A model generated the notes under the pieces. That model made no database searches, was not told where the DNA came from, and saw only the letters and a program-made list of their open reading frames with translations. Below, in pieces: positions 1 through 64,000 of a DNA stretch of 64,000 bases. Source of the stretch: Candidatus Saccharimonadales bacterium (lineage in GTDB: Bacteria; Patescibacteriota; Saccharimonadia; Saccharimonadales; JACQNP01); contig JBGSIS010000018.1 in assembly GCA_041742395.1 (NCBI GenBank), positions 39,505 through 103,504 of the forward strand. The letters run 5' to 3'. Position numbers and translations under genes: made by a program. Numbering within the stretch: the stretch's first letter is position 1; every line of letters begins with the position of its first letter.

Positions 1-83
1 TTATCTTTGAAGCGTTCAAGGCTAATAAATTCAACTAAGTCTTCGATTGGTTCTTTGACATTTGTAGTAAATATTTTTTTCAT
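1..83 (-). CDS. hypothetical protein, first 27 codons only (gene runs off the window start)
   Basis: ATG at 83-81 on the minus strand opens MKKIFTTNVKEPIEDLVEFISLERFKD with no stop before position 1. It is too short to assign a family. Confidence 0.3.
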   Translation of the reverse strand, partial: MKKIFTTNVKEPIEDLVEFISLERFKD

Positions 84-108
84 GATTTTGTTACTATTTG
101 TAGGTTAA

Positions 109-600
109 TTATTTCAAATAACTCCCAAACGATCTTACGTAATGACATGTGTAGCCGTTCGGATTTTCTTGGAGATAATCTTGATGATAAGTTTCTGCTG
201 GCCAGAACTTAGTAAATTGCTCAAGTTTGGTGACAACCGGATTATCCCAGTTTCCCGAATCATTTACTAGTTTAATTATCTCTTTAGCATCAGCCATTTC
301 TAAATCACTTTGATAGAATATCGCAGATCGATATGCAGAACCGACATCATTACCTTGACGGTTGAGCGTCGTTGGATCATGAACCCTAAAAAAGTAATCT
401 AGAATCTTTTTATATGACGTTTTAGTATCATCGTAAGTAATTTCGAGTCCCTCGGCATGTCCTGGATGGTTTCGATAATCAGGGTTGTCGTTAGTTCCGC
501 CCGTATAGCCAACCTCAGTATCTATTATGCCGGGCTGTTGCCTCACTAAATCTTCAAGACCCCAGAAACAACCACCGGCAAGATAAGCTTTTTTAATCAT
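109..600 (-). CDS. msrA: peptide-methionine (S)-S-oxide reductase MsrA
   Basis: 163 aa. It has the N-terminal GGCFWG catalytic-Cys motif and the conserved HDPTT, GNDVG and YRSAIF blocks typical of MsrA. Confidence 0.95.
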
Positions 601-976
601 TACTATTTTCTACTTTCTTTTCAAAATCGAGCGACAGTGAGTTAATGCAGTATCGCATACCGGTTGTTTCCTTTGGTCCATCATTAAACACATGTCCAAG
701 ATGTCCACCACACTTAGCACAAACTGCTTCTGTGCGTACCATTCCGTGGGACTCATCACTAATCTGGCTAACTGCTCCCGGAAGTGCATCATCAAAACTT
801 GGCCAACCTGAACCTGAGTCAAATTTGGTATTAGAAGAGAATAATTGCGTGCCACAATCAGCGCATTTGTACATACCAGTTTCTTTATTCTCTAGATACT
901 TACCGGTAAAAGGTGCCTCTGTAGCTTTGTTGTGCAAGACAGCTTTTTGTTCTTTTGTTAAATGATCATTATTCAT
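593..976 (-). CDS. msrB: peptide-methionine (R)-S-oxide reductase MsrB
   Basis: 127 aa. It has two CxxC zinc pairs ([17 protein letters not shown]) and the RYCINS catalytic motif. It overlaps msrA by 8 nt, indicating an operon. Confidence 0.95.
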
Positions 977-1096
977 TGATTTTTTCCTTACAAGTAGTTA
1001 CATAATGACTTAAAATTATATTTAGTATTGTATAGTCAACTGTACATAGTATAGCATTATATGTGTTGGCATTAAACAAATTATAAGGACTAAATA

Positions 1097-1834
1097 ATGA
1101 ATGATTCAAAAACTAATTACAGTGATTTAAAAGCCGTTTACGTTAACTGTTCTATTAAAAAAGACAAAAGTAAATCACACACCCAGCTGCTCATGAACAA
1201 ATCTGCAAAGATTATGGAAACTCAAGGCGTCCAGGTCGAGCATGTATATCTACTAGATCATGATATTGCTTTTGGCATGATTAAGGATGGTGCGGAAGAC
1301 GGTCAGGCGGACGATTGGCCTATGATCCAAAAGAAGTTACTTGAAGCAGATATTTTAGTGATTGGGTCGCCGATATGGCTTGGCGTAAAGTCCAGTGTTG
1401 CAACACTTCTTATTGAGCGAATGTACGCATACAGTGGCGATAGAAACGATAAAGGACAATACCTATACTACGGAAAAACTGGAGGATGTATCATCACCGG
1501 CAATGAAGACGGCATAAAGCATTGCGCCATGGACATTTTGTACGCCCTTCAACATATTGGTTATATGGTTCCACCTCAAGCTGACTGTGGCTGGATTGGC
1601 GAAGCCGGACCAGGCGCTAGTTATGGCGACACTGAGTGGGACGGACAAAAGATTGATCCCCCTGTCGGCTTTGATAATGACTTCACTAACCGCAACACAA
1701 CTTTTATGGCATGGAATCTAATGCATACTGCACGGATGTTAAAGGATAATGGGGGCATCCCTGATACTGGAAATACGACTGAAGGTTGGCAGCATGTCAC
1801 TAATGCAAAAAGTGATAATCCAGAATATAAATAA
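1097..1834 (+). CDS. flavodoxin-like / NAD(P)H-dependent FMN reductase family protein
   Basis: 245 aa. The pattern ADILVIGSPIWLG followed by a GK.GG.I.TGNEDG block is typical of the flavodoxin-fold FMN reductase family. The specific substrate is unknown. Confidence 0.6.
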   Translation: MNDSKTNYSDLKAVYVNCSIKKDKSKSHTQLLMNKSAKIMETQGVQVEHVYLLDHDIAFGMIKDGAEDGQADDWPMIQKKLLEADILVIGSPIWLGVKSSVATLLIERMYAYSGDRNDKGQYLYYGKTGGCIITGNEDGIKHCAMDILYALQHIGYMVPPQADCGWIGEAGPGASYGDTEWDGQKIDPPVGFDNDFTNRNTTFMAWNLMHTARMLKDNGGIPDTGNTTEGWQHVTNAKSDNPEYK

Positions 1835-2182
1835 ATGACAAAATCAAAACAAAAAGCTACTCATAACATTGATAGTTGTACCGTTGCCGAACATCATCAC
1901 CATTTACGAAAAAGCAAGGGTATTACTGACTCCGGATTTATAGATCACCTTATCGTATTTAGCGGGCCTCTGATACCTTTAGCTGTGTTTATTCAAGCAT
2001 ATAATGTCTGGATATTGGGCAAAGGCGACGGCTTATCAATTGTCACTTGGTCATTAATGCTATTTGCATCAAGCACTATGGCGTTGTATGCAATATATCA
2101 TGGTACAAAACCACTGATGCTAACGTACATCCCACTTGTTGTAGCAAATGGGTTAGTAGTTTCTGGTATTGTATTCTTGTAG
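1835..2182 (+). CDS. small three-helix membrane protein (possibly PQ-loop/SemiSWEET-like)
   Basis: 115 aa. Its ATG follows directly after the upstream TAA stop (TAAATG, no intergenic gap). There are three hydrophobic segments. The PQ-loop resemblance (PLAVFIQAYNVW..G..DGLS..TW) is weak. Confidence 0.35.
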   Translation: MTKSKQKATHNIDSCTVAEHHHHLRKSKGITDSGFIDHLIVFSGPLIPLAVFIQAYNVWILGKGDGLSIVTWSLMLFASSTMALYAIYHGTKPLMLTYIPLVVANGLVVSGIVFL

Positions 2183-2371
2183 GCTAATCTAAATAAATTG
2201 CTAAAGAAGAGTCATAGAACGCGGTCTTTAATTTTAGTGTAAATTTTGGCTAGGGATACGGGACAATTATAGAAATTTAGATGAATTAACAGAAGTGGAA
2301 GATTATGAAGCTGTCGAACCGATTAGGCAGCTAATCCACCACCCAAAAAAATACCTACTATGGCTATATGC

Positions 2372-3358
2372 TTAAGACAATTCCGCTGCCAAAATATCTG
2401 AGAGACCCAGGATACTGTTAAACTCATAAAATGATAAGTATGCCAACGCTAATCGTCGCGCGTCAGTTTTTCGTAAACTAAAACCCCTATTAATTGAACT
2501 GATTAGTATGGCATTTGCGAGCATTCTACCGGTTCGTTTATTCCCATCCTCGAATGCTTGTAAATACGGTATAAGAGTTAGAGCAAGCAAAGCTTTCACA
2601 AATGGGTCTTGAGTACGACTTATGACACCCAGAACATCGTCCATAGACTCCCTGAGTTGGTGTGGATTCCCTGTCGGTTCATAGTTGCTAGCGCTAATCT
2701 TAACTACCTTTTTTCGTATTCCGGTTTCTATCCCAAGGTTCTTACTGATAATTCTATGGATTTCCTCTACGGAACTATATGCAATATTATGTGTGAACAA
2801 ATCTGTATTCTCTATAACAAAGGCTACCACATCTTTATGATTAAAGATCATCTGAGTTTCAAACTCTGTCTTATTTTTTGCTTTGATTCCTTCAACAAGT
2901 AATAGCTGCGTATCAAGCAAAGTATAGGTATTGCCTTCTAGTGCTGACGACTTCCAGGAAAGTTCAATTGTCAGATGCTCTAAATCCTTAGCAGACATTT
3001 TTTCACTTGAAGCAGACTTAAATTTAAAATCTTTTCCAAACAACTTATCAATTTGATCTACTGGCAGTTCTCCTAACCAACTTAAGAATTGATGATGTAA
3101 GTTAGTTACTGGTCGGTTTTCGTCTTCTAGTAGTTTGTCGGCTATACGGGAACTCACAATAACAGGATAGTTAACATTATATGTAGGGTTATTTATGCTG
3201 CCAACTCTTGTTAACAAACCCAACTCTGTTAGTCTGACGAGTGCACGCTGAATCGAACGTATATCGATATTCTGCATTCGCTCTCCCGCTTCAGCAGCAG
3301 TAGAGCAACCATTAAGAACATGTAACAGTGTGTATGAAGTGCTTTTGCTTAAGTTCAT
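2372..3358 (-). CDS. Fic-domain protein with N-terminal winged-helix and a degenerate active-site motif
   Basis: 328 aa. The C-terminal motif QAFEDGNKRTGR aligns to the Fic signature HPFx(D/E)GN(G/K)RxxR, but Gln replaces the catalytic His. The N-terminus (IDIRSIQRALVRLTELGLLTRVG) looks like a wHTH. Confidence 0.7.
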   Translation of the reverse strand: MNLSKSTSYTLLHVLNGCSTAAEAGERMQNIDIRSIQRALVRLTELGLLTRVGSINNPTYNVNYPVIVSSRIADKLLEDENRPVTNLHHQFLSWLGELPVDQIDKLFGKDFKFKSASSEKMSAKDLEHLTIELSWKSSALEGNTYTLLDTQLLLVEGIKAKNKTEFETQMIFNHKDVVAFVIENTDLFTHNIAYSSVEEIHRIISKNLGIETGIRKKVVKISASNYEPTGNPHQLRESMDDVLGVISRTQDPFVKALLALTLIPYLQAFEDGNKRTGRMLANAILISSINRGFSLRKTDARRLALAYLSFYEFNSILGLSDILAAELS

Positions 3359-3520
3359 ACGACAATTTTAGCATAATTTTTGATAATATTATACATTTTG
3401 TCGTATGAGATTATACTTCTAACGTACTGACAGGTATGAACTAAAGTTGGTTATGAAAGTCTCTGTTGGAGTTTCTGTGGCTTAGCAAACGGAATTTGAA
3501 CAGGAGTACTGCTTTTCAAG

Positions 3521-3787
3521 CTATAAGTTACAAGTCTTTTTTATTGGCTTTAGCTTTAGACTTTCTAGGAGTTCGGATTCTTTTAATGTCGGTAATGCGG
3601 CATCCAAGGCCATTTGTTTTAAAATACTTTTTATATCAACTGTGCTATCCCCTACTATGTCGATAGGATTTTCAGTCCAACTATTAATTTTGTCATTGTC
3701 ATTATAGAAAACTTCATGAATTGCAAAGTAGCTGTGTTTTTCAGAATCGTGTTCAATAATTCTATAGTTCCAGGTCATAATATCCAA
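3521..3787 (-). CDS. hypothetical protein
   Basis: 88-aa ORF that begins 1 nt downstream of the vapC stop on the same strand. No recognisable motif. Confidence 0.4.
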   Translation of the reverse strand: MDIMTWNYRIIEHDSEKHSYFAIHEVFYNDNDKINSWTENPIDIVGDSTVDIKSILKQMALDAALPTLKESELLESLKLKPIKKTCNL

Positions 3788-3788
3788 C

Positions 3789-4151
3789 TCAGCCTTTTAA
3801 GGGGTTAACTATATTTAGACCGTGAATGTGGGAGAAATCCTGAACATTAGCTGTCCAAAGTTTCAGATCGTGCTCAAGTGCTGTAGCGGCTATAATTGAA
3901 TCACCCAAACTCATACTCTTTGCCTGTCGTAATCTTATAGACCGCTCTGTAATAGAGCTTGTAAGATCCAAACTATAAGACTCACTCAGTAGTTCTTCCA
4001 TCAACAATAACTCATTAGCAGGAATGCTAGAATATCCCAGAGCCTCAATCTTGGTAATACTGGCGTGTGATATATCGGTATCAGCAATGATGTTACGAGA
4101 TAATGTATTATTCGCTAGATAAATAAAGATATTCGTATCAAGCATAATCAT
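3789..4151 (-). CDS. vapC: PIN-domain toxin VapC
   Basis: 120 aa. It has the N-terminal MLDTNIFIY acidic motif and is paired with an upstream AbrB-type antitoxin. Confidence 0.85.
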   Translation of the reverse strand: MIMLDTNIFIYLANNTLSRNIIADTDISHASITKIEALGYSSIPANELLLMEELLSESYSLDLTSSITERSIRLRQAKSMSLGDSIIAATALEHDLKLWTANVQDFSHIHGLNIVNPLKG

Positions 4152-4156
4152 AGTTG

Positions 4157-4420
4157 CTACTCTCTACCTGGTAATGACCGATCTTCACGTATCTTTCGCT
4201 GCCAAGCTACAGGATCATCTATATCTTTATATGCTCCAGTCTCTTGAAGCTCTTTCAATAATTGCTGGATCCGATTGCGATCTTGTTTTAGCTGGGGCGC
4301 AGGAAGATCTATATCTGCTTTTTGACCTAACTTGAGCTGTGCATCTTCTACATACTTTTTGGGCACGCGTAAAGCGTATGAATTACCTGTTTTGATAACT
4401 GTTGCAGTGTACTTATTCAT
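4157..4420 (-). CDS. vapB: AbrB/SpoVT-type antitoxin VapB
   Basis: 87 aa. The N-terminal swapped-hairpin signature is VIKTGNSYALRVPKKYV. It lies immediately upstream of vapC. Confidence 0.8.
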   Translation of the reverse strand: MNKYTATVIKTGNSYALRVPKKYVEDAQLKLGQKADIDLPAPQLKQDRNRIQQLLKELQETGAYKDIDDPVAWQRKIREDRSLPGRE

Positions 4421-4430
4421 TGTAACTACA

Positions 4431-4459
4431 ATTGTATATACTTTTACCTAAAAGGTCAA
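4431..4459 (-). promoter_or_regulatory. sigma70-like promoter of vapBC
   Basis: On the minus strand the sequence reads TTGACC, 17 nt, TACAAT, with the ATG 10 nt after the -10. This implies a very short leader. Confidence 0.45.
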
Positions 4460-4569
4460 GTACTTTTTTAAGTTTTAATAATATTTCTAACGCACCAATT
4501 TAATCTGATGTTGATTTCAAAATTCTATATTTGATCCTCTCATGGCTGGAGATTACAGATGAAAAAACC

Positions 4570-4598
4570 TTGACGCTGAATTATAATAACTTTATAAT
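4570..4598 (+). promoter_or_regulatory. sigma70-like promoter of phd/doc, predicted to give a leaderless transcript
   Basis: TTGACG (4570-4575), a 17-nt spacer and TATAAT (4593-4598). The ATG at 4606 follows after 7 nt and there is no SD. Confidence 0.5.
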
Positions 4599-4605
4599 TT
4601 TAACT

Positions 4606-4824
4606 ATGATTGAAACAGAACAAAAGCTTATACAGATAGGTTCAAGTGAAGGAATTACACTATCCAAAAAGGATCTAGCTCGTCTTGGTGCTAAAAGAGG
4701 TGATATGTTGAAGGTTACAGTTAAGCTAGCTAAAGATCCTATAACTCATCGTAAGATTTTAGATGAGTATGATGCATTCGTGGAAAAATACGGAGAGACT
4801 CTAAAAAATCTAGCTAATAGATGA
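4606..4824 (+). CDS. AbrB/SpoVT-type antitoxin (Phd-role partner of Doc)
   Basis: The ORF track starts at TTG 4531. I prefer ATG 4606 (MIETEQKLIQIGSSEGITLSKKDLARLG, an AbrB-like hairpin) because a consensus promoter sits inside the longer ORF. The stop overlaps the doc start by 4 nt. Confidence 0.7.
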   Translation: MIETEQKLIQIGSSEGITLSKKDLARLGAKRGDMLKVTVKLAKDPITHRKILDEYDAFVEKYGETLKNLANR

Positions 4825-5210
4825 GCACTTTTTACTTAACACTTGAAGAAATACTTCGTCTTCATTTTCAATTGATTGAGGATTTTGGCGGAAGCCATGG
4901 AGTTCGGGATGAAGGAAGACTAAAGTCCGTAGTCGATGCTCCCAAACAGAACATTTTTGGTAAAGAACAGTACCCGACCATTTTTGATAAAACAGCTGTC
5001 TATCTAAGGAATATTGTAGGCGATCATCCGTTTGTTGATGGCAATAAACGTACGGCGATAACAGTTAGTGGAATTTTTCTTCTCCGCAACGGATATGAGC
5101 TTAATATGAATCCTAAAATGCTGGAGGATTTTACGGTTAAAGTAGCTACCGATCATCTTAGTATTAATGAAATAGCGGTCTGGCTAAAGACTCGGACAAC
5201 TTCACGTTAA
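4821..5210 (+). CDS. doc: Doc (death-on-curing) family toxin, Fic fold
   Basis: 129 aa with the canonical Doc motif HPFVDGNKRTA. Confidence 0.9.
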   Translation: MSTFYLTLEEILRLHFQLIEDFGGSHGVRDEGRLKSVVDAPKQNIFGKEQYPTIFDKTAVYLRNIVGDHPFVDGNKRTAITVSGIFLLRNGYELNMNPKMLEDFTVKVATDHLSINEIAVWLKTRTTSR

Positions 5211-5261
5211 TTTATAGACTGGCTGGTAAAAAATAAGTACTACCAAGATTAAGAATAGATA

Positions 5262-5909
5262 ATGGACGAAGGAAAGATTCTTATTTGTAATCTTTCTAAG
5301 GGCTTACTTGGTGAGGATGCATCTAGGCTATTTGGAGTAACCATTCTAGCTAAGATCCAACTTGCTGCACTAAAAAGAGCCAGGAAAAGTAGTAGTGATC
5401 GGAAAGATTTCTTTTTATATGTAGATGAGTTTCAGAATTTCGCAACTATTAGCTTCGTTGAGATGTTATCTGAAGCAAGGAAATATAGGCTGTACTTAAC
5501 TATGGCTGAACAATCTACTCAACAACAAACCGAAAGTCGCTTAGTAGAAATAATCATGGCTAACGTTGGAACAGTTGTTACTTTTAGGTCTGGCAGTCCA
5601 AATGACGAAAGATTAATCCTTCCTTTATTTAAGCCTTATTTAGAGGAGGGGCAGATAGCTAACCTACCTGCATATAACTTTTATGTACGAATTGCTTCTG
5701 TGGAGCCCTATGAGCCTATGTCGGCAAGAACAATACTAGTAGATAGAGACAGCTTTAAGCCGGTACGAAATGAGGCTGTTTCTTACTCAAGATTAGAGTA
5801 TGGTGCTAAGTCAAGTGAGACTGTGTTTAATAAAATAAAAAGTGAACAATTTAAAACTGAAAATAAAATAAGTAAAAATACCGAGATCGAATACGGCTCC
5901 TCGATATAA
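5262..5909 (+). pseudogene. C-terminal fragment of a TraD/TraG/VirD4-like (FtsK-HerA superfamily) T4SS coupling-type ATPase
   Basis: 215 aa. It keeps the Walker-B-like FFLYVDEFQNF and the ARKYRLYLTMAEQS block typical of the C-terminal half of coupling proteins. There is no Walker A. Only 51 nt separate it from doc, so there is no room for the missing N-terminal half of roughly 300-400 aa. Confidence 0.6.
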
Positions 5910-6002
5910 ATTTTGTTTTATTGGTTTAAATTGTTTGGTTTTTATTTTATAAGAGATTATGGCATGGTGTATCGTTTTCTTTACAGTCTATGTAGAGTTT
6001 TG

Positions 6003-6032
6003 TTGACAATGCTTAAGAGTAAATGCTAGACT
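6003..6032 (+). promoter_or_regulatory. candidate promoter of the XRE-Panacea gene, predicted leaderless
   Basis: TTGACA (6003-6008), an 18-nt spacer and TAGACT (6027-6032). The ATG at 6040 follows after 7 nt and there is no SD. Confidence 0.4.
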
Positions 6033-6039
6033 TAAAGAT

Positions 6040-6738
6040 ATGGAAAAGTTTAATCAATTATCCGAAAGAGTCACGAAATTACGTGAAATAAGCGGGCACA
6101 CGCAAGAGCAAGTAGCCACTAAACTAGGCATTAGCCGCGGAAGGTGGATACTAGTCGAAAAAGGAGAACGAGACCTAAGCACCGAAGAGCTTGGTAAGCT
6201 TGCTGAATTATTCGGTGTAGATATATCCGACTTCTTAGAAGAAATTCCTAATATTAAGAAATTTAGGCAAATGTATTTTGCATGCCTGAAATTTGCGGCC
6301 AACGAACACGGTAACGTGTCTAAGACTAAGCTAGCCAAACTTCTTTATCTAGCAGACTTTAAAAGCTTTTTCGAAAATCTTGAGCCTATTAGTGGAGTAA
6401 AATATCGTAGACTTGAGTATGGCCCGGTGCCGGACGTCTTCTTTTCTATGACTGACGACCTATTAGATCAAGGAAAAATAAAAGTAGAAGTACTTGACCA
6501 TGGAGCTCAGATGATTTCTTCAAACACTCGCGAAGAAGAGTTTAGTGAACTATCTAAACTAGAACTGGTCAGTATCAAACAGATATGTAAATTATGGAAA
6601 GATAGACCAACTCAAGACATAGTCAACTTTACTCATGAACAAAAGCCCTGGAAGATGTGTCGTGACGGTGAATTCATCCCTTATAGTCTTATTATTCAGG
6701 AAGACCCTAGTAATGTTTACCAGCCACTTACCCAATAA
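6040..6738 (+). CDS. XRE-family HTH fused to a Panacea (DUF4065/SocA-like) domain; putative antitoxin
   Basis: 232 aa. The N-terminal HTH is TQEQVATKLGISRGRWILVEKGERDLSTEELGKLAELFGV. The central TKLAKLLYLADFKSF...YRRLEYGPVPDVF matches the KLQKLLY...YGPV pattern of the Panacea/DUF4065 domain. Confidence 0.7.
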   Translation: MEKFNQLSERVTKLREISGHTQEQVATKLGISRGRWILVEKGERDLSTEELGKLAELFGVDISDFLEEIPNIKKFRQMYFACLKFAANEHGNVSKTKLAKLLYLADFKSFFENLEPISGVKYRRLEYGPVPDVFFSMTDDLLDQGKIKVEVLDHGAQMISSNTREEEFSELSKLELVSIKQICKLWKDRPTQDIVNFTHEQKPWKMCRDGEFIPYSLIIQEDPSNVYQPLTQ

Positions 6739-7135
6739 AGAAGACTATAGAGTTGTATTTAGCAGTTATGCCGAGAGGCACTTTATTAAGCGATTTAATA
6801 AAGACTATAAAGGAAAAAGGTGGGAGGTTACTAAGGACTCTATTTTTCAGGATTTAAAGCGCATACATGGACTAGTAGATACTCAGCAAGTAGATGAACT
6901 AAAGTCCGGTAAAAATTGTATTTTATTCAAGTATGATTTTGCGGTTGCCCAAACCAATATATCACCTAAGGCATCGGGTAATCGTTGTTTAGTATTTCTT
7001 GATTCGTCTCAGCAACTTGAAACTATATTAATAACTTATGGAAAAAATGATTTACCCAAAAAACAGCAAGAGACAGCATACCTACTAAGTTTCGTAAAAA
7101 GTGAGTTCCCTGAACTATGGAATAGACTAGATTGA
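6713..7135 (+). CDS. putative toxin partner (RelE/ParE-like sequence pattern, family unassigned)
   Basis: The ORF track gives 6635-7135. The first ATG after most of the overlap is at 6713 (MFTSHLPNKEDYRVVFSSYAERHFIKRF...), giving 140 aa and a 26-nt overlap with the upstream gene. YRVVFS..A...IKRF and CLVFLDSSQQLETILITYG recall the strands of RelE/ParE toxins. Confidence 0.45.
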   Translation: MFTSHLPNKEDYRVVFSSYAERHFIKRFNKDYKGKRWEVTKDSIFQDLKRIHGLVDTQQVDELKSGKNCILFKYDFAVAQTNISPKASGNRCLVFLDSSQQLETILITYGKNDLPKKQQETAYLLSFVKSEFPELWNRLD

Positions 7136-7222
7136 TTTATGGTGAATATTGAAAACTATAAAATTTAAATGAGTATAAACTTGTAACGATTTTTATTGTA
7201 AATATATAAGTAGGAGTAAATT

Positions 7223-7534
7223 ATGAATAACAATAGTGGCAGTCCATTCTCAAAACTTTCATTAGATGAAGAGGAAAAATTAATTGAAGAACTTATCAAA
7301 AGAGAAGAATTTTCTGAATTACCTGATTTTGATGACACTAAAAAAATACTCGAGGAAGCCGCAAAGCAATACATTCAACTCAATACCTCTAAGCGGGTGA
7401 CTATAAGGATTAAGCAGAAGGATCTTATTAAAGTTAAGGCAAGAGCTAAAAGAAATAATATACCTTATCAAACGCTGCTAGGGGCAGTTATACACGACTT
7501 TGCAGAAGAACGAAGAGAACTTAATATTAAGTAA
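7223..7534 (+). CDS. BrnA-like / CopG-type RHH antitoxin-family protein
   Basis: 103 aa. The C-terminal RVTIRIKQKDLIKVKARAKRNNIPYQTLLGAVIHDFAE matches the isiRl...lK..A...giPYQtli signature of BrnA (COG3514-type) antitoxins. AGGAG lies upstream of the ATG. No BrnT (DUF497) gene is adjacent. Confidence 0.65.
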   Translation: MNNNSGSPFSKLSLDEEEKLIEELIKREEFSELPDFDDTKKILEEAAKQYIQLNTSKRVTIRIKQKDLIKVKARAKRNNIPYQTLLGAVIHDFAEERRELNIK

Positions 7535-7553
7535 TATAATTTGCCAATATAAA

Positions 7554-8249
7554 TTAATATTCAATTTTACTAACATCGTTAAAAAATCTAAAGTTAACTA
7601 GACTATCCTGGTAATTAGATAATTTTTTAATCTTATTTTTATCTTCAATAATAAATATAACTTCTGGATAGTTTGTTTTATTCCAGAGGTCTTGAGAGTA
7701 ATGAGTTAAAAAATTATCTATCCTCTTTTTAATATAAAAAAGAGGCATACTCTCGGGAATCAATTCAATAAACTGTTCTTTTCCTTGATTGATTACAAAT
7801 AAAGAAGGAACTGGCCTTGGGAAGTGGCCATATTTAAGAGTTTCTGCTTCTGTAAGAATAGTTGCGTTCTTATATTGAGGAAGACTAAATATTTCTAGGT
7901 AGCATTTGAAAATATTTAAATAATTAACTTTAGTTGAATCTGGTAAATTCTTATCATTATATCGATACTTAATTTTTGAACTATTAAGATTAAGTGTTTC
8001 TGCTAGAATTTTGTATGCTTTAGAGTTTAGTGAATATAATGCTGGTCTAAGTTTTAGTTTGTATGATTGATCGTATTCTTTGTTAATTAGTCCCAAGGAA
8101 TGAAGTTTATTTAGTGTTTCTTGGGTAGTTTGTTTTTTGTTGTTGTTGAATTTTGATATTTCATTAACTGACACGAATCTGAATTTATATATGATCTTTA
8201 GAAATTTTAATTGGTTGTTAGTGAGCAATGGATAGTTAGTTTTATTCAT
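7554..8249 (-). CDS. hypothetical winged-helix protein (replication-relaxation-family-like)
   Basis: 231 aa and very AT-rich. The N-terminal LTNNQLKFLKIIYKFRFVSVNEISKF...LNKLHSLGLINKEY...ALYSLNSKAYKILAE resembles the wHTH of replication-relaxation proteins. No conserved His motif was seen. Confidence 0.3.
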   Translation of the reverse strand: MNKTNYPLLTNNQLKFLKIIYKFRFVSVNEISKFNNNKKQTTQETLNKLHSLGLINKEYDQSYKLKLRPALYSLNSKAYKILAETLNLNSSKIKYRYNDKNLPDSTKVNYLNIFKCYLEIFSLPQYKNATILTEAETLKYGHFPRPVPSLFVINQGKEQFIELIPESMPLFYIKKRIDNFLTHYSQDLWNKTNYPEVIFIIEDKNKIKKLSNYQDSLVNFRFFNDVSKIEY

Positions 8250-8317
8250 CTTATATAAATATATATAAGAGGAGGAATTTTGTTAATAGTTTTTATCTGT
8301 TATTTATTGATTTTCGC

Positions 8318-8340
8318 CCTGTCATCGATGACAGGTTTTT
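8318..8340 (+). other. perfect 18-nt palindrome followed by a T5 run (orphan terminator-like hairpin or operator)
   Basis: CCTGTCATCGATGACAGG at 8318-8335 followed by TTTTT. It lies in the divergent intergenic region between the 7554-8249 (minus) gene and pmm (plus). Confidence 0.4.
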
Positions 8341-8444
8341 CTAGCATAAAAATCTGAATAATTTTTTGCCTATTTAGTTCAGAATAAAGTTTAATGGAAT
8401 ATTGTTAGATTTAGATTTAAACTGATTGGTAGTAATAGGAGATT

Positions 8445-9788
8445 ATGATGAGTGATATAGCCGGTATTTTTAAGTCATACGATATTAGAGGAACTGTTGG
8501 AGATCAATTAACTGAAGATTCTGTTTATGATATAGCCAGAGCTTATGCTGACTGGCTTCCCACTAAGGGTACAGTAGCTGTCGGACACGATATGAGGCCT
8601 GACTCAACTAGTCTAGCCATAGCTTTTATGAAAGGTTTATCCGACCAAGGTTATGACGTTCTGGACATCGGACTAGTGACTAGTGACATGATTTATTTTG
8701 CCGTTGGAAAGCTTGAATTAGCTGGAGGTGCCGTTATAACTGCAAGTCATAATCCTGGAAAAGATAATGGTATAAAGCTTTATAGAGACCAAGTAGTAGC
8801 CGTAGGTCTTGACGCTGGACTATCAGAAATCAGAGATAATTTTCTTGCTGACAAGTTTAATGAAAAAGCCGACAATCCAGGTCAAATTACCAAAAAGTCC
8901 ATTACAGATGACTGGGTAGATCATTGCATGTCTTTTGTATCCGAGTTATCTCCTTTCAATATCGCAATCGATGCAGGAAACGGAATGGCTGGAGAAATTT
9001 TACCGGCAATATTACCGCGACTTAATTTAAAGACAAAGAATATGTACTTTGAACTAGATGGCACCTTCCCTAATCATGAAGCAAATCCTCAGGTTGTAGA
9101 AAATCTTCAAGACTTAATGAGCGAAATTAAAGAAAATAGCTTTGATTTCGGCATAGCATTTGATGGCGATGGCGACCGAGCAGTATTCATTGATGATAAA
9201 GCCCGTCCGGTACTTGGTACAGATTTACTTTCAATTATATCTAAGCGATATTTGACTAAGTATCCTGGGTCAAAAATAGTTCATGATGTTCGAACCAGTC
9301 GAGCAACTCAAGAACTTATTTCGGAATGGGGCGGTGAACCAGTAAGAACCAAAGCTGGAAGGGTTAATATTGGGTCACTAATGCGACAAGTTGGTGCTCC
9401 TTTTGGTGGAGAAACTACCGGGCATATGTTCTTTAAGGAAAACTATGATGCTGATTCTGGGCTAATAACAGCTCTTGTGGCCATGCAAGCCATAACTGAC
9501 AGTGGCAAGAAACTATCTGAATTAGTCGATGAATACAGACGATATGTAATGCCTCAGGAAATTAACCTAAAATCCAACAGAACTAAACAGGAAGTATTTA
9601 GTGAAATTAAAGAGCAGTTCAATGGCGGTGAGTTTGACGAGTTAGACGGAATTACAGTTAATTTTCCAGATTATTGGTTTAATCTGAGAGCAAGTAACAC
9701 TGAACCGGTCATGCGCTTAAACGTCGAAGCAAAAGACCAGACAACAATTAATGAAGTTGTTAATAAAGTAACTACTTTATTAGGTTAA
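8445..9788 (+). CDS. phosphomannomutase/phosphoglucomutase
   Basis: 447 aa. It has the active-site TASHNPGKDNGIK, the metal site FDGDGDR and a GGETTGH sugar-binding loop. Confidence 0.9.
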   Translation: MMSDIAGIFKSYDIRGTVGDQLTEDSVYDIARAYADWLPTKGTVAVGHDMRPDSTSLAIAFMKGLSDQGYDVLDIGLVTSDMIYFAVGKLELAGGAVITASHNPGKDNGIKLYRDQVVAVGLDAGLSEIRDNFLADKFNEKADNPGQITKKSITDDWVDHCMSFVSELSPFNIAIDAGNGMAGEILPAILPRLNLKTKNMYFELDGTFPNHEANPQVVENLQDLMSEIKENSFDFGIAFDGDGDRAVFIDDKARPVLGTDLLSIISKRYLTKYPGSKIVHDVRTSRATQELISEWGGEPVRTKAGRVNIGSLMRQVGAPFGGETTGHMFFKENYDADSGLITALVAMQAITDSGKKLSELVDEYRRYVMPQEINLKSNRTKQEVFSEIKEQFNGGEFDELDGITVNFPDYWFNLRASNTEPVMRLNVEAKDQTTINEVVNKVTTLLG

Positions 9789-9809
9789 CTAAACTGATAT
9801 AATTGTCGT

Positions 9810-10826
9810 ATGAATATTCTAGTTACTGGAGGTGCCGGATTTATTGGGTCTCACGTAGTTGTAGAGTTAGTGGAGTCCGGATACAAACCCATAATTTTAG
9901 ATAACTTTGATAATTCTGAGCGATCAGTTATAGATCAACTACAGAAACTAACTGGACAGACTATCAAACTGTACGAAGGTGACTTTGGAAATACTGATTT
10001 AATTGATCAAATAATCCAGACCGAACATATTGATGGTGTAATTCACTTTGCAGCCTATAAAGCTGTTGAAGAATCTGTAAATAATCCTCTTAAATACTAC
10101 AAGAATAATGTCAGTAATCTGGTTAGTTTACTTACTTCAATGGAAAAGTACGAGGTATCAAATCTTGTTTTTTCTTCATCTTGTACAGTATACGGTGAGG
10201 CATTAGAGTTACCGATAGTTGAATCAGAGCCTATAAAACCTGCTACTTCGCCCTATGGAACGTCAAAGCAGTTTGATGAAAAGATAATTCAGGATGTTAC
10301 TTTTTCTAGCAAATCACTAAAATCTATTGCCTTGAGGTATTTCAACCCAATCGGCGCCCATCCCAGCGGGCTTATTGGTGAGCTTCCTATAGGTGTGCCG
10401 AGTAATTTAGTTCCATACATCACCCAAACAGCAGCCGGAATTAGAGACAAAATTATAATTCACGGCAACGACTATCCTACTCCCGACGGAACGTGCATCA
10501 GGGACTACATTCATGTAGTGGATTTAGCAAAGGCACACGTCAAAGCACTTGAGCACTTAAATAAACAGCCGGTTAAATATAACGATGAATTTAATATCGG
10601 CACAGGAAAAGGCAGTAGTGTATTGGATGTCATAAAAACCTTTGAAGAGACTACTAATATAAAGCTTAACTTCGAAATTGGTCCTCGCAGGAGTGGTGAC
10701 ATCATTAGCGCCTATGCATCTGTTAAAAAAGCAAATGATACTCTAGGCTGGAAAAGTGAATTCGATCTTTCTAAATCTCTCGCAGATTCCTGGAATTGGC
10801 AACAAAAAGTTAATAAAAATAGCTAA
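9810..10826 (+). CDS. galE: UDP-glucose 4-epimerase
   Basis: 338 aa. It has the SDR motifs GGAGFIGS and YGTSK (YxxxK) and shows a full-length GalE-like pattern. Confidence 0.85.
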   Translation: MNILVTGGAGFIGSHVVVELVESGYKPIILDNFDNSERSVIDQLQKLTGQTIKLYEGDFGNTDLIDQIIQTEHIDGVIHFAAYKAVEESVNNPLKYYKNNVSNLVSLLTSMEKYEVSNLVFSSSCTVYGEALELPIVESEPIKPATSPYGTSKQFDEKIIQDVTFSSKSLKSIALRYFNPIGAHPSGLIGELPIGVPSNLVPYITQTAAGIRDKIIIHGNDYPTPDGTCIRDYIHVVDLAKAHVKALEHLNKQPVKYNDEFNIGTGKGSSVLDVIKTFEETTNIKLNFEIGPRRSGDIISAYASVKKANDTLGWKSEFDLSKSLADSWNWQQKVNKNS

Positions 10827-12438
<1,612 letters not shown>

Positions 12439-12439
<1 letters not shown>

Positions 12440-13296
12440 TGGATGACTCAAAAATATTTATTACCGGCGCAAATGGACAGCTAGGTACAGCATTAAGACT
12501 GAAATACCCCAATGCTAAATATGCCGATATTAGCGATCTAGACATAACTAACAGAGAATCTGTAAAAAGTTACGACTGGAGTAATATAGAAATCCTAATA
12601 AATGCAGCGGCTTATACTAATGTTGACGGAGCCGAAACACCAGAAGGTAGAGTTGCAGCCTGGAACGTAAACTCATCAGCTGTTGGCAACCTTGCTAATA
12701 TTGCTGAAAAACATAATATTACTCTAATTCACATATCTACCGACTATGTTTTTGATGGCAGCAATGACCCGCACACAGAGTCTGAGCCCCTCTCTCCTCT
12801 ATCTGTTTATGGTGCTTCAAAAGCTGCTGGAGATCTACTTGTTACTCAACTTAGTAAATACTACCTAATTAGAACTTCTTGGGTTATTGGTGAAGGCAAA
12901 AACTTTGTTAGAACTATGCTTGGGTTAGGCGAAAAAGGCGTATCCCCTTCTGTAGTTAGTGATCAAATTGGTCGACTAACCTTCACTAATGAACTTATCC
13001 GGGCTATTGATTATTTGCTAATTAATAACTCCAATTTTGGAGTATACAACTTATCTAACTCTGGAAAATCTGTTAGCTGGGCAGATGTAACGCGTAAAGT
13101 TTATGAACTAGCAGACTACACAGACCTTAAAGTTACAGATATTACTACTGAGGAATACTACTCTGGCAAAACCGGAATAGCACCTAGACCATTTAAGAGC
13201 ACCCTTAGCTTAGATAAAATTCAAGACCTAGGCTTTGAATCAGAAGATTGGGAAACTGCACTAGAAAGATATGTAAATAAGGAGTTAGAAAAGTGA
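12439..13296 (+). CDS. rfbD: dTDP-4-dehydrorhamnose reductase
   Basis: 285 aa. It has [17 protein letters not shown] and YGASKAAGD motifs, and its start overlaps the rfbC stop. Confidence 0.9.
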
Positions 13297-14147
13297 AAGG
13301 TATAATACTCGCAGGCGGTTCTGGAACAAGATTACATCCAATTACTATTGGAATAAGCAAACAGTTAATACCGATCTATGACAAGCCAATGGTCTACTAC
13401 CCTCTCAGCACATTATTACAAGCTGGTATTAAAGATATCTTAATTATTACTACTCCACACGACCAAGATCAGTTTCAAAAACTGCTTGGAGATGGTTCTA
13501 ATTGGGGTATAAGTCTTAGCTACGCGGTTCAACCTTCACCAGATGGACTTGCTCAAGCTTTTATAATTGGCGAAGAATTCATTGGAGACGATAAGGTAGC
13601 TTTGGTTCTTGGTGATAATATCTTTCATGGTGCAGAACTTGATGAATCACTAAAGTCATGTACCGATCCAGATGGTGGCATTGTTTTTGCTTATCAAGTA
13701 TCTGATCCAGAACGTTACGGAGTTGTTGAGTTTGACGAAAACATGCACGCCAAATCCATTGAGGAAAAGCCATCACAACCAAAAAGTAACTATGCTGTAG
13801 TTGGATTATATTTCTACGACAACGACGTAATTGAAATAGCTAAAAACATCCAACCAAGCGAACGAGGAGAGCTAGAGATTACTTCCGTTAACGAAGAATA
13901 CCTAAAACGAGGCAAGCTCAAAGTAACAACTCTTGACGACGGTGATGTTTGGTTGGATACTGGAACCATAGACAGCTTAAATGACGCTACAGACTACGTC
14001 AGAGTAATCCAAAGACGAACCGGTCAAATAATTGGCAGTCCAGAAAAAATAGCCCACGAACAGGGTTTTATAGATGATGAAAATATCCGGGAAATCTCAG
14101 AAAAACTAAAAAAATCTGGCTACGGAAAATACCTACATACATTTTAA
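13293..14147 (+). CDS. rfbA: glucose-1-phosphate thymidylyltransferase
   Basis: 284 aa with the N-terminal [18 protein letters not shown] signature. Confidence 0.95.
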
Positions 14148-14155
14148 CAAATTTA

Positions 14156-15100
14156 TTATTTAGATTCATTTGTTAAATTATTTTTCAATATTCCCTTCTG
14201 AACTAGCAACCAAGATATAAGTAAGACTATAAAGAGAGTGCCTTTTTCAATTATTGAAATAGATAATACTTGAGGAACACTAAATCCAATTACTGTACTC
14301 GAAAAAATTATAATTGTTTCTCTAATACCTATTGAACCTGGAGTAATATTTAAAAGAAAACTAAGTACTCCAAGCGAAGTATAAAGCAGTAGTGCCCAAA
14401 TATTAATATGCAAATCAATAGACAATACAGCTAAATAAGTTATAGCGGCACTTATAATGAAATTGAAAATAGTAATTAATATTAATCTTTTAATTAATTT
14501 CCTATTTTTTACTATTGTATTCCAGCCATTAATTATGCTTGATATCAATATTACAATTTTATTTTTTTTATTAGTTTTATTGATAACCCATTTAGGAAAA
14601 CCAAAAACTGCCATATATAACATTGTTGAAAAAACTAAACTAAATACAAATAACAAAATCCAGTATTGCTTATTTAACGAATTAGACCTCAAAAATATCA
14701 ATGAAATTAGCCCTATAAAAGAACCTATTAAAAAAACTATAATATAATTACCATATAACGTAGAGATGAAATCAGTGTATGAAACCTTGAATTTCTTCTT
14801 TAAGTATACTGCTTTTATTCCAGCGCCGGTTCCAACGGGTAAAAAATAGTTGCCTAGTGTTGATATCAGAGACACTTTAAAACTTTCAATGTTACTTATT
14901 TTTTTATCGAAAGGCTCAAGAATATATTTTAAAAATAAACCGTTTAAGTATATTCCCAATAAATGTCCTACTGCAATTATTATTAAATATATAGGATTCA
15001 CAAAAGTAAGGGATCTGAATTCCTCGATATTTCTTGATATATAATATACTAATAATATTCCAAAAAAAATGAGCAAAATAACTGAAAAATGTTTTTTCAT
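14156..15100 (-). CDS. polytopic membrane protein, flippase-like (UPF0104/LPG-synthase-TM-like)
   Basis: 314 aa with about 8 hydrophobic helices. GNYFLPVGTGAGIKAVYLKK resembles the UPF0104 family. This gene marks the start of the very AT-rich block. Confidence 0.45.
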   Translation of the reverse strand: MKKHFSVILLIFFGILLVYYISRNIEEFRSLTFVNPIYLIIIAVGHLLGIYLNGLFLKYILEPFDKKISNIESFKVSLISTLGNYFLPVGTGAGIKAVYLKKKFKVSYTDFISTLYGNYIIVFLIGSFIGLISLIFLRSNSLNKQYWILLFVFSLVFSTMLYMAVFGFPKWVINKTNKKNKIVILISSIINGWNTIVKNRKLIKRLILITIFNFIISAAITYLAVLSIDLHINIWALLLYTSLGVLSFLLNITPGSIGIRETIIIFSSTVIGFSVPQVLSISIIEKGTLFIVLLISWLLVQKGILKNNLTNESK

Positions 15101-15135
15101 TATATTTTGTTTAACATCTACTCTTAAATATCCAA

Positions 15136-16080
15136 TTATATTTTGTTTTTAATTATATTTTTGATACCCACCTCAAGAGGGGTAAATTCTCTACCTAAAA
15201 GCTGTTTCATCTTTTTAATATCGGGCTGTCTTCGAGTCATATCCCCTTCTTTAAGTGCTGGAAGGTGAATTATTTTGGATTTAGATTTTGTAATTTTAAT
15301 TACAGTTTTTGCAAGTTCAAGTATGGATGTCTCTTTATTATTACCTATGTTAAGAATCTGATTAACAGTCCCTTCTTTCGAAATTGCTTTAATAGTTGCA
15401 TCTATATTATCTGCAAAGTAGCAGAATGTTCGACTTTGAGAACCATCCCCATAAATAGTGATGTCTTCATTTTTAATTGCAAAATCGATAAATTTTGACA
15501 TAACAAAATCATTGCTTTGTTTTGGACCGTAGGTATTAAAAAACCTAAAAATAGTATAGTCTAAACCGTATTCCAGCTGATAAGACTTAAGATATGCTTC
15601 ACCTATATTTTTAACAACTGCATATGGTAATCGCGAATTTAAAGGTGTTGTTTCTTCGTGCTGCGGCATCACAACTGGTTCACCATATACTTCGGATGAA
15701 GAAGCGAAAAAGACTCTCTTTACCCCTGTATTTTTAGATAGATCTAATACATTCCGAAATCCGTCGATGTCTCGAAGCACACTTACTGGGTTTAGTAATG
15801 TCCTCTGTACACCAACAACTGCTGCATAATGGTAAACGTAGTCGAAACCTGAATAAAATATCCCTGATATATCATTAAAATTATTTACATCAGCTTTTAT
15901 AAAACGCAAATTGGACTTTTGAAGGATATTACTCTTAAGTCCTGTTGATAGATTATCAATTACAGTCACGTGGTTTTCTGGATTAAGGGCAAGTTCTTCT
16001 GCTAAGCAACTTCCAATAAAACCTGCGCCTCCTGTTATTAGAAATCTATTCACAATAGTCCTTTCAATTAATTTCAACAT
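15136..16080 (-). CDS. NAD-dependent epimerase/dehydratase, UDP-glucuronate decarboxylase (UXS/ArnA-C)-like
   Basis: 314 aa with [15 protein letters not shown] and YAVVKNIGE (YxxxK) motifs. Length and pattern resemble UXS. Confidence 0.65.
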   Translation of the reverse strand: MLKLIERTIVNRFLITGGAGFIGSCLAEELALNPENHVTVIDNLSTGLKSNILQKSNLRFIKADVNNFNDISGIFYSGFDYVYHYAAVVGVQRTLLNPVSVLRDIDGFRNVLDLSKNTGVKRVFFASSSEVYGEPVVMPQHEETTPLNSRLPYAVVKNIGEAYLKSYQLEYGLDYTIFRFFNTYGPKQSNDFVMSKFIDFAIKNEDITIYGDGSQSRTFCYFADNIDATIKAISKEGTVNQILNIGNNKETSILELAKTVIKITKSKSKIIHLPALKEGDMTRRQPDIKKMKQLLGREFTPLEVGIKNIIKNKI

Positions 16081-16130
16081 TTAGTTTATCATATGATTGC
16101 CTCTATTAAGTTATTCAATAATCTAATATA

Positions 16131-16883
16131 ATGTATAAAATAATGTTAAAATACAATCCTCCGAGATATCTATTTAGAAGACATACTATCGTTCACAACT
16201 TGAATAGAGGTAAATTATTCTTAGAAGTTGGCGCAGGAAACTTAAAATTAAGTCAAGAACTTGCAAATTTTTATGATAGCGGAACATCCATAGATTTTTC
16301 AGATAGTGTAAAAGAAATATATATGCAATTGCCAGAAATCGCAAAAAGTCGAATAAATATTGTTGTGGGAGATTTTTTAAAACACGACTTTAATAAAAAA
16401 TACGACTGCATAGTTTCTTGTGAGGTGCTTGAGCATGTAAAAGAAGATACTAAATTCTTAAAAAAGATGAATGAATTACTCAAAAAAAACGGTCAACTTA
16501 TAGTGTCTGTACCTGCAAAGGATAAATACTGGACTATTCACGATGACGTTGTTGGCCATCTAAGAAGATACAGTAAAGAACAGTTAATAACTGTACTCAA
16601 AGAAAACGGCTTTAAAGAAATTAAGGTCTACTCATATGGGTTTCCTTTCATTAACATACTGTGGATCCTAAGAGCCTTGCACGGTAAAAAGCAATATTCT
16701 ACTAAAAGTCAATGGTCAAAGAAAAAACAAACCAAAGAAAGTGGCATAGGACAAATCCCATCAAAGTATAATTTCCTTGCTATTTTTATAAATAAGTATA
16801 CTTTCTACATACCAAATAAAATATCAAGTTTGTTTGATAATTTCGACCTATCTGAAGGCTATATTGCTATAGCTAAAAAGTAA
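16131..16883 (+). CDS. class I SAM-dependent methyltransferase
   Basis: 250 aa. Motif I is LEVGAGNLKLS, followed by DCIVSCEVLEHV and a post-II block. Confidence 0.75.
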   Translation: MYKIMLKYNPPRYLFRRHTIVHNLNRGKLFLEVGAGNLKLSQELANFYDSGTSIDFSDSVKEIYMQLPEIAKSRINIVVGDFLKHDFNKKYDCIVSCEVLEHVKEDTKFLKKMNELLKKNGQLIVSVPAKDKYWTIHDDVVGHLRRYSKEQLITVLKENGFKEIKVYSYGFPFINILWILRALHGKKQYSTKSQWSKKKQTKESGIGQIPSKYNFLAIFINKYTFYIPNKISSLFDNFDLSEGYIAIAKK

Positions 16884-16884
16884 C

Positions 16885-18054
16885 TTATTTACTGCAATTT
16901 AAAGATTTTTTATAAATTTCTTCAAGCTTTTGATTTCTAGTTTTTATTGAGAAAATATTATCGTCTAAAAACTTGTTTTTACCTTTATTTTTCATCTTTT
17001 TAATAATCGTGGTGTCATTAATTATATTAATTAACACTTCTGATAGCTGATTACACATCTTCTTGTCTAAATTAGACCTATTTATTTCTTTCATGTCTTT
17101 TTTTGATGGTATTTTTACTGCATCCAGCAAAGGCCTAGTTAACTCAATTAATATTCCATCAACTCCATTATTTATTAATTCCGGTATTGCAAACTGTCTA
17201 GTTGTTATTACTGGTGTGCCGGTGACTAGCGCATCAATTATTGCCATACCAAAGGTATCTTCTTTAGTTGGCATTACAAAAATATCTGAAGGAAAGAAAA
17301 ATTGAGTAATAATTTCATTTCTGCTAAATTTTGGCTCGAAAACATGAACATTTGATAGTTTGTATTTATCTATTATTAAGGTTGCGTCATTTGATACTAC
17401 GAACAATTCTAATGATTCTGCTCCAAACTTTTTTGAGACCATTTCAGTTGCAACAACTAGCTCTTCTAAACCCTTAAGGTATGCTTGGTTTCCAACAAAT
17501 AATATTTTTAGTTTTTTACTTTTTTTAATATATTTGAAGTCAGACTTAACTTTGACTTTTATCGACTTCGAAGCAGGGTACAATACCGTAACTTTACTTG
17601 ATACATTGCTATACCTTTGACCCAATAATTTTTCTAAGGATCTCTTTGATGCGTTACTCATACAATTAATGCTTTTGCAGTTTTTATTCTCTAAAAAATT
17701 ATAAGCTTTTTCAAGCAATCTTTTATCATTAGTAAACCCAGTTAGACTTGCTGCATGCTCTAGATCAACTATATAGGGTTTATTAGGAATATTTTCATCC
17801 ATTAAGTTTATGAAATGTAATATATCGACATCTTCAGTAAAGCTATTTCTCAAAAAAAATATCTTTTCTACAATATTAATAATATATCGTGTCAGCACAA
17901 AATGTCTGAGTGTTTTTGTTAAAGGATAAAATTTATTTAAGAAATTTATTGGGTCTGATACTAAATATTCAACGTTTGCAGGAGGACACTCTATCAATGA
18001 TTCATATATTTTATGGAGGGGTTTATAGTTGCGATAAATTAATTTTACTTTCAT
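16885..18054 (-). CDS. glycosyltransferase family 4-like
   Basis: 389 aa with a C-terminal EX7E-type block: PTKEDTFGMAIIDALVTGTPVITT...PELI. Confidence 0.75.
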   Translation of the reverse strand: MKVKLIYRNYKPLHKIYESLIECPPANVEYLVSDPINFLNKFYPLTKTLRHFVLTRYIINIVEKIFFLRNSFTEDVDILHFINLMDENIPNKPYIVDLEHAASLTGFTNDKRLLEKAYNFLENKNCKSINCMSNASKRSLEKLLGQRYSNVSSKVTVLYPASKSIKVKVKSDFKYIKKSKKLKILFVGNQAYLKGLEELVVATEMVSKKFGAESLELFVVSNDATLIIDKYKLSNVHVFEPKFSRNEIITQFFFPSDIFVMPTKEDTFGMAIIDALVTGTPVITTRQFAIPELINNGVDGILIELTRPLLDAVKIPSKKDMKEINRSNLDKKMCNQLSEVLINIINDTTIIKKMKNKGKNKFLDDNIFSIKTRNQKLEEIYKKSLNCSK

Positions 18055-19165
18055 TAATTATATCCTCCATTTGTTTAGAAATAATACTAATTGAAAATTT
18101 GCTCATAAATAGTTCATGTCCTTTTTTTCCTATATTTCGTAGACTTTTTCTGTTATCTAATGACCATTTTAATGCATCAATTAAATCATTAACTGAAGCT
18201 TGTCTAACAATTATACAATTATCCTTATTTTTTAAGCCTAAATCTTCATCAATTTTTCCAATAATCGTTGGTTTCCCGGATGCGAGAAATTGATATGTTT
18301 TTCCAGTGACCACTCTCTTTGCCTGAGAAGTTCCACCAAAAGGACCACCAAGGCATATATCGGCTTTTTTAATCTGTTTTTTAATGTCATTAAAGTCTAA
18401 CCATGAAGTGTATTCTACATTTTTTAAATTGTTTTCATTTATAAAATCCTTTATGTATTTAACTATTTCTGGTTTGCCTTTACCTCCAACAATAATAAAA
18501 TTAATCGGTTCATTTTTCAGATTAAGTGCTGCATTCATAATAATTTTAACACCGTGAAGTGGTGCCATGTTTCCGTAAAAAAATACTCTCATTGTGTTTT
18601 CATTGCTTACTGGTTCATTTATATTATGTTTAAGTTTGTAGTTTTCCTCATCTTCGCCTACATATACAACTCTGTATTTTTCAATAGGAATTTTGTAAGT
18701 ATTACTAGAGCTATTTGCATCTAGTTGAGTATCTGAAAGTATAATCTTTGATCTTAACAATATACTTTTTACATACAGTCTAGAGATTCTTGTTATTAGA
18801 CTGTCTTGTTTTAATTTTTTATTTTCAAAAACCATCCAGTCATTCATATTGATAAATTCATCAAAAATTAATGGTTTTCCTAACGTAATAATTCGTACGG
18901 GCCAGAATATCTCATGTCCTCTAAAACCTAAGATATAAACATCGGGGTTATGCGTAAATCGTGTGTATACTAATTTAGACGCAGTTTCTACATATCTAAA
19001 AAAACTTGTATAATTGTTAACTGTTTTAATAACTTCAACGTATTTAATTTTTTCGATAGCTTTTAATAGTACTCTCGTTCGAATATAATTTGGAGATCTA
19101 TACGAAAGTATATAACAGACTTTAATTTTTTGGTTTTCCATATCTTTGAATTTTGTTTTGCTCAA
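18023..19165 (-). CDS. glycosyltransferase (GT-B fold)
   Basis: 380 aa with two Rossmann-like halves and GGPFGGTSQAKRVVTGKTYQFLASGKPTI. It overlaps both neighbouring genes. Confidence 0.55.
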   Translation of the reverse strand: MSKTKFKDMENQKIKVCYILSYRSPNYIRTRVLLKAIEKIKYVEVIKTVNNYTSFFRYVETASKLVYTRFTHNPDVYILGFRGHEIFWPVRIITLGKPLIFDEFINMNDWMVFENKKLKQDSLITRISRLYVKSILLRSKIILSDTQLDANSSSNTYKIPIEKYRVVYVGEDEENYKLKHNINEPVSNENTMRVFFYGNMAPLHGVKIIMNAALNLKNEPINFIIVGGKGKPEIVKYIKDFINENNLKNVEYTSWLDFNDIKKQIKKADICLGGPFGGTSQAKRVVTGKTYQFLASGKPTIIGKIDEDLGLKNKDNCIIVRQASVNDLIDALKWSLDNRKSLRNIGKKGHELFMSKFSISIISKQMEDIINESKINLSQL

Positions 19166-20108
19166 TTATTTTTTCTTGATTATTTAGAAGTCTGTCCAGC
19201 ATGTCGGCAACTAAGCCAATAACCCACGTAAAAAGTGCCATAGTAATTAAATACAGTCCTATTGCGCCAATAGCAATATATGGAGAGATGCTTCCATTGA
19301 TAATCCAGTGTCTTAAAGTAAATCCAGCCATTATTATTCCCGGAATTATTAATATAAATCCTAGGGTGCCGAAAAACCTAAATGGAGCATAATCTCTAAA
19401 TGCTCTTAAAATGTTTATGGAACTACCGAAAAAGAACTGCCAAAAATTTTTTACTACTCTTGATTTACGTCCTTTATAATATTTAACATTTATTGGCACA
19501 GACACAATGTCCATCTTTTTTACGGCCATTATCTGAAAAGACTCTTGAGTATATGTATAATTGCTATTTATGTTTAGCGCTAACATAGCTTTTTTTGTAT
19601 AGGCTCTAAAGCCACATGTAACATCGTAAAATTTTTCTCCAGATAAATTTCCCACTACCCATGCACCCATTCTGTTAGCCCAATATTTTCCGGATGGCAT
19701 ACCTATAGGTTTTCGGCTATTACCTGTTTCTGGATCTGTAAACCTATCTGCGGCAACAAAATCTGCAGTTCCATTTAATATCGGGTCAAGTATCTTAGGT
19801 ATATCTTCAGGAGAAAATTGAAGATCACCGTCAATATTTACAGCTACGTCAGCGCCCATTTCTAAAGCGATGTCTATAGCTTGTTGAAACCTAAAAGCTA
19901 ATCTCTTTTGGTGAATGCCTTCTACTACTTTGTTTACGCCCCTTTTTCTAGCAATAGCAGCGGTTTCATCTGTACTCCCATCACTAATAACTAGTGTTTT
20001 TATTTTATCAAAACCATTTATTTTCTTTGGCATTCTGTCAATTAGTTCACCAATAGTTTTTGACTCATTTTTACAAATAGTAAATATTACAAGGTTCATT
20101 GTATACAT
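19122..20108 (-). CDS. GT2 polyprenyl-phosphate sugar transferase (GtrB/ArnC/DPM1-like)
   Basis: 328 aa. It has an N-terminal GT2 core (VIFTICKNE, SDGSTDET, NIDGDLQF) plus two C-terminal TM helices, as in GtrB/ArnC. Confidence 0.75.
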   Translation of the reverse strand: MYTMNLVIFTICKNESKTIGELIDRMPKKINGFDKIKTLVISDGSTDETAAIARKRGVNKVVEGIHQKRLAFRFQQAIDIALEMGADVAVNIDGDLQFSPEDIPKILDPILNGTADFVAADRFTDPETGNSRKPIGMPSGKYWANRMGAWVVGNLSGEKFYDVTCGFRAYTKKAMLALNINSNYTYTQESFQIMAVKKMDIVSVPINVKYYKGRKSRVVKNFWQFFFGSSINILRAFRDYAPFRFFGTLGFILIIPGIIMAGFTLRHWIINGSISPYIAIGAIGLYLITMALFTWVIGLVADMLDRLLNNQEKIIEQNKIQRYGKPKN

Positions 20109-20140
20109 TCTATCTATTAATTGAGTTATAATCTAGGTTA

Positions 20141-21415
20141 GTGGAAAAAATTGCAGTAATTGGACTAGGATATGTTGGATTACCTTTGGCTTTATTGGCT
20201 GAAAGTAAAGGATTTAATGTTGTTGGAATTGACCTTGATATAAAGAAACTTAAAGTTCTTAAAGATAAAAAATCACCTATAGATGATCCGGAATCTAAAT
20301 TTCTTTTAAACAAATCTGAAATTAATTTTACTAATGACTTTACTGTTCTTTTAGATGTTGATATTGCAATAATTTGTGTTCCTACGCCAGTTAATGATGA
20401 TAAATTTCCGGATTTATCAATTGTAATGGATGCCTCTATTAATACAGCCAAAAATCTTAAAAAAGGTGCTTTGTTAATAATTGAATCTACCATAAATCCC
20501 GGAGTATGCAATGAATTAATAATTCCGGCAATAGAGGCACAAGCTAATCATAAAGTTGGTAAAACTCTACATCTAGCACATTGCCCCGAACGAATAAATC
20601 CAGGAGATACAAAATGGAAAGTAAATAATATAAACAGAGTAATTGGTGCAGATGCTCTAGATTCTTTAGAACTTGCTTATAGTTTTTATAGTAGGCTAAT
20701 TGATGCAGATATTAAAAAAATGAGAAGTATCAAAGAAGCTGAAGCTGTAAAAATAGTCGAAAATTCATTTAGGGATATAAATATTGCGTTTGTAAATGAA
20801 TTAGCTATGTCCTTTTCTAAGCTTGGAATAGATGTTAATAACGTGATTGATGGAGCATCTACAAAACCATTTGCATTCATGCCTCATTATCCTGGGATAG
20901 GAGTAGGAGGTCACTGTATTCCAGTTGACCCTTACTACTTAATTGAATATGCCCGTAGTAATGGTTTTGAACATCACTTTTTAAAACTAGCTAGATCTAT
21001 TAACGAAAGTATGCCAATTTATTCAGTCGACAAAGTAGAAGAAAAATTAATTGAAAGCGGAGTGGGTTCACTTAAAGATAAGAATGTTTGCGTACTTGGT
21101 CTATCATATAAAGCAAATGTCGGCGACGATAGAGAGAGTCCATCAAAAGTATTAATTAATGAACTTGAAAAGCGTGGAGCAATAATTAGCACTTACGATC
21201 CTTTTTTTAAAAACAAATCTTCGAGTAATAATTTAAATGACGCGGTTAATGATAAGGAAGTTATATTTTTAGTAACCGCTCACGATGAATTTAAAAAATT
21301 AAATATCAGTTTGTTAAAAAATGGTTCAATTTTCTTTGACGGTAGAAATCTATTTAAAAATAAGCAAACACAATTTATTAAAAATAATATTAAATATATG
21401 GGAATCGGTGCTTAA
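20141..21415 (+). CDS. nucleotide-sugar dehydrogenase (UDP-glucose/GDP-mannose dehydrogenase family)
   Basis: 424 aa with a GTG start. It has KIAVIGLGYVGLPLA, the catalytic GVGGHCIPVDP and a C-terminal LGLSYKANVGDDRESP block. Confidence 0.85.
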   Translation: MEKIAVIGLGYVGLPLALLAESKGFNVVGIDLDIKKLKVLKDKKSPIDDPESKFLLNKSEINFTNDFTVLLDVDIAIICVPTPVNDDKFPDLSIVMDASINTAKNLKKGALLIIESTINPGVCNELIIPAIEAQANHKVGKTLHLAHCPERINPGDTKWKVNNINRVIGADALDSLELAYSFYSRLIDADIKKMRSIKEAEAVKIVENSFRDINIAFVNELAMSFSKLGIDVNNVIDGASTKPFAFMPHYPGIGVGGHCIPVDPYYLIEYARSNGFEHHFLKLARSINESMPIYSVDKVEEKLIESGVGSLKDKNVCVLGLSYKANVGDDRESPSKVLINELEKRGAIISTYDPFFKNKSSSNNLNDAVNDKEVIFLVTAHDEFKKLNISLLKNGSIFFDGRNLFKNKQTQFIKNNIKYMGIGA

Positions 21416-21427
21416 ATATATTATTAT

Positions 21428-22948
21428 TTAATTCTCTTTTATGAATGGCTTAACGAAGCTCTTAACTTTCAAATTAGCTTTTATTATGTAATTTCTCTGC
21501 CAATACCATCCCTCGTTGCTACGTATAATATAAGTAGTTATACCGCCACCCTGCGTAAATAATAATGCTATAACAATAAATAAAATAATCTTTAAATTCT
21601 TATTACTAAATGCAGTGTTTGTAGATTGCACGATATAAGCTATAACGATTGGCATTATCAATATAAAGTATCTTGGTTGTACACCGTAAGGTTGACCAGT
21701 CTGCAGGTAGCCTAGATAATTTGTTAATAACCATACAGATAAAAAATAAACTAAAACTACAGAATTGAAGTATTTAAAACCATTTAGATTGCGAAGTTCT
21801 CGCCATGAATATGCAACAATTATTAATGACAAAAAACAAACTGTCCAAATTGTAGCTAGTAATATAGGAATTGGTGCAGCACCTTCACTGCCCTTAAGTT
21901 GATAATCGAATTTTTCTTCCGCACCAACCTTAGCACCACCAACTATGGCTCCATCTATAATTCCAGTTACCCAATATGATCTAGTGTAATCGACAACATT
22001 ATATAGTTGCTTTGAATTATTCAACTTATCAATTTCTGCATTCTTATTTCTTTCAATTAAAGGTTGTTTATTGCATATCTCTACTTTGTGAATTTTTTCA
22101 CATGTAACAGATATGTTTTTGTATTTAACGATATTAATCAGGTATCTTTCTGTGAATAAGCCAATAGATACTAATAGAAAAATTACTAAAATAAATACCG
22201 TACTTTTCGAGCCAGACATCAAGTTTTTATAAAATTTATCAATAAATTTATAATCATATTTTTTATATAAATGAATGGCCACAAACATACTTGCAGCAAA
22301 ATATATCGGCAAGAACGAGAATTTTACAATTGATGCAATGGCTCCTAATGAAACAAATAATATAATATTCTTTGAGTTGACAGTCTTATCTTTAAGTATC
22401 CTTAGGCCATAAAGTAGAAATGTAGGTGTAAGTAAAAATAACAAGTTATCGTAGTTTACATGAGAAGCTACGTGCGGAAATATTGGTATCATTATAAGGA
22501 TAAATAAAGATACATTTATGACCGCCTTGCCGAATCCAGCCTCTAATAATAATTTTCTGAATAAATAGAGCCCGACTACTACAAAAATTACATTAATTAA
22601 TCTTAAGAATACAATTGAAACAAAAAAAGACTCAGTAAATAATTTTATAAATCTATAAGGGAAACTCATTAAGTAATGGTAAAGATATGAAGGTGCACGA
22701 GTTAAGTCACCATATCTTGCAACAGATTCTGCAGACTGCTCATTAATAAATGGCGAAATTTGTAGACTGTAAATATCAATAACAGCTGGGTGATAATACT
22801 CGTCATAAAGCATTGGATATACTGCTGATATAGCCAACCATATTGCTTGAATTGCAAACAAGGATAAAATTATTTTGAAAAACAATTCACTTCTAATGAA
22901 AACTACTATATTTGTGCTTATACTTGAGGTTTTTTTTGTTTTTTTCAC
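21428..22948 (-). CDS. large polytopic membrane protein, GT-C-fold glycosyltransferase-like (ArnT/PMT/DUF2142-like)
   Basis: 506 aa with more than 10 hydrophobic helices. An early acidic loop (YPMLYDEYYHPAV) recalls the GT-C first-loop DE motif. Confidence 0.4.
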   Translation of the reverse strand: MKKTKKTSSISTNIVVFIRSELFFKIILSLFAIQAIWLAISAVYPMLYDEYYHPAVIDIYSLQISPFINEQSAESVARYGDLTRAPSYLYHYLMSFPYRFIKLFTESFFVSIVFLRLINVIFVVVGLYLFRKLLLEAGFGKAVINVSLFILIMIPIFPHVASHVNYDNLLFLLTPTFLLYGLRILKDKTVNSKNIILFVSLGAIASIVKFSFLPIYFAASMFVAIHLYKKYDYKFIDKFYKNLMSGSKSTVFILVIFLLVSIGLFTERYLINIVKYKNISVTCEKIHKVEICNKQPLIERNKNAEIDKLNNSKQLYNVVDYTRSYWVTGIIDGAIVGGAKVGAEEKFDYQLKGSEGAAPIPILLATIWTVCFLSLIIVAYSWRELRNLNGFKYFNSVVLVYFLSVWLLTNYLGYLQTGQPYGVQPRYFILIMPIVIAYIVQSTNTAFSNKNLKIILFIVIALLFTQGGGITTYIIRSNEGWYWQRNYIIKANLKVKSFVKPFIKEN

Positions 22949-23037
22949 TTATGTATTGTAACAGAGCTGATAAAATAATAACGAATTATCAAATGATACT
23001 TTTTATGCTACAATGACTTAGTAAAAAAGCTTTATAA

Positions 23038-23598
23038 ATGTATAAGTATTCAACAAAAAAATCTTCAAAAATAAAATTAAGTAATCCTTTTGTAATTACT
23101 GCAGTTATATTAATAGTATTATTTTCTATTTCTGTAAGTTATTTTATGTATAAAAATTCTAATTCAAGAATCAGCAATACAGCAAGTGATCAAGAATACA
23201 TTAATCTTGACCCGCCGTCACCTGAAATCATAAAAGAGACCGAGGTAAATAAATCAGAAATTACACAAGATTCAAAAACAACTGTGGAGTCTACCGCTTC
23301 AGCTAACAATATAAAACCTGTTATAATTGATTCTTCGCAATACGGACCAATAGTTGAGGTAAGATCTTTTATTCCTGGTGTATTTGAATCTAATGGAACT
23401 TGTACTATTGATTTTACAAAAAATTCTATTAAGGTCACCAAAACTGTGTCCACTTATCTGGATGCATCGACCACTCACTGCCAAAATATCGAAATACCAT
23501 CATCGGAATTTTCTCAGCCAGGCTTATGGCAAACTACTGTTACATATAAAGGTAGCGTGAGTGGAATATCTGAAGTCAAAAATATGGAGATACAATAA
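23038..23598 (+). CDS. membrane-anchored hypothetical protein
   Basis: 186 aa with an N-terminal TM (FVITAVILIVLFSISVSYFMY). Its stop overlaps the next gene's ATG (ATAATG). Confidence 0.5.
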   Translation: MYKYSTKKSSKIKLSNPFVITAVILIVLFSISVSYFMYKNSNSRISNTASDQEYINLDPPSPEIIKETEVNKSEITQDSKTTVESTASANNIKPVIIDSSQYGPIVEVRSFIPGVFESNGTCTIDFTKNSIKVTKTVSTYLDASTTHCQNIEIPSSEFSQPGLWQTTVTYKGSVSGISEVKNMEIQ

Positions 23599-25154
23599 TG
23601 AAGAATACGATAAATAGGTCGTTTTCTGTGTTTATAGTTTTTTTACTGTCTTTTTCAGTTATCAATATATCTTTAAACACGAAGGCATTAGCACTCTCAG
23701 GGAGTGACTTTCAAGCTGGAAGAATAATTGATGATCATATATTTTTTGATGGAAATGGGATGTCGTTACAGTCTATTCAAGAATTTTTGAATTCTAAGGT
23801 TCCTTCATGTGACACTTATGGCACAAAAATTTATTCAGGAACAACTACAAGAGCTCAATATGGAGCCTCAAGAGGAAATCCAGCACCTTATACATGCCTT
23901 AAAGATTTCCGTCAAAACACTACATCAAAGCCCGCAGAAAGTGGATTGTGTAATGGCTACGGTGCTACAAACCAATCAGCTGCGGAAATAATATTTAGCG
24001 TTGGCAAAAGTTGCGGCATTAATCCTAAGGTTCTATTAGTTCTTCTTCAAAAAGAACAATCTCTTTTAACAGACGATTGGCCATGGTCAATTCAATACCG
24101 AAGCGCAACAGGGTACGCCTGTCCTGATACAGCGCCTTGCGATACGCAATACTATGGCTTTTTTAATCAGGTGTATTCTGCTGCAAGGCAGTTTAAGTAC
24201 TATTCAAAAAACGCAAGCCTCTTTAATTATAAAGCTCAGCGAAATAACTTTGTACTCTACAATCCAAATAATGCTTGTGGAGGATCTACAGTATTTATAC
24301 AGAATCAAGCTACAGCAGGCCTATACAACTATACGCCCTATCAACCAAATGCCTCTGCTCTAAATAACTTATATGGATCGGGGGATTCATGTGGTGCCTA
24401 CGGAAACAGGAATTTTTGGCGTTTGTGGAATGAATGGTTTGGTCCATCTATCGGCTGGTTTTGTTCATTTGATCCAGCGACCAAGGCGACTTCAAATGTT
24501 AGATTTAGCAAAACTGGTCAAAAAATAGACTATGCAAGTTTCTTACTATACACCGGAACAAGCACAAACTGCATCGAGTCACATACGTGGAGAGCTGGAT
24601 TTAACAGCTGGAGATCCAATGTTGCGTCAAACCAAAAAACTACATCATTCATTACATCAGATGTGCAATATGGTGATCTTAATGGTGATGGCATAGACGA
24701 ACCGATACTGATAGGAAAATCTGGTACTGGTAGCGGCAAAGTAGAGTTTCATATATGGAGCGTTAGTATGAAGCAATGGCAAAAACATATTGCTAGTAAC
24801 CAAAGGGTTATAAATCCTGCAAATTCCACTATTGATTTTGCCGATATTAATGGAGATGGCAAAGATGAAGCTGTATTAATAGGGTTAAACGGTACTGGTA
24901 GCGGCAAAGTAGAGTTTCATATATGGAATTCAGGTATGAACTCATGGCAAACTCATATTACTAGTAACCAAAGGGTTATAAATCCTGCAAATTCCAATGT
25001 ACAGTTTGCAGACACCAACGGAGATAATAAGGATGAAGCCGTGCTGATCGGTTTGAGGTTTACAGGATCTGGAAATATTGAATTTCATACTTGGAATCAT
25101 GGCATGGGTAGTTGGAATAGTAATATAAGCAGTAACCAAAAAATTCTTTATTAA
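23598..25154 (+). CDS. secreted protein with an N-terminal possible muramidase-like domain and three C-terminal FG-GAP/VCBS-like repeats
   Basis: 518 aa with a signal peptide (FSVINISLNTKALA). AAEIIFSVGKSCGINPKVLLVLLQKEQSLL resembles the catalytic-Glu helix of lysozyme/SLT-type enzymes, though weakly. Three D.NGDG.DE..LIG..GTGSG..EFH.W repeats follow. Confidence 0.5.
   Translation: MKNTINRSFSVFIVFLLSFSVINISLNTKALALSGSDFQAGRIIDDHIFFDGNGMSLQSIQEFLNSKVPSCDTYGTKIYSGTTTRAQYGASRGNPAPYTCLKDFRQNTTSKPAESGLCNGYGATNQSAAEIIFSVGKSCGINPKVLLVLLQKEQSLLTDDWPWSIQYRSATGYACPDTAPCDTQYYGFFNQVYSAARQFKYYSKNASLFNYKAQRNNFVLYNPNNACGGSTVFIQNQATAGLYNYTPYQPNASALNNLYGSGDSCGAYGNRNFWRLWNEWFGPSIGWFCSFDPATKATSNVRFSKTGQKIDYASFLLYTGTSTNCIESHTWRAGFNSWRSNVASNQKTTSFITSDVQYGDLNGDGIDEPILIGKSGTGSGKVEFHIWSVSMKQWQKHIASNQRVINPANSTIDFADINGDGKDEAVLIGLNGTGSGKVEFHIWNSGMNSWQTHITSNQRVINPANSNVQFADTNGDNKDEAVLIGLRFTGSGNIEFHTWNHGMGSWNSNISSNQKILY
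24657..25151 (+). repeat. three tandem coding repeats of about 168 nt (56 aa, FG-GAP-like)
   Basis: Perfect 37-nt (24723-24759 = 24891-24927) and 36-nt (24793-24828 = 24961-24996) identities lie exactly 168 nt apart. The third copy is more diverged. Confidence 0.85.
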
Positions 25155-25201
25155 CAATTTACGCATAACTTGAATGTCTATGGTATATTAACTTCTGTAA
25201 T

Positions 25202-27787
25202 ATGATCAAAAAATTAAATTCATGTCTTATTGTTAGCTACGGACCAGTACCGACTCCACAATATAAAAAAATTGAAGGTGGGGGGATGAGAACGTTTGGT
25301 CTTGCTAGTGGCCTTTTAGCGAACGGTGTTGATGTAACTATAGCTGTAAATGATGCGTTTCCTCAAGAGATCGATGAAGTATCTGGTATTAAAATTAAAA
25401 ACTGGTCTCCAAACGAAAAGTTTAAGCAACTATTAAATTCTTTTGATTCTGTAATTATCAATTATAGTATGGGTAGTGATGCTGTCTTTGTAGCAGACAA
25501 CATAGGTAGAAATACTCAGCTTATTCTAGACTGCTATGTTCCAATTTATGTGGAAGTTTCTGCACGAAAATCTAAGAATATTGAGAATGAACTTATTAAC
25601 TACGTTTCAGATTTAGATAGATGGAACTATGTATTACGTCGAGGTGACTACTTCCTTTGTGCTAATGAATCGCAAAAATCATACTATGTGGGTGCTCTTG
25701 GAGCACTCGGCATACTGAACCCTTATTCATACGACAAGGACAGATTATTAATAGTTCCTTTCGGTATACACCAGGAGTCGCCAAAATCATCACTAAACCC
25801 GTATACCGACCTTGGAATTAAACAAAATGATTTAGTATTTCTTTGGTTCGGGGGTTTATATCCCTGGTTCAAAGTCGATGAATATCTTGAATCAATTCTA
25901 AAAGTTCTAAAAAATTGTCCTGCTGCAAAGTTCGTATTCGTTGGAGGTAAAAATCCTTTTAATCCAAATCCGGATTTTTCAAAACAGTACGATAGGGCTT
26001 TGGCTTTTTCTGACAAACATATACTTACAAATAAATCGGTGTTTTTTGTTGATTGGGTTGATTATGATGATCGAGTTAATTGGTATAAAAACGCTAATGT
26101 TGTAATTAGTTTTAACCAGCCTGGTGAAGAAAATACTTTTTCGTGGCGCACGCGAGTCATGGACTACTTATGGGGAGAAGTAGTTACGGTTACAAATGGT
26201 GGCGATCCACTTGGCGATGAGCTTATAAATAACAATGCCGCGTTTGCCATTAACAATCTTGATTCAGATACGGTCACAAAAGAACTTGTTAATATATATA
26301 ATAACCCTGGATCTATAGATAAAAAATTAACTAATTTAAGATCTCTACGCGATAAATATTTTTGGGAAAAAATTACCACTGATCTCAAATCTAGGATTAA
26401 TAATAAGCAGCTCCCTTATGCTCAAGAACTAACGTTCCGTGCAAGACTTGGTCTAAATCCTATTTTTTATAGAGCTATGACTTCTGAAAATAGTAGGCAT
26501 GCCGTTAAATCTAGTAGACTAAATAAACTTTACTCACAACCTCTTCGCATATATCATATCGCCAAAAGTAAGGGTGTTCGTCGTTCATTGTCTCTAGTAA
26601 AGTCTACAGTTAAATCCAAGGCTAGTAACACAATCAATAAAACAAATAAGATAGTCCTTATTTCAAACCCAATAGACAACAGCGGTGCGCCAATGGTTCT
26701 ACTAGATATTATCGACGAGCTATCTAAAAAAGGATTAATTACGAAGACTAGATTATTCACTAATTATACAACGAGTAATAATTTATATTTATTAAAGCAA
26801 TATGGTTTAACCCCTATTAAAACAGCCTTTGGAATGGGTTTACGGATTGTCGGTTTACAGCTTTCGTTAAGGAAAGATGATGTCGTACTATTAAATACTG
26901 TAGCGATATATCCAAACTATCGTGACTACGTATTAAATTTATTATTTGCCAACAAATTAGCTAGAGCTCACTGGTTCATACATGAAGATATTGAACAAAC
27001 AAAATTAATATCACCCGAACTGTTCTCAGATGAATATATTGCAAAAGTAAATAATCTTGTAACCTCTGGTAAATTAAGGATACTCGTACCTTCATCGAGA
27101 GTAGCCAAAGACTACGAGAAATTATTCGACCTTCCTGACGGAAAGATAAAAGTTATAGCTCTTCATGTCGATATTCAAGATTTAGTACCTAAAGATAAAA
27201 AGATCAAAGACTTTGATGAAATTAGATTCTACATGTCAGGAAACTCCAGCGACGGGAGAAAGGGTCAATTATTAGCTATATCCGCATTTCAAAAATTTAT
27301 AGATAAGTATCAGTCTTTAAAGCCTAATAAGTATAGGGATTTTAGTGTTCATTTTGTATCAATAGGTGAAAATGATTATGTGTCAACTCAGATAAAACTC
27401 ATTGGTAATTCAATTTTAGGCAAAAGACTCCACATACACCCTTCGCTACCTAGAGATAAAGCATTGAATGTAGCCGAAAAATGTAACGCTGTAATGTGCT
27501 GTTCACTAAATGAAACTTTTGGTCTTTATATTGCCGAAGGAATGATGTTTGGCCATATCGTGCTTAGAAATAAGAGTGCCGGCTTCGAGGAGCAGCTTAA
27601 AGAATCTAAGAATGGTTATTTCTTAGATATTTCAGATATTGAACAAATGGCCGGTGTCATCGAGAAAATACTCAACAAGGATTCAAATAGCAATGAGTTA
27701 TTGCTTGAAATGAGCAACGAATCGAAAAAAATAGCAAAAAAATACTCTAAAAATAGATATCTGGATCAGTTGGATTTATTTATTTAA
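25202..27787 (+). CDS. large two-module glycosyltransferase (two GT-B/GT4-like halves)
   Basis: 861 aa. The C-terminal module has an EX7E-type motif (NETFGLYIAEGMMFGHIVL...EEQL). The N-terminal half has a second GT-B-like pattern (FVGGKNPF). Confidence 0.6.
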   Translation: MIKKLNSCLIVSYGPVPTPQYKKIEGGGMRTFGLASGLLANGVDVTIAVNDAFPQEIDEVSGIKIKNWSPNEKFKQLLNSFDSVIINYSMGSDAVFVADNIGRNTQLILDCYVPIYVEVSARKSKNIENELINYVSDLDRWNYVLRRGDYFLCANESQKSYYVGALGALGILNPYSYDKDRLLIVPFGIHQESPKSSLNPYTDLGIKQNDLVFLWFGGLYPWFKVDEYLESILKVLKNCPAAKFVFVGGKNPFNPNPDFSKQYDRALAFSDKHILTNKSVFFVDWVDYDDRVNWYKNANVVISFNQPGEENTFSWRTRVMDYLWGEVVTVTNGGDPLGDELINNNAAFAINNLDSDTVTKELVNIYNNPGSIDKKLTNLRSLRDKYFWEKITTDLKSRINNKQLPYAQELTFRARLGLNPIFYRAMTSENSRHAVKSSRLNKLYSQPLRIYHIAKSKGVRRSLSLVKSTVKSKASNTINKTNKIVLISNPIDNSGAPMVLLDIIDELSKKGLITKTRLFTNYTTSNNLYLLKQYGLTPIKTAFGMGLRIVGLQLSLRKDDVVLLNTVAIYPNYRDYVLNLLFANKLARAHWFIHEDIEQTKLISPELFSDEYIAKVNNLVTSGKLRILVPSSRVAKDYEKLFDLPDGKIKVIALHVDIQDLVPKDKKIKDFDEIRFYMSGNSSDGRKGQLLAISAFQKFIDKYQSLKPNKYRDFSVHFVSIGENDYVSTQIKLIGNSILGKRLHIHPSLPRDKALNVAEKCNAVMCCSLNETFGLYIAEGMMFGHIVLRNKSAGFEEQLKESKNGYFLDISDIEQMAGVIEKILNKDSNSNELLLEMSNESKKIAKKYSKNRYLDQLDLFI

Positions 27788-28768
27788 CTTATGTCTAATA
27801 ATTCGTGCTGTTATTTTATGGCCTGCTAGAAAGTCTTCATACTTTTTAATTTCTAGGTCTTTTTTTTCATTTTCTGTTTTTAGTCGCGCCACCTCAGACT
27901 CTAGATATTGACCATAAGTAGATACATCTCGGTACTTTATACCAAGCATTTCAAGTGCCGCGGATTCAAACATAAACTTATCCTTGGAGTTTTTAATAAT
28001 AGGTTGTAGAAATTGCTCTGTATCGCTAACTAGAGATTGATTTTTGCTAATGAAATAAAGAGTTCTGTAGGCTGTTTCGTGATCACTAGTTACATCAAAG
28101 TTTTCTATGTTCTTATTGTATTGACGGTTAATCTCGTCTACTCTACCCCGTATTTCATCATCAAGCTCAATTGAGAAGTAGATTGTTTGCATTATCTGCC
28201 AAGTAGATAGATTATTTAGACCTATGGAGGTATAGCTTAGATTTGAGTCTTGGATAATATTATTTAGCTCTTCATGCTTTGGAATAACGTTTTCGATGTG
28301 TTCTTGGAGCCATAGATGATCTTTACCGTAGAGCTTCTTGTGGTATTCATTTAGAGATTTTTCGGCTTGGGACACATCACCATTTACATTATCGAAAGGT
28401 GCTGAAAGAATAAAACCACTCTTGCTGACCCGAATGGCTTCTTTAACGAAAATTTCTCTGTTTTTTCTTGGAACATGCTCATACACATCAAAGCTACATA
28501 TAAAATCAAACTCATTGTCTTTAAATGGAAGTCTTGAGCTCCCATCCAGCCTAGTGTAATTTGATGCGTCATTATCAAAAAGATCTGCTACAAAAACACT
28601 GTCATTGGGCTGAAATATTTCAGTCTTACCTTTGTATCCACCCAAATCCAGTATTGTAAGTTTTTTTCTGCTTTTTTTATGTAGGCTAATTATTTTACTT
28701 GCCCAGTACTGCCTAGAGTACTGGTCTATAGGCAGTGCAAAGATATCTTCTTTTTTGATCATTTCCAA
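27776..28768 (-). CDS. SAM-dependent methyltransferase with a helical/coiled-coil C-terminal extension
   Basis: 330 aa. Motif I is ILDLGGYKG, followed by FDFICSFDVYEHV. The C-terminal heptad-like segment is QYLESEVARLKTENEKKDLEIKKYEDFL. It overlaps the wzt-like stop by 10 nt. Confidence 0.65.
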   Translation of the reverse strand: MEMIKKEDIFALPIDQYSRQYWASKIISLHKKSRKKLTILDLGGYKGKTEIFQPNDSVFVADLFDNDASNYTRLDGSSRLPFKDNEFDFICSFDVYEHVPRKNREIFVKEAIRVSKSGFILSAPFDNVNGDVSQAEKSLNEYHKKLYGKDHLWLQEHIENVIPKHEELNNIIQDSNLSYTSIGLNNLSTWQIMQTIYFSIELDDEIRGRVDEINRQYNKNIENFDVTSDHETAYRTLYFISKNQSLVSDTEQFLQPIIKNSKDKFMFESAALEMLGIKYRDVSTYGQYLESEVARLKTENEKKDLEIKKYEDFLAGHKITARIIRHKLNK

Positions 28769-29943
28769 ATTCCAAATAAATCAACCTTACCGTGCTGTGT
28801 ATGGTCTTCACTATTAATAGTAAATTTGTAGTACTTCTCTAGGTGATCGTATTCAGTTGCCAAAAATTTATCAAATACGACTATTGTCATTTTGTAATCA
28901 CCTGCCATGAGAGACATTTTACTTATATAAAATGATATTTTATCTTTACTGATATTTTTTCCGAGACTGTTTGGTCCAGCTATATTTACTCCAAAAGCAT
29001 CCTCTATGCCTAGTCCAATGACAATATTCATTTTTTTTGGGTTATTCAAGTTAATAATAATTTCTGCGTCTTTACCTAGTTCAAATACTGGCTTCTTTAG
29101 TTCTTTATTCCGTGATTTATACTTAAGATCTTTGACAGTCACTTCACCAGTTCCCCATCTATTTTCATCCTTAGATTTATGTGAATCTTCAGAGTTATCT
29201 GAATTAAGTTTATCGTATTTTGTGGCTGCAGTTGAAGGATCATAAATGCCTTTCAGGTCAGAGTCCTGAATCAAAGCCACCCTATCACAAAATCTTTCTA
29301 CCGCAGACATATCGTGAGTTATAAAAACTATCGTTCTTTTCTCTTCCTTTAATCGTCTAAATGTCTCGTAACATTTTCTTTGAAAACTTGAATCGCCAAC
29401 TGCGAGAACTTCATCAACAAGCAATATATCACTCTTAGCACGGATTGCAATTGAAAAGGCTAATCTTACTTGCATACCGCTTGAGTAGTTTTTAAGTTTC
29501 TGGTCCATGAATTTTTCTAGTTCAGCAAATTCCACTATTTCGTCGTACATTTCTAACATTTCTTTGCGATTAAATCCAAGTAAAGCACCATTTAGGAATA
29601 CATTTTCGCGACCAGTGAGTTCCGGATTAAAACCAACACCAAGTTCAATAAAAGGGGTTAGTTTGCCGTTTATATGGATTTGCCCTTTATCTGGAGAGTA
29701 AATTTCGGCAAGCAACTTAAGTAATGTACTTTTTCCGCTACCGTTACGACCAACGATACCAAAGAATTCACCCTTTTTTACCTCAAAGCTAATGTCCTTT
29801 AAAACTTCTTGCTTATCGTAGGTGCTTTTTGTTCTAAATGTATTAATTAAAGCACCTTTAATTGATGAGTTCTTTTCATGAGGTAGTTTAAAAGACTTAC
29901 TTACGTGACTTATCTTAATCGCTATGTTATCTGAGCTACTCAT
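28759..29943 (-). CDS. polysaccharide ABC exporter ATP-binding protein (Wzt/TagH-like) with a C-terminal glycan-binding-type domain
   Basis: 394 aa. Walker A is GRNGSGKST, the signature is YSSGMQVRL and Walker B is ILLVDEVL. A roughly 150-aa beta-rich extension (RWGTGEVTV...MAGDYKMTIVV) resembles the Wzt C-terminal domains. Confidence 0.85.
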   Translation of the reverse strand: MSSSDNIAIKISHVSKSFKLPHEKNSSIKGALINTFRTKSTYDKQEVLKDISFEVKKGEFFGIVGRNGSGKSTLLKLLAEIYSPDKGQIHINGKLTPFIELGVGFNPELTGRENVFLNGALLGFNRKEMLEMYDEIVEFAELEKFMDQKLKNYSSGMQVRLAFSIAIRAKSDILLVDEVLAVGDSSFQRKCYETFRRLKEEKRTIVFITHDMSAVERFCDRVALIQDSDLKGIYDPSTAATKYDKLNSDNSEDSHKSKDENRWGTGEVTVKDLKYKSRNKELKKPVFELGKDAEIIINLNNPKKMNIVIGLGIEDAFGVNIAGPNSLGKNISKDKISFYISKMSLMAGDYKMTIVVFDKFLATEYDHLEKYYKFTINSEDHTQHGKVDLFGIWK

Positions 29944-30758
29944 TATAGGTTCTCCGCAAAATTAGGTGCTTCTTTTCTGAAATATAGAACTCCGCTTACT
30001 AAAATAATAAAAATTATGGCCAAAGGAAGGATTATCGCTAGTTGTGATCCCCAGATTTCACCAATTGTCAGTGTCTCTGGAGTAACAAAAACGTTTCTTG
30101 CTCCTTGTATTGCTTGTGCCATTGGATTTAGGTAAATTAGTTTCTGAATTGTAATATTCGTAATTAAGTTGGTATTAGTGGTCATTGGATATAGTATTGG
30201 CGTTAGATAGAATCCTGCTTGCATTAAAACGTCCCAGATGTAGCTTACATCTCTGTATTTAACAAATAGGGAAGACAAAATAAGTGAAAGCCCTAATGAA
30301 AAAATGTAAATCTCAACAATAAACAATGGCAAAAGCAACGACGTTGGTCCAAAATGCAAGCCATTTATTATCGATAAAACTAATACGACTACTAAGTTGA
30401 GTCCAAGATTAATAAGTGCTGAAAAGCTCACTGATACGATTATTAACCATCTTGGAATTCTAATCTTCCTTATTAGGTCACCCCTTCCTACGATTGCTCC
30501 CAGACTTTGTTGTGTCATTTCCATGAAAAAGCTCCATAAAACTATTCCTAGGAGTAAATAAATCGGGAAGTTAGGAACATCTTTACCAACCTTAAACACA
30601 ACCGCAAAAACTAAATAAAGAATTACAAACATAAAAAGTGGCCGAAGCAATGACCAAGCATAGCCGATTGCTGAACCTTGATAACGTAGCTTAAAGTCAG
30701 TCCTGACAAGTTCGGACAGCAAAGCTCGGTTTTGTTTAGAAAGAAGTTTGTTTAGCAT
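29943..30758 (-). CDS. ABC-2 type polysaccharide exporter permease (Wzm/TagG-like)
   Basis: 271 aa with six hydrophobic helices. It has the N-terminal ELVRTDFKLRYQGSAIGYAWSLLRPL signature of ABC-2 permeases. Its stop overlaps the wzt-like start by 1 nt. Confidence 0.85.
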   Translation of the reverse strand: MLNKLLSKQNRALLSELVRTDFKLRYQGSAIGYAWSLLRPLFMFVILYLVFAVVFKVGKDVPNFPIYLLLGIVLWSFFMEMTQQSLGAIVGRGDLIRKIRIPRWLIIVSVSFSALINLGLNLVVVLVLSIINGLHFGPTSLLLPLFIVEIYIFSLGLSLILSSLFVKYRDVSYIWDVLMQAGFYLTPILYPMTTNTNLITNITIQKLIYLNPMAQAIQGARNVFVTPETLTIGEIWGSQLAIILPLAIIFIILVSGVLYFRKEAPNFAENL

Positions 30759-30795
30759 GAATTACTCCATCTATTATATGATAAGAACAATTATT

Positions 30796-31803
30796 ATGAA
30801 AATTAAGACTGCCGTCGTTATACCGAATTGGAATGGAGAAAAGTATCTCGCCTTGTGTATTAACTCTTTATCTGCTCAGAGTCAGAAATGCGACGTAATT
30901 GTTGTAGAAAATGGATCCGTTGACGGTTCATTAGAGTTATTAAAAAATAAATTTCCAGAAGTAATTACATTAGTTCAGGAAAAAAACTTAGGATTTGCTG
31001 GCGGAGTTAATGCTGGTATCAGATACGCTCTTGAAAATAACTACGAGTTTATTGGTTTGTTTAATAACGATGCTATTGCACATAAAGACTGGGTTAAAAA
31101 TCTAGTCGGTGAGTTAGAAAGCGACCAAAATTCCGGAATAGTTACCTGTAAGTTACTAAAGAAAGATAAAAAACACATAGACAGTACGGGAGATTTATAT
31201 ACTTCTTGGGGATTGCCTTATCCTAGGGGTAGGGATGAGCTAGATAGTGGCCAATACGATGAAAAATCAGAAGTGTTTTCTGCGTCTGGTGGAGCAAGCA
31301 TATATAGAGCTGAAATGTTAAAACAGATTGGTATTTTTGACGAAGACTTCTTCGCATATTATGAAGATGTAGATATAAGTTTTAGGGCACAATTAGCTGG
31401 CTGGAAAATAGTTTATCAACCAAAAGCCGAAGCTTATCATCAGATAGGCGGAACTAGCAGCAAAATTAAAGATTTTACAACTTATCAAACACTAAAGAAC
31501 TTACCTTTAGTATATTGGAAAAATGTACCTTTTAGTGTTGCGGCACCAATGTGGCCAAAGATATTTATCGCATACTGGTCTATATTCTTTAGTGCTCTTT
31601 TAAAAGGAAAAGTAATTGCTAGTATAAAAGGCGCAGTTAAGTGTCACGTTTTTATGTTTAAAAAGTTATTTATCGAAAGACCAAAAATACAAAAATCAAA
31701 GACTGTAAGTAACGAATATATAAAAAGTATAATTACTCCCGGACTACCGCCCAATGCTTATAAACTACAGAGACTAAGAAGATTTTTTGTTTCTGAGAGT
31801 TAA
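30796..31803 (+). CDS. GT2 glycosyltransferase (rhamnosyltransferase-like)
   Basis: I prefer ATG 30796 (MKIKTAVVIPNWNGEKYL), because the track start at TTG 30748 would overlap the divergent wzm start. It has VENGSVDGS, FNNDA and YEDVDISFR motifs. Confidence 0.8.
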   Translation: MKIKTAVVIPNWNGEKYLALCINSLSAQSQKCDVIVVENGSVDGSLELLKNKFPEVITLVQEKNLGFAGGVNAGIRYALENNYEFIGLFNNDAIAHKDWVKNLVGELESDQNSGIVTCKLLKKDKKHIDSTGDLYTSWGLPYPRGRDELDSGQYDEKSEVFSASGGASIYRAEMLKQIGIFDEDFFAYYEDVDISFRAQLAGWKIVYQPKAEAYHQIGGTSSKIKDFTTYQTLKNLPLVYWKNVPFSVAAPMWPKIFIAYWSIFFSALLKGKVIASIKGAVKCHVFMFKKLFIERPKIQKSKTVSNEYIKSIITPGLPPNAYKLQRLRRFFVSES

Positions 31804-33099
31804 ACTCTTAGCTAAAATTATTCCCGCTAGGCCCCACCAGGTATAAGCTACGGCTTCGTTGGACCATATATGGACTAAGAAGTTAGTTATCGCCAACCCG
31901 GCAAAACTTGCTAAAAGCGCCAGCGCTAGCCAATCTTTTTGGCAACTTGGATATAGTTTTAATGCAATAGTTACAAGAATAGCCATGAACAATATAAATC
32001 CAAGAATACCGACTTCTGAAGCAATCTGAAGATAGTAGTTCTCGTTTAGTTCTGTTCCCTGTACATTATTTCGGATAGAAGCCAGCCCCGCAGTTCCTGG
32101 CCCACTTCCTACCGGATCGTTAGCTACTCCTTGTAAAGATTCCTTCCAAAACCGTATTCTCAGCTCGTTTGGATCCTCTAATGTAGTACTTTGGTCGGCA
32201 TGGAAAATTACATTTTGAACAAAGTAACTATTCCACTGAGACACTAATGCTACCGTAAAAATTAGACCAGCACTAATTACGCCTAGAGAAAGATATTTAA
32301 TCTGTTTTTTGTTTAATAATCCTCGAACTGAAAAAGCAAGTATTACGAACAAGGCAACAATAAAACCAATCCATGCACTCCTAGAGAAAGTGAATATTAG
32401 ATTTAGAGACGTGAGACCAAGAAATCCCAATGCAATGTTTTTTAGGCGCTTGTTTTTTGCTAATGCCGCGGCAGCAATAGAACCTATAATTATCAGATAA
32501 GAACCGTAGGAATTAGGGTCGCGTAGAGTCGACATAATCCTCTCGAGGTCAGGCTTATCATCTATGAAAAAAGCAGGCAAGACACCATTTGACCGTATAT
32601 AGCCAAATTTCTCTAAGAAAGCACTTGGCATAACAGTGTATTGAATTAATCCAAACAATAAAACAATAAATGCTGATCCCATGACAGCCATAAGAGCTTC
32701 TTTACGTACATTTCTTTCTTTACTTATTAAGTTATAGACTAAAATTGCATAGATAAAGAAAATTAAAAACCTGGTGTTATAAACTAAGCCTAGAATTTCG
32801 GCATCCTGATCTGTACTTTTAACTAATGCTAGGATTAATGCATAGATTCCATAGGCCGCTATTAACCAAATTAATCTATTCTTTATTAAGCTACTAAACC
32901 ACTTTTGTCTTACTGATAATATCAGTGCCAAAATAAACCCAAGTAACATTACAATATCTTTTAAGATTCTGGCTGGCTCTAAAAGATTAAAACTAGATCC
33001 AAACCATGTAGACAAGAAAATATGAAGTGGTATATAAGCCAGAATCCCTAAGAAAATGTAGTAGCTTGTAAGTTTTAGAAACTCTTTTGTTTTAATCAC
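31774..33099 (-). CDS. O-antigen ligase/polymerase family membrane protein (Wzy/WaaL-like)
   Basis: 441 aa with about 11 helices. It has a TFSRSAWIGF block and a large external loop typical of the O-antigen ligase (Wzy_C) family. Confidence 0.7.
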   Translation of the reverse strand: MIKTKEFLKLTSYYIFLGILAYIPLHIFLSTWFGSSFNLLEPARILKDIVMLLGFILALILSVRQKWFSSLIKNRLIWLIAAYGIYALILALVKSTDQDAEILGLVYNTRFLIFFIYAILVYNLISKERNVRKEALMAVMGSAFIVLLFGLIQYTVMPSAFLEKFGYIRSNGVLPAFFIDDKPDLERIMSTLRDPNSYGSYLIIIGSIAAAALAKNKRLKNIALGFLGLTSLNLIFTFSRSAWIGFIVALFVILAFSVRGLLNKKQIKYLSLGVISAGLIFTVALVSQWNSYFVQNVIFHADQSTTLEDPNELRIRFWKESLQGVANDPVGSGPGTAGLASIRNNVQGTELNENYYLQIASEVGILGFILFMAILVTIALKLYPSCQKDWLALALLASFAGLAITNFLVHIWSNEAVAYTWWGLAGIILAKSLTLRNKKSS

Positions 33100-33140
33100 T
33101 TTAAAATAGTAAGTATTAATTCATATATAGTAAATAGGTA

Positions 33141-33169
33141 TTGACAAAATAGCTTAATGTAATTACAAT
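33141..33169 (+). promoter_or_regulatory. sigma70-like promoter of mazEF with an overlapping direct repeat (operator candidate)
   Basis: TTGACA (33141-33146), 17 nt and TACAAT (33164-33169), with the ATG 10 nt downstream. ATGTAATTAC occurs twice in tandem across the -10 region. Confidence 0.5.
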
Positions 33170-33178
33170 GTAATTACT

Positions 33179-33415
33179 ATGGATTCAGAAATTGTAAAAA
33201 TTGGTAACTCTCAAGGCGTAAGGATTCCTAAACCACTGTTGAAGCAATCTGGACTTGGTCGCTATGTTTCTATTCGTGCCGAAAAAGGTAAAATCATAAT
33301 TGAAAATGATGATATTAGTGGCCGTGAACTTGCAATAATGAGCGAATTATCACTTAGTGATTGGAATTCAAAAGAGGAAGATGAAGCATGGGAATATCTA
33401 AACCAGGCGAAGTAA
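33179..33415 (+). CDS. mazE: MazE/AbrB-type antitoxin
   Basis: 78 aa with the SpoVT/AbrB hairpin IVKIGNSQGVRIPKPLL. It overlaps the downstream MazF-like gene. Confidence 0.8.
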   Translation: MDSEIVKIGNSQGVRIPKPLLKQSGLGRYVSIRAEKGKIIIENDDISGRELAIMSELSLSDWNSKEEDEAWEYLNQAK

Positions 33416-33732
33416 TCGTCATAGGCTTCCCCTTTTCTGATTTAAGCAAACAAAAATTACGACCAGCGCTTGTATTAGCTGTGTCTGATTTTGATAATTT
33501 AATTGTTGCCCAAATATCTAGTAAATTACCTGTCGGCACAGCCGGTATATCCATTAATAATAGTGATTTTACTACTGGAAAACCATTAAGACAGAGTAGC
33601 TATATTAGATACCGGAAAATTTTTACCGCTGACCCGAAACTAGTTAAAGGATCTCTGGGTTTCATTGATAAAAATAAGAAAAAAGAAGTTCAAGATAAGA
33701 TTTTTGAACTATTTGGGGGCTTAGCAAAATAA
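33388..33732 (+). CDS. mazF: MazF/PemK-family endoribonuclease toxin
   Basis: 114 aa. GEVIVIGFPFSDLSKQKLRPALVL...LIVAQISS matches the MazF/PemK N-terminal signature. Confidence 0.8.
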   Translation: MGISKPGEVIVIGFPFSDLSKQKLRPALVLAVSDFDNLIVAQISSKLPVGTAGISINNSDFTTGKPLRQSSYIRYRKIFTADPKLVKGSLGFIDKNKKKEVQDKIFELFGGLAK

Positions 33733-34832
33733 TGCATATCGTAATTGACGCAAGAATAAGGCAAGCCAGCACTGGACGTCCTGTGGATAGATTATTAGAA
33801 TATCTTCAGGAATTAGACACTAAAAATAAGTACACAATCATGTTAAAACCAGGTGATGAATGGACTTCTGATAAAAAGAATTTTTCGACAATAGTATGTA
33901 AGTATAAAATGTTTTCTTTTAATCCCATCCAGCAGGCTTCTTTTGCAAAGTTTTTATATGACCTTAAGGCCGATTTAGTACATTTCACAATGACCGGACA
34001 GCAACCAGTCGGCTACTTCGGAACCCAAACCACCTTTACGCACGATTTGACGATGTTTGAATACGTTAGAGCTGGAAAGTTACCAAAGATACTTCATCTT
34101 CTGAGAATGCAGGGATATCGCTTCATAATGTGGCAGAGCCATAGAAAGGCAAAATATATTCTAGTTCCAAGTCAATACGTTAGAGATGACCTCTACAAAC
34201 GATACTTATTTGTAAGAAGAAAACTAAAAGTAACGCTTGAGGCTAGCGAGTCAGCAATAAAAGAAAAGGCTGAAAAGCTAGATGGTGTCGACAAACCATT
34301 TATTTTTCATGTTGGTAGTCCCTTTCCTCACAAAAATATTGAACGGCTAATTGAGGCGTTTGAAATACTCAAAGTTAAGCACAAAGACCTAAGGTTGGTT
34401 TTAGCTGGAAAAAGAGAGTACTACTTTAAGCAATTAGAAAAATCTTTAGTTGGTAACCCAATCAGAGATTCTATCGAAATAACCGGATATATCAGTGATG
34501 GTGAACTAAAATGGCTTTACCAGAATGCCGAATGCTACGTACTCCCATCTCTAAGTGAAGGATTCGGACTGCCTGGACTGGAAGCTATGGCTCATGATTG
34601 CCCGCTAGTCAGTAGTAATGCAACATGCTTGCCAGAAATATACGGCGAAGCTGCAGAATATTTTGACCCAAAGGACGTAGAGGATATGGCTAGTAAGATA
34701 TCAAAAGTTATTAACGGACCAAAAACTAAAGAAAAGTTAATCGAAAATGGTAAGGATAATCTAAAGAAATACTCCTGGAAAAGAATGACTATAGAGACAT
34801 TAGAGATTTTCAATAAAGTCATAGATTCTTGA
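33732..34832 (+). CDS. glycosyltransferase family 4
   Basis: 366 aa with an EX7E block: PSLSEGFGLPGLEAMAHDCPLVSSNATCLPEIYGEAAEYF. Confidence 0.85.
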   Translation: MHIVIDARIRQASTGRPVDRLLEYLQELDTKNKYTIMLKPGDEWTSDKKNFSTIVCKYKMFSFNPIQQASFAKFLYDLKADLVHFTMTGQQPVGYFGTQTTFTHDLTMFEYVRAGKLPKILHLLRMQGYRFIMWQSHRKAKYILVPSQYVRDDLYKRYLFVRRKLKVTLEASESAIKEKAEKLDGVDKPFIFHVGSPFPHKNIERLIEAFEILKVKHKDLRLVLAGKREYYFKQLEKSLVGNPIRDSIEITGYISDGELKWLYQNAECYVLPSLSEGFGLPGLEAMAHDCPLVSSNATCLPEIYGEAAEYFDPKDVEDMASKISKVINGPKTKEKLIENGKDNLKKYSWKRMTIETLEIFNKVIDS

Positions 34833-34857
34833 CATTGCAGGCTATTTAGCCTACAAT
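34829..34857 (+). promoter_or_regulatory. sigma70-like promoter of vapBC-2, predicted leaderless, with a palindromic operator candidate
   Basis: TTGACA (34829-34834, overlapping the GT4 TGA stop), 17 nt and TACAAT (34852-34857). The ATG at 34864 follows after 6 nt. The palindrome AGGCTA-TT-TAGCCT sits in the spacer. Confidence 0.5.
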
Positions 34858-34863
34858 GTAGGC

Positions 34864-35121
34864 ATGAAAAGCATACAATATACAATAAGATCAATACCCC
34901 CAAACCTTGACCAGGCATTAAGGGATCGTGCTAGAAAGACCGGTAAGAGCCTTAATGAAGTAACTATAGATAGTCTGTCGACAGGTGTTGGCCTAAAGGA
35001 AAATACAGTTTTTACTGACCTGGACTGGTTTATTGGTAGTAAAAATAATGATGACTTATCATTAGAAAAAAGTATGAATTGGCTAGACAAACTACCCAAT
35101 GATTTAGATTCAAATCTATGA
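34864..35121 (+). CDS. RHH-type antitoxin (VapB/FitA-like)
   Basis: 85 aa. The N-terminal YTIRSIPPNLDQALRDRARKTGKSLNEV is a ribbon-helix-helix pattern. Its stop overlaps the PIN gene by 4 nt. Confidence 0.7.
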   Translation: MKSIQYTIRSIPPNLDQALRDRARKTGKSLNEVTIDSLSTGVGLKENTVFTDLDWFIGSKNNDDLSLEKSMNWLDKLPNDLDSNL

Positions 35122-35513
35122 GACTAATAGCACTCGACACAAACGCCTATAGTGCACTTCAAAAGGGCAATAAAGTCGTTGCTGAGTTATCTAATTCTGC
35201 TACAGAAATTGGTTTACCTATAACTGTAATCGGAGAACTGTATTATGGAATATTTGATGGTGGCAATGGACCTGAAAATAACGCTAATCTACGTAAATTT
35301 CTTAGCACAGGAAGAGTGACAGTATTACAAATAAATGAATTAACTGCCAGTATTTTTGGTGAGATTTCTACAGAACTTAAAAAAAATGGTAGGCCAATGC
35401 AGCAAAACGATATTTGGATAGCTGCTCTTTGCAAACAATATGGTTTTTCATTAATTAGTAATGATCATGCGTTCAGTAATGTAGTTGGACTAGATCATAT
35501 TACGTTCAGTTAA
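35118..35513 (+). CDS. vapC: PIN-domain toxin VapC
   Basis: 131 aa with the N-terminal LIALDTNAY motif and C-terminal NDIWIAA and ISND acidic residues. Confidence 0.85.
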   Translation: MRLIALDTNAYSALQKGNKVVAELSNSATEIGLPITVIGELYYGIFDGGNGPENNANLRKFLSTGRVTVLQINELTASIFGEISTELKKNGRPMQQNDIWIAALCKQYGFSLISNDHAFSNVVGLDHITFS

Positions 35514-35521
35514 TCGTAAGG

Positions 35522-35980
35522 TTAGCTTTTTGCTGGTTTGAGCACAATATGCCTATCACGACCCTCGCCAACGGATTCAGTTTCTAGTCCATTTTCACCG
35601 GCAAGTTTATGAATTATTCTTCGGTCAGCAGCATTCATTGGATTTAGATCCATCGGTTCACCTGACTCGTTAACTGCGTTAACCCATTCCATTGCTTTAT
35701 TAGCTAATCTTTCTGCGCGAGCCTTTTTATAGTCAGCTATATCAACGTTAACCCTGGTTATTTCGTAATCATTACTCCTAAGAGCACTACTCACCATATA
35801 TTGGATAGCGCGCATGGTGTCTCCGTGTTGGCCAATTAAAAAGCCGTTTAGGTGCGTACTTGGAACACTCAACTCAATAACTTCGTTATCCTCAGTAGTT
35901 GCATAAATATCTGTATTAAGACCAAAGAAAGATAAAAGATCTTCTAAATACTTCTTGGCAAATAAAATTGATTCTTCCAT
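35522..35980 (-). CDS. jag: Jag/KhpB-like RNA-binding protein (KH + R3H)
   Basis: 152 aa with an R3H motif region (MNAADRRIIHKLAGENGLETESVGEGRDRHIVL). It occupies the conserved position downstream of yidC. Confidence 0.85.
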   Translation of the reverse strand: MEESILFAKKYLEDLLSFFGLNTDIYATTEDNEVIELSVPSTHLNGFLIGQHGDTMRAIQYMVSSALRSNDYEITRVNVDIADYKKARAERLANKAMEWVNAVNESGEPMDLNPMNAADRRIIHKLAGENGLETESVGEGRDRHIVLKPAKS

Positions 35981-36912
35981 TACTTTTTTCTCCTCTTTTT
36001 AGCTTTGCTCTTTGAGGTGTTTTTCTTTGGTGTTTTTGGTTTTGGTTTTTCAACTATCTCACCTTCTATAATATCTTTTTCTACCGATTTATCGGCAATC
36101 TCTTCTAGCTCGTCTTCGTCTTGTTTCAATATCCTAGACTGCTGCCACAGAGCAACTAGTCCACCAGTTAACCAGTAAAGGTTTAGGGCAGATGGCAAAG
36201 TCACCGTAAAGAAAAGAATCATAACTGGAATAATGTACCTGGTGTTTTGGCCAATTGCGGAATTAATTTCTGACTGATCAGCTTGCTTGCCCTTACCTGC
36301 ATCTTTTAGTATTGCTCTTAGTGACCTAGCATCTTTATCCTTAGGCATTAACTGACTACTCTGGAAGAATTGAACAGCGGCACTACCTAGCACTAGAACA
36401 AATCCGATTAAGTAAAAGCCCTCTGGGCCTAGTGCAGGTCTAGCCAAGTTAACAAAACCAAATAAGGTTTCATCGAACTTACCAATATCTGAAAATAGTT
36501 CTTTCATCCATGACAGATTAGCTATCCAGCCGTAAGTTAGTTCTTTGATTGAATTTGGATCTTTAACTACTCGATTTAAACCGGAGTATAAACCAATCAA
36601 GATAACAAACTGAACGGCTAAAACTCCTAGTGAACCAAAAGGACTGATTTGCCTTTCTTTATAAAGCTCCATTACCAACATTGATTCTTTTTGCTTGTCA
36701 CCTTTAGTAGCTAGTTTTATTTTTTTCAGCTCTGGTTGAAGTTTTCTAATAGCCTTTGCATGGTGAAGCTGTTTTCTAACAAGCGGCCACATTAAAGTAC
36801 GAATAATTATCGTGAAAATAATTAAAGCTAAGCCAAAGTTATGCCCAGGTAATAGAGCGTAAATTAGTACTAAAAGATTAAATAGTGGCTGTACAACTAA
36901 AGTCTCAAACAT
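35980..36912 (-). CDS. yidC: membrane protein insertase YidC/Oxa1 family
   Basis: 310 aa of the short Gram-positive type, with five helices and a lysine-rich tail. It sits in rnpA-yidC-jag synteny. Confidence 0.85.
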   Translation of the reverse strand: MFETLVVQPLFNLLVLIYALLPGHNFGLALIIFTIIIRTLMWPLVRKQLHHAKAIRKLQPELKKIKLATKGDKQKESMLVMELYKERQISPFGSLGVLAVQFVILIGLYSGLNRVVKDPNSIKELTYGWIANLSWMKELFSDIGKFDETLFGFVNLARPALGPEGFYLIGFVLVLGSAAVQFFQSSQLMPKDKDARSLRAILKDAGKGKQADQSEINSAIGQNTRYIIPVMILFFTVTLPSALNLYWLTGGLVALWQQSRILKQDEDELEEIADKSVEKDIIEGEIVEKPKPKTPKKNTSKSKAKKRRKK

Positions 36913-37266
36913 TTACTTATATGATATCACGCCAGCCTGCCTAAACTGCTGTATTAATATCTCCTCCAATTTAGATGATTCTAACTCAATTAACTGATCA
37001 CTGTAAACAATAATTGCTATATCGTATGGTTTTTTTATTAGTTCTTGGTTTTTACGTACTATTTCGTACAATCTTCGCCTAATTCTATTTCGTTTGACCG
37101 CCGACTTACTTACTTTCTTACTAACTACAATTGCCAGCCGGTAAACTTTTCTACGGTCATTTGGAGCGTACTTAACAGAAAAGTACTGTCCACGAATATT
37201 TTTACCGTGACGATGTACAAATCTTAGACTGCCGTGTCCATGAAAACGGTAGATACTGGCAATCAT
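36913..37266 (-). CDS. rnpA: ribonuclease P protein component
   Basis: 117 aa and basic. It has the RNR motif region KSAVKRNRIRRRLYEIVR and lies immediately downstream of rpmH. Confidence 0.85.
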   Translation of the reverse strand: MIASIYRFHGHGSLRFVHRHGKNIRGQYFSVKYAPNDRRKVYRLAIVVSKKVSKSAVKRNRIRRRLYEIVRKNQELIKKPYDIAIIVYSDQLIELESSKLEEILIQQFRQAGVISYK

Positions 37267-37276
37267 TTTTAATTAT

Positions 37277-37414
37277 TTAACCTGAAATTCTAGATCGGCC
37301 TTTTAGACGGCGACTCTTTAAAACTGATTGACCAGCTTTAGTACTCATTCGTTTCATGAATCCATGAACGCGAGCACGCTTTCGGGTTTTTGGTTGGTGG
37401 GTTCTTTTTGGCAT
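37277..37414 (-). CDS. rpmH: 50S ribosomal protein L34
   Basis: This gene is not in the ORF track because it is under 60 aa. My minus-strand translation is [45 protein letters not shown] (45 aa), the canonical L34 sequence pattern. Confidence 0.9.
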
Positions 37415-37508
37415 AATTCCTCATTAGTTCTTTTAGTAAGAACGTTTCACGAATAATATTAGAGTAACTACGTGAAATTAACAATATTTACCCACTAATA
37501 ATATCAGT

Positions 37509-37633
37509 TTTTCCACCAAAGTTCAATTGTTTTCCACATATTTACAGATTAGATTCTGAACTGTGCATAACTTATACTGTTTACTGAAAAATTTGAATAC
37601 ATAATTCAACAACACTTATATACTTGTGGAAAA
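37509..37633. promoter_or_regulatory. DnaA-box cluster upstream of dnaA (oriC part 1 / dnaA promoter region)
   Basis: Four boxes match the TTATNCACA consensus. TTTTCCACC at 37509-37517 has 2 mismatches. TTTTCCACA at 37530-37538 has 1 mismatch. TGTGCATAA at 37562-37570 is TTATGCACA on the reverse strand, a perfect match. TGTGGAAAA at 37625-37633 is TTTTCCACA on the reverse strand. Confidence 0.6.
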
Positions 37634-37680
37634 GTGCCTTTATTTTGTATATTAGTAGTAACGGAAACGAAGGAGAGGTA

Positions 37681-39048
37681 ATGCAGGATAGTGTTTGGCA
37701 AGCGGTGCTTGGAGAGATAGAACTAACCGTTTCGCGCGCTAATTTTGCAACATGGTTCATGAATACCCGACTCCTTAGATATAAAGACGATGTTCTAGTA
37801 ATAGGTGTTCCTAATGTCTTTATAAAGCAACAACTTGAGAAAAAATATAACCCACTAATCCTAGAGCTTTTAGAGAAAAACGGCGTAAAGCCAAAGAGTG
37901 TTGAGTATAAAATTAACTCTTCTATATCCATGCCAAAGAAACAGGATGATGATATTCAAATATTAAATAGCCCTTCTACTCAGACGAACACGGCTTCTAG
38001 AAGACCAAATTCCTCATTAATTCACACTTATAGACAAGGACTTAACGAGAAGTATACTTTCGATAACTTTATAGTTGGCTCCGGAAACGAGCTTGCCTAT
38101 GCGGCCTGCCAAGCCATAGCTCAATCACCAGGCACTAAATATAATCCTCTTTTTGTTTATGGTGGTGTAGGGATTGGAAAAACTCACTTAATCCAAGCAG
38201 TTGGCAACGCCGTCCTAGCGAAAGACCCGAACGCTCATATAGTATATGTATCTACGGAACAGTTTGTTCAAGAGTTCTTAGATGCCATCAGATATAAGAA
38301 AAACACCGATTTTGCCGGATATTACAGAGGCGCAGACGTCTTAATAGTAGACGATATGCAGTTTATTGCCGGCAAAGAAAAGACCCAGGAAGAATTCTTC
38401 CATACTTTTAATGCCCTTCATCAAGCTAATAAACAAATAATTATAAGTAGCGATAAGCCACCTAAAGAAATTCCTACTCTAGAAGAAAGACTAAGATCAA
38501 GGTTTGCTTGGGGTATGTCTATAGATATGCAGAACCCAGACTTTGAAACTAGATGCGCGATAGTCCAAACAAAAGCTCAACATCACAATATTGTGTTACC
38601 TCAAGACGTTGTTGAATACTTAGCTAATCTAGTGCAGACAAACATCAGAGAGTTGGAAGGTGCCCTTAATCAACTTCTTGCCTTTTGTGAGATGCGCGGC
38701 CTTGAACCAGACTTGGGTATAGCTCAAAGTTTAATTGGATCTAGTAAAGTTCGGCCAAAGCACTTAAGCGCCAAGCAAATAATCGAAAAGACCGCTAAAC
38801 ACTTTCAGATACCAATGGAAGATATTATGGGCCCAAAAAGAGACAAAGACATTGTAGTACCAAGACAAGTTGCTATGTATATGCTTAGGAATGAACTTCA
38901 TTTAAGCTTTCCAAAAATTGCCCGTGAACTTGGAAGAAAAGACCACACTACAGCTATTCATTCAGTTGAAAAAATACAGAAAGAATCTAACTTTGACCCG
39001 GATATAAAGTCGGCAATTACCGAAATAAAGGAGCGTCTTTATGCTTAG
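37681..39048 (+). CDS. dnaA: chromosomal replication initiator protein DnaA
   Basis: I prefer ATG 37681, preceded by AAGGAGAGG, over the track start at 37624. It has Walker A GGVGIGKTHL, Walker B VLIVDDMQF and the C-terminal DNA-binding signature RKDHTTAIHSVEKI. Confidence 0.95.
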   Translation: MQDSVWQAVLGEIELTVSRANFATWFMNTRLLRYKDDVLVIGVPNVFIKQQLEKKYNPLILELLEKNGVKPKSVEYKINSSISMPKKQDDDIQILNSPSTQTNTASRRPNSSLIHTYRQGLNEKYTFDNFIVGSGNELAYAACQAIAQSPGTKYNPLFVYGGVGIGKTHLIQAVGNAVLAKDPNAHIVYVSTEQFVQEFLDAIRYKKNTDFAGYYRGADVLIVDDMQFIAGKEKTQEEFFHTFNALHQANKQIIISSDKPPKEIPTLEERLRSRFAWGMSIDMQNPDFETRCAIVQTKAQHHNIVLPQDVVEYLANLVQTNIRELEGALNQLLAFCEMRGLEPDLGIAQSLIGSSKVRPKHLSAKQIIEKTAKHFQIPMEDIMGPKRDKDIVVPRQVAMYMLRNELHLSFPKIARELGRKDHTTAIHSVEKIQKESNFDPDIKSAITEIKERLYA

Positions 39049-39052
39049 TGCC

Positions 39053-39290
39053 TGTGTACAACATGTGTCTTTATTAAGTACAAGTCTGTTCATTAACTAT
39101 TTGTTTGTGCACAGTATTTATTTAATTTCATTACCATGTGTACATTTATCCAAGTTATACGTTAGTTATACGTTGCCTTCCAGGTATTTTGTACACACCC
39201 AAATTTCACGTTTCTTATCTTTAAAAAATCATTTTTACACATCTTCCACAGTAACTACTATTATAACTACTAATTAATATATAAAGGATT
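39053..39290. promoter_or_regulatory. DnaA-box cluster plus AT-rich tract between dnaA and dnaN (oriC part 2 candidate)
   Basis: Box-like 9-mers are TTGTACACA (39053-39061 on the reverse strand and 39189-39197), TTGTGCACA (39105-39113), TTTTACACA (39233-39241) and TCTTCCACA (39242-39250). An AT-rich stretch follows at about 39255-39290. Confidence 0.6.
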
Positions 39291-39295
39291 TAGTA

Positions 39296-40387
39296 ATGGA
39301 GCTTCAAGTAACCCAGGAAAATATCAACAAAGCATTATCGAGCGTATCACGCGTAGCTAGTACCCGTGGAACACTACCTATACTTTCAAATATTTTAATT
39401 AAAACAATCGGTACTAGGGTTAGTTTTTCGGCTACTAATTTAGATATTGCTATCACCCATAACATTGGTGCTAAGGTTAAAAAAGAAGGTTCAATTACTA
39501 TTCCCGCTAAACTAGTTCATGATTTTATTGGAAGTTTACCTAATAGCGTAATTAGCCTTAAATTAATCGAAAATAAATTATCCATTGATACTGATAAATA
39601 CAAGTCGACAATTAATGGTGTATCTGCAGAAGAATTTCCTGTTATGCCAGTTATTAATGATGGTAAAACATGGACAATAAATTCCAAGGATCTTAAACAA
39701 GCTTTGTCTCAAGTTATTGGTTCTGCTTCAAATGATGAGGCGCGACCAGTTCTTACTGGAGTTTATTTTAATTCTGTTGGTGGTGAAATGTTTGTAGTTG
39801 CTACTGACAGCTATAGACTAGCTGAGAAAAACATAATTTCAACACAGGAAGAAGTTAAAGTTCTTATCCCTGCTACTGCATTAATGGAATTACAAAGATT
39901 AATCGGTGATTACAAGGGTGAAGTTACTATAACGCATGATGATCAACAGGTTTTGTTTGTAGTTGGAGAGATTGAATTAGTAGCTAGATTAATTGACGGA
40001 AGTTACCCTGATTACAAGAAATTAATTCCAGCTAAGTTTGAGACTAAAGCAGTTATTAAAAAAGCCGATTTTGTGAATATAACTAAAGTGTCTTCCCTTT
40101 TTGCTAGAGAAAGTGCCGGTAGTGTTAATATTGAAGTTAGCGAAGAAGAAGGAACTGTTAGTATTCACTCTATCGCTTCACAACTTGGCGAAAACACAGC
40201 TAATGCCGATGCTAAAGTTAGTGGTGAAGGATCAATTACTTTAAATTCTAGATATATACTTGACGCTCTGGGTGCAATCGATGGCGATGAAGTTGAATTC
40301 TGCTTCAACGGTAAGCTAGAACCATGTGTTTTAAGAAATCCAAAGAATAAAGATTACGTACATATTATTATGCCTCTTAAAAGCTAG
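39296..40387 (+). CDS. dnaN: DNA polymerase III subunit beta
   Basis: 363 aa with a three-domain sliding-clamp pattern (LPILSNILI, TDSYRLA, LIDGSYPDY). It sits in dnaA-dnaN-recF synteny. Confidence 0.95.
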   Translation: MELQVTQENINKALSSVSRVASTRGTLPILSNILIKTIGTRVSFSATNLDIAITHNIGAKVKKEGSITIPAKLVHDFIGSLPNSVISLKLIENKLSIDTDKYKSTINGVSAEEFPVMPVINDGKTWTINSKDLKQALSQVIGSASNDEARPVLTGVYFNSVGGEMFVVATDSYRLAEKNIISTQEEVKVLIPATALMELQRLIGDYKGEVTITHDDQQVLFVVGEIELVARLIDGSYPDYKKLIPAKFETKAVIKKADFVNITKVSSLFARESAGSVNIEVSEEEGTVSIHSIASQLGENTANADAKVSGEGSITLNSRYILDALGAIDGDEVEFCFNGKLEPCVLRNPKNKDYVHIIMPLKS

Positions 40388-40407
40388 GGCTGTTAAAATC
40401 TATCTAG

Positions 40408-41457
40408 ATGATAACCAATATTAGACTGCAAAATTTTAGGTCTTATCTTGATAATTCTTTTGAATTTAGTAATGGGGTAAATATTATTGTAGGCCCTAAC
40501 GCTACCGGTAAGACAAATTTAATTGAGGCAATTTACCTAGTTGCTCGTAATAATTCATTTAGGGTTAAGGATATCGACTTAATAACCTTTGATGCGGATT
40601 GGTCAAGAGTAGATTCATATATTTCTGACACCGAAAGAACTGTTAAATTAGTAAAAGAAAACGATAGAGCCAGCAAGACTACAGTAATAGACTCTAAAGA
40701 ATATAAGAGACTACCAAAAGATAAATATTACCCAGTTGTTTTATTTGAACCTAGTCAGCTTAATATATTATCTGGCGGACCCGAAGGAAGAAGAAATTTA
40801 ATTGACGAACTGATATCACAAAAAGAAGTTTCATATATAACTACACTAAACAGATATAAAAGAACTTTAGCTCAAAGGAATGCTTTACTAAAAAGTAATA
40901 TAACGGACAAAAGCCAAATTTTTGTATGGAATACTAGATTAATGGAGCTTGCTAGTGAAATAGTAGGCCAAAGGCTCAGTTTAATTGAAGAAATAAATAA
41001 ATCAATAAGTGATACTTATTCTGAGGTAGCTGGTAAAAAGTATTTAATTGAACTTAGTTATGAAACTCAAATAAAAACAGATAATTACGCCCAAAACTTA
41101 TTTAATATTCTAGAAGTTAATTTAGACAAGGATATACTGAGAGGATTTACGTCGTATGGGCCACACAGAGACGATATAAAGATTTCTATTAACCATAACG
41201 ACTCATCTACTGCAGCTTCACGCGGCGAGGCTAGGACGATGCTTCTAGCCATAAAAACTTTCGAGATAGTTAACCTACTTAAGAACTATGAACAAAAACC
41301 AATTCTTCTATTAGACGATGTGTTTAGTGAACTAGATGGCCTAAGACGAAAAAAACTAACAAGCTTCCTTGAAAGTTACCAAAGTTTTATTACTACTACA
41401 GATGCCGATGTAATTCAAAGCAATATAAAAAGTTCTGAAATAATTACTACTAGCTAA
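40408..41457 (+). CDS. recF: DNA replication/repair protein RecF
   Basis: 349 aa with Walker A GPNATGKTNLIEA, the signature region SRGEARTMLLA and Walker B ILLLDDVFSELD. Confidence 0.9.
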   Translation: MITNIRLQNFRSYLDNSFEFSNGVNIIVGPNATGKTNLIEAIYLVARNNSFRVKDIDLITFDADWSRVDSYISDTERTVKLVKENDRASKTTVIDSKEYKRLPKDKYYPVVLFEPSQLNILSGGPEGRRNLIDELISQKEVSYITTLNRYKRTLAQRNALLKSNITDKSQIFVWNTRLMELASEIVGQRLSLIEEINKSISDTYSEVAGKKYLIELSYETQIKTDNYAQNLFNILEVNLDKDILRGFTSYGPHRDDIKISINHNDSSTAASRGEARTMLLAIKTFEIVNLLKNYEQKPILLLDDVFSELDGLRRKKLTSFLESYQSFITTTDADVIQSNIKSSEIITTS

Positions 41458-42029
41458 TAATCACCACGGTCTGGTGAATATTCCGTACTGTCTATGAAAT
41501 CAGATTCATAAACTTTTTTTCCATCTTTAGAAAGAATCACATTAACATTCTTGATTCCATCAAGTATCGCTTTTGCTTGATATTTATCTTTTCTGTTTAT
41601 AACCATCTCAAACTCTGCGGTACGAATAAGTGTATTAGGATCATCATAGTCACTTATTTTTATCGAACTAGTGGTAATACTAGATTCATTAATAAAATTG
41701 TTATTTTCTCTTGAATATAATGTTACGGCCGTCTTAATACCCTCTTCCTGATATTTTGTAACACCGAAATCAATAAGTTTAGAAAAACCTAGGTAAGTAG
41801 GTGTTTTTCCGATGTTTTCAAAGTTTTCTGGGCTTTTACCAACTGGATCTGACACCGTTTCACCAGAGCCCGGGTCATAATATTCATTAATTTCATCTGG
41901 TTTATTTCTTTGGCTATAGAAAATTAATCCAATAATCAAGAATATAATTAGGATAACTAAAATAATCACGATAATTAATCTACGTTTGTTAGGACTATTA
42001 TTTGAAAGATTACTATTTGGATATTGCAT
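41454..42029 (-). CDS. membrane-anchored hypothetical protein (last gene of the T4SS-like operon)
   Basis: 191 aa with an N-terminal TM (LIIVIILVILIIFLIIGLIFY). It overlaps the upstream gene by 17 nt and converges on recF with a 4-nt overlap. Confidence 0.5.
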   Translation of the reverse strand: MQYPNSNLSNNSPNKRRLIIVIILVILIIFLIIGLIFYSQRNKPDEINEYYDPGSGETVSDPVGKSPENFENIGKTPTYLGFSKLIDFGVTKYQEEGIKTAVTLYSRENNNFINESSITTSSIKISDYDDPNTLIRTAEFEMVINRKDKYQAKAILDGIKNVNVILSKDGKKVYESDFIDSTEYSPDRGDY

Positions 42030-43878
42030 AAATTCCTCCCGGTCTCATACTGCTAATTATTTGTTGTGGATCCCATTCTTTATCAGATGTATCTTTATGT
42101 CCAGAGTCTCCAACTAAGAATTTTCCACTAGGAGTAACTCCGCGAATTACTATAAAATGACCACCTGAGGTGAATGGCTTAGCGCCACTACCAGGGGTAA
42201 TTATTAATTTGCCTTGTTGTAGAGCTTGCGTTATTTGTGCTACGTCTCTATCTATTGGTTCTGCTTTGAGTCCCCATTGTTTAGCAACTACACTACCAAT
42301 TAACCAACTGCTTCCAGATCCTGAAACATACATTCCTTGACTTGCTGCATAGTCTGCCGTTTCTACGGGGGTTACTTTCTTGCCAGTTAGGGTGGAAATT
42401 ATCATGGCCATTGCCGAAGGCCCACAACCAGCAATGCCAATTGTGCTAGAGCTGTAAGGCTTGTCTTTCCAGGCCGGGTCATATTGACTGTATACTACAA
42501 AATTACCAATGTTTTGTCCTGCACCACCGTCTGTAGGGCAGGAAGCACTAGATGCCCCACCACCAGATTGAGAAGGCGCCGAACCGCCGTATGAAGCTAG
42601 AATCTCCTGGGCGAATTTAATTCTCCTGGGTATAGCAGTTACTCCAGCACCTTCCATGCGATCCTCGAAATCTGCTGTAGCTTCTTCTATTGTTGTGGTC
42701 TGTTTGAACTTTTCGATAAAATTCTTAACACCTGTAGGTGATGTATTATTCATATGCCACCATACCACTTCAAGTTGAGTACCCAATTCATATATCGGCG
42801 TATTTATGTTTGCATTTTTTGCGATATTTATTATTTTGCCTCCCGGAGTCCATTGAATTAATCCCCAACCTGCAGAACCAGCATCATTTGGGTTTTGGCT
42901 CCTTCCTCCAGGATCTTGAATATTTTCCGGATCAACACCAGACTCTATCATCATATTACCTAGAATTCCAGCTGCTTGTTCAGGGGATAATCCTTTACCT
43001 AAAAAGTAACGAAAAGCTTTCTCGGGGTTATCGTTTCCTATTAATTCGACAGAGCCAGATCCACCCACCGCGCATTGGCAGTTGCCGGTGTTTAGATTCT
43101 CTGTTGGAGTTTTTGTAGATCCAAGGGACGATGCTACTAGAGTTGATAATTTTTGAATGCCTGAAGTATTCGGGTGTAGACCATCCTCAAGAGCACCTGC
43201 CTTGTCAATTGTGGGTTGACTGTTTGGATTACCGCCGGGGTTTACTTGATTAAACCAATCAATTATACGGAAGTTTTTTGCGGTAGATTCAGTGGTTAGT
43301 GCCTGATTAAAAGGACCCATATAAGCTAAATTAGCTCCAGTCCATTTAGCAGTCCCGGCTAAGTTAACCCAAAATATTGGAGCATTCGGATTTATTTCGC
43401 GCACCGTGTCAATCATTTCACCTATGGGATTACCGTTTAATCCTCCGTTCGACCCTAGAGCTATGACTATTGCCTTAGCTCCTTGAATTGATGCTTTGTC
43501 ATCTTGAACAGCTTCTTTTGCTGGCTTTAGACTTCCCCCGGTTGTTGGCGTGTAACTACCTCCGCCGATCCATGAACGCCCTACTGAACCGTTAATTGTT
43601 GGTTGAAGCCCAGATTTAGCAAGTTCTGACCTGTAACTAGCTTCAGTGTATACAGATATTGAATCACCTAAAATATAAACGGAATCACCTGATTTTAAGT
43701 TCGATGGTGATGAATTTTGAGTACAAACTGTTTTTGCGCTATAAAAAGGATAGGTAAGGTCTTGACCTACATCGGCGTAAACAGTTGTGTTTAAACTAAG
43801 TAAAAAGAACGTCGTTGCTATCAATAAGTAGCTTATTTTTATGATATAATTTGGAATTAATTTAAAAATATCTTTCAT
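42013..43878 (-). CDS. secreted three-module cell-wall hydrolase: SGNH esterase-like + lysozyme-like + C39-like cysteine peptidase
   Basis: I prefer ATG 43878 (MKDIFKL..., signal peptide ending VYA/DV; TAATG overlap with the upstream stop) over the track start at 43905. The SGNH blocks are GDSIS, GRSW, GSNGG and DGLHPN. The lysozyme-like block is AAGILGNMMIESGVDPENIQ...GWGLIQWT. The C39_2-like Cys and His sites are GCGPSAMAMI and GGHFIVIRG. Confidence 0.7.
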   Translation of the reverse strand: MKDIFKLIPNYIIKISYLLIATTFFLLSLNTTVYADVGQDLTYPFYSAKTVCTQNSSPSNLKSGDSVYILGDSISVYTEASYRSELAKSGLQPTINGSVGRSWIGGGSYTPTTGGSLKPAKEAVQDDKASIQGAKAIVIALGSNGGLNGNPIGEMIDTVREINPNAPIFWVNLAGTAKWTGANLAYMGPFNQALTTESTAKNFRIIDWFNQVNPGGNPNSQPTIDKAGALEDGLHPNTSGIQKLSTLVASSLGSTKTPTENLNTGNCQCAVGGSGSVELIGNDNPEKAFRYFLGKGLSPEQAAGILGNMMIESGVDPENIQDPGGRSQNPNDAGSAGWGLIQWTPGGKIINIAKNANINTPIYELGTQLEVVWWHMNNTSPTGVKNFIEKFKQTTTIEEATADFEDRMEGAGVTAIPRRIKFAQEILASYGGSAPSQSGGGASSASCPTDGGAGQNIGNFVVYSQYDPAWKDKPYSSSTIGIAGCGPSAMAMIISTLTGKKVTPVETADYAASQGMYVSGSGSSWLIGSVVAKQWGLKAEPIDRDVAQITQALQQGKLIITPGSGAKPFTSGGHFIVIRGVTPSGKFLVGDSGHKDTSDKEWDPQQIISSMRPGGIYAISK

Positions 43879-46800
43879 TATTTTCCATCCACTGACCAAT
43901 GCCAAGATTCTTTAGGGAAATTTTTTAAGCCGTACTTAGATGCATTTGAACCAAGCCACGAAAAACCAGAATTATTTTTTCTTAGCGTGGATCCATTTTG
44001 AGCAAAATCTATGGCTAGGCCCATTTGATGATTTGAAAATCCGGGTCTAGCAGTAGGTGGACTACATACTGCCGGACAATTATGGCTAGCATATAGACTT
44101 TTCTGTTCATCCATGGTTCTATAGCCACCGCCTGTAAAATTTATTCCTGCAGCTCTAGCATCATTAAGAAGTTTGTCTAGGTTGCCTGAAATTTGAGAAT
44201 TAGTATCAATCCCTTGAACATCGCAGACTCTAATTTTAATAAGATTTCCTTCTTTATAGCCGTCTTTTACACCTAGGTCTTTACCTGCTTGACAAGGAAT
44301 ATTTGAAGTATCACCGCTAACGATAGTGCTACTTAATAGAGTATCTTCAGTTGCTGAACTGTTAGACGAAGAGTTACCGTCTATGTCGTCATCGTAGGTT
44401 CCGTCAAACAACATTGATCCTGCTTCTTCTACAGCAAGTTCAAGTAGACATGGGTCCGGCTGTAGCGGAACGTTGAATGGCATTTTATTGCCTTCGCCAA
44501 AGTCAAAGTCGTTTCCGAGGACTGGTTTACCGTATGAATCTGCATTATCAGTCTTATTTTGTTCTCTTTCGTCTGCCGGTAAATCGCACTGATATCTTTC
44601 TCTTAAGACGTCTGGATCCATTCCGTCTCCGTTATTGTCGGTAAAAACAGGATGATCAGCAGGAAGTCCAAAATTTAATACGCCAAATGGATTTACGTTA
44701 CGGTCATAGGCACTGACTTTTTTGGAAAAAATATTGCTTATTCCACTAGTAAGAGAGCTACTACTGAAAACCGAAGACATTTTTTCGGCCATTGTCGTCA
44801 AATCCGTAGGAGAGCTTAGAACAGCTTGAGAGGTTAAGCTTTCTGGAACGTCAGGGGAAAAATACCTGGCGAACATATTCATGTTTCGTAATTCGTATCC
44901 CCTTTGCTCTTGCATATCATTTTGGATGGCAACAATTTGTTGCTCGTTAAGATAACCACCACCAATAGTTTTATCTTCATCTGTCCTGGTGCCAATTCCG
45001 CCTCCAGTGGACGCAGATAAAGAATCCATTCCTGCATAAGTTGCGTCGTAAGCATCTGCACCTTCTTCTGTGCCCGTTATAGAGAATCCTATTACTCTGT
45101 TAAGTAAGCTTTCAAATGATGACATAAAAACCCTGCTAATACCAAGTGATTCCATTGCTCCACCAATAAGTTCATCAATACCAAGTGAACTGGTTATCGC
45201 AGAAGATAGCTTGTCGGTAAGATCTATTACGCTATTTACAGGCGAGTTTTCGTAAGCATCACTAACTTTGGCAAGGCCCTCCCAAGCTGGATTATTAGTA
45301 AAAGCTGTTTTATCTTGAAGAACTCTCTTTTCCTTACACACCACCTGTCCTGGCTCTAGTTTTTCCCCAGGATCATTAGTATCATTATCTCCATTACAGT
45401 CTCGGCTGACTGATTTTGTTGTGTCTATTTTTCCAGCTGCAGACTGAGACACAGGGGAAGACTGAAAGTTTTTAAATGTTTCATTAAGTATTCTAACGTC
45501 TGCTTGGTCAAAATCTTCACCGGACCTAATCTGGTCAGCTGCGCTTAAGATAAAAGTTGCGTAGCCAATATATTGGCTAGTAAGCTTATCGTTAATAACT
45601 ATATTAATACTTCCGTCATTTACTGACTTAACTACTTGAGAAATCGTATCAATTAGACCAATAGCAGCAATACCTCCAGTAAGTATCTTTTTAGTAGAGA
45701 GGCTTAGTATTCTTTGACTGGTTTCTTGACCTGTTTCCTTTGCAATTAACTCTGCAGCATCGTCGGCCGCACCATCTCCTAAATCTGCGACAGCATCGGC
45801 TGCTTCATCGCCATCAAGCGCCTTAAGTTTGTCTTTTTGGTCTTCACTGGCGCCACTGTCATTTTTATCGTCATCAGGATTACTGTCGCTTTTTCTGTCT
45901 TTTTCAGCAGTGTCACCTTCCTTGATCTTTTTACAGTCATCACCACCTTCTATAAGACAACCAATATAATCACTAGTTTTTTCAGAAACATAACCAATAG
46001 TATTTCTTACGGCTTTTTGTTTAAAGGCGATTTTTTTCTCAGCGTAGCTTTGCCGAGTTTTTTCAAAAGGTTTCCAGTTAGGTACTCCATAAAATCTTTT
46101 TGCAACATATCTAAGTCTTGCTCTTTTGAAAACTTGACCAGATTTAGTTTCTTTTTTGGCGAACTCCCTAATACTCTGTCTAGCTTCTTTGGCTGTGAGT
46201 GGTTGAGGATCCCCGCCATTATATGAAAATGTCCAGTTGTCCGCTTTTAGAGTATTTCTTGTAATACTACTAACTCCACCTGACCTAGACTTTATTTCCA
46301 TATTATAGTTAGACTTAAGATTGTTCTCAATCTTGGCCCCCTCCCAATTAACATAGAGTGTTTTTAAGGGGCTTCTACTTAAATATACAAACCTAGAATC
46401 ATTTCCATCGAAAGCTTCTGAAGTAACTCCCAGAGTCTTTAGCATTAAATACTTATTCATGTAATACTGCGTGCGTTTTTCAATAGCATACTGAGGTACT
46501 TGGCCAATTTGGTTTTCTATACTTTCAACAACATGGGTAGCTACAAAGGCTGGCAAAAATGCCATAATTGCAAAAACCGCAGATAGAATAAGAGCACCAA
46601 TTCCTCCGCCAACAACCAAGCCTCTTCTTCCATTTTTTTTCTTGGAAGAGCCATTTGCTCCGCCAGTGTAGAATCCGCCTTCTTCTAGGTCGTCTTTTTC
46701 TTGGTTCTCATCTGAATCATCATTGTCTGAATCATTCTCTTTTTCCTCTAGTTCCTCTGGAGAATAATTATCCTTAAGAATCTTGTCGAATTCTCTATCG

Positions 46801-46880
46801 ATATCAGATTGAGGAGATTCGTCACTAAAACGTGGTTTATCTTCTTCCGAATCAGGTTTTTGTAATGTATCGGTTCCCAA
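43878..46880 (-). CDS. 1000-aa membrane-anchored protein with a C-terminal VanY/M15-type D-Ala-D-Ala carboxypeptidase domain (PrgK/TraG-role candidate)
   Basis: It has an acidic N-terminus, one TM (GGGIGALILSAVFAIMAFLPAFV) and a long extracytoplasmic region. The C-terminal motifs SNHQMGLAIDF (SxHxxGxAxD) and ESWHWS (ExWH) are diagnostic of peptidase M15B/VanY. Confidence 0.7.
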   Translation of the reverse strand: MGTDTLQKPDSEEDKPRFSDESPQSDIDREFDKILKDNYSPEELEEKENDSDNDDSDENQEKDDLEEGGFYTGGANGSSKKKNGRRGLVVGGGIGALILSAVFAIMAFLPAFVATHVVESIENQIGQVPQYAIEKRTQYYMNKYLMLKTLGVTSEAFDGNDSRFVYLSRSPLKTLYVNWEGAKIENNLKSNYNMEIKSRSGGVSSITRNTLKADNWTFSYNGGDPQPLTAKEARQSIREFAKKETKSGQVFKRARLRYVAKRFYGVPNWKPFEKTRQSYAEKKIAFKQKAVRNTIGYVSEKTSDYIGCLIEGGDDCKKIKEGDTAEKDRKSDSNPDDDKNDSGASEDQKDKLKALDGDEAADAVADLGDGAADDAAELIAKETGQETSQRILSLSTKKILTGGIAAIGLIDTISQVVKSVNDGSINIVINDKLTSQYIGYATFILSAADQIRSGEDFDQADVRILNETFKNFQSSPVSQSAAGKIDTTKSVSRDCNGDNDTNDPGEKLEPGQVVCKEKRVLQDKTAFTNNPAWEGLAKVSDAYENSPVNSVIDLTDKLSSAITSSLGIDELIGGAMESLGISRVFMSSFESLLNRVIGFSITGTEEGADAYDATYAGMDSLSASTGGGIGTRTDEDKTIGGGYLNEQQIVAIQNDMQEQRGYELRNMNMFARYFSPDVPESLTSQAVLSSPTDLTTMAEKMSSVFSSSSLTSGISNIFSKKVSAYDRNVNPFGVLNFGLPADHPVFTDNNGDGMDPDVLRERYQCDLPADEREQNKTDNADSYGKPVLGNDFDFGEGNKMPFNVPLQPDPCLLELAVEEAGSMLFDGTYDDDIDGNSSSNSSATEDTLLSSTIVSGDTSNIPCQAGKDLGVKDGYKEGNLIKIRVCDVQGIDTNSQISGNLDKLLNDARAAGINFTGGGYRTMDEQKSLYASHNCPAVCSPPTARPGFSNHQMGLAIDFAQNGSTLRKNNSGFSWLGSNASKYGLKNFPKESWHWSVDGK

Positions 46881-46920
46881 TTTTCCAGACCTTCTTTTTA
46901 TTTACGAAATAACATAATTA

Positions 46921-48846
46921 TTATACACCAGGCGATAATCTATTAGCTAAGTCAACCGTACCTTCAGTATTCATTGCACCTAGCTCGATTTGTCTTACCT
47001 GATCAGGATTGGTAGTTATTAGTCCTGTCTCAGTCGGACTAGCTGCAATTTGAATATGTACGTGACTTTGACCGGCAAAGAAAAGTCCTTGCCCCACTGG
47101 GAACTGGCCTAACCTTTTCTTCTCTTCGCTGGTAAGTTTGAATACGTCAGATAAAACATCTACCGCTGATGAAGATTGCTTAAGTAGTATTTGCATAGAA
47201 GCATTGGCGACAATTGCCCTACCCATTCTTGAGCCCATAAAATCTTCTACGTCCTGAGAAATGGTAGTTATTCCAAGATTGTACTTCCTAGCTCGTTTAG
47301 CCAAACTAAACAAGAAGTTGGCCGAATCTTCATACTTCATCAGTTGCCAGGCCTCATCTACTATTAAGATTCTTTTCTTTTGATCAGATTTTGTCTTGTT
47401 CCAAATGTAATTTAAAACAATATACATAGCCACTGGCCGTAATTCATCCTCTAAATCTCGAACATTGAAGACTACTAGTTGGTTGTTAATGTTTATATTG
47501 CTTTGCTGAGAAAAAATACCAGCAAATGTGCCCGAAGTATATTTTCTTAACCTTTGAGCAAGCTGAGGGCCAGTACCGCCCATATGAAGCAGAGTATCGT
47601 ATAGGTCATTAATGGTAGGTGGTTGAGATCTATGGGTGAGCGGATCGTTGGTAATTCCAGCTTTTGCATAGGTCTCAATCAAAGCAGCATCTAAATCGGC
47701 TTCCTCTACAGGGTTAAGAGCTGGAGATACTACTGTTCCAGAACCACTTGCAGCCATTTGGGCCTGCGCGCCACCCATCATTAAGCGGAGTAATCCATGA
47801 AGTGTTATAAGGTTATTTCTAAGTGCATCTTCAGAGTCAGCAGTATCGATGACTTCTGGAATATCAAAAGGATTTATTCTAGTTGACGAACTAAGACTTA
47901 GTTTTACATATGCCCCACCAACCGCTTCAGCCATTCTCTGGTATTCATTTTCCGGATCGATGATAAACACCTCTGTTCCGAACATCATACTTCTCAGAGC
48001 CTCTAGTTTAACAGCGAAAGATTTACCAGCTCCAGATTTTGCAAACACAACTGCGTTTCCGTTTTCAAGTGAGAACCTATCAAAAATAACCAAACCAGAG
48101 TTGTGCATATTTATTCCATACAAGATTCCGTTTTCTTGACTTAAGTCGGCAGAAGTAAATGGAAAACTGGTGCTAAGGGCGCCAGTACTAAAGTTTCTTC
48201 TAATCTGTAATTGATCGCTAAATTGAGGTACTGTGCTATTAAAGGCTTGTTCTTGTTGGGAAGTGGCTACTTTGGAATAAACTAACTGCTGTCCTAACAT
48301 CGATTCAATCTTGTGAGTGACATAATCTAGTTCGTCCATAGAGTTGGCATAGACTGTCATATAAAGCCCAAATCGGAAGAATCTTTCTTCTCCTACCTGA
48401 AGTTTATCTCTCATTTCTTCTGCATCGATAATTGCTGCTTGTGTGCCTGGGTCTCGGACTCGACCTTTTTCGGCATTAATCTGAATGTCGGCCTCTAGCT
48501 GACCTACTTTTTTCCTTAGATTTTCCATTACAACTTGGCTTTCTACTGGGTAGATGAACATAGAAATATCCATAACTTCATCTAGGTTTACCATTGTAGA
48601 TATCCATCCGGTATTAACCGACCTTGGATAGCCATATACGTAAAACGTTCTAGCCATTCTAGTACCGAGCTGGAAAAAACCTGTACTAAACTCTATCGAG
48701 CTTGGTGCTATAAAGTCTCTGAGAGCTGTAACTCCTTTCATAAAGGCAGCTCTAACTTCTTGTTCTTCTCGAACGCGTTGTTGTTGAGCTATGGCGACAG
48801 GGTCATTAAGATTTTGAGGATAGTCGTTTTTTTTGCCAAAAGCCAT
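46921..48846 (-). CDS. virB4: VirB4/TrsE/PrgJ-type T4SS ATPase
   Basis: 641 aa with Walker A AKSGAGKSF and Walker B RILIVDEAWQL. The N-terminal domain pattern (RTFYVYGYPRSVNTGWIS...DISMFIYP) is typical of Gram-positive VirB4 homologues. Confidence 0.85.
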   Translation of the reverse strand: MAFGKKNDYPQNLNDPVAIAQQQRVREEQEVRAAFMKGVTALRDFIAPSSIEFSTGFFQLGTRMARTFYVYGYPRSVNTGWISTMVNLDEVMDISMFIYPVESQVVMENLRKKVGQLEADIQINAEKGRVRDPGTQAAIIDAEEMRDKLQVGEERFFRFGLYMTVYANSMDELDYVTHKIESMLGQQLVYSKVATSQQEQAFNSTVPQFSDQLQIRRNFSTGALSTSFPFTSADLSQENGILYGINMHNSGLVIFDRFSLENGNAVVFAKSGAGKSFAVKLEALRSMMFGTEVFIIDPENEYQRMAEAVGGAYVKLSLSSSTRINPFDIPEVIDTADSEDALRNNLITLHGLLRLMMGGAQAQMAASGSGTVVSPALNPVEEADLDAALIETYAKAGITNDPLTHRSQPPTINDLYDTLLHMGGTGPQLAQRLRKYTSGTFAGIFSQQSNININNQLVVFNVRDLEDELRPVAMYIVLNYIWNKTKSDQKKRILIVDEAWQLMKYEDSANFLFSLAKRARKYNLGITTISQDVEDFMGSRMGRAIVANASMQILLKQSSSAVDVLSDVFKLTSEEKKRLGQFPVGQGLFFAGQSHVHIQIAASPTETGLITTNPDQVRQIELGAMNTEGTVDLANRLSPGV

Positions 48847-49724
48847 TACTGTAAATCCCTTTCTAAGTTAGGCTGTGGAGCGTTACCTTCACCCTTGGTT
48901 ATTATTGGTACGCTAAGTTCATCAAAGTTTTTGAGCTGTTGTCTGGTGGCGGTATCAGGGTTATATACATCATAGTAAAGCTCGATTAATTCTTGAGTAT
49001 CTAGAGGTATACTTTTTATACCAGCATCTTGAAGACCTCCAAGAACAGCTTGAACTCGATTTCTAAGTTCTTCTTTGGCTTTTTCTAAATCATGTTCATT
49101 GATAGTTACGTGTTGCTCTTTACTAGCAAACATATCTTTGAGTCCTGTAAAAAAATTCTTACTTTGGGTAATAGCTTGCTGAACGTCGGCAACCGGGAAA
49201 AACGGAATAATTACGTAAAATTTCTTATCCATAATATTTGTTTGTTGAGCTAAAGCATCAATATATCCAATGTAGTCTTCCATTAGTAATGCCAAAAGCA
49301 TATTATCGTGTTCTGACCGTATTTTATCTAGCTTTTCGATATAGGGTCTTAGATCGACCTTTCTAGAGTTTACAAATATTTGAACTGGGAAATAAAGTGA
49401 ATTCAAAAAGCCTTGATAGGCAAATTCAACTGAATCTCTTTCTTGGGGGCTCATTAAATCAAAGTTTATAGATTTTGCCATTACGACTGCTCGGAACGAA
49501 CCGTCGTTCATTATAACGATACCATCGCGAATTTCGGCAATTTGTAGGGTATTTTGAGTACTATCAGGATTACTTTTTATCTGGGGTTGAGCTTGAGGTT
49601 GATTTGTTCCGGTAACTGGTACTTGGCCTGGGTACTGCTGTTGTGGTTGCTGGGGTGCAGAATAACCTCCATTGTCGTATGGAGTTTGTGTGTTCGGTGC
49701 TTGATTTGGAAAATCAGGATTCAT
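48846..49724 (-). CDS. T4SS-associated hypothetical protein (Q/P-rich N-terminus; VirB4 N-domain-like core)
   Basis: 292 aa whose stop overlaps the virB4 start by 1 nt. The core LQIAEIRDGIVIMNDGSFRAVVMAKSINFDLMSPQERD...FPVQIFVNSRKVDL resembles the N-terminal, non-ATPase domain of VirB4-type proteins. There is no Walker motif. Confidence 0.4.
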   Translation of the reverse strand: MNPDFPNQAPNTQTPYDNGGYSAPQQPQQQYPGQVPVTGTNQPQAQPQIKSNPDSTQNTLQIAEIRDGIVIMNDGSFRAVVMAKSINFDLMSPQERDSVEFAYQGFLNSLYFPVQIFVNSRKVDLRPYIEKLDKIRSEHDNMLLALLMEDYIGYIDALAQQTNIMDKKFYVIIPFFPVADVQQAITQSKNFFTGLKDMFASKEQHVTINEHDLEKAKEELRNRVQAVLGGLQDAGIKSIPLDTQELIELYYDVYNPDTATRQQLKNFDELSVPIITKGEGNAPQPNLERDLQ

Positions 49725-49754
49725 TAATTTATTAGCCCACCTCCGAGTAAAGAT

Positions 49755-50711
49755 TTAGCGAAGCGATATCACAACCTCGTCATTATCTTCGTCAATTTCT
49801 CTAACAGCACGACGTTCGTAAGTTGCAACACTTAAGTCGTTGTTAATTGCAGGGTTAATTATAGCAGGTTTATCGGTTTCTTTCACTTTAGGATGACTGT
49901 TTTCGTGTGGTTTTTCAGAAACATTATTAACGCTGTTTTTGTTGTCGTTTTTGTGGGGTTTTGGTAACGGTGTGATTTCTGTGTCGAGAATCGCTTCTGG
50001 AGCAAACCAATCAATATTATCTTCTTCAACTGAAGAAGGCAAAGTTGCCATGTGTGACATTTGATCTCTTTGGGCTTGCTTAGTTTTTGCGATGTGCTCA
50101 GAAAATTGCTGAGAAATTCCACTATCTAGCTGGTCAAATGGAGTGGCAATAGTCTCAGACGAAATAATTGGGTCGTCAGTACTGACATCGACAAGTCTGT
50201 CTGTAGGAGTAGTCATCCCAACGTTAGCAATCGGGCTTTGATAAGCTGGTTGATGTTGATTAAACATGTTCACACCTACATTTTTAACAGCCCACCCTCT
50301 AGTATCTAGTGTGTTTGCGAGTGCTTTTAGTCTGTTTTGAGCTTCTTCTCTTGAAAAATCTTTAGTAAGTTGGCGTTCTATTTTTTTAGGAACGGTAATA
50401 GTTACTAGTTCCTTCATGCCGGTTTGGTCCCAAATTCTCCTGCGAGGCTTAAAGAAAAATCTAACTTTAGCTAGTAGCCAAATTTCATTTGATTGGTCAT
50501 GCCCAAACGGAGCTGCCAAAACTGCAAAGAAAATTAAAGAAGGTAATAAAAAAATAATAAAATACTTTATTGGCCCAGGAGCAGTTAACATTAAATAACC
50601 AACAAATAGCTGAACTACAACTAAAATTAAGTAAATAAACTGTCTAAAAGACAGAGGTCCTAGAAGTTTATCCTCGGCCTCAATATCTTGAATAACCTTA
50701 TACTGTCCCAT
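49755..50711 (-). CDS. PrgI/VirB3-like T4SS membrane protein
   Basis: 318 aa. The N-terminal MGQYKVIQDIEAEDKLLGPLSFRQFIYL followed by two TM helices matches the PrgI-family signature. The long C-terminal tail is of unknown function. Confidence 0.6.
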   Translation of the reverse strand: MGQYKVIQDIEAEDKLLGPLSFRQFIYLILVVVQLFVGYLMLTAPGPIKYFIIFLLPSLIFFAVLAAPFGHDQSNEIWLLAKVRFFFKPRRRIWDQTGMKELVTITVPKKIERQLTKDFSREEAQNRLKALANTLDTRGWAVKNVGVNMFNQHQPAYQSPIANVGMTTPTDRLVDVSTDDPIISSETIATPFDQLDSGISQQFSEHIAKTKQAQRDQMSHMATLPSSVEEDNIDWFAPEAILDTEITPLPKPHKNDNKNSVNNVSEKPHENSHPKVKETDKPAIINPAINNDLSVATYERRAVREIDEDNDEVVISLR

Positions 50712-50756
50712 ACTAAGGATAAGTATTACTGAAAATCAGCTATCTATCAAGTGGTA

Positions 50757-51515
50757 CTAAAGTAAATTGTCTTCGGGGCTATTGCTTGCTTGACTAATTC
50801 TATCAATTTCTTCCTGAGCTGCAGCTACAGCCTGTTCATGTTTTTCTACCCTGCTGTTTGCTCTATTTCTTCTTCCGTCTCTCCATCGGGAAAGAATTGG
50901 TTGTCTTGCAGCTCTACCTGTCCGCTTTATAACCCTTTTGGATGCATTTCTGGTTCTTTTTTGTTCTGCGTTTTCTCCCATTGGAGTATTTGCTCTAGAC
51001 TCAATTTTTTTAAGTCGAGCTTCTCTTGGAGAAACATTTCCTGTTATTTGATCAATGTCATGTCTAGCGACTTCTACTCTTCCTTTTGCTCTAGAAGATA
51101 AGCTCATTGAGTTGCTTTTTTCACCTCCGAAGGCTTTTACGGTGATATCTCTATCTGCTTGTTCGACTTCTCTTTTCCATCTCTTGCTTTCTAGTCTGCG
51201 CGCCATTATTCTCTCTGGGATAGTTCTAGTACTTGTCCCCTCATCTTCTATATTAGTTCTACCGGGAGTTTTTACTAAATTACCATCACTGTCAAATTGC
51301 TTTCTTCCAAGAACATCTTTTACAACTTCTTGCGGTTCTTCAACTATAGCTCCAGTTGCTACATCACCTAAATGCCCATAAAGTTCATCTTTATGGTCCA
51401 TTCTATCAATAACTTCTCTTGATGAGTCAATAGCTGACTGTGAAGCCAATATTCTACTATTAAGTTCGTCTATCCTAGACTGTTCATCACCTGTATTTGT
51501 TTCTGGGTTTGACAT
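50757..51515 (-). CDS. highly charged, Arg/Lys-rich soluble hypothetical protein
   Basis: 252 aa with no hydrophobic segment. The basic C-terminal half is RTRNASKRVIKRTGRAARQPILSRWRDGRRNRANSR. It lies inside the T4SS-like operon. Confidence 0.5.
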   Translation of the reverse strand: MSNPETNTGDEQSRIDELNSRILASQSAIDSSREVIDRMDHKDELYGHLGDVATGAIVEEPQEVVKDVLGRKQFDSDGNLVKTPGRTNIEDEGTSTRTIPERIMARRLESKRWKREVEQADRDITVKAFGGEKSNSMSLSSRAKGRVEVARHDIDQITGNVSPREARLKKIESRANTPMGENAEQKRTRNASKRVIKRTGRAARQPILSRWRDGRRNRANSRVEKHEQAVAAAQEEIDRISQASNSPEDNLL

Positions 51516-51561
51516 GCTGTTATATTATCACAAATATAGAGAAAAGTCAACGAATCAAGAC

Positions 51562-53349
51562 TTAAATATGGTTAGGGTCAGGTCTTTCGTAAGTTCTAGC
51601 TTCTCTCTCAGCTTCTTTACCGTACTTTACAGTTCTATCATATTGTCTAGTTCCTGCTGCTTGCTCAGCAGCTGTCCAGTTAGTAGTCACATGAGCTACA
51701 TAATTAGGGTCGAACCTAATGTTTGTGTTGTCCATTTTCTCTCTATCAAGAATCTCAGTATCTTGACGAATATAATCGGTTGAATCATGCTGCGAAAGAG
51801 TTCCTGGTCCACCTCCGACTGCACCGATACTCTCGAGTCTATTAATTTGATCTACAATAGCATTTCTAGATTCTCCGGTGGCATTAGGTAGCATTGCTTT
51901 AAGTTCTTTATGTGCAACGGAAGCATTATGCATTCTTGCGACGTTACCACTGGATAGGTCCGCTGCTATTTCATTACCCCAGCCATTTATTGATGCTGGT
52001 TGAGAATTTGCAAGCTGATAAAGTGAAGTTCTAGCAGCTCCAGCAGTAGCTGTACTTGCTCCAATATCGTACCTGCCGGCGTTTCTTGAATGAAACTGAA
52101 AACTTCCTTCAAGATTTTCTTTCATGGCTGTATTATCTCCGGCGAGTCTATTCATTCCTCTATCAATGATACCGCTATTACCCGCAGAAATTGCTCTGCT
52201 TTTATTTTGGGCGAGGGTGGTTAGTGCACCTTGTGCGTTTGCTCTGCTAAATCCAACGGCTTTAGCACCAGCAAGAGCTCTGTCTCGTTTCTTTTTTGCA
52301 TCTCCGGCAGCCATACCTCCGTTTATCCAATCTTGCATCAGTTCGTCAGCAGCTTGTGAAGCACCTGCAGCTGAACCTCCACTAAGAGCCATCACTGCGT
52401 TAGCATCATCATTAAACTGTAATTTATTAAGAGCAGGGTTCTTCAACGCTTCTTCTGCGGCGGTTTGGCTGGACAAATCTAAAGCTTGATTGCCTCTTTC
52501 GCCAAATCCATACAATCCTTTAGCCCCAACTCCTATGCCACCACCCACTCTGTTTACTCTTCTAGTAAATGCGTTTCTTTCACTGAATCGACTACCTGCC
52601 TTAAAGTCAGTCAAATTTTTAGCTTGGGTTTGTTGTCTTCTGTTGCGAAGTCTATCAAACGCACCCTTGGACTTATTATTAATAGTTCCAGTAAGAGTTT
52701 GAAATACTCCACCCGCCAGCTGGAAAGTCTTTGGAATAAGGTAAAACGGACCAAAAACACATGCAATAACAAAGAAGAAATTTATGATATTATCAAAAGC
52801 TGAAAAACTTTCACTATCTGCTCCTACTCCTGCGACTACTGATGCTAAGACCCTACCGGTTGCTAGTAATCCCAAAATGATTGGATAGACTAGAAGTAGT
52901 TTAAAATAGCTGTCCCACCACATTTTCCACCATTTTTCGGTTCCTGGTAATATCCACGCAACTAAAGCTAATGGCGAGATGATAAGTAAAGCCACAATAG
53001 CAACTTGCCTGAATAGTAATAACCCAAAGGCAATTAGAATTCCAAGTAATGCAATTCCTGCTGTTGCTAGTACGCCACCAGCTGCTAAGGCGAATCCCCC
53101 AACTGCAAGTCCTGCAGCAATTGCAGAAAAAGCTCCTAATCCAGAAGCGCCCTCCATTTGAGATAATATATTTGATAGCGTTAAACTCTCTGCTCCTCCA
53201 AAAGGTGCATATATTAGCGCCTCTATTCCGTACGCGATATTGTTAATTACAACTATAAGGCCAGTAAATAGGAACCAGGATAATTGAATTAAAATAACTG
53301 CTGCTACTAGTCTCGGGACTATTTTTTTTACAGTATATGCATCAAACAT
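51562..53349 (-). CDS. VirB6/TrbL-like polytopic T4SS membrane protein
   Basis: 595 aa. The N-terminal region of about 230 aa has about 6 hydrophobic helices (Gly/Ala/Leu/Ile-rich), followed by a soluble C-terminal domain of about 350 aa. It sits in the position and has the topology of VirB6/TrbL/PrgH-type channel proteins. Confidence 0.55.
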   Translation of the reverse strand: MFDAYTVKKIVPRLVAAVILIQLSWFLFTGLIVVINNIAYGIEALIYAPFGGAESLTLSNILSQMEGASGLGAFSAIAAGLAVGGFALAAGGVLATAGIALLGILIAFGLLLFRQVAIVALLIISPLALVAWILPGTEKWWKMWWDSYFKLLLVYPIILGLLATGRVLASVVAGVGADSESFSAFDNIINFFFVIACVFGPFYLIPKTFQLAGGVFQTLTGTINNKSKGAFDRLRNRRQQTQAKNLTDFKAGSRFSERNAFTRRVNRVGGGIGVGAKGLYGFGERGNQALDLSSQTAAEEALKNPALNKLQFNDDANAVMALSGGSAAGASQAADELMQDWINGGMAAGDAKKKRDRALAGAKAVGFSRANAQGALTTLAQNKSRAISAGNSGIIDRGMNRLAGDNTAMKENLEGSFQFHSRNAGRYDIGASTATAGAARTSLYQLANSQPASINGWGNEIAADLSSGNVARMHNASVAHKELKAMLPNATGESRNAIVDQINRLESIGAVGGGPGTLSQHDSTDYIRQDTEILDREKMDNTNIRFDPNYVAHVTTNWTAAEQAAGTRQYDRTVKYGKEAEREARTYERPDPNHI

Positions 53350-53351
53350 AA

Positions 53352-54407
53352 TTATTCTTTACTAACCGCTTGGCCAATTATCATTATTAATGCAATTACA
53401 ACTAGAGCTAAACTGGCTATGTTTCTCATATAACTCCAAGCTTGCTTTAATTTAGGATCAGTGTATTGTTCTGGCTGTAAATCTAATAAGTCATCAACTG
53501 CTCCAGCGATTCCTCCACTTCCTTTAGTTCCTCCAGTCAAGACGCTATCAATACCTCCAATCATTCCGCACAGCAACCAGTCCAAGTTGTCGTTGTTGTT
53601 ACTTTCGCAGGTTGCCTGTTGTGCTTCTGTGTTTTCAGAATTACTACCAGTATCTGAACTTTGTTTCACAATAGCTGAATACTTATCAGCTTTCTGATTC
53701 ATTTGTTGTGCAATTGTATTACAAGACATTCTTTGGTCATTTCTGCCGTCTCCATCAAGTCCGAAGCCAACTGGCACAAGACCATCTTCAAAAATGTACT
53801 TCTTTGTTGTTGTGTTGCCGTTTGCATCAACAATTTTTACACTATCTCCACTTTCGTTTTCAGAAGAAGAACACTCTTTATTAAAAGCGGCAATTAAAGC
53901 TGCGTATTGTGCTTCAGCGCCTATCCCTCCAGTACCTATTTCAAACTTGTCTTTTTGATAAGAAGATATTGAAGACCTAACTTCGTTTTTACCTTTTTTT
54001 AATATAAAATCATTTTTCTCTTTCACGTAGATACCCGTATCAAGTAGAAATTCAACAGGATCTATCTTGGCATTTTTAAATAAGTTTTTAATGTCAGAGT
54101 TAAGGTTTTCACACGAAACTCTTCCATCTTCAGATTTTTCAATTAGCCACCCAGAATCTACTACATGATTAGGGTCAAATAAACCGTCTTTAAAGATATA
54201 CCCTTTTTCAATATCTGAAACACTTAATTCTTGTCTAAATCCTTGTTCAGTTGAACATGAAGATATTGTCAATGTTGCATTCCAAGCTGTCGCTTGTTCT
54301 GTCGGTGATGGTGCTGCACTTGCTGTTTCAATTTTTAGTAGTGGAAAAATTAGGGAAAACAAAATAAACAAAGGAAAAACTATTCCAAAAAGCTTGTGTT
54401 TTGTCAT
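53352..54407 (-). CDS. secreted protein with a C-terminal TM anchor (first gene of the T4SS-like operon)
   Basis: 351 aa with a signal peptide (LLKIETASA/AP), several Cys residues and a C-terminal helix (IASLALVVIALIMIIGQAV). Confidence 0.5.
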   Translation of the reverse strand: MTKHKLFGIVFPLFILFSLIFPLLKIETASAAPSPTEQATAWNATLTISSCSTEQGFRQELSVSDIEKGYIFKDGLFDPNHVVDSGWLIEKSEDGRVSCENLNSDIKNLFKNAKIDPVEFLLDTGIYVKEKNDFILKKGKNEVRSSISSYQKDKFEIGTGGIGAEAQYAALIAAFNKECSSSENESGDSVKIVDANGNTTTKKYIFEDGLVPVGFGLDGDGRNDQRMSCNTIAQQMNQKADKYSAIVKQSSDTGSNSENTEAQQATCESNNNDNLDWLLCGMIGGIDSVLTGGTKGSGGIAGAVDDLLDLQPEQYTDPKLKQAWSYMRNIASLALVVIALIMIIGQAVSKE

Positions 54408-54527
54408 TACTCGTAAATTATATGTTAATTATTTATCCTAAGCAATCAGTTAGTAAGATGTTTTAAATATAAAAAAACTAATCTATAATTAGAATAGTAA
54501 TTTTATGAAATACAGAAATAAATTATC

Positions 54528-55028
54528 GTGAACCAAGAAAACAGCAATCAGCCAGTTAACTACGACTTTATAACCAGTCAAGGCGGTGGCATGGAAACCA
54601 AGAAACCTAAGGATAGAAAACTTATAGTTATAATTGTATTGTCAATAGTTACTATATTAATGACTATCTTTCTAATGTTGGCTACTAAAAACTCAACTAA
54701 AGAAGTAACTAGAACTGATGAAATTGTAACTTCGAAGCACATAAGGCTAGTTAATGAGGGTAATTTCTCGGAAGCAATTATTCTGCATGCTGGCTCACAA
54801 GAAATATCTGAAGAAGTATATAAATATTTTTGGGGAAACGTTATGACTGGTCGTTACGATTTTGCGAAGTGTAACTTTAGTAAAAATCCAGAAAAGGCAG
54901 AAGACTCATTTATATATAAAGTAGAGTGCCCCTTGAAAAACGATTCTACGCAAATGAGGGTAATAAAATATAAAATTGCTAACAGTAGTGGCTTAATAGA
55001 GAGCATTACTGATTTGGGTGAAGAGTGA
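54528..55028 (+). CDS. membrane-anchored hypothetical protein
   Basis: 166 aa with a GTG start and one TM (LIVIIVLSIVTILMTIFLML). It is divergent from the T4SS operon and lies upstream of the pilin array. Confidence 0.45.
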   Translation: MNQENSNQPVNYDFITSQGGGMETKKPKDRKLIVIIVLSIVTILMTIFLMLATKNSTKEVTRTDEIVTSKHIRLVNEGNFSEAIILHAGSQEISEEVYKYFWGNVMTGRYDFAKCNFSKNPEKAEDSFIYKVECPLKNDSTQMRVIKYKIANSSGLIESITDLGEE

Positions 55029-55104
55029 GAATAGATAACATGAGCTCATATTTACTTCTCCCCTTATCCATGATTAAATCAAATTTAATTGGCAGATTGT
55101 TTAT

Positions 55105-55914
55105 ATGATCAAAACGAAAATAATTATTCCCGCGATATTAATAGCGTTATTATTTATGCTATTTATTGGTGTTAAGTCATCAGAAGCAGCACCGCAGTGT
55201 TTTATTCAGGGCGCTGGCGGTACTAGAACACCCTATTCTGGACCTTGTAGTGATGGACAAGGAGGCTACATTCAAGAAGACAGTAACAACTGTTATTTTG
55301 TGACACAATTTGGAGCTACCCCAATAAATTGCGATACAAGTCAGGCTACGCCTATAGCAAAGTGTTTTAACGTGCGTAATTCCAGTGTAGCGGGGAGTGA
55401 TGGTGTTCCTATTTTTGGATATGAGAGAGTGCAAGATAAAAACTGTTCTGAGTTAGCAAGTATTTTTCCCGGAATTAATCCTTTGAAAGACACTTGTTAT
55501 GTAATTGGGGGTGGTGCTAGTGGAATAGGTGCTGTTGAGATACCTTGTGCAGATATTTTGGCTGAAGAAGTAAAATACCAGAACACAATTAGTCAAAAAA
55601 ACACAGACACCGAACTCAGTAACGCTAGCCGAGAAGAGGCTTTAGAGAATTGCAAAACAGCCGACCAGGAATGTTTTGATAAAAACCCAATAGTTGTTAT
55701 GTTGAAGTTTGCTATAAACTTCTTTGCTGGATTAGTAGGTGTTATAGTGACAATTGTGATAATCTTGGCCGGTATTCAATACAGCTCTGCGGGAGGAGAT
55801 CCTGGAAAAGCTGCTAGCGCAAAAAAACATATATTTAACGCTATTTTGGCACTTATTGCATTCATTTTTCTATGGGCATTTATGCAGTGGCTTATACCTG
55901 GAGGATTACTATAA
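55105..55914 (+). CDS. TrbC/VirB2-like T4SS pilin paralogue 1 with a large Cys-rich ectodomain
   Basis: 269 aa with a signal peptide (GVKSSEA/AP) and a variable region of about 170 aa containing about 11 Cys. The C-terminal module is helix-AGIQYSSAGGDPGKAASAKKHIFNAILALIAFIF-helix. Confidence 0.6.
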   Translation: MIKTKIIIPAILIALLFMLFIGVKSSEAAPQCFIQGAGGTRTPYSGPCSDGQGGYIQEDSNNCYFVTQFGATPINCDTSQATPIAKCFNVRNSSVAGSDGVPIFGYERVQDKNCSELASIFPGINPLKDTCYVIGGGASGIGAVEIPCADILAEEVKYQNTISQKNTDTELSNASREEALENCKTADQECFDKNPIVVMLKFAINFFAGLVGVIVTIVIILAGIQYSSAGGDPGKAASAKKHIFNAILALIAFIFLWAFMQWLIPGGLL

Positions 55915-56559
55915 ATGTTTAGTTTTTTGACCAACTTTGCGCAAACATGTGAAACAGTACCTGATGTATGGGGTATACCCACCTGGTATAAATACCTACC
56001 AAGTGCATATAATCCAATAACTAAGCAGTGTGAGCTACTCTATGGTACAGAATTTAGTTTTACCAATGTTTCATATTTACTAGGAGTTGGTTTGGCAATC
56101 GGTGAAATTTTACTAAGAATCGTAGCTATAGTCGCCGTGGCTTATATAATCTATGGCGGATTTCAGTACTTGATTAGCCAGGGTGAACCAGATCGGACGA
56201 GAGCAGCTAAGGATACGATAGTTAATGCGTTAGTCGGTCTTGTTATTGCTATATTGGCAACCACAATAGTTTCGTTTATTGGTAATAGATTAAGTGGAAA
56301 TGCCGGTACGACAGAACTTGGACTACCGAAAGTAGTCTTCGACACCCAAACTATACCGGGAATAATAGGTATCGTTATGGCTGTAATGGGGGCTGTGTGT
56401 TTAATAATAATTACCGCAGCTGGCCTAAAATACACACTATCTATGGGAGATCCGAATGCTACAAAAAAAGCTAAAGACACTATCCTTTATGCATTTATTG
56501 GATTGTTGGTAGCGATTTTGGCGACAACTTTAGTAACAATAGTAACGGGGCAAATATAA
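55915..56559 (+). CDS. tandem double pilin-module protein (paralogue 2)
   Basis: 214 aa with no obvious cleavable signal peptide. It carries two copies of the module: YGGFQYLISQGEPDRTRAAKDTIVNALVGLVIAIL and AAGLKYTLSMGDPNATKKAKDTILYAFIGLLVAIL. Its ATG directly abuts the upstream TAA (TAAATG). Confidence 0.6.
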   Translation: MFSFLTNFAQTCETVPDVWGIPTWYKYLPSAYNPITKQCELLYGTEFSFTNVSYLLGVGLAIGEILLRIVAIVAVAYIIYGGFQYLISQGEPDRTRAAKDTIVNALVGLVIAILATTIVSFIGNRLSGNAGTTELGLPKVVFDTQTIPGIIGIVMAVMGAVCLIIITAAGLKYTLSMGDPNATKKAKDTILYAFIGLLVAILATTLVTIVTGQI

Positions 56560-56933
56560 TGAGAAGAATATTGATCGTAATGACAATTTTATCAGGTATG
56601 TTATTTTTGAATTTTTCTTTTGCTTCCGCTCAGTTCAATCCCAATCAGCAAGCCTGTCAGCAAAACCCTAGTTCCCCACTGTGTGCACCTACTCCAGTAG
56701 ATCCAATTGAAGGTGAAGATAGTATATTTGTTAAAGTTGCTCAAATAATTGTTTATATAACTGGAATTGCATCAGTTATTATGATAATAATTGGAGGTTT
56801 TACATACGTTACCTCACAGGGAGATCCGCAAAAGACTGCTTCTGCCAAAGATACTATCCTTTATGCAATAATTGGGTTGGTTGTGGCAATTTCAGCACAG
56901 ATATTAATAGGATTTGTAATAAATAGCATATGA
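56559..56933 (+). CDS. TrbC/VirB2-like T4SS pilin paralogue 3
   Basis: 124 aa with a signal peptide (FSFASA/QF) and a 2-Cys variable loop (ACQQNPSSPLCA). The module is IGGFTYVTSQGDPQKTASAKDTILYAIIGLVVAI. Confidence 0.7.
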   Translation: MRRILIVMTILSGMLFLNFSFASAQFNPNQQACQQNPSSPLCAPTPVDPIEGEDSIFVKVAQIIVYITGIASVIMIIIGGFTYVTSQGDPQKTASAKDTILYAIIGLVVAISAQILIGFVINSI

Positions 56934-57310
56934 TAACTTTAATGATAAAAAGAACATCAATAATTCTAGTAGTATTTGTTATGAGTGTACTCTTCTTGGG
57001 TGGAATGGCATCAGCTCAGAGTTCTTCTGAGGAGGTATGTAAGGGAGTTGAATTAGTTGGTGGTGATTGTAAGACCGATGATAGCGGTAAAGTCGACAAC
57101 TTAGTAAACGATGTAGTTAACGTTCTGACGGCAGTTATAGGAGTAATTTCAGTAATAATGATTATGATAGCTGGCTTTAAATATATCACTTCAGGAGGTG
57201 ATGCTAATAAAGTAAGTAGCGCCAAAGACACTATTCTTTATGCTGTTATTGGAATAGTGGTTGTGGTTTTTGCCCAAGTAATAGTAAAATTCGTAATAAA
57301 TAAACTATAA
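56930..57310 (+). CDS. TrbC/VirB2-like T4SS pilin paralogue 4
   Basis: 126 aa with a signal peptide (GGMASA/QS) and a 2-Cys loop (VCKGVELVGGDCK). The module is AGFKYITSGGDANKVSSAKDTILYAVIGIVVVVFAQ. Confidence 0.7.
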   Translation: MITLMIKRTSIILVVFVMSVLFLGGMASAQSSSEEVCKGVELVGGDCKTDDSGKVDNLVNDVVNVLTAVIGVISVIMIMIAGFKYITSGGDANKVSSAKDTILYAVIGIVVVVFAQVIVKFVINKL

Positions 57311-57323
57311 ATTAGGAGAAAAA

Positions 57324-57770
57324 ATGGTTTTCTTGGAAATATTAAAAAAGAATTTAGCATTGGTCTTGGCATTATTGGTTATTGCCTTTTCATTCGTGGC
57401 TGTAGTCAATTCAAGCCCAGCATATGCTGCTGTCGACTGTTCTGGTCTTAGCGGAACTGATCGAAGTAAATGTGAAATATGTAGAGGTTCTGGAGGAACT
57501 GATTATTCTAACGGCGAGTGTATCACTGGAGATAAGAATCCCGGGGATGAAGTCACTGGTATCGTAGAAACAGTTATCAGAATATTTTCTTGGGTAGTTG
57601 GAATAACATCAGTAATAATGATTATGATTGGTGGTTTTAGGTATATTACTTCGCAGGGAGACGCCAATAATGTCAGTGCTGCTAAGAATACCATTTTATA
57701 TGCAATAATTGGACTTGTTGTAGTGGCATTCGCCCAAGTAATTGTTAACTTTGTAATTGGTAAGATATAG
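57324..57770 (+). CDS. TrbC/VirB2-like T4SS pilin paralogue 5
   Basis: 148 aa with a signal peptide (SSPAYA/AV) and a 4-Cys variable segment. The module is GGFRYITSQGDANNVSAAKNTILYAIIGLVVVAFAQVIVNFV. Confidence 0.7.
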   Translation: MVFLEILKKNLALVLALLVIAFSFVAVVNSSPAYAAVDCSGLSGTDRSKCEICRGSGGTDYSNGECITGDKNPGDEVTGIVETVIRIFSWVVGITSVIMIMIGGFRYITSQGDANNVSAAKNTILYAIIGLVVVAFAQVIVNFVIGKI

Positions 57771-57830
57771 AGTTGAATATTAAAGGTGTTTTATGATATA
57801 AACTTCATAGAACTTTAAGAAAGGAACAAG

Positions 57831-58256
57831 ATGATAAAAAAGATAAAAAGTTTGATATTTAGCTTAGTTGTAAGTGCCGGATTTATGCTGCCAACAGCTA
57901 TTGCATTACCAACAGCCGTATATGCCCAGGGGGCGAATATTCAAGATTCACTTTGTCAGGGCGCTAACCTAGACGCTAATTCAACTGACTGTCAGGTGGA
58001 TCCCGAGGAAGCAGGAAGTACAGTAAACACCATACTTTCGAATGTTATTAACATATTTTCAATAGTCGTTGGTGTTGTATCTGTGATTATGATAATTGTA
58101 GGTGGACTTAAATACATTACATCTGGTGGCGATTCAGGAAATGTTTCAGGCGCCAAGAACACTATACTTTATGCCATTATTGGATTGGTTATAGTAGCTC
58201 TCGCACAGGTAATTGTGAACTTTGTACTCGGAAGAGTAAGTAACGCCACAGCCTAA
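57831..58256 (+). CDS. TrbC/VirB2-like T4SS pilin paralogue 6
   Basis: 141 aa with a signal peptide (PTAVYA/QG) and a 2-Cys loop (LCQGANLDANSTDCQ). The module is GGLKYITSGGDSGNVSGAKNTILYAIIGLVIVALAQVIVNFV. Confidence 0.7.
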   Translation: MIKKIKSLIFSLVVSAGFMLPTAIALPTAVYAQGANIQDSLCQGANLDANSTDCQVDPEEAGSTVNTILSNVINIFSIVVGVVSVIMIIVGGLKYITSGGDSGNVSGAKNTILYAIIGLVIVALAQVIVNFVLGRVSNATA

Positions 58257-58304
58257 TATAAACAAGTACTAGTTTTACTTAGCTAAAGTATTATTAGATA
58301 ATTT

Positions 58305-58330
58305 AGGACTCCATAAAGGAGTCCTTTTTG
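58305..58330 (+). terminator. Rho-independent terminator of the pilin array
   Basis: The stems are AGGACTCC (58305-58312) and GGAGTCCT (58318-58325), with a 5-nt loop, followed by TTTTTG. Confidence 0.75.
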
Positions 58331-58334
58331 TTTT

Positions 58335-58360
58335 GGTTACCGCTTAGACAAGCGGTAACC
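58335..58360. terminator. second hairpin, bidirectional terminator candidate
   Basis: The stems are GGTTACCGCTT and AAGCGGTAACC (11 bp, 4-nt loop). TTTT lies upstream and AAAAA downstream. Confidence 0.6.
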
Positions 58361-58388
58361 AAAAAGCACCCTCATTTTGAGGGTGCTT
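58361..58388 (-). terminator. Rho-independent terminator of hsp20
   Basis: The stems are AAGCACCCTCA and TGAGGGTGCTT (58364-58388). On the minus strand the hairpin is followed by TTTTT (the complement of 58361-58365). It lies 22 nt past the hsp20 stop. Confidence 0.7.
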
Positions 58389-58409
58389 ATATTAACTACA
58401 GAGTAGTGA

Positions 58410-58904
58410 TTATAGAACTTGTATTTTCTTGACGCTGTCCTGTTTTAGTTTCGTGAAAGAAATTGTCAAAACACCATCTTTTAATACTGCTTCGATTTCA
58501 TCTTCTTTGACAGCCACTGGAAGAGCTATACTTCTAGAGAATTCTCCCCAATAACATTCCTGCACAAAATAATTTTCAACATCAGACTCGTTGCCTGCTG
58601 ATAGAGTTCCTCTGATACTTAGTGTGTTGTCTGCAATACTGACATCTAGATCACTCTTATTAACTCCAGCTGTCCTGGCTTTAACAACAAGTCTTTCCTT
58701 AGTTTCATAAACGTCTACTGCTAATTGACCCGGTAAAGCTTCTTCTTCGTCCCAATCATCTTGTGGTACTGCCTGTGTTGCCTGTTGTTGAGCTCCAGTA
58801 TCTTGAGGTGCTGGATCGTCTGCCAATAAGTCCTCTTCGCCTAAGAAAGCAGCGGTTAACTCATCCTCCATTAACAAATCTTCGTCTCGGCTGCGTCTAG
58901 CCAT
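58410..58904 (-). CDS. Hsp20/alpha-crystallin family small heat-shock protein
   Basis: 164 aa. The alpha-crystallin domain pattern is LAVDVYETKERLVVKARTAGV...LSIRG...GEFSRSIALP..V....I.A.LKDGVLTI. GGAGGG lies upstream of the ATG. Confidence 0.9.
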   Translation of the reverse strand: MARRSRDEDLLMEDELTAAFLGEEDLLADDPAPQDTGAQQQATQAVPQDDWDEEEALPGQLAVDVYETKERLVVKARTAGVNKSDLDVSIADNTLSIRGTLSAGNESDVENYFVQECYWGEFSRSIALPVAVKEDEIEAVLKDGVLTISFTKLKQDSVKKIQVL

Positions 58905-59521
58905 AAGTTGTTACCCTCCAACTGTGTTATTTTGAAAAATAAATTTGCAATTTTTGTTACCTACAAGTATAGCTTAGATTTACAAATGGGTGCAATAGTA
59001 CCCCAATAATTACAACAGTAGTTATAACAACATGAAACTAAAAGAAAAGATATTAAAAGTTTTATAATCCAACGTTTGTTAAAATTACTGTATCTAAGTA
59101 TCGTTAGTTTATGATGTTTGTGTTATAAATTTTTGTACTCCAGTTTCCTTGAATTGCTAACAATGCAAACAAATTAACAGATGGATTTACTAGCTTTAAT
59201 AAATTCCGAAGCGTTAGTAAATTAAATAATCTCTGGAAATCAAGTACGAAAAATCAAAACTCTAATTAACTAGCTTTCGATGAATAGTTTGCATGTAATC
59301 GTTCGGCTGCCGATACTTTATCAAACTTTATTTTTGAACTATTACGAATATTTCTGAACAATACAGACGTTGTAAATATACCAACGGTAACTAGTAGACT
59401 ATATAGTCATTATTGAGTCAACAATATAGTCTGCAGCTGTAGAAGCTAAGACAAAATTGCGCAAAAATAGTATATGCTGTGACTTTTGCTCAAAAGTAGT
59501 CTTTTTAACAAGGGTGATAAC

Positions 59522-59530
59522 TGATATAAT
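59522..59530 (+). promoter_or_regulatory. extended -10 promoter element upstream of the tRNA-Ser pair
   Basis: TGATATAAT (TGnTATAAT) ends 11 nt before the first tRNA nucleotide. No good -35 was found. Confidence 0.4.
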
Positions 59531-59541
59531 CATCTGGTCAC

Positions 59542-59631
59542 GGAAGGGTGGCCGAGTGGTTGAAGGTACCTGTCTTGAAAACAGGCGTACCGGCAACGGT
59601 ACCGAGGGTTCGAATCCCTCCCCTTCCGCCA
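59542..59631 (+). tRNA. tRNA-Ser (anticodon UGA), CCA encoded
   Basis: I folded this by hand. The acceptor pairs GGAAGGG with CCCTTCC. The anticodon stem is CCTGT/ACAGG with loop CTTGAAA. There is a long variable arm (CGTACCGGCAACGGTACCG) and a T-loop GGTTCGAATCC. The 3' end is GCCA. Confidence 0.85.
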
Positions 59632-59654
59632 GTACATTATTATAATGTTGATAC

Positions 59655-59747
59655 GGAGGAGTACCCAAGTGGCTGAAGGGGACGGTTTGCTAAATCGTTA
59701 GGGGGGAGCAATCTCCCGCGAGGGTTCGAATCCCTCCTCCTCCGCCA
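59655..59747 (+). tRNA. tRNA-Ser (anticodon GCU), CCA encoded
   Basis: I folded this by hand. The acceptor pairs GGAGGAG with CTCCTCC. The anticodon stem is ACGGT/ATCGT (one G-U pair) with loop TTGCTAA. There is a long variable arm and a T-loop GGTTCGAATCC. The 3' end is GCCA. Confidence 0.8.
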
Positions 59748-59748
59748 A

Positions 59749-59795
59749 AAGAAAGACGGTCGCTAATTATAGTTTGTTGCCGTTTTTCTTTTTTA
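59749..59795 (+). terminator. possible terminator after the tRNA pair
   Basis: AAGAAAGACGG (59749-59759) pairs imperfectly with CCGTTTTTCTT (59780-59790) and is followed by TTTTT. The large loop makes this uncertain. Confidence 0.35.
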
Positions 59796-59847
59796 TTGAA
59801 TTTGGAATTAGGCAGTTCTCTACTGAGTAGTTCTTGAGAAGTAAATA

Positions 59848-60450
59848 ATGTACAATACGCTTATGTCTGAAACTGATAATACAAACAAAAACCAACAAAG
59901 TCCCGAGCCAGACACAGGCTGGTCGTACTCTGCTGAACAATCGGATCCTGTTAGTAACGAGTTAAACTCAGTACAAGCATCAAATGTGAATCCGGTCTCG
60001 TGGACAGCATCTGAATATATCGCACACGATAAAACTGTAATTTGGTATATGACAGTAACTATATTAACTTTGATTTTTTCTGGTCTTATATATTTTTTCG
60101 ATTCAAACAATAGTCTATTCTCGCCTGTTCTTGTGGCTATTGCAGGAATTATTTTTATGGTAGCGGCAAGCAGAAAACCGAAAGTACTTGAATACTTAAT
60201 TGATGATTCTGGGCTTCATGTTGGCCAAAAACTATATTCTTATGCTCAGTTTAAGTCTTTTGCGCTAGTTCAAGAAGGACCAATTACTACTATTGTATTT
60301 ATACCGTTACAGAGGTTTGTGCCGACTTTGACTGTTTACTTTGATCCGAAAGACCAAGATGTAATTGTTGACTCTCTAAGTGTTTACTTGCCTGTTGAAA
60401 ACAGGAAGATGGATGTTATTGACAGTATCATGCGCAAAATTAGATTCTAG
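59848..60450 (+). CDS. hypothetical membrane protein (two TM helices plus a soluble C-terminal domain)
   Basis: 200 aa with two hydrophobic helices (VIWYMTVTILTLIFSGLIYFF, FSPVLVAIAGIIFMVAA). No motif was recognised. Confidence 0.5.
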   Translation: MYNTLMSETDNTNKNQQSPEPDTGWSYSAEQSDPVSNELNSVQASNVNPVSWTASEYIAHDKTVIWYMTVTILTLIFSGLIYFFDSNNSLFSPVLVAIAGIIFMVAASRKPKVLEYLIDDSGLHVGQKLYSYAQFKSFALVQEGPITTIVFIPLQRFVPTLTVYFDPKDQDVIVDSLSVYLPVENRKMDVIDSIMRKIRF

Positions 60451-60617
60451 TGAAAACAGTTATTTATTTATGTGTAGGTATTGGAATGTTTGTCGGTTCG
60501 TATATCCCAGTATTATTAGGAGACAACGCTGGAATATTTTCTTTTTGGAGTTTATTAGGATCTCTTATTGGTGGCATAATTGGTGTTTGGGTCGGATACA
60601 GACTTTATAATGGCTAG
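60450..60617 (+). CDS. small glycine-zipper-like membrane protein (55 aa)
   Basis: This ORF is not in the track. The GTG at 60450 overlaps the upstream TAG (TAGTG). My translation is VKTVIYLCVGIGMFVGSYIPVLLGDNAGIFSFWSLLGSLIGGIIGVWVGYRLYNG. It is two Gly-rich helices and is more protein-like than the alternative-frame track ORF 60380-60610. Confidence 0.45.
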   Translation: MKTVIYLCVGIGMFVGSYIPVLLGDNAGIFSFWSLLGSLIGGIIGVWVGYRLYNG

Positions 60618-60658
60618 CTAGTCAACAGAGGTAAAATATGCTACAATCTGCCAGTTAA

Positions 60659-60735
60659 GCACCCGTAGCTCAGCTGGATAGAGCGTTGGCTTGCGGAGCC
60701 AAAGGTCGTAGGTTCGAATCCTGTCGGGTGTACCA
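60659..60735 (+). tRNA. tRNA-Arg (anticodon GCG), CCA encoded
   Basis: I folded this by hand. The acceptor pairs GCACCCG with CGGGTGT (G1-U72 wobble). The D arm is GCTC-AGCTGGATA-GAGC. The anticodon stem is TTGGC/GCCAA with loop TTGCGGA. The T arm is GTAGG-TTCGAAT-CCTGT (two wobbles). The 3' end is ACCA. Confidence 0.7.
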
Positions 60736-60754
60736 AACGCTTATGCTTGTAAAG

Positions 60755-61588
60755 TTACTTTGTATTTGGCATTTTTGAATGCAAAGACACCATTGCTTTA
60801 CCATCAGGTATATTAATGTAGCTGAATTCATTTCCATTAACGATACATGTTGTATTTTCTGATTTATAATCAATTCTTGCTTCAAGAATTGGCTGAGAAA
60901 CTGTGTAGCTAGGCTCTTTTGATACTTTGTAGCTAGAGTAGTATTTAGATGATTCTTCGTAGCCGTTTAAAAGTATACTAGCTTTTAGGGGCTCAATGTA
61001 CGGCCTATTTGGATCTAAGCCTATCTCATAGTTAGATGAATCTTCATAATAATTGCGTATCTCTTTGCTCTCACTGAGCATAACATCGATTTTACTTGAT
61101 TCTTCGATGAGTATTTTTTCTATGTTGTTATCATTAACTAAGTAATAGACTTCATACCATGGCTGAGTGTTATCTATACCATAACCTGAGTCGCCTTCAT
61201 CACAAATTTTTGTACCGCCCAAGTCATCAACCAATCTAACTTCTAAAGGCTTTACTAAATTATGTGCACTATTTCCTTGGAGTGACTTTAAACCGCCACT
61301 AAGTAAAAATAGTCCAGTTAGGCTTATGAAGGCTAGGAAAATAAGAAAGGAATTTAATGCGATACTTACTAAGGCAGCAGTTTTCCATCTTTTATGTTGA
61401 TTAGAAGTCTTATTGTACCCAAGAATGGAGAAGGCTAATCCAACAAGTGGTAATACTAAAAACAAGTAACCTATTATAATAAAGATAGTTGCTGATTTAT
61501 TAATATTAATAGTTTTTGTTAATTCTGGGTTAATAACTTGAGCATCGGGTATAACTTTGTCAGGATTGTTTGTTTTGTTGCCATCCAT
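60755..61588 (-). CDS. hypothetical membrane protein
   Basis: 277 aa with two N-terminal TM helices and an extracytoplasmic domain of about 170 aa. No motif was recognised. Confidence 0.5.
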   Translation of the reverse strand: MDGNKTNNPDKVIPDAQVINPELTKTININKSATIFIIIGYLFLVLPLVGLAFSILGYNKTSNQHKRWKTAALVSIALNSFLIFLAFISLTGLFLLSGGLKSLQGNSAHNLVKPLEVRLVDDLGGTKICDEGDSGYGIDNTQPWYEVYYLVNDNNIEKILIEESSKIDVMLSESKEIRNYYEDSSNYEIGLDPNRPYIEPLKASILLNGYEESSKYYSSYKVSKEPSYTVSQPILEARIDYKSENTTCIVNGNEFSYINIPDGKAMVSLHSKMPNTK

Positions 61589-61790
61589 AATTCTATCTTA
61601 CACTACTGAATTGAAATTTGGTTCTAATCTCGACTATAATGCTGTACCAGAGTGAAATTACAGATAGAGATTGAAATCATTTTCAGTCTCTTTTTTGTTT
61701 GCGATGATTTTACTCTTTGAAAGAAGTTTGAATCCCGTTAGGTGTTTTTCATTACTTTATAGCATATTGTAATGCAAATGTGTTACAGTA

Positions 61791-62051
61791 ATGGGTATGA
61801 AGAATTCAATTACAATTACAAGTAAGGGCCAGGCAACTATTCCAGCCTCTTATCGTCGCAAACTAGGCGTAGGAGCAAACGGAGGTACTCTTGATATACG
61901 TTTTGATGAATCTAAAGGTGAGCTTGTTATAACAAAGCCATTAAGCATAGATGAGTTAAGCGAAAAATTAAGTGGTTATATAAAAGCAGGGACAAAACCT
62001 CTGGTTGATGTTGATGTATATTACCAGAAAAATCGTGACGGTCGTAAATAA
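61791..62051 (+). CDS. vapB: AbrB/SpoVT-type antitoxin (VapB)
   Basis: 86 aa with the hairpin ITITSKGQATIPASYRRKLGV. Its stop overlaps the PIN gene start (TAATG). Confidence 0.8.
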   Translation: MGMKNSITITSKGQATIPASYRRKLGVGANGGTLDIRFDESKGELVITKPLSIDELSEKLSGYIKAGTKPLVDVDVYYQKNRDGRK

Positions 62052-62455
62052 TGAGATTTAGCGGTTCATTAGATACGAATGCATTACTGAGATTGCTTTT
62101 GAATGACGTAGCCGAACAGCACAAAGCTATAAAAAAGTTACTGCATCAAGCAGATAACCAATTAGCAGTCGCTGACGTGGCAGTAATTGAGTTAGTATTC
62201 GTGCTTGAGAGATACTATGGGTTTTCCCGTCAACAAGTCAGTGAAGCCGTCACGGGACTCATGCTGCTAAGGGAAATAAACTGTAACCGAACTCTATTCG
62301 AGAAGGCACTGCTTCTATATGTAAGCTACTCCGCATTATCCTTTGAGGACTGTTGCCTAAGCACCTATGCGACGCTCAACCAAGCTGAGCCGTTGTGGAC
62401 ATTTGATAAAAAACTAGCCACTCAAGCAGCCAGCGCCAAGCTTATAGTTGTTTGA
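62051..62455 (+). CDS. vapC: PIN-domain toxin VapC
   Basis: 134 aa with the N-terminal LDTNALLRLLLND motif and conserved acidic positions (ELVFVLE, FEDC). Confidence 0.8.
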   Translation: MRFSGSLDTNALLRLLLNDVAEQHKAIKKLLHQADNQLAVADVAVIELVFVLERYYGFSRQQVSEAVTGLMLLREINCNRTLFEKALLLYVSYSALSFEDCCLSTYATLNQAEPLWTFDKKLATQAASAKLIVV

Positions 62456-62567
62456 ACAACCTTTACTACCGTGTACCACATTTTTTGTATCTGATATATT
62501 GACTAGTCTACTCAAGACGTTCGAATCCTTTTATTCGATATACTATCTATTACCCTCTGTAAACGTT

Positions 62568-62816
62568 CTAACGATGTCTGACTCTAATGACTACGATTAT
62601 TAGCTTGTCTTTATAAAGTTGATAAACAATACGGTATAAAGATAGTCGTATTCGGTAGATATTGCTAAAACCCTTTATTTTTTTTGCATCATCTGGGTTT
62701 GGGTTTACTTGAAGACCTTCAATAATACTGATTATTTTGCTGCGCAACTCTATATTTGGTAGCTTACGTATTTCTTTTTGAGCTGAGTCTTTAATCTCGA
62801 CTTTATAGGAGACCAT
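62568..62816 (-). CDS. RelE/ParE-family toxin
   Basis: 82 aa. YKVEIKDSAQKEIRKLP...YRIRLSLYRIVYQLYKDKLIIVVIRVRHR is the classic RelE/ParE pattern. Confidence 0.85.
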   Translation of the reverse strand: MVSYKVEIKDSAQKEIRKLPNIELRSKIISIIEGLQVNPNPDDAKKIKGFSNIYRIRLSLYRIVYQLYKDKLIIVVIRVRHR

Positions 62817-63024
62817 CAGCTTTAAGCTCTTTTACGAACACTTTGAAATCTAAAGCCGACTCATTCTCTCGCTCTTTTACAGCCTGCAAATCATCCAAGT
62901 CTTCAAGGATTTGCTCTTTTATTGCATCTTCAATTAAAGCAGAAACGGACTCGCTACTCTCCGCGGCCCTTATCCTTAAAGCTTTATAAATTCTGTCATT
63001 TATAGTTATAGTTGTGCGCATCAT
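62803..63024 (-). CDS. RHH-type antitoxin partner of RelE/ParE
   Basis: 73 aa. The N-terminal TTITINDRIYKALRIRAAESSESVSALIEDAI is a ribbon-helix-helix pattern. It overlaps the toxin gene by 14 nt. Confidence 0.75.
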   Translation of the reverse strand: MMRTTITINDRIYKALRIRAAESSESVSALIEDAIKEQILEDLDDLQAVKERENESALDFKVFVKELKADGLL

Positions 63025-63222
63025 TTATCCCTTGCTTAGAATGGTACAAGTATAGCACAAATGCATCAATACATCAATGCATTTATACTGCATCTTTGTA
63101 TAATAAGTATAATAGTGATATAGCCTACTCTAGATGGTAATAAACGCTTCAAATGGTTCCTGCTGTGAACATTTAATTTCTACGTCTTAAATTAATTGAA
63201 GAGCTTATGCTTTTGTGTCACT

Positions 63223-63579
63223 ATGAATACAATGGAATCATTCTTTTTGTCTACATCATGTTTCGGATGTGAAAGGCTTGAGGGTATACTCGAAGAAAAT
63301 ATCCCTACGTGGCAGGAACGCATATACGATATTACTGGCTTAAAGGTAGTTGAAGAACATGGGAGTGATCACATTAACGACAATCCGCCATATTTTGTTC
63401 GACTCGAAGGTGGGAGTTTGGCTGATTACAGGGTCGTTGATTTTACTTGGAGAGATGCCCGAAATGACCATATTGAACGCGAGCAAGCAATCAGGGATAT
63501 AGTAGAGAATTGTCCTGGTTATGTAAAAAACGCCCGAAAATGTGGCAAAATTACTCTTGAAAATTATACGGAGCAATAA
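63223..63579 (+). CDS. hypothetical protein
   Basis: The track ORF starts at TTG 63196. The first ATG is at 63223 (MNTMESFF...). No motif was recognised. Confidence 0.35.
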   Translation: MNTMESFFLSTSCFGCERLEGILEENIPTWQERIYDITGLKVVEEHGSDHINDNPPYFVRLEGGSLADYRVVDFTWRDARNDHIEREQAIRDIVENCPGYVKNARKCGKITLENYTEQ

Positions 63580-63624
63580 CTAGATAATCTTGCATAATAC
63601 TATTAATTCTTTCACAATATAAAT

Positions 63625-64000
63625 ATGAATGAAATTATTGATCCATCAAATCAGTATGCGCATCCGTCTATTCTTCAAGAACAAATGGATAAAGTAGCAC
63701 AGTTACAGGAACTTCAAGATTCAGGAGCCGATCAAATTGATATATTTATGGCTGAACAAGAATTAGCAGCAACACAAGCCAAGCTAGAGAGTGCACCTGA
63801 AATTGATCCACCAGGCATATATGAACATATGAGCCCAGTACTAAATGATGACAGTTCGGATGAAATGGTGGTTGTCGAATCAAGTGATAAAACAATAATT
63901 TCATCACCTAAAATTTACGATATACCTTCAGTTAAGACTTCGATAGCTTTTCAAGGACAAGTTTCGTCTAATAGATTACCTGAAAACTATAAAAGTGCCC
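63625..64000 (+). CDS. hypothetical acidic protein, 5' part only (runs off the window end)
   Basis: ATG at 63625 opens MNEIIDPSNQYAHPSILQEQMDKVAQLQELQDSGADQIDIF..., and the frame stays open to position 64000. It is not in the ORF track because no stop lies within the window. Confidence 0.4.
   Translation, partial: MNEIIDPSNQYAHPSILQEQMDKVAQLQELQDSGADQIDIFMAEQELAATQAKLESAPEIDPPGIYEHMSPVLNDDSSDEMVVVESSDKTIISSPKIYDIPSVKTSIAFQGQVSSNRLPENYKSA

Follow-up and report, generated by a model that had tools for sequence, protein, structure and literature searches.

A core chromosomal T4SS locus beside the replication origin of a Saccharimonadales bacterium

We find, in 64 kb of DNA from a Candidatus Saccharimonadales bacterium (the window, by which we mean the whole stretch analysed), a locus that is very probably the core chromosomal T4SS of Saccharibacteria: an MPF-FATA-like derivative that has lost its DNA-processing functions and has been vertically inherited near the origin. 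Saccharibacteria are ultrasmall and live on other bacteria. Few machines are known to be essential to Patescibacteria living as epibionts, and the T4SS of Saccharibacteria is one of them (PMC11665869; the topic is reviewed there and in PMC12857230). The locus is already known, as the Saccharibacteria chromosomal T4SS/pilus cluster beside the origin that has been described since 2018-2020. The window adds another environmental Saccharimonadales example and small comparative details, namely a conserved core versus variable surface modules, an apparently lineage-specific fission of VirB6, and hydrolase shuffling. These details may aid the choice of constructs or targets; existing knowledge is unchanged by them, and they do not render the substrate question newly testable.

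Results

A nine-gene operon converging on recF

Nine minus-strand ORFs occupy positions 41454-54407 (-) and measure, from the recF end, 191, 630, 1000, 641, 292, 318, 252, 595, and 351 aa, with junctions in the same order of -17, -28, +40, -1, +30, +45, +46, and +2 nt. An initial annotation, made without database searches, had described nine tightly packed genes converging on recF with a 4-nt overlap, and both points hold: all junctions fall between -28 and +46 nt, and the stops of the last operon gene and recF overlap at 41454-41457. By Pfam, the neighborhood is that of a replication origin, with dnaA, dnaN, and recF at 37624..41457 (+) and rnpA-yidC-jag at 35522-37266 on the other side of dnaA. 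Allowing one mismatch, we count seven DnaA boxes in the window, three of them at 37530-37633, before dnaA; window-wide such boxes are rarer than chance, and only this local cluster is informative.

The GC content of the operon is 0.393, compared with 0.35 in the remaining window and 0.389 in dnaA, and its GC and GC3 are similar to those of dnaA and hsp20, i.e., core-gene-like; the two spot counts made earlier (0.50 at 52261 and 0.25 at 18061) are exact. Family profile (HMM) searches bear out the T4SS-family identity of the identifiable proteins, and by its predicted proteins the locus is a monoderm-type T4SS. The initial inventory was correct in its nine genes and overlooked six divergent VirB2-like pilin genes, described below.

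Conservation among relatives

A genome scan returns 586 VirB4 relatives, and our comparisons are made on the best 80 loci of these 586. The operon is convergent on recF-dnaN-dnaA in 60/61 species-level relatives with 10 kb of downstream flank, a synteny result that covers these Saccharimonadales-level relatives, not all Patescibacteria; the locus is thus not patchy, as the domesticated reading of the initial annotation had presupposed. The divergent pilin array, mostly of 5-6 genes, is found in 46/51 loci with 10 kb of upstream flank. Across the best 80 loci, median identity is 82% for VirB4, 76% for DnaA, and 48% for RecF, the VirB4 value being biased upward by the choice of loci, which were picked as the closest matches to VirB4. 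As a separate observation, the core (VirB4 and TrsD) is extremely conserved, and every surface-exposed module is hypervariable.

VirB4, TrsD-like, and PrgI proteins

The VirB4 ATPase (641 aa; 46921..48846, -) matches the CD1110-family profile NF045971 above cutoff (E 1e-105, 354 bits, cutoff 325) and PDB entry 4AG5 at E 8.5e-46. Its Walker A (AKSGAGKS) and Walker B (ILIVDE) motifs, both noted previously, are located at residues 269 and 493. Database matches number >8000; the best 120 of these are at 81-90% identity, and those carrying names are annotated as Saccharibacteria, Saccharimonadales, or Patescibacteria. Apart from the T4CP fragment described below, we find no further VirB4 or T4CP paralogue in the 64-kb window.

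VirB4 aligns to positions 182-734 of the profile and is therefore without the N-terminal domain. The neighboring 292-aa protein (48846..49724, -) hits two profiles below their curated cutoffs, CD1110 VirB4 over positions 2-120 (E 1.6e-6) and TrsD (E 1.5e-5). On these alignments, we assign it as the putative TrsD/VirB4 N-terminal domain, encoded as its own gene; the initial annotation had listed the protein and missed this identity. The TrsD-like gene, directly upstream of virB4, overlaps it via TAATG, is predicted to be translationally coupled to it, and adjoins it in 80/80 loci, where the TrsD-like protein has a median identity of 70%. The PrgI-family, VirB3-like membrane protein (318 aa; 49755..50711, -), also proposed earlier, matches PF12666 above cutoff (E 8e-10, 39.5 bits, cutoff 27), has two predicted TM segments and a conserved extension, and is found in 74/80 loci, with residues 1-220 as the conserved part.

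A putative extended VirB6 in two ORFs

The 351-aa protein (53352..54407, -) carries a signal peptide, an ectodomain that contains Cys, and a TM helix at its C terminus, with TM segments predicted at residues 6-24 and 330-348. It has no Pfam, PDB, or database homologue beyond itself, and its conservation in related loci is limited to the last ~90 aa. A pilin-like identity was considered and rejected (local pilin HMM, E 0.17).

The adjoining 595-aa VirB6/TrbL-like polytopic protein (51562..53349, -) has five TM segments and an all-alpha ARM-like C-terminal domain. Its match to CD3337/EF1877 is weak (E 0.007), and one of its homologues matches TrbL at 1.5e-4. The N-terminal ~230 aa of its AF2 model (pLDDT 79) align in Foldseek to R388 TrwI/VirB6 (8rtd_L; prob 0.96), with a TMt of 0.42-0.48 and a non-significant E of ~0.9. 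Topology and gene position fit VirB6, and the TM core is kept in 62/80 loci. PF19590 is precomputed on most VirB6 homologues, but it did not reappear when we scanned Pfam ourselves with a threshold as loose as E 5, and we set it aside.

In 18 related loci, a single ORF is colinear with the C terminus of the 351-aa protein and then with the 595-aa protein from residue 1, and the extended VirB6 is a single ORF in most relatives. This colinearity argues that the two proteins are the N and C halves of one extended VirB6, and the same type of split is also seen in loci L030, L052, L053, L072, and L079. The initial annotation had recognized both ORFs, one as a secreted anchored protein and the other as VirB6-like, and missed that they belong together.

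Cell-wall hydrolases and small proteins

The peptidoglycan hydrolase genes stand downstream of virB4. Two very large hydrolases had been proposed here, and domain searches agree, with VanY in one and Phage_lysozyme2 and Peptidase_C39_2 in the other. The 1000-aa membrane-anchored protein (43878..46880, -) is acidic at its N terminus, with a TM segment predicted at residues 96-114, and ends in a VanY/LdcB domain that matches PF02557 at E 4.7e-12 and has LdcB and VanY as PDB matches; this domain is predicted to be a VanY/LdcB-type peptidoglycan carboxypeptidase, and the protein is the positional equivalent of SEML1_0007. The 630-aa secreted or anchored hydrolase (42013..43905, -), equivalent to SEML1_0006, is built of three domains, SGNH/GDSL-like, phage-tail lysozyme, and C39/CHAP-like cysteine peptidase (Pfam: Phage_lysozyme2, Peptidase_C39_2, and a weak GDSL), and its lysozyme domain matches that of phi29 gp13 (3CSR) at E 3e-7. 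We assign it a putative VirB1-like role. Across loci, the lysozyme domain is conserved in 42, that of GDSL type in 22, and the cysteine peptidase in about 7-10. Wall-hydrolase domains are shuffled between relatives.

The 252-aa soluble protein (50757..51515, -) is acidic toward the N terminus and strongly basic in its C-terminal part (pI 11.1); with an overall pI of 9.35 and no TM segment, it is the basic soluble protein of the initial annotation. It has no family, Pfam, or PDB match. An iterative HMM search among positional equivalents gives a family of three members in 81 loci, itself and two others, and TM-less ORFs with K+R of ~0.2 recur at the position of its gene in many loci. The last operon gene encodes a 191-aa bitopic protein (41454..42029, -), the small anchored protein reported earlier, with an N-terminal TM segment at 18-36 and a ~150-aa ectodomain; it has weak sub-threshold family matches, is detected in 4/80 loci, and gives a single-sequence AF2 model with a pLDDT of 52.6. 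Its resemblance to the 166-aa bitopic protein (54528..55028, +; TM 32-50), encoded by the first gene of the divergent pilin operon, is confined to the TM helix. We identify no VirB8-like component in the locus; the two candidates for one, the bitopic 191-aa and 166-aa proteins, give no family match.

Pilin array and right-hand boundary

Six VirB2/TrbC-like pilin genes lie at 55105..58256 (+), with individual coordinates of 55105-55914, 55915-56559, 56559-56933, 56930-57310, 57324-57770, and 57831-58256, and we conclude that they belong to the T4SS. Their products match PF18895 at E 4e-8 to 6e-20, and three also match PF04956, above cutoff; the family assignment is obtained from a local HMM and alignment as well. 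The first pilin has a Cys-rich N-terminal extension and the second has two tandem pilin domains. The array, equivalent to SEML1_0014-0019, carries DNA repeat families D1 and D2. The presence of pilin genes favors a machine that forms a pilus over one that is merely a channel in the membrane.

The divergent intergenic region (54408-55104), within which the gene of the 166-aa protein lies, is AT-rich (GC 0.31), and searches for promoters and terminators in it return no more sites than shuffled sequence. To the right of the pilins, hsp20 (58410..58904, -) is followed by a tRNA-Ser at 59542, the same boundary as in S. epibionticum, and the hsp20 boundary is present in 33 loci having a full upstream flank.

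Discussion

Mechanism and direction of transport

Family profiles detect no T4CP or relaxase in any of the 16 locus genes, and the machine is therefore very probably not a conjugation system. In the mechanism that we propose, the TrsD N-domain and the ATPase of VirB4 would be produced as separate polypeptides, and VirB4 would dock on the PrgI/VirB3-like and VirB6-like proteins; VirB6 would also come in two, one half being the polytopic core and the other a secreted ectodomain anchored in the membrane. With their lysozyme, cysteine-peptidase, SGNH-esterase, and LD/DD-carboxypeptidase domains, the two anchored hydrolases may open the epibiont's own wall and possibly that of the host. VirB4, apparently the sole ATPase present, as in F-type pilus biogenesis, ComB, or Ptl without T4CP, would power the extraction of the six VirB2-like pilins, themselves exported by Sec, and their polymerisation into a pilus or a conduit to the host bacterium. 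The machine most likely serves an essential host-directed step of epibiotic growth, which could be contact together with delivery of proteins into the host, or else the uptake from it of macromolecules or nutrients; pilus, substrate, and direction of transport are inferences.

Export of Sec-dependent or cytoplasmic protein effectors or toxins into the host as the chief function, as by Ptl, Brucella VirB, or the bacteria-killing T4SS of Xanthomonas, is possible, if on the unlikely side. Ptl and Brucella VirB likewise function without a T4CP (PMC12102498; PMC12857230), the operon encodes hydrolases with wall-degrading domains, and McLean 2020 (PMC7427843) likened the small secreted array to Ptl; this array, however, is made up of VirB2-type pilins rather than toxin subunits, and we recognise neither an effector nor an immunity gene in the locus.

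We think it unlikely that the machine is chiefly an importer, taking up host nucleic acids or macromolecules in the manner of ComB or Ced for an epibiont that cannot make nucleotides. T4CP, relaxase, and VirB11 are all missing from the locus, as in H. pylori ComB and archaeal Ced, and VirB4 partially matches CedB and CedD, although these matches are far below cutoffs and reflect the common ATPase fold. The strongly basic cytoplasmic protein encoded in the operon could also point to import, but its family is not conserved (the three members in 81 loci described above), and family and PDB searches reveal no nucleic-acid-binding domain. Published speculation goes in this direction too: the T4SS is essential and ComEC is not (PMC11665869), and a 2026 preprint describes host-RNA feeding and tubular structures that are possibly T4SS pili.

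More doubtful still is a pilus-tipped importer in place of a secretion machine. Its host-specific receptors would be the hypervariable surface modules, namely the VirB6 ectodomain in its detached form, the Cys-rich N-terminal domain of the first pilin, and the hydrolase domains that are shuffled between relatives; VirB4 would draw in host nucleic acid or other polymers, to be received in the cytoplasm by the basic 252-aa protein. If true, this would explain the feeding of nucleotide-auxotrophic Saccharibacteria, an idea already in the literature.

Relation to mobile elements

The reading of the locus as a domesticated, non-conjugative T4SS, put forward in the initial annotation, is supported by synteny, by the missing T4CP, relaxase, and integrase, and by the T4SS families found, and published work agrees with it. 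Among the ~60 scanned ORFs of the window we find no integrase, and no relaxase family among the scanned ORFs; att-like flanking repeats amount to chance-sized matches of 17-29 nt, and no tRNA target lies at the locus borders, the tRNAs being beyond hsp20 and syntenic with ML1. Within the 64-kb window, the claim stands that an intact T4CP, a relaxase, an integrase, and att repeats are all missing from the locus.

The sole coupling-protein-like sequence in the window is, as first described, a decayed fragment: a truncated VirD4/TraG-like T4CP C terminus of 215 aa (5262..5909, +) that matches PF12696 at E 3.7e-5 and plasmid T4CPs down to E 3e-22 (tblastn), with Walker B present and Walker A absent. 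It lies 36 kb away, with the origin region and a polysaccharide cluster in between, is surrounded by Fic, PIN, and toxin-antitoxin genes that form a small islet, and is not part of the T4SS; Patescibacteria often encode T4CP homologues far from virB4 (PMC12102498). A weak Replic_Relax match in the window (23.6 bits, cutoff 25.3) covers a wHTH domain alone.

That an integrated conjugative element, intact or lately decayed, lies beside recF here by chance is highly improbable, and we reject this interpretation: the VirB4, PrgI, and TrsD families were defined on conjugative elements of Firmicutes and Mycoplasma, and the T4CP fragment and the Replic_Relax-like wHTH protein lie 33-36 kb away, but the same position and order recur in the 60/61 relatives, the borders are without integrase, relaxase, T4CP, tRNA target, or flanking repeat, GC and GC3 are like those of dnaA and hsp20, VirB4 is more conserved than DnaA (with the upward bias given above), the fragment has no Walker A, and the Replic_Relax match is sub-cutoff and restricted to the HTH part.

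Comparison with known systems

The closest comparison is Southlakia epibionticum ML1, in which nearly all genes of the locus SEML1_0004-0019 are essential by Tn-seq for growth as an epibiont on the host (Wang 2023, Cell; PMC10633639); essentiality is demonstrated in ML1 only. Gene order matches SEML1_0003-0020 one to one for recF, the hydrolases, VirB4, TrsD, PrgI, the pilins, and hsp20, in a common orientation of dnaA, dnaN, and recF (+), T4SS genes (-), six pilins (+), hsp20 (-), and tRNA-Ser, and both clusters are without T4CP and relaxase. On the minus strand, both run from small exported proteins through a lysozyme/Cys-peptidase hydrolase, a giant protein with a DD-peptidase tail, VirB4, a TrsD-like protein of ~293 aa, and PrgI to a VirB6-like protein. 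The two differ in the interval between PrgI and the pilins, where ML1 encodes an NTF2-like (VirB8-like) protein besides two large VirB6-like ones of 998 and 1088 aa, whereas the window has the 252-aa basic protein and VirB6 split into 351 and 595 aa. The first hydrolase domain is SGNH/GDSL-like in the window and glucosaminidase-like in ML1, and one small gene precedes recF in the window versus two in ML1.

A phylum-wide survey of Patescibacteria agrees with our conclusions and describes origin proximity, no relaxase or T4CP in the cluster, TrsD, PrgI, VirB6, and pilin arrays, the VirB2 arrays comprising 2-11 genes (Quinonero-Coronel 2025, PMC12102498). Nothing essential separates the window locus from these systems or from the TM7x locus (McLean 2020, PMC7427843): an MPF-FATA-related VirB4, TrsD beside VirB4, a PrgI-type VirB3, and dnaA/dnaN proximity are shared. 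The available text of PMC12102498 mentions neither VirB6 fission nor the way in which hydrolase modules vary.

In function, the locus can be compared from the literature with H. pylori ComB, archaeal Ced, B. pertussis Ptl, and Brucella VirB, which work without a coupling protein or relaxase. By analogy, all would be non-conjugative, chromosomal systems with VirB4 as sole or main ATPase and a single physiological task. Those systems differ in being diderm or archaeal, with other envelope-spanning parts, and homology to them is confined to VirB4, VirB2, VirB3, and VirB6.

Among MPF-FATA systems, we compared the Trs system of pGO1, the Prg system of pCF10, the CTn2/CD1110 family, ICEBs1, and the Mycoplasma ICE (Mbov_0395/0397). 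The VirB4 family, PrgI/VirB3, TrsD, a VirB6-like protein (putative in the window), and large multidomain wall hydrolases are common to these systems and the window, and a pilin-like protein of the window also matches a Mycoplasma ICE model. Unlike them, the window locus is without T4CP, relaxase, oriT-processing genes, and integrase, holds a fixed chromosomal position, and has a VirB2-like pilin array, which is normally absent from Gram-positive systems (PMC12857230).

Gene Content of the Operon and Its Origin-Proximal Position

All nine minus-strand ORFs that the initial annotation grouped into a type IV secretion system (T4SS) operon are present at the coordinates it gave (41454-54407). From the recF side upward they encode a 191-aa protein (41454-42029), which is the last operon gene; a 630-aa multidomain hydrolase (42013-43905); a 1000-aa protein with a C-terminal carboxypeptidase (43878-46880); a 641-aa VirB4 ATPase (46921-48846); a 292-aa TrsD-like protein (48846-49724); a 318-aa PrgI-family (VirB3-like) protein scoring over the Pfam cutoff (49755-50711); a 252-aa basic protein (50757-51515); a 595-aa VirB6-like protein (51562-53349); and a 351-aa anchored protein (53352-54407). 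The junctions, in the same order, measure -17, -28, +40, -1, +30, +45, +46, and +2 nt, and the last operon gene and recF share 4 nt at their stop codons, as had been claimed. The earlier spot counts of base composition are exact on recount (50% GC at 52261 and 25% at 18061), and the core-like composition proposed from them holds for the operon as a whole: its GC content (0.393) is near that of dnaA (0.389) and hsp20 (0.414), unlike the AT-rich block at 14-23 kb (0.25-0.31 vs. a window mean of 0.36). That block is the center of a large surface-polysaccharide cluster (9810-34832) with genes for epimerases/dehydratases, GT4 glycosyltransferases, a UDP-glucose dehydrogenase, a Wzt ABC ATPase, and a Wzy-like ligase.

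Judged from its sequence, the region is the replication-origin neighborhood, with rnpA, yidC, and jag on one strand to one side of the predicted origin and dnaA, dnaN, and recF on the other. Seven DnaA boxes with one mismatch occur in the window, rarer than in shuffled sequence (7 vs. ~19); three of them fall at 37530-37633, two just ahead of the dnaA start and one overlapping the start codon.

Split VirB4 and VirB6-like Components

The 641-aa protein matches the NCBIfam CD1110-family model (E 1e-105; 354 bits, cutoff 325) and the structure 4AG5 (E 8.5e-46), and carries the Walker A and Walker B motifs reported initially, at residues 269 and 493. It covers only positions 182-734 of the VirB4 profile; the 292-aa protein aligns with positions 2-120, as well as with the TrsD model, and a TAATG overlap joins the two genes. 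Because the smaller protein covers the N terminus of the profile and the larger one the rest, VirB4 is encoded here by two translationally coupled genes, so that the original VirB4 call stands while the separate "292-aa protein" becomes a TrsD/VirB4 N-terminal match. VirB4 is 81-90% identical to its top matches among >8000 database proteins; wherever these carry a name, it is Candidatus Saccharibacteria, Saccharimonadales, or Patescibacteria.

The 351-aa and 595-aa proteins likewise appear to be two halves of one extended VirB6. In 18 related loci, both proteins align to a single ORF: first the 351-aa protein with its C-terminal part, then, at most a few residues on, the 595-aa protein starting at its residue 1. 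Most relatives have the extended VirB6 as one ORF of 800-1300 aa, and 45/64 of their VirB6-like ORFs exceed 800 aa. In the window the halves meet at TAA-TT-ATG, and five other species (L030, L052, L053, L072, and L079) share the fission at the identical boundary, so this is no sequencing error. The polytopic VirB6-like gene of the initial annotation is thus retained, and its "secreted C-terminally anchored protein" becomes its other half, being colinear with VirB6 ORFs; the 351-aa protein had no homologue detectable in the protein database. The AlphaFold model of the 595-aa half (pLDDT 79) has a helical membrane core and an ARM-like C-terminal domain, and its best structural partners include R388 TrwI/VirB6 (probability 0.96, TMt 0.42-0.48, E not significant).

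The 252-aa protein has an acidic N-terminal part, a C-terminal part of pI 11, and no transmembrane segment; it belongs to no family found, and has 2 relatives in 80 loci. Many relatives (e.g., L005, L011, L032, and L049) likewise have, between VirB6 and PrgI, a protein of ~20% Lys+Arg lacking transmembrane segments, the sequences of these positional equivalents being barely conserved. No VirB8-like component was found among the locus proteins.

A Divergent Pilin Array and Modular Wall Hydrolases

The nine-gene description overlooked an array of six VirB2/TrbC-type pilin genes (55105-58256, plus strand), all over the PF18895 cutoff and three also matching PF04956. Since this array belongs with the operon, the T4SS spans ~41454-58256 and at least 15-16 genes. 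Operon and pilin genes point away from each other across a 0.7-kb AT-rich region that contains a 166-aa bitopic gene; predicted promoter and terminator sites are no more numerous in this intergenic region than in shuffled sequence. The gene at 55105-55914 has a Cys-rich N-terminal ectodomain of ~190 aa, unique and conserved in almost no relative, and the gene at 55915-56559 has two tandem pilin domains and no evident signal peptide. The first pilin also matches the Mycoplasma ICE model Mbov_0395 (pilin-like; E 7e-8), and VirB4 the Mbov_0397 VirB4 model from the same kind of element (E 4e-76); pilin-like proteins may therefore occur in wall-less or monoderm T4SSs other than those of Patescibacteria. 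Downstream of the array lie hsp20 (58410-58904) and tRNA-Ser (59542).

Both large hydrolases named initially have wall-hydrolase domains. A VanY/LdcB-type carboxypeptidase domain forms the C terminus of the 1000-aa protein, and the 630-aa protein combines a GDSL/SGNH domain, matched at sub-threshold level, with a phage-tail lysozyme domain that also matches phi29 gp13 (3CSR) and a C39-like cysteine peptidase. The latter hydrolase is modular among relatives: 42 loci have the lysozyme domain and 22 the N-terminal SGNH/GDSL-like one, and only ~7-10 have the C39-like peptidase at the C terminus.

Conservation and Absence of Mobility Genes

A scan using one genome per species yielded 586 VirB4 relatives, and we analyzed the best 80 of these loci. 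TrsD directly abuts VirB4 in all 80, and a divergent pilin array, mostly of 5-6 genes, accompanies 46 of the 51 with 10 kb upstream. The position beside recF is kept: recF converges on the operon, followed by dnaN and dnaA, in 60/61 of those with 10 kb downstream, at a median VirB4-to-recF distance of 6.0 kb (5.5 kb in the window). The lone full-flank locus without recF inside 10 kb (L051) has its pilin match on the opposite side, and on one 4.8-kb contig (L080) recF directly follows VirB4 with no hydrolase genes between; these oddities may reflect rearrangement, a second copy, or faulty assembly.

Median identity across the best 80 loci is 82% for VirB4 (somewhat inflated, as loci were picked by VirB4 similarity), 76% for DnaA, 70% for TrsD, 63% for DnaN, 48% for RecF, 41% for PrgI, 40-51% for the pilins, 34% for the VirB6 core, and 25-32% for the hydrolases. 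The hypervariable parts are surface exposed (the VirB6 ectodomain, the pilin N termini, and the hydrolase domain set), and the 191-, 252-, and 166-aa proteins are barely conserved.

On this sequence evidence, the locus is not mobile. In agreement with the initial annotation, no coupling protein, relaxase, or integrase gene lies in or next to it within the 64-kb window, and only chance-sized repeats flank it; its borders carry no tRNA. The sole coupling-protein-like sequence in the window is, as noted before, at 5262-5909: a 215-aa C-terminal fragment of a type IV coupling protein (T4CP) that keeps Walker B and lacks Walker A. The small islet around it (2372-8249) is of mobile/defense type and also encodes a PIN protein, two Fic proteins, a CopG-like protein, an HTH-SocA/Panacea antitoxin, and a winged-helix protein (GC 0.26). 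The weak Replic_Relax match of this last protein is under cutoff and covers the winged-helix part only. The islet is probably an integrated-element remnant unrelated to the T4SS operon.

Discussion

The locus is very probably the core Saccharibacteria T4SS. In T4SSs, VirB4 hexamers dock on membrane VirB3 and VirB6, and where VirB11 or a T4CP is lacking, pilus biogenesis relies on VirB4 as its ATPase. The F system needs no VirB11 to assemble its pili, and ComB, Ptl, and Brucella VirB need no T4CP to work; monoderm T4SSs cross the wall with large anchored hydrolases. Here, the split VirB4, the split VirB6, and PrgI would form a membrane translocon, the operon hydrolases would open the peptidoglycan, and the six pilins would polymerize into a pilus or conduit toward the host bacterium. 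Such an apparatus may export proteins, import host polymers, or do both; export and import are each rated well below even odds, export slightly the higher, and the largest share of probability goes to neither. In two reviews (PMC12857230, PMC11665869), the role of the T4SS is "completely unknown," with effector delivery or nucleotide/DNA uptake named as options. Tubular structures where parasite and host meet, possibly T4SS pili, are described in a 2026 preprint.

The reading of the locus as a domesticated, non-conjugative T4SS is supported by the lack of mobility genes, the fixed position beside recF, and agreement with published work. A T4SS region conserved in Saccharibacteria was described by McLean et al. 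(2018 preprint; Cell Rep 2020; PMC7427843); it encodes VirB4, VirB6, and VirB2 together with 4-6 small secreted proteins in an array. In Southlakia epibionticum, the T4SS (SEML1_0006-0019; Wang et al., Cell 2023; PMC10633639) resembles Gram-positive conjugative systems and lacks coupling and relaxase proteins; nearly all of its genes are essential in co-culture by Tn-seq, the pilin series included. A Patescibacteria survey (Quinonero-Coronel et al., Microb Genom 2025; PMC12102498) reports affinity of VirB4 to the MPF-FATA class, TrsD as its commonest partner, PrgI-type VirB3 and VirB6, VirB2 arrays of 2-11 genes, rare relaxases, T4CP genes distant from virB4, and proximity of the T4SS to dnaA and dnaN. 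Given this agreement, the interpretation is already in the literature and our finding reproduces it, with modest additions only: the VirB6 fission, the modular hydrolases, and the conserved core vs. variable surface modules. Gene order is common to the S. epibionticum locus (tables of PMC10633639) and the window, running from dnaA, dnaN, recF, small exported proteins, a lysozyme/cysteine-protease hydrolase, and a giant protein with a DD-peptidase tail to VirB4, a protein of 293 aa in S. epibionticum, PrgI, VirB6-like proteins, six pilins, hsp20, and tRNA-Ser; the first domain of the hydrolase is glucosaminidase-like in S. epibionticum, whereas that in the window is SGNH/GDSL-like.
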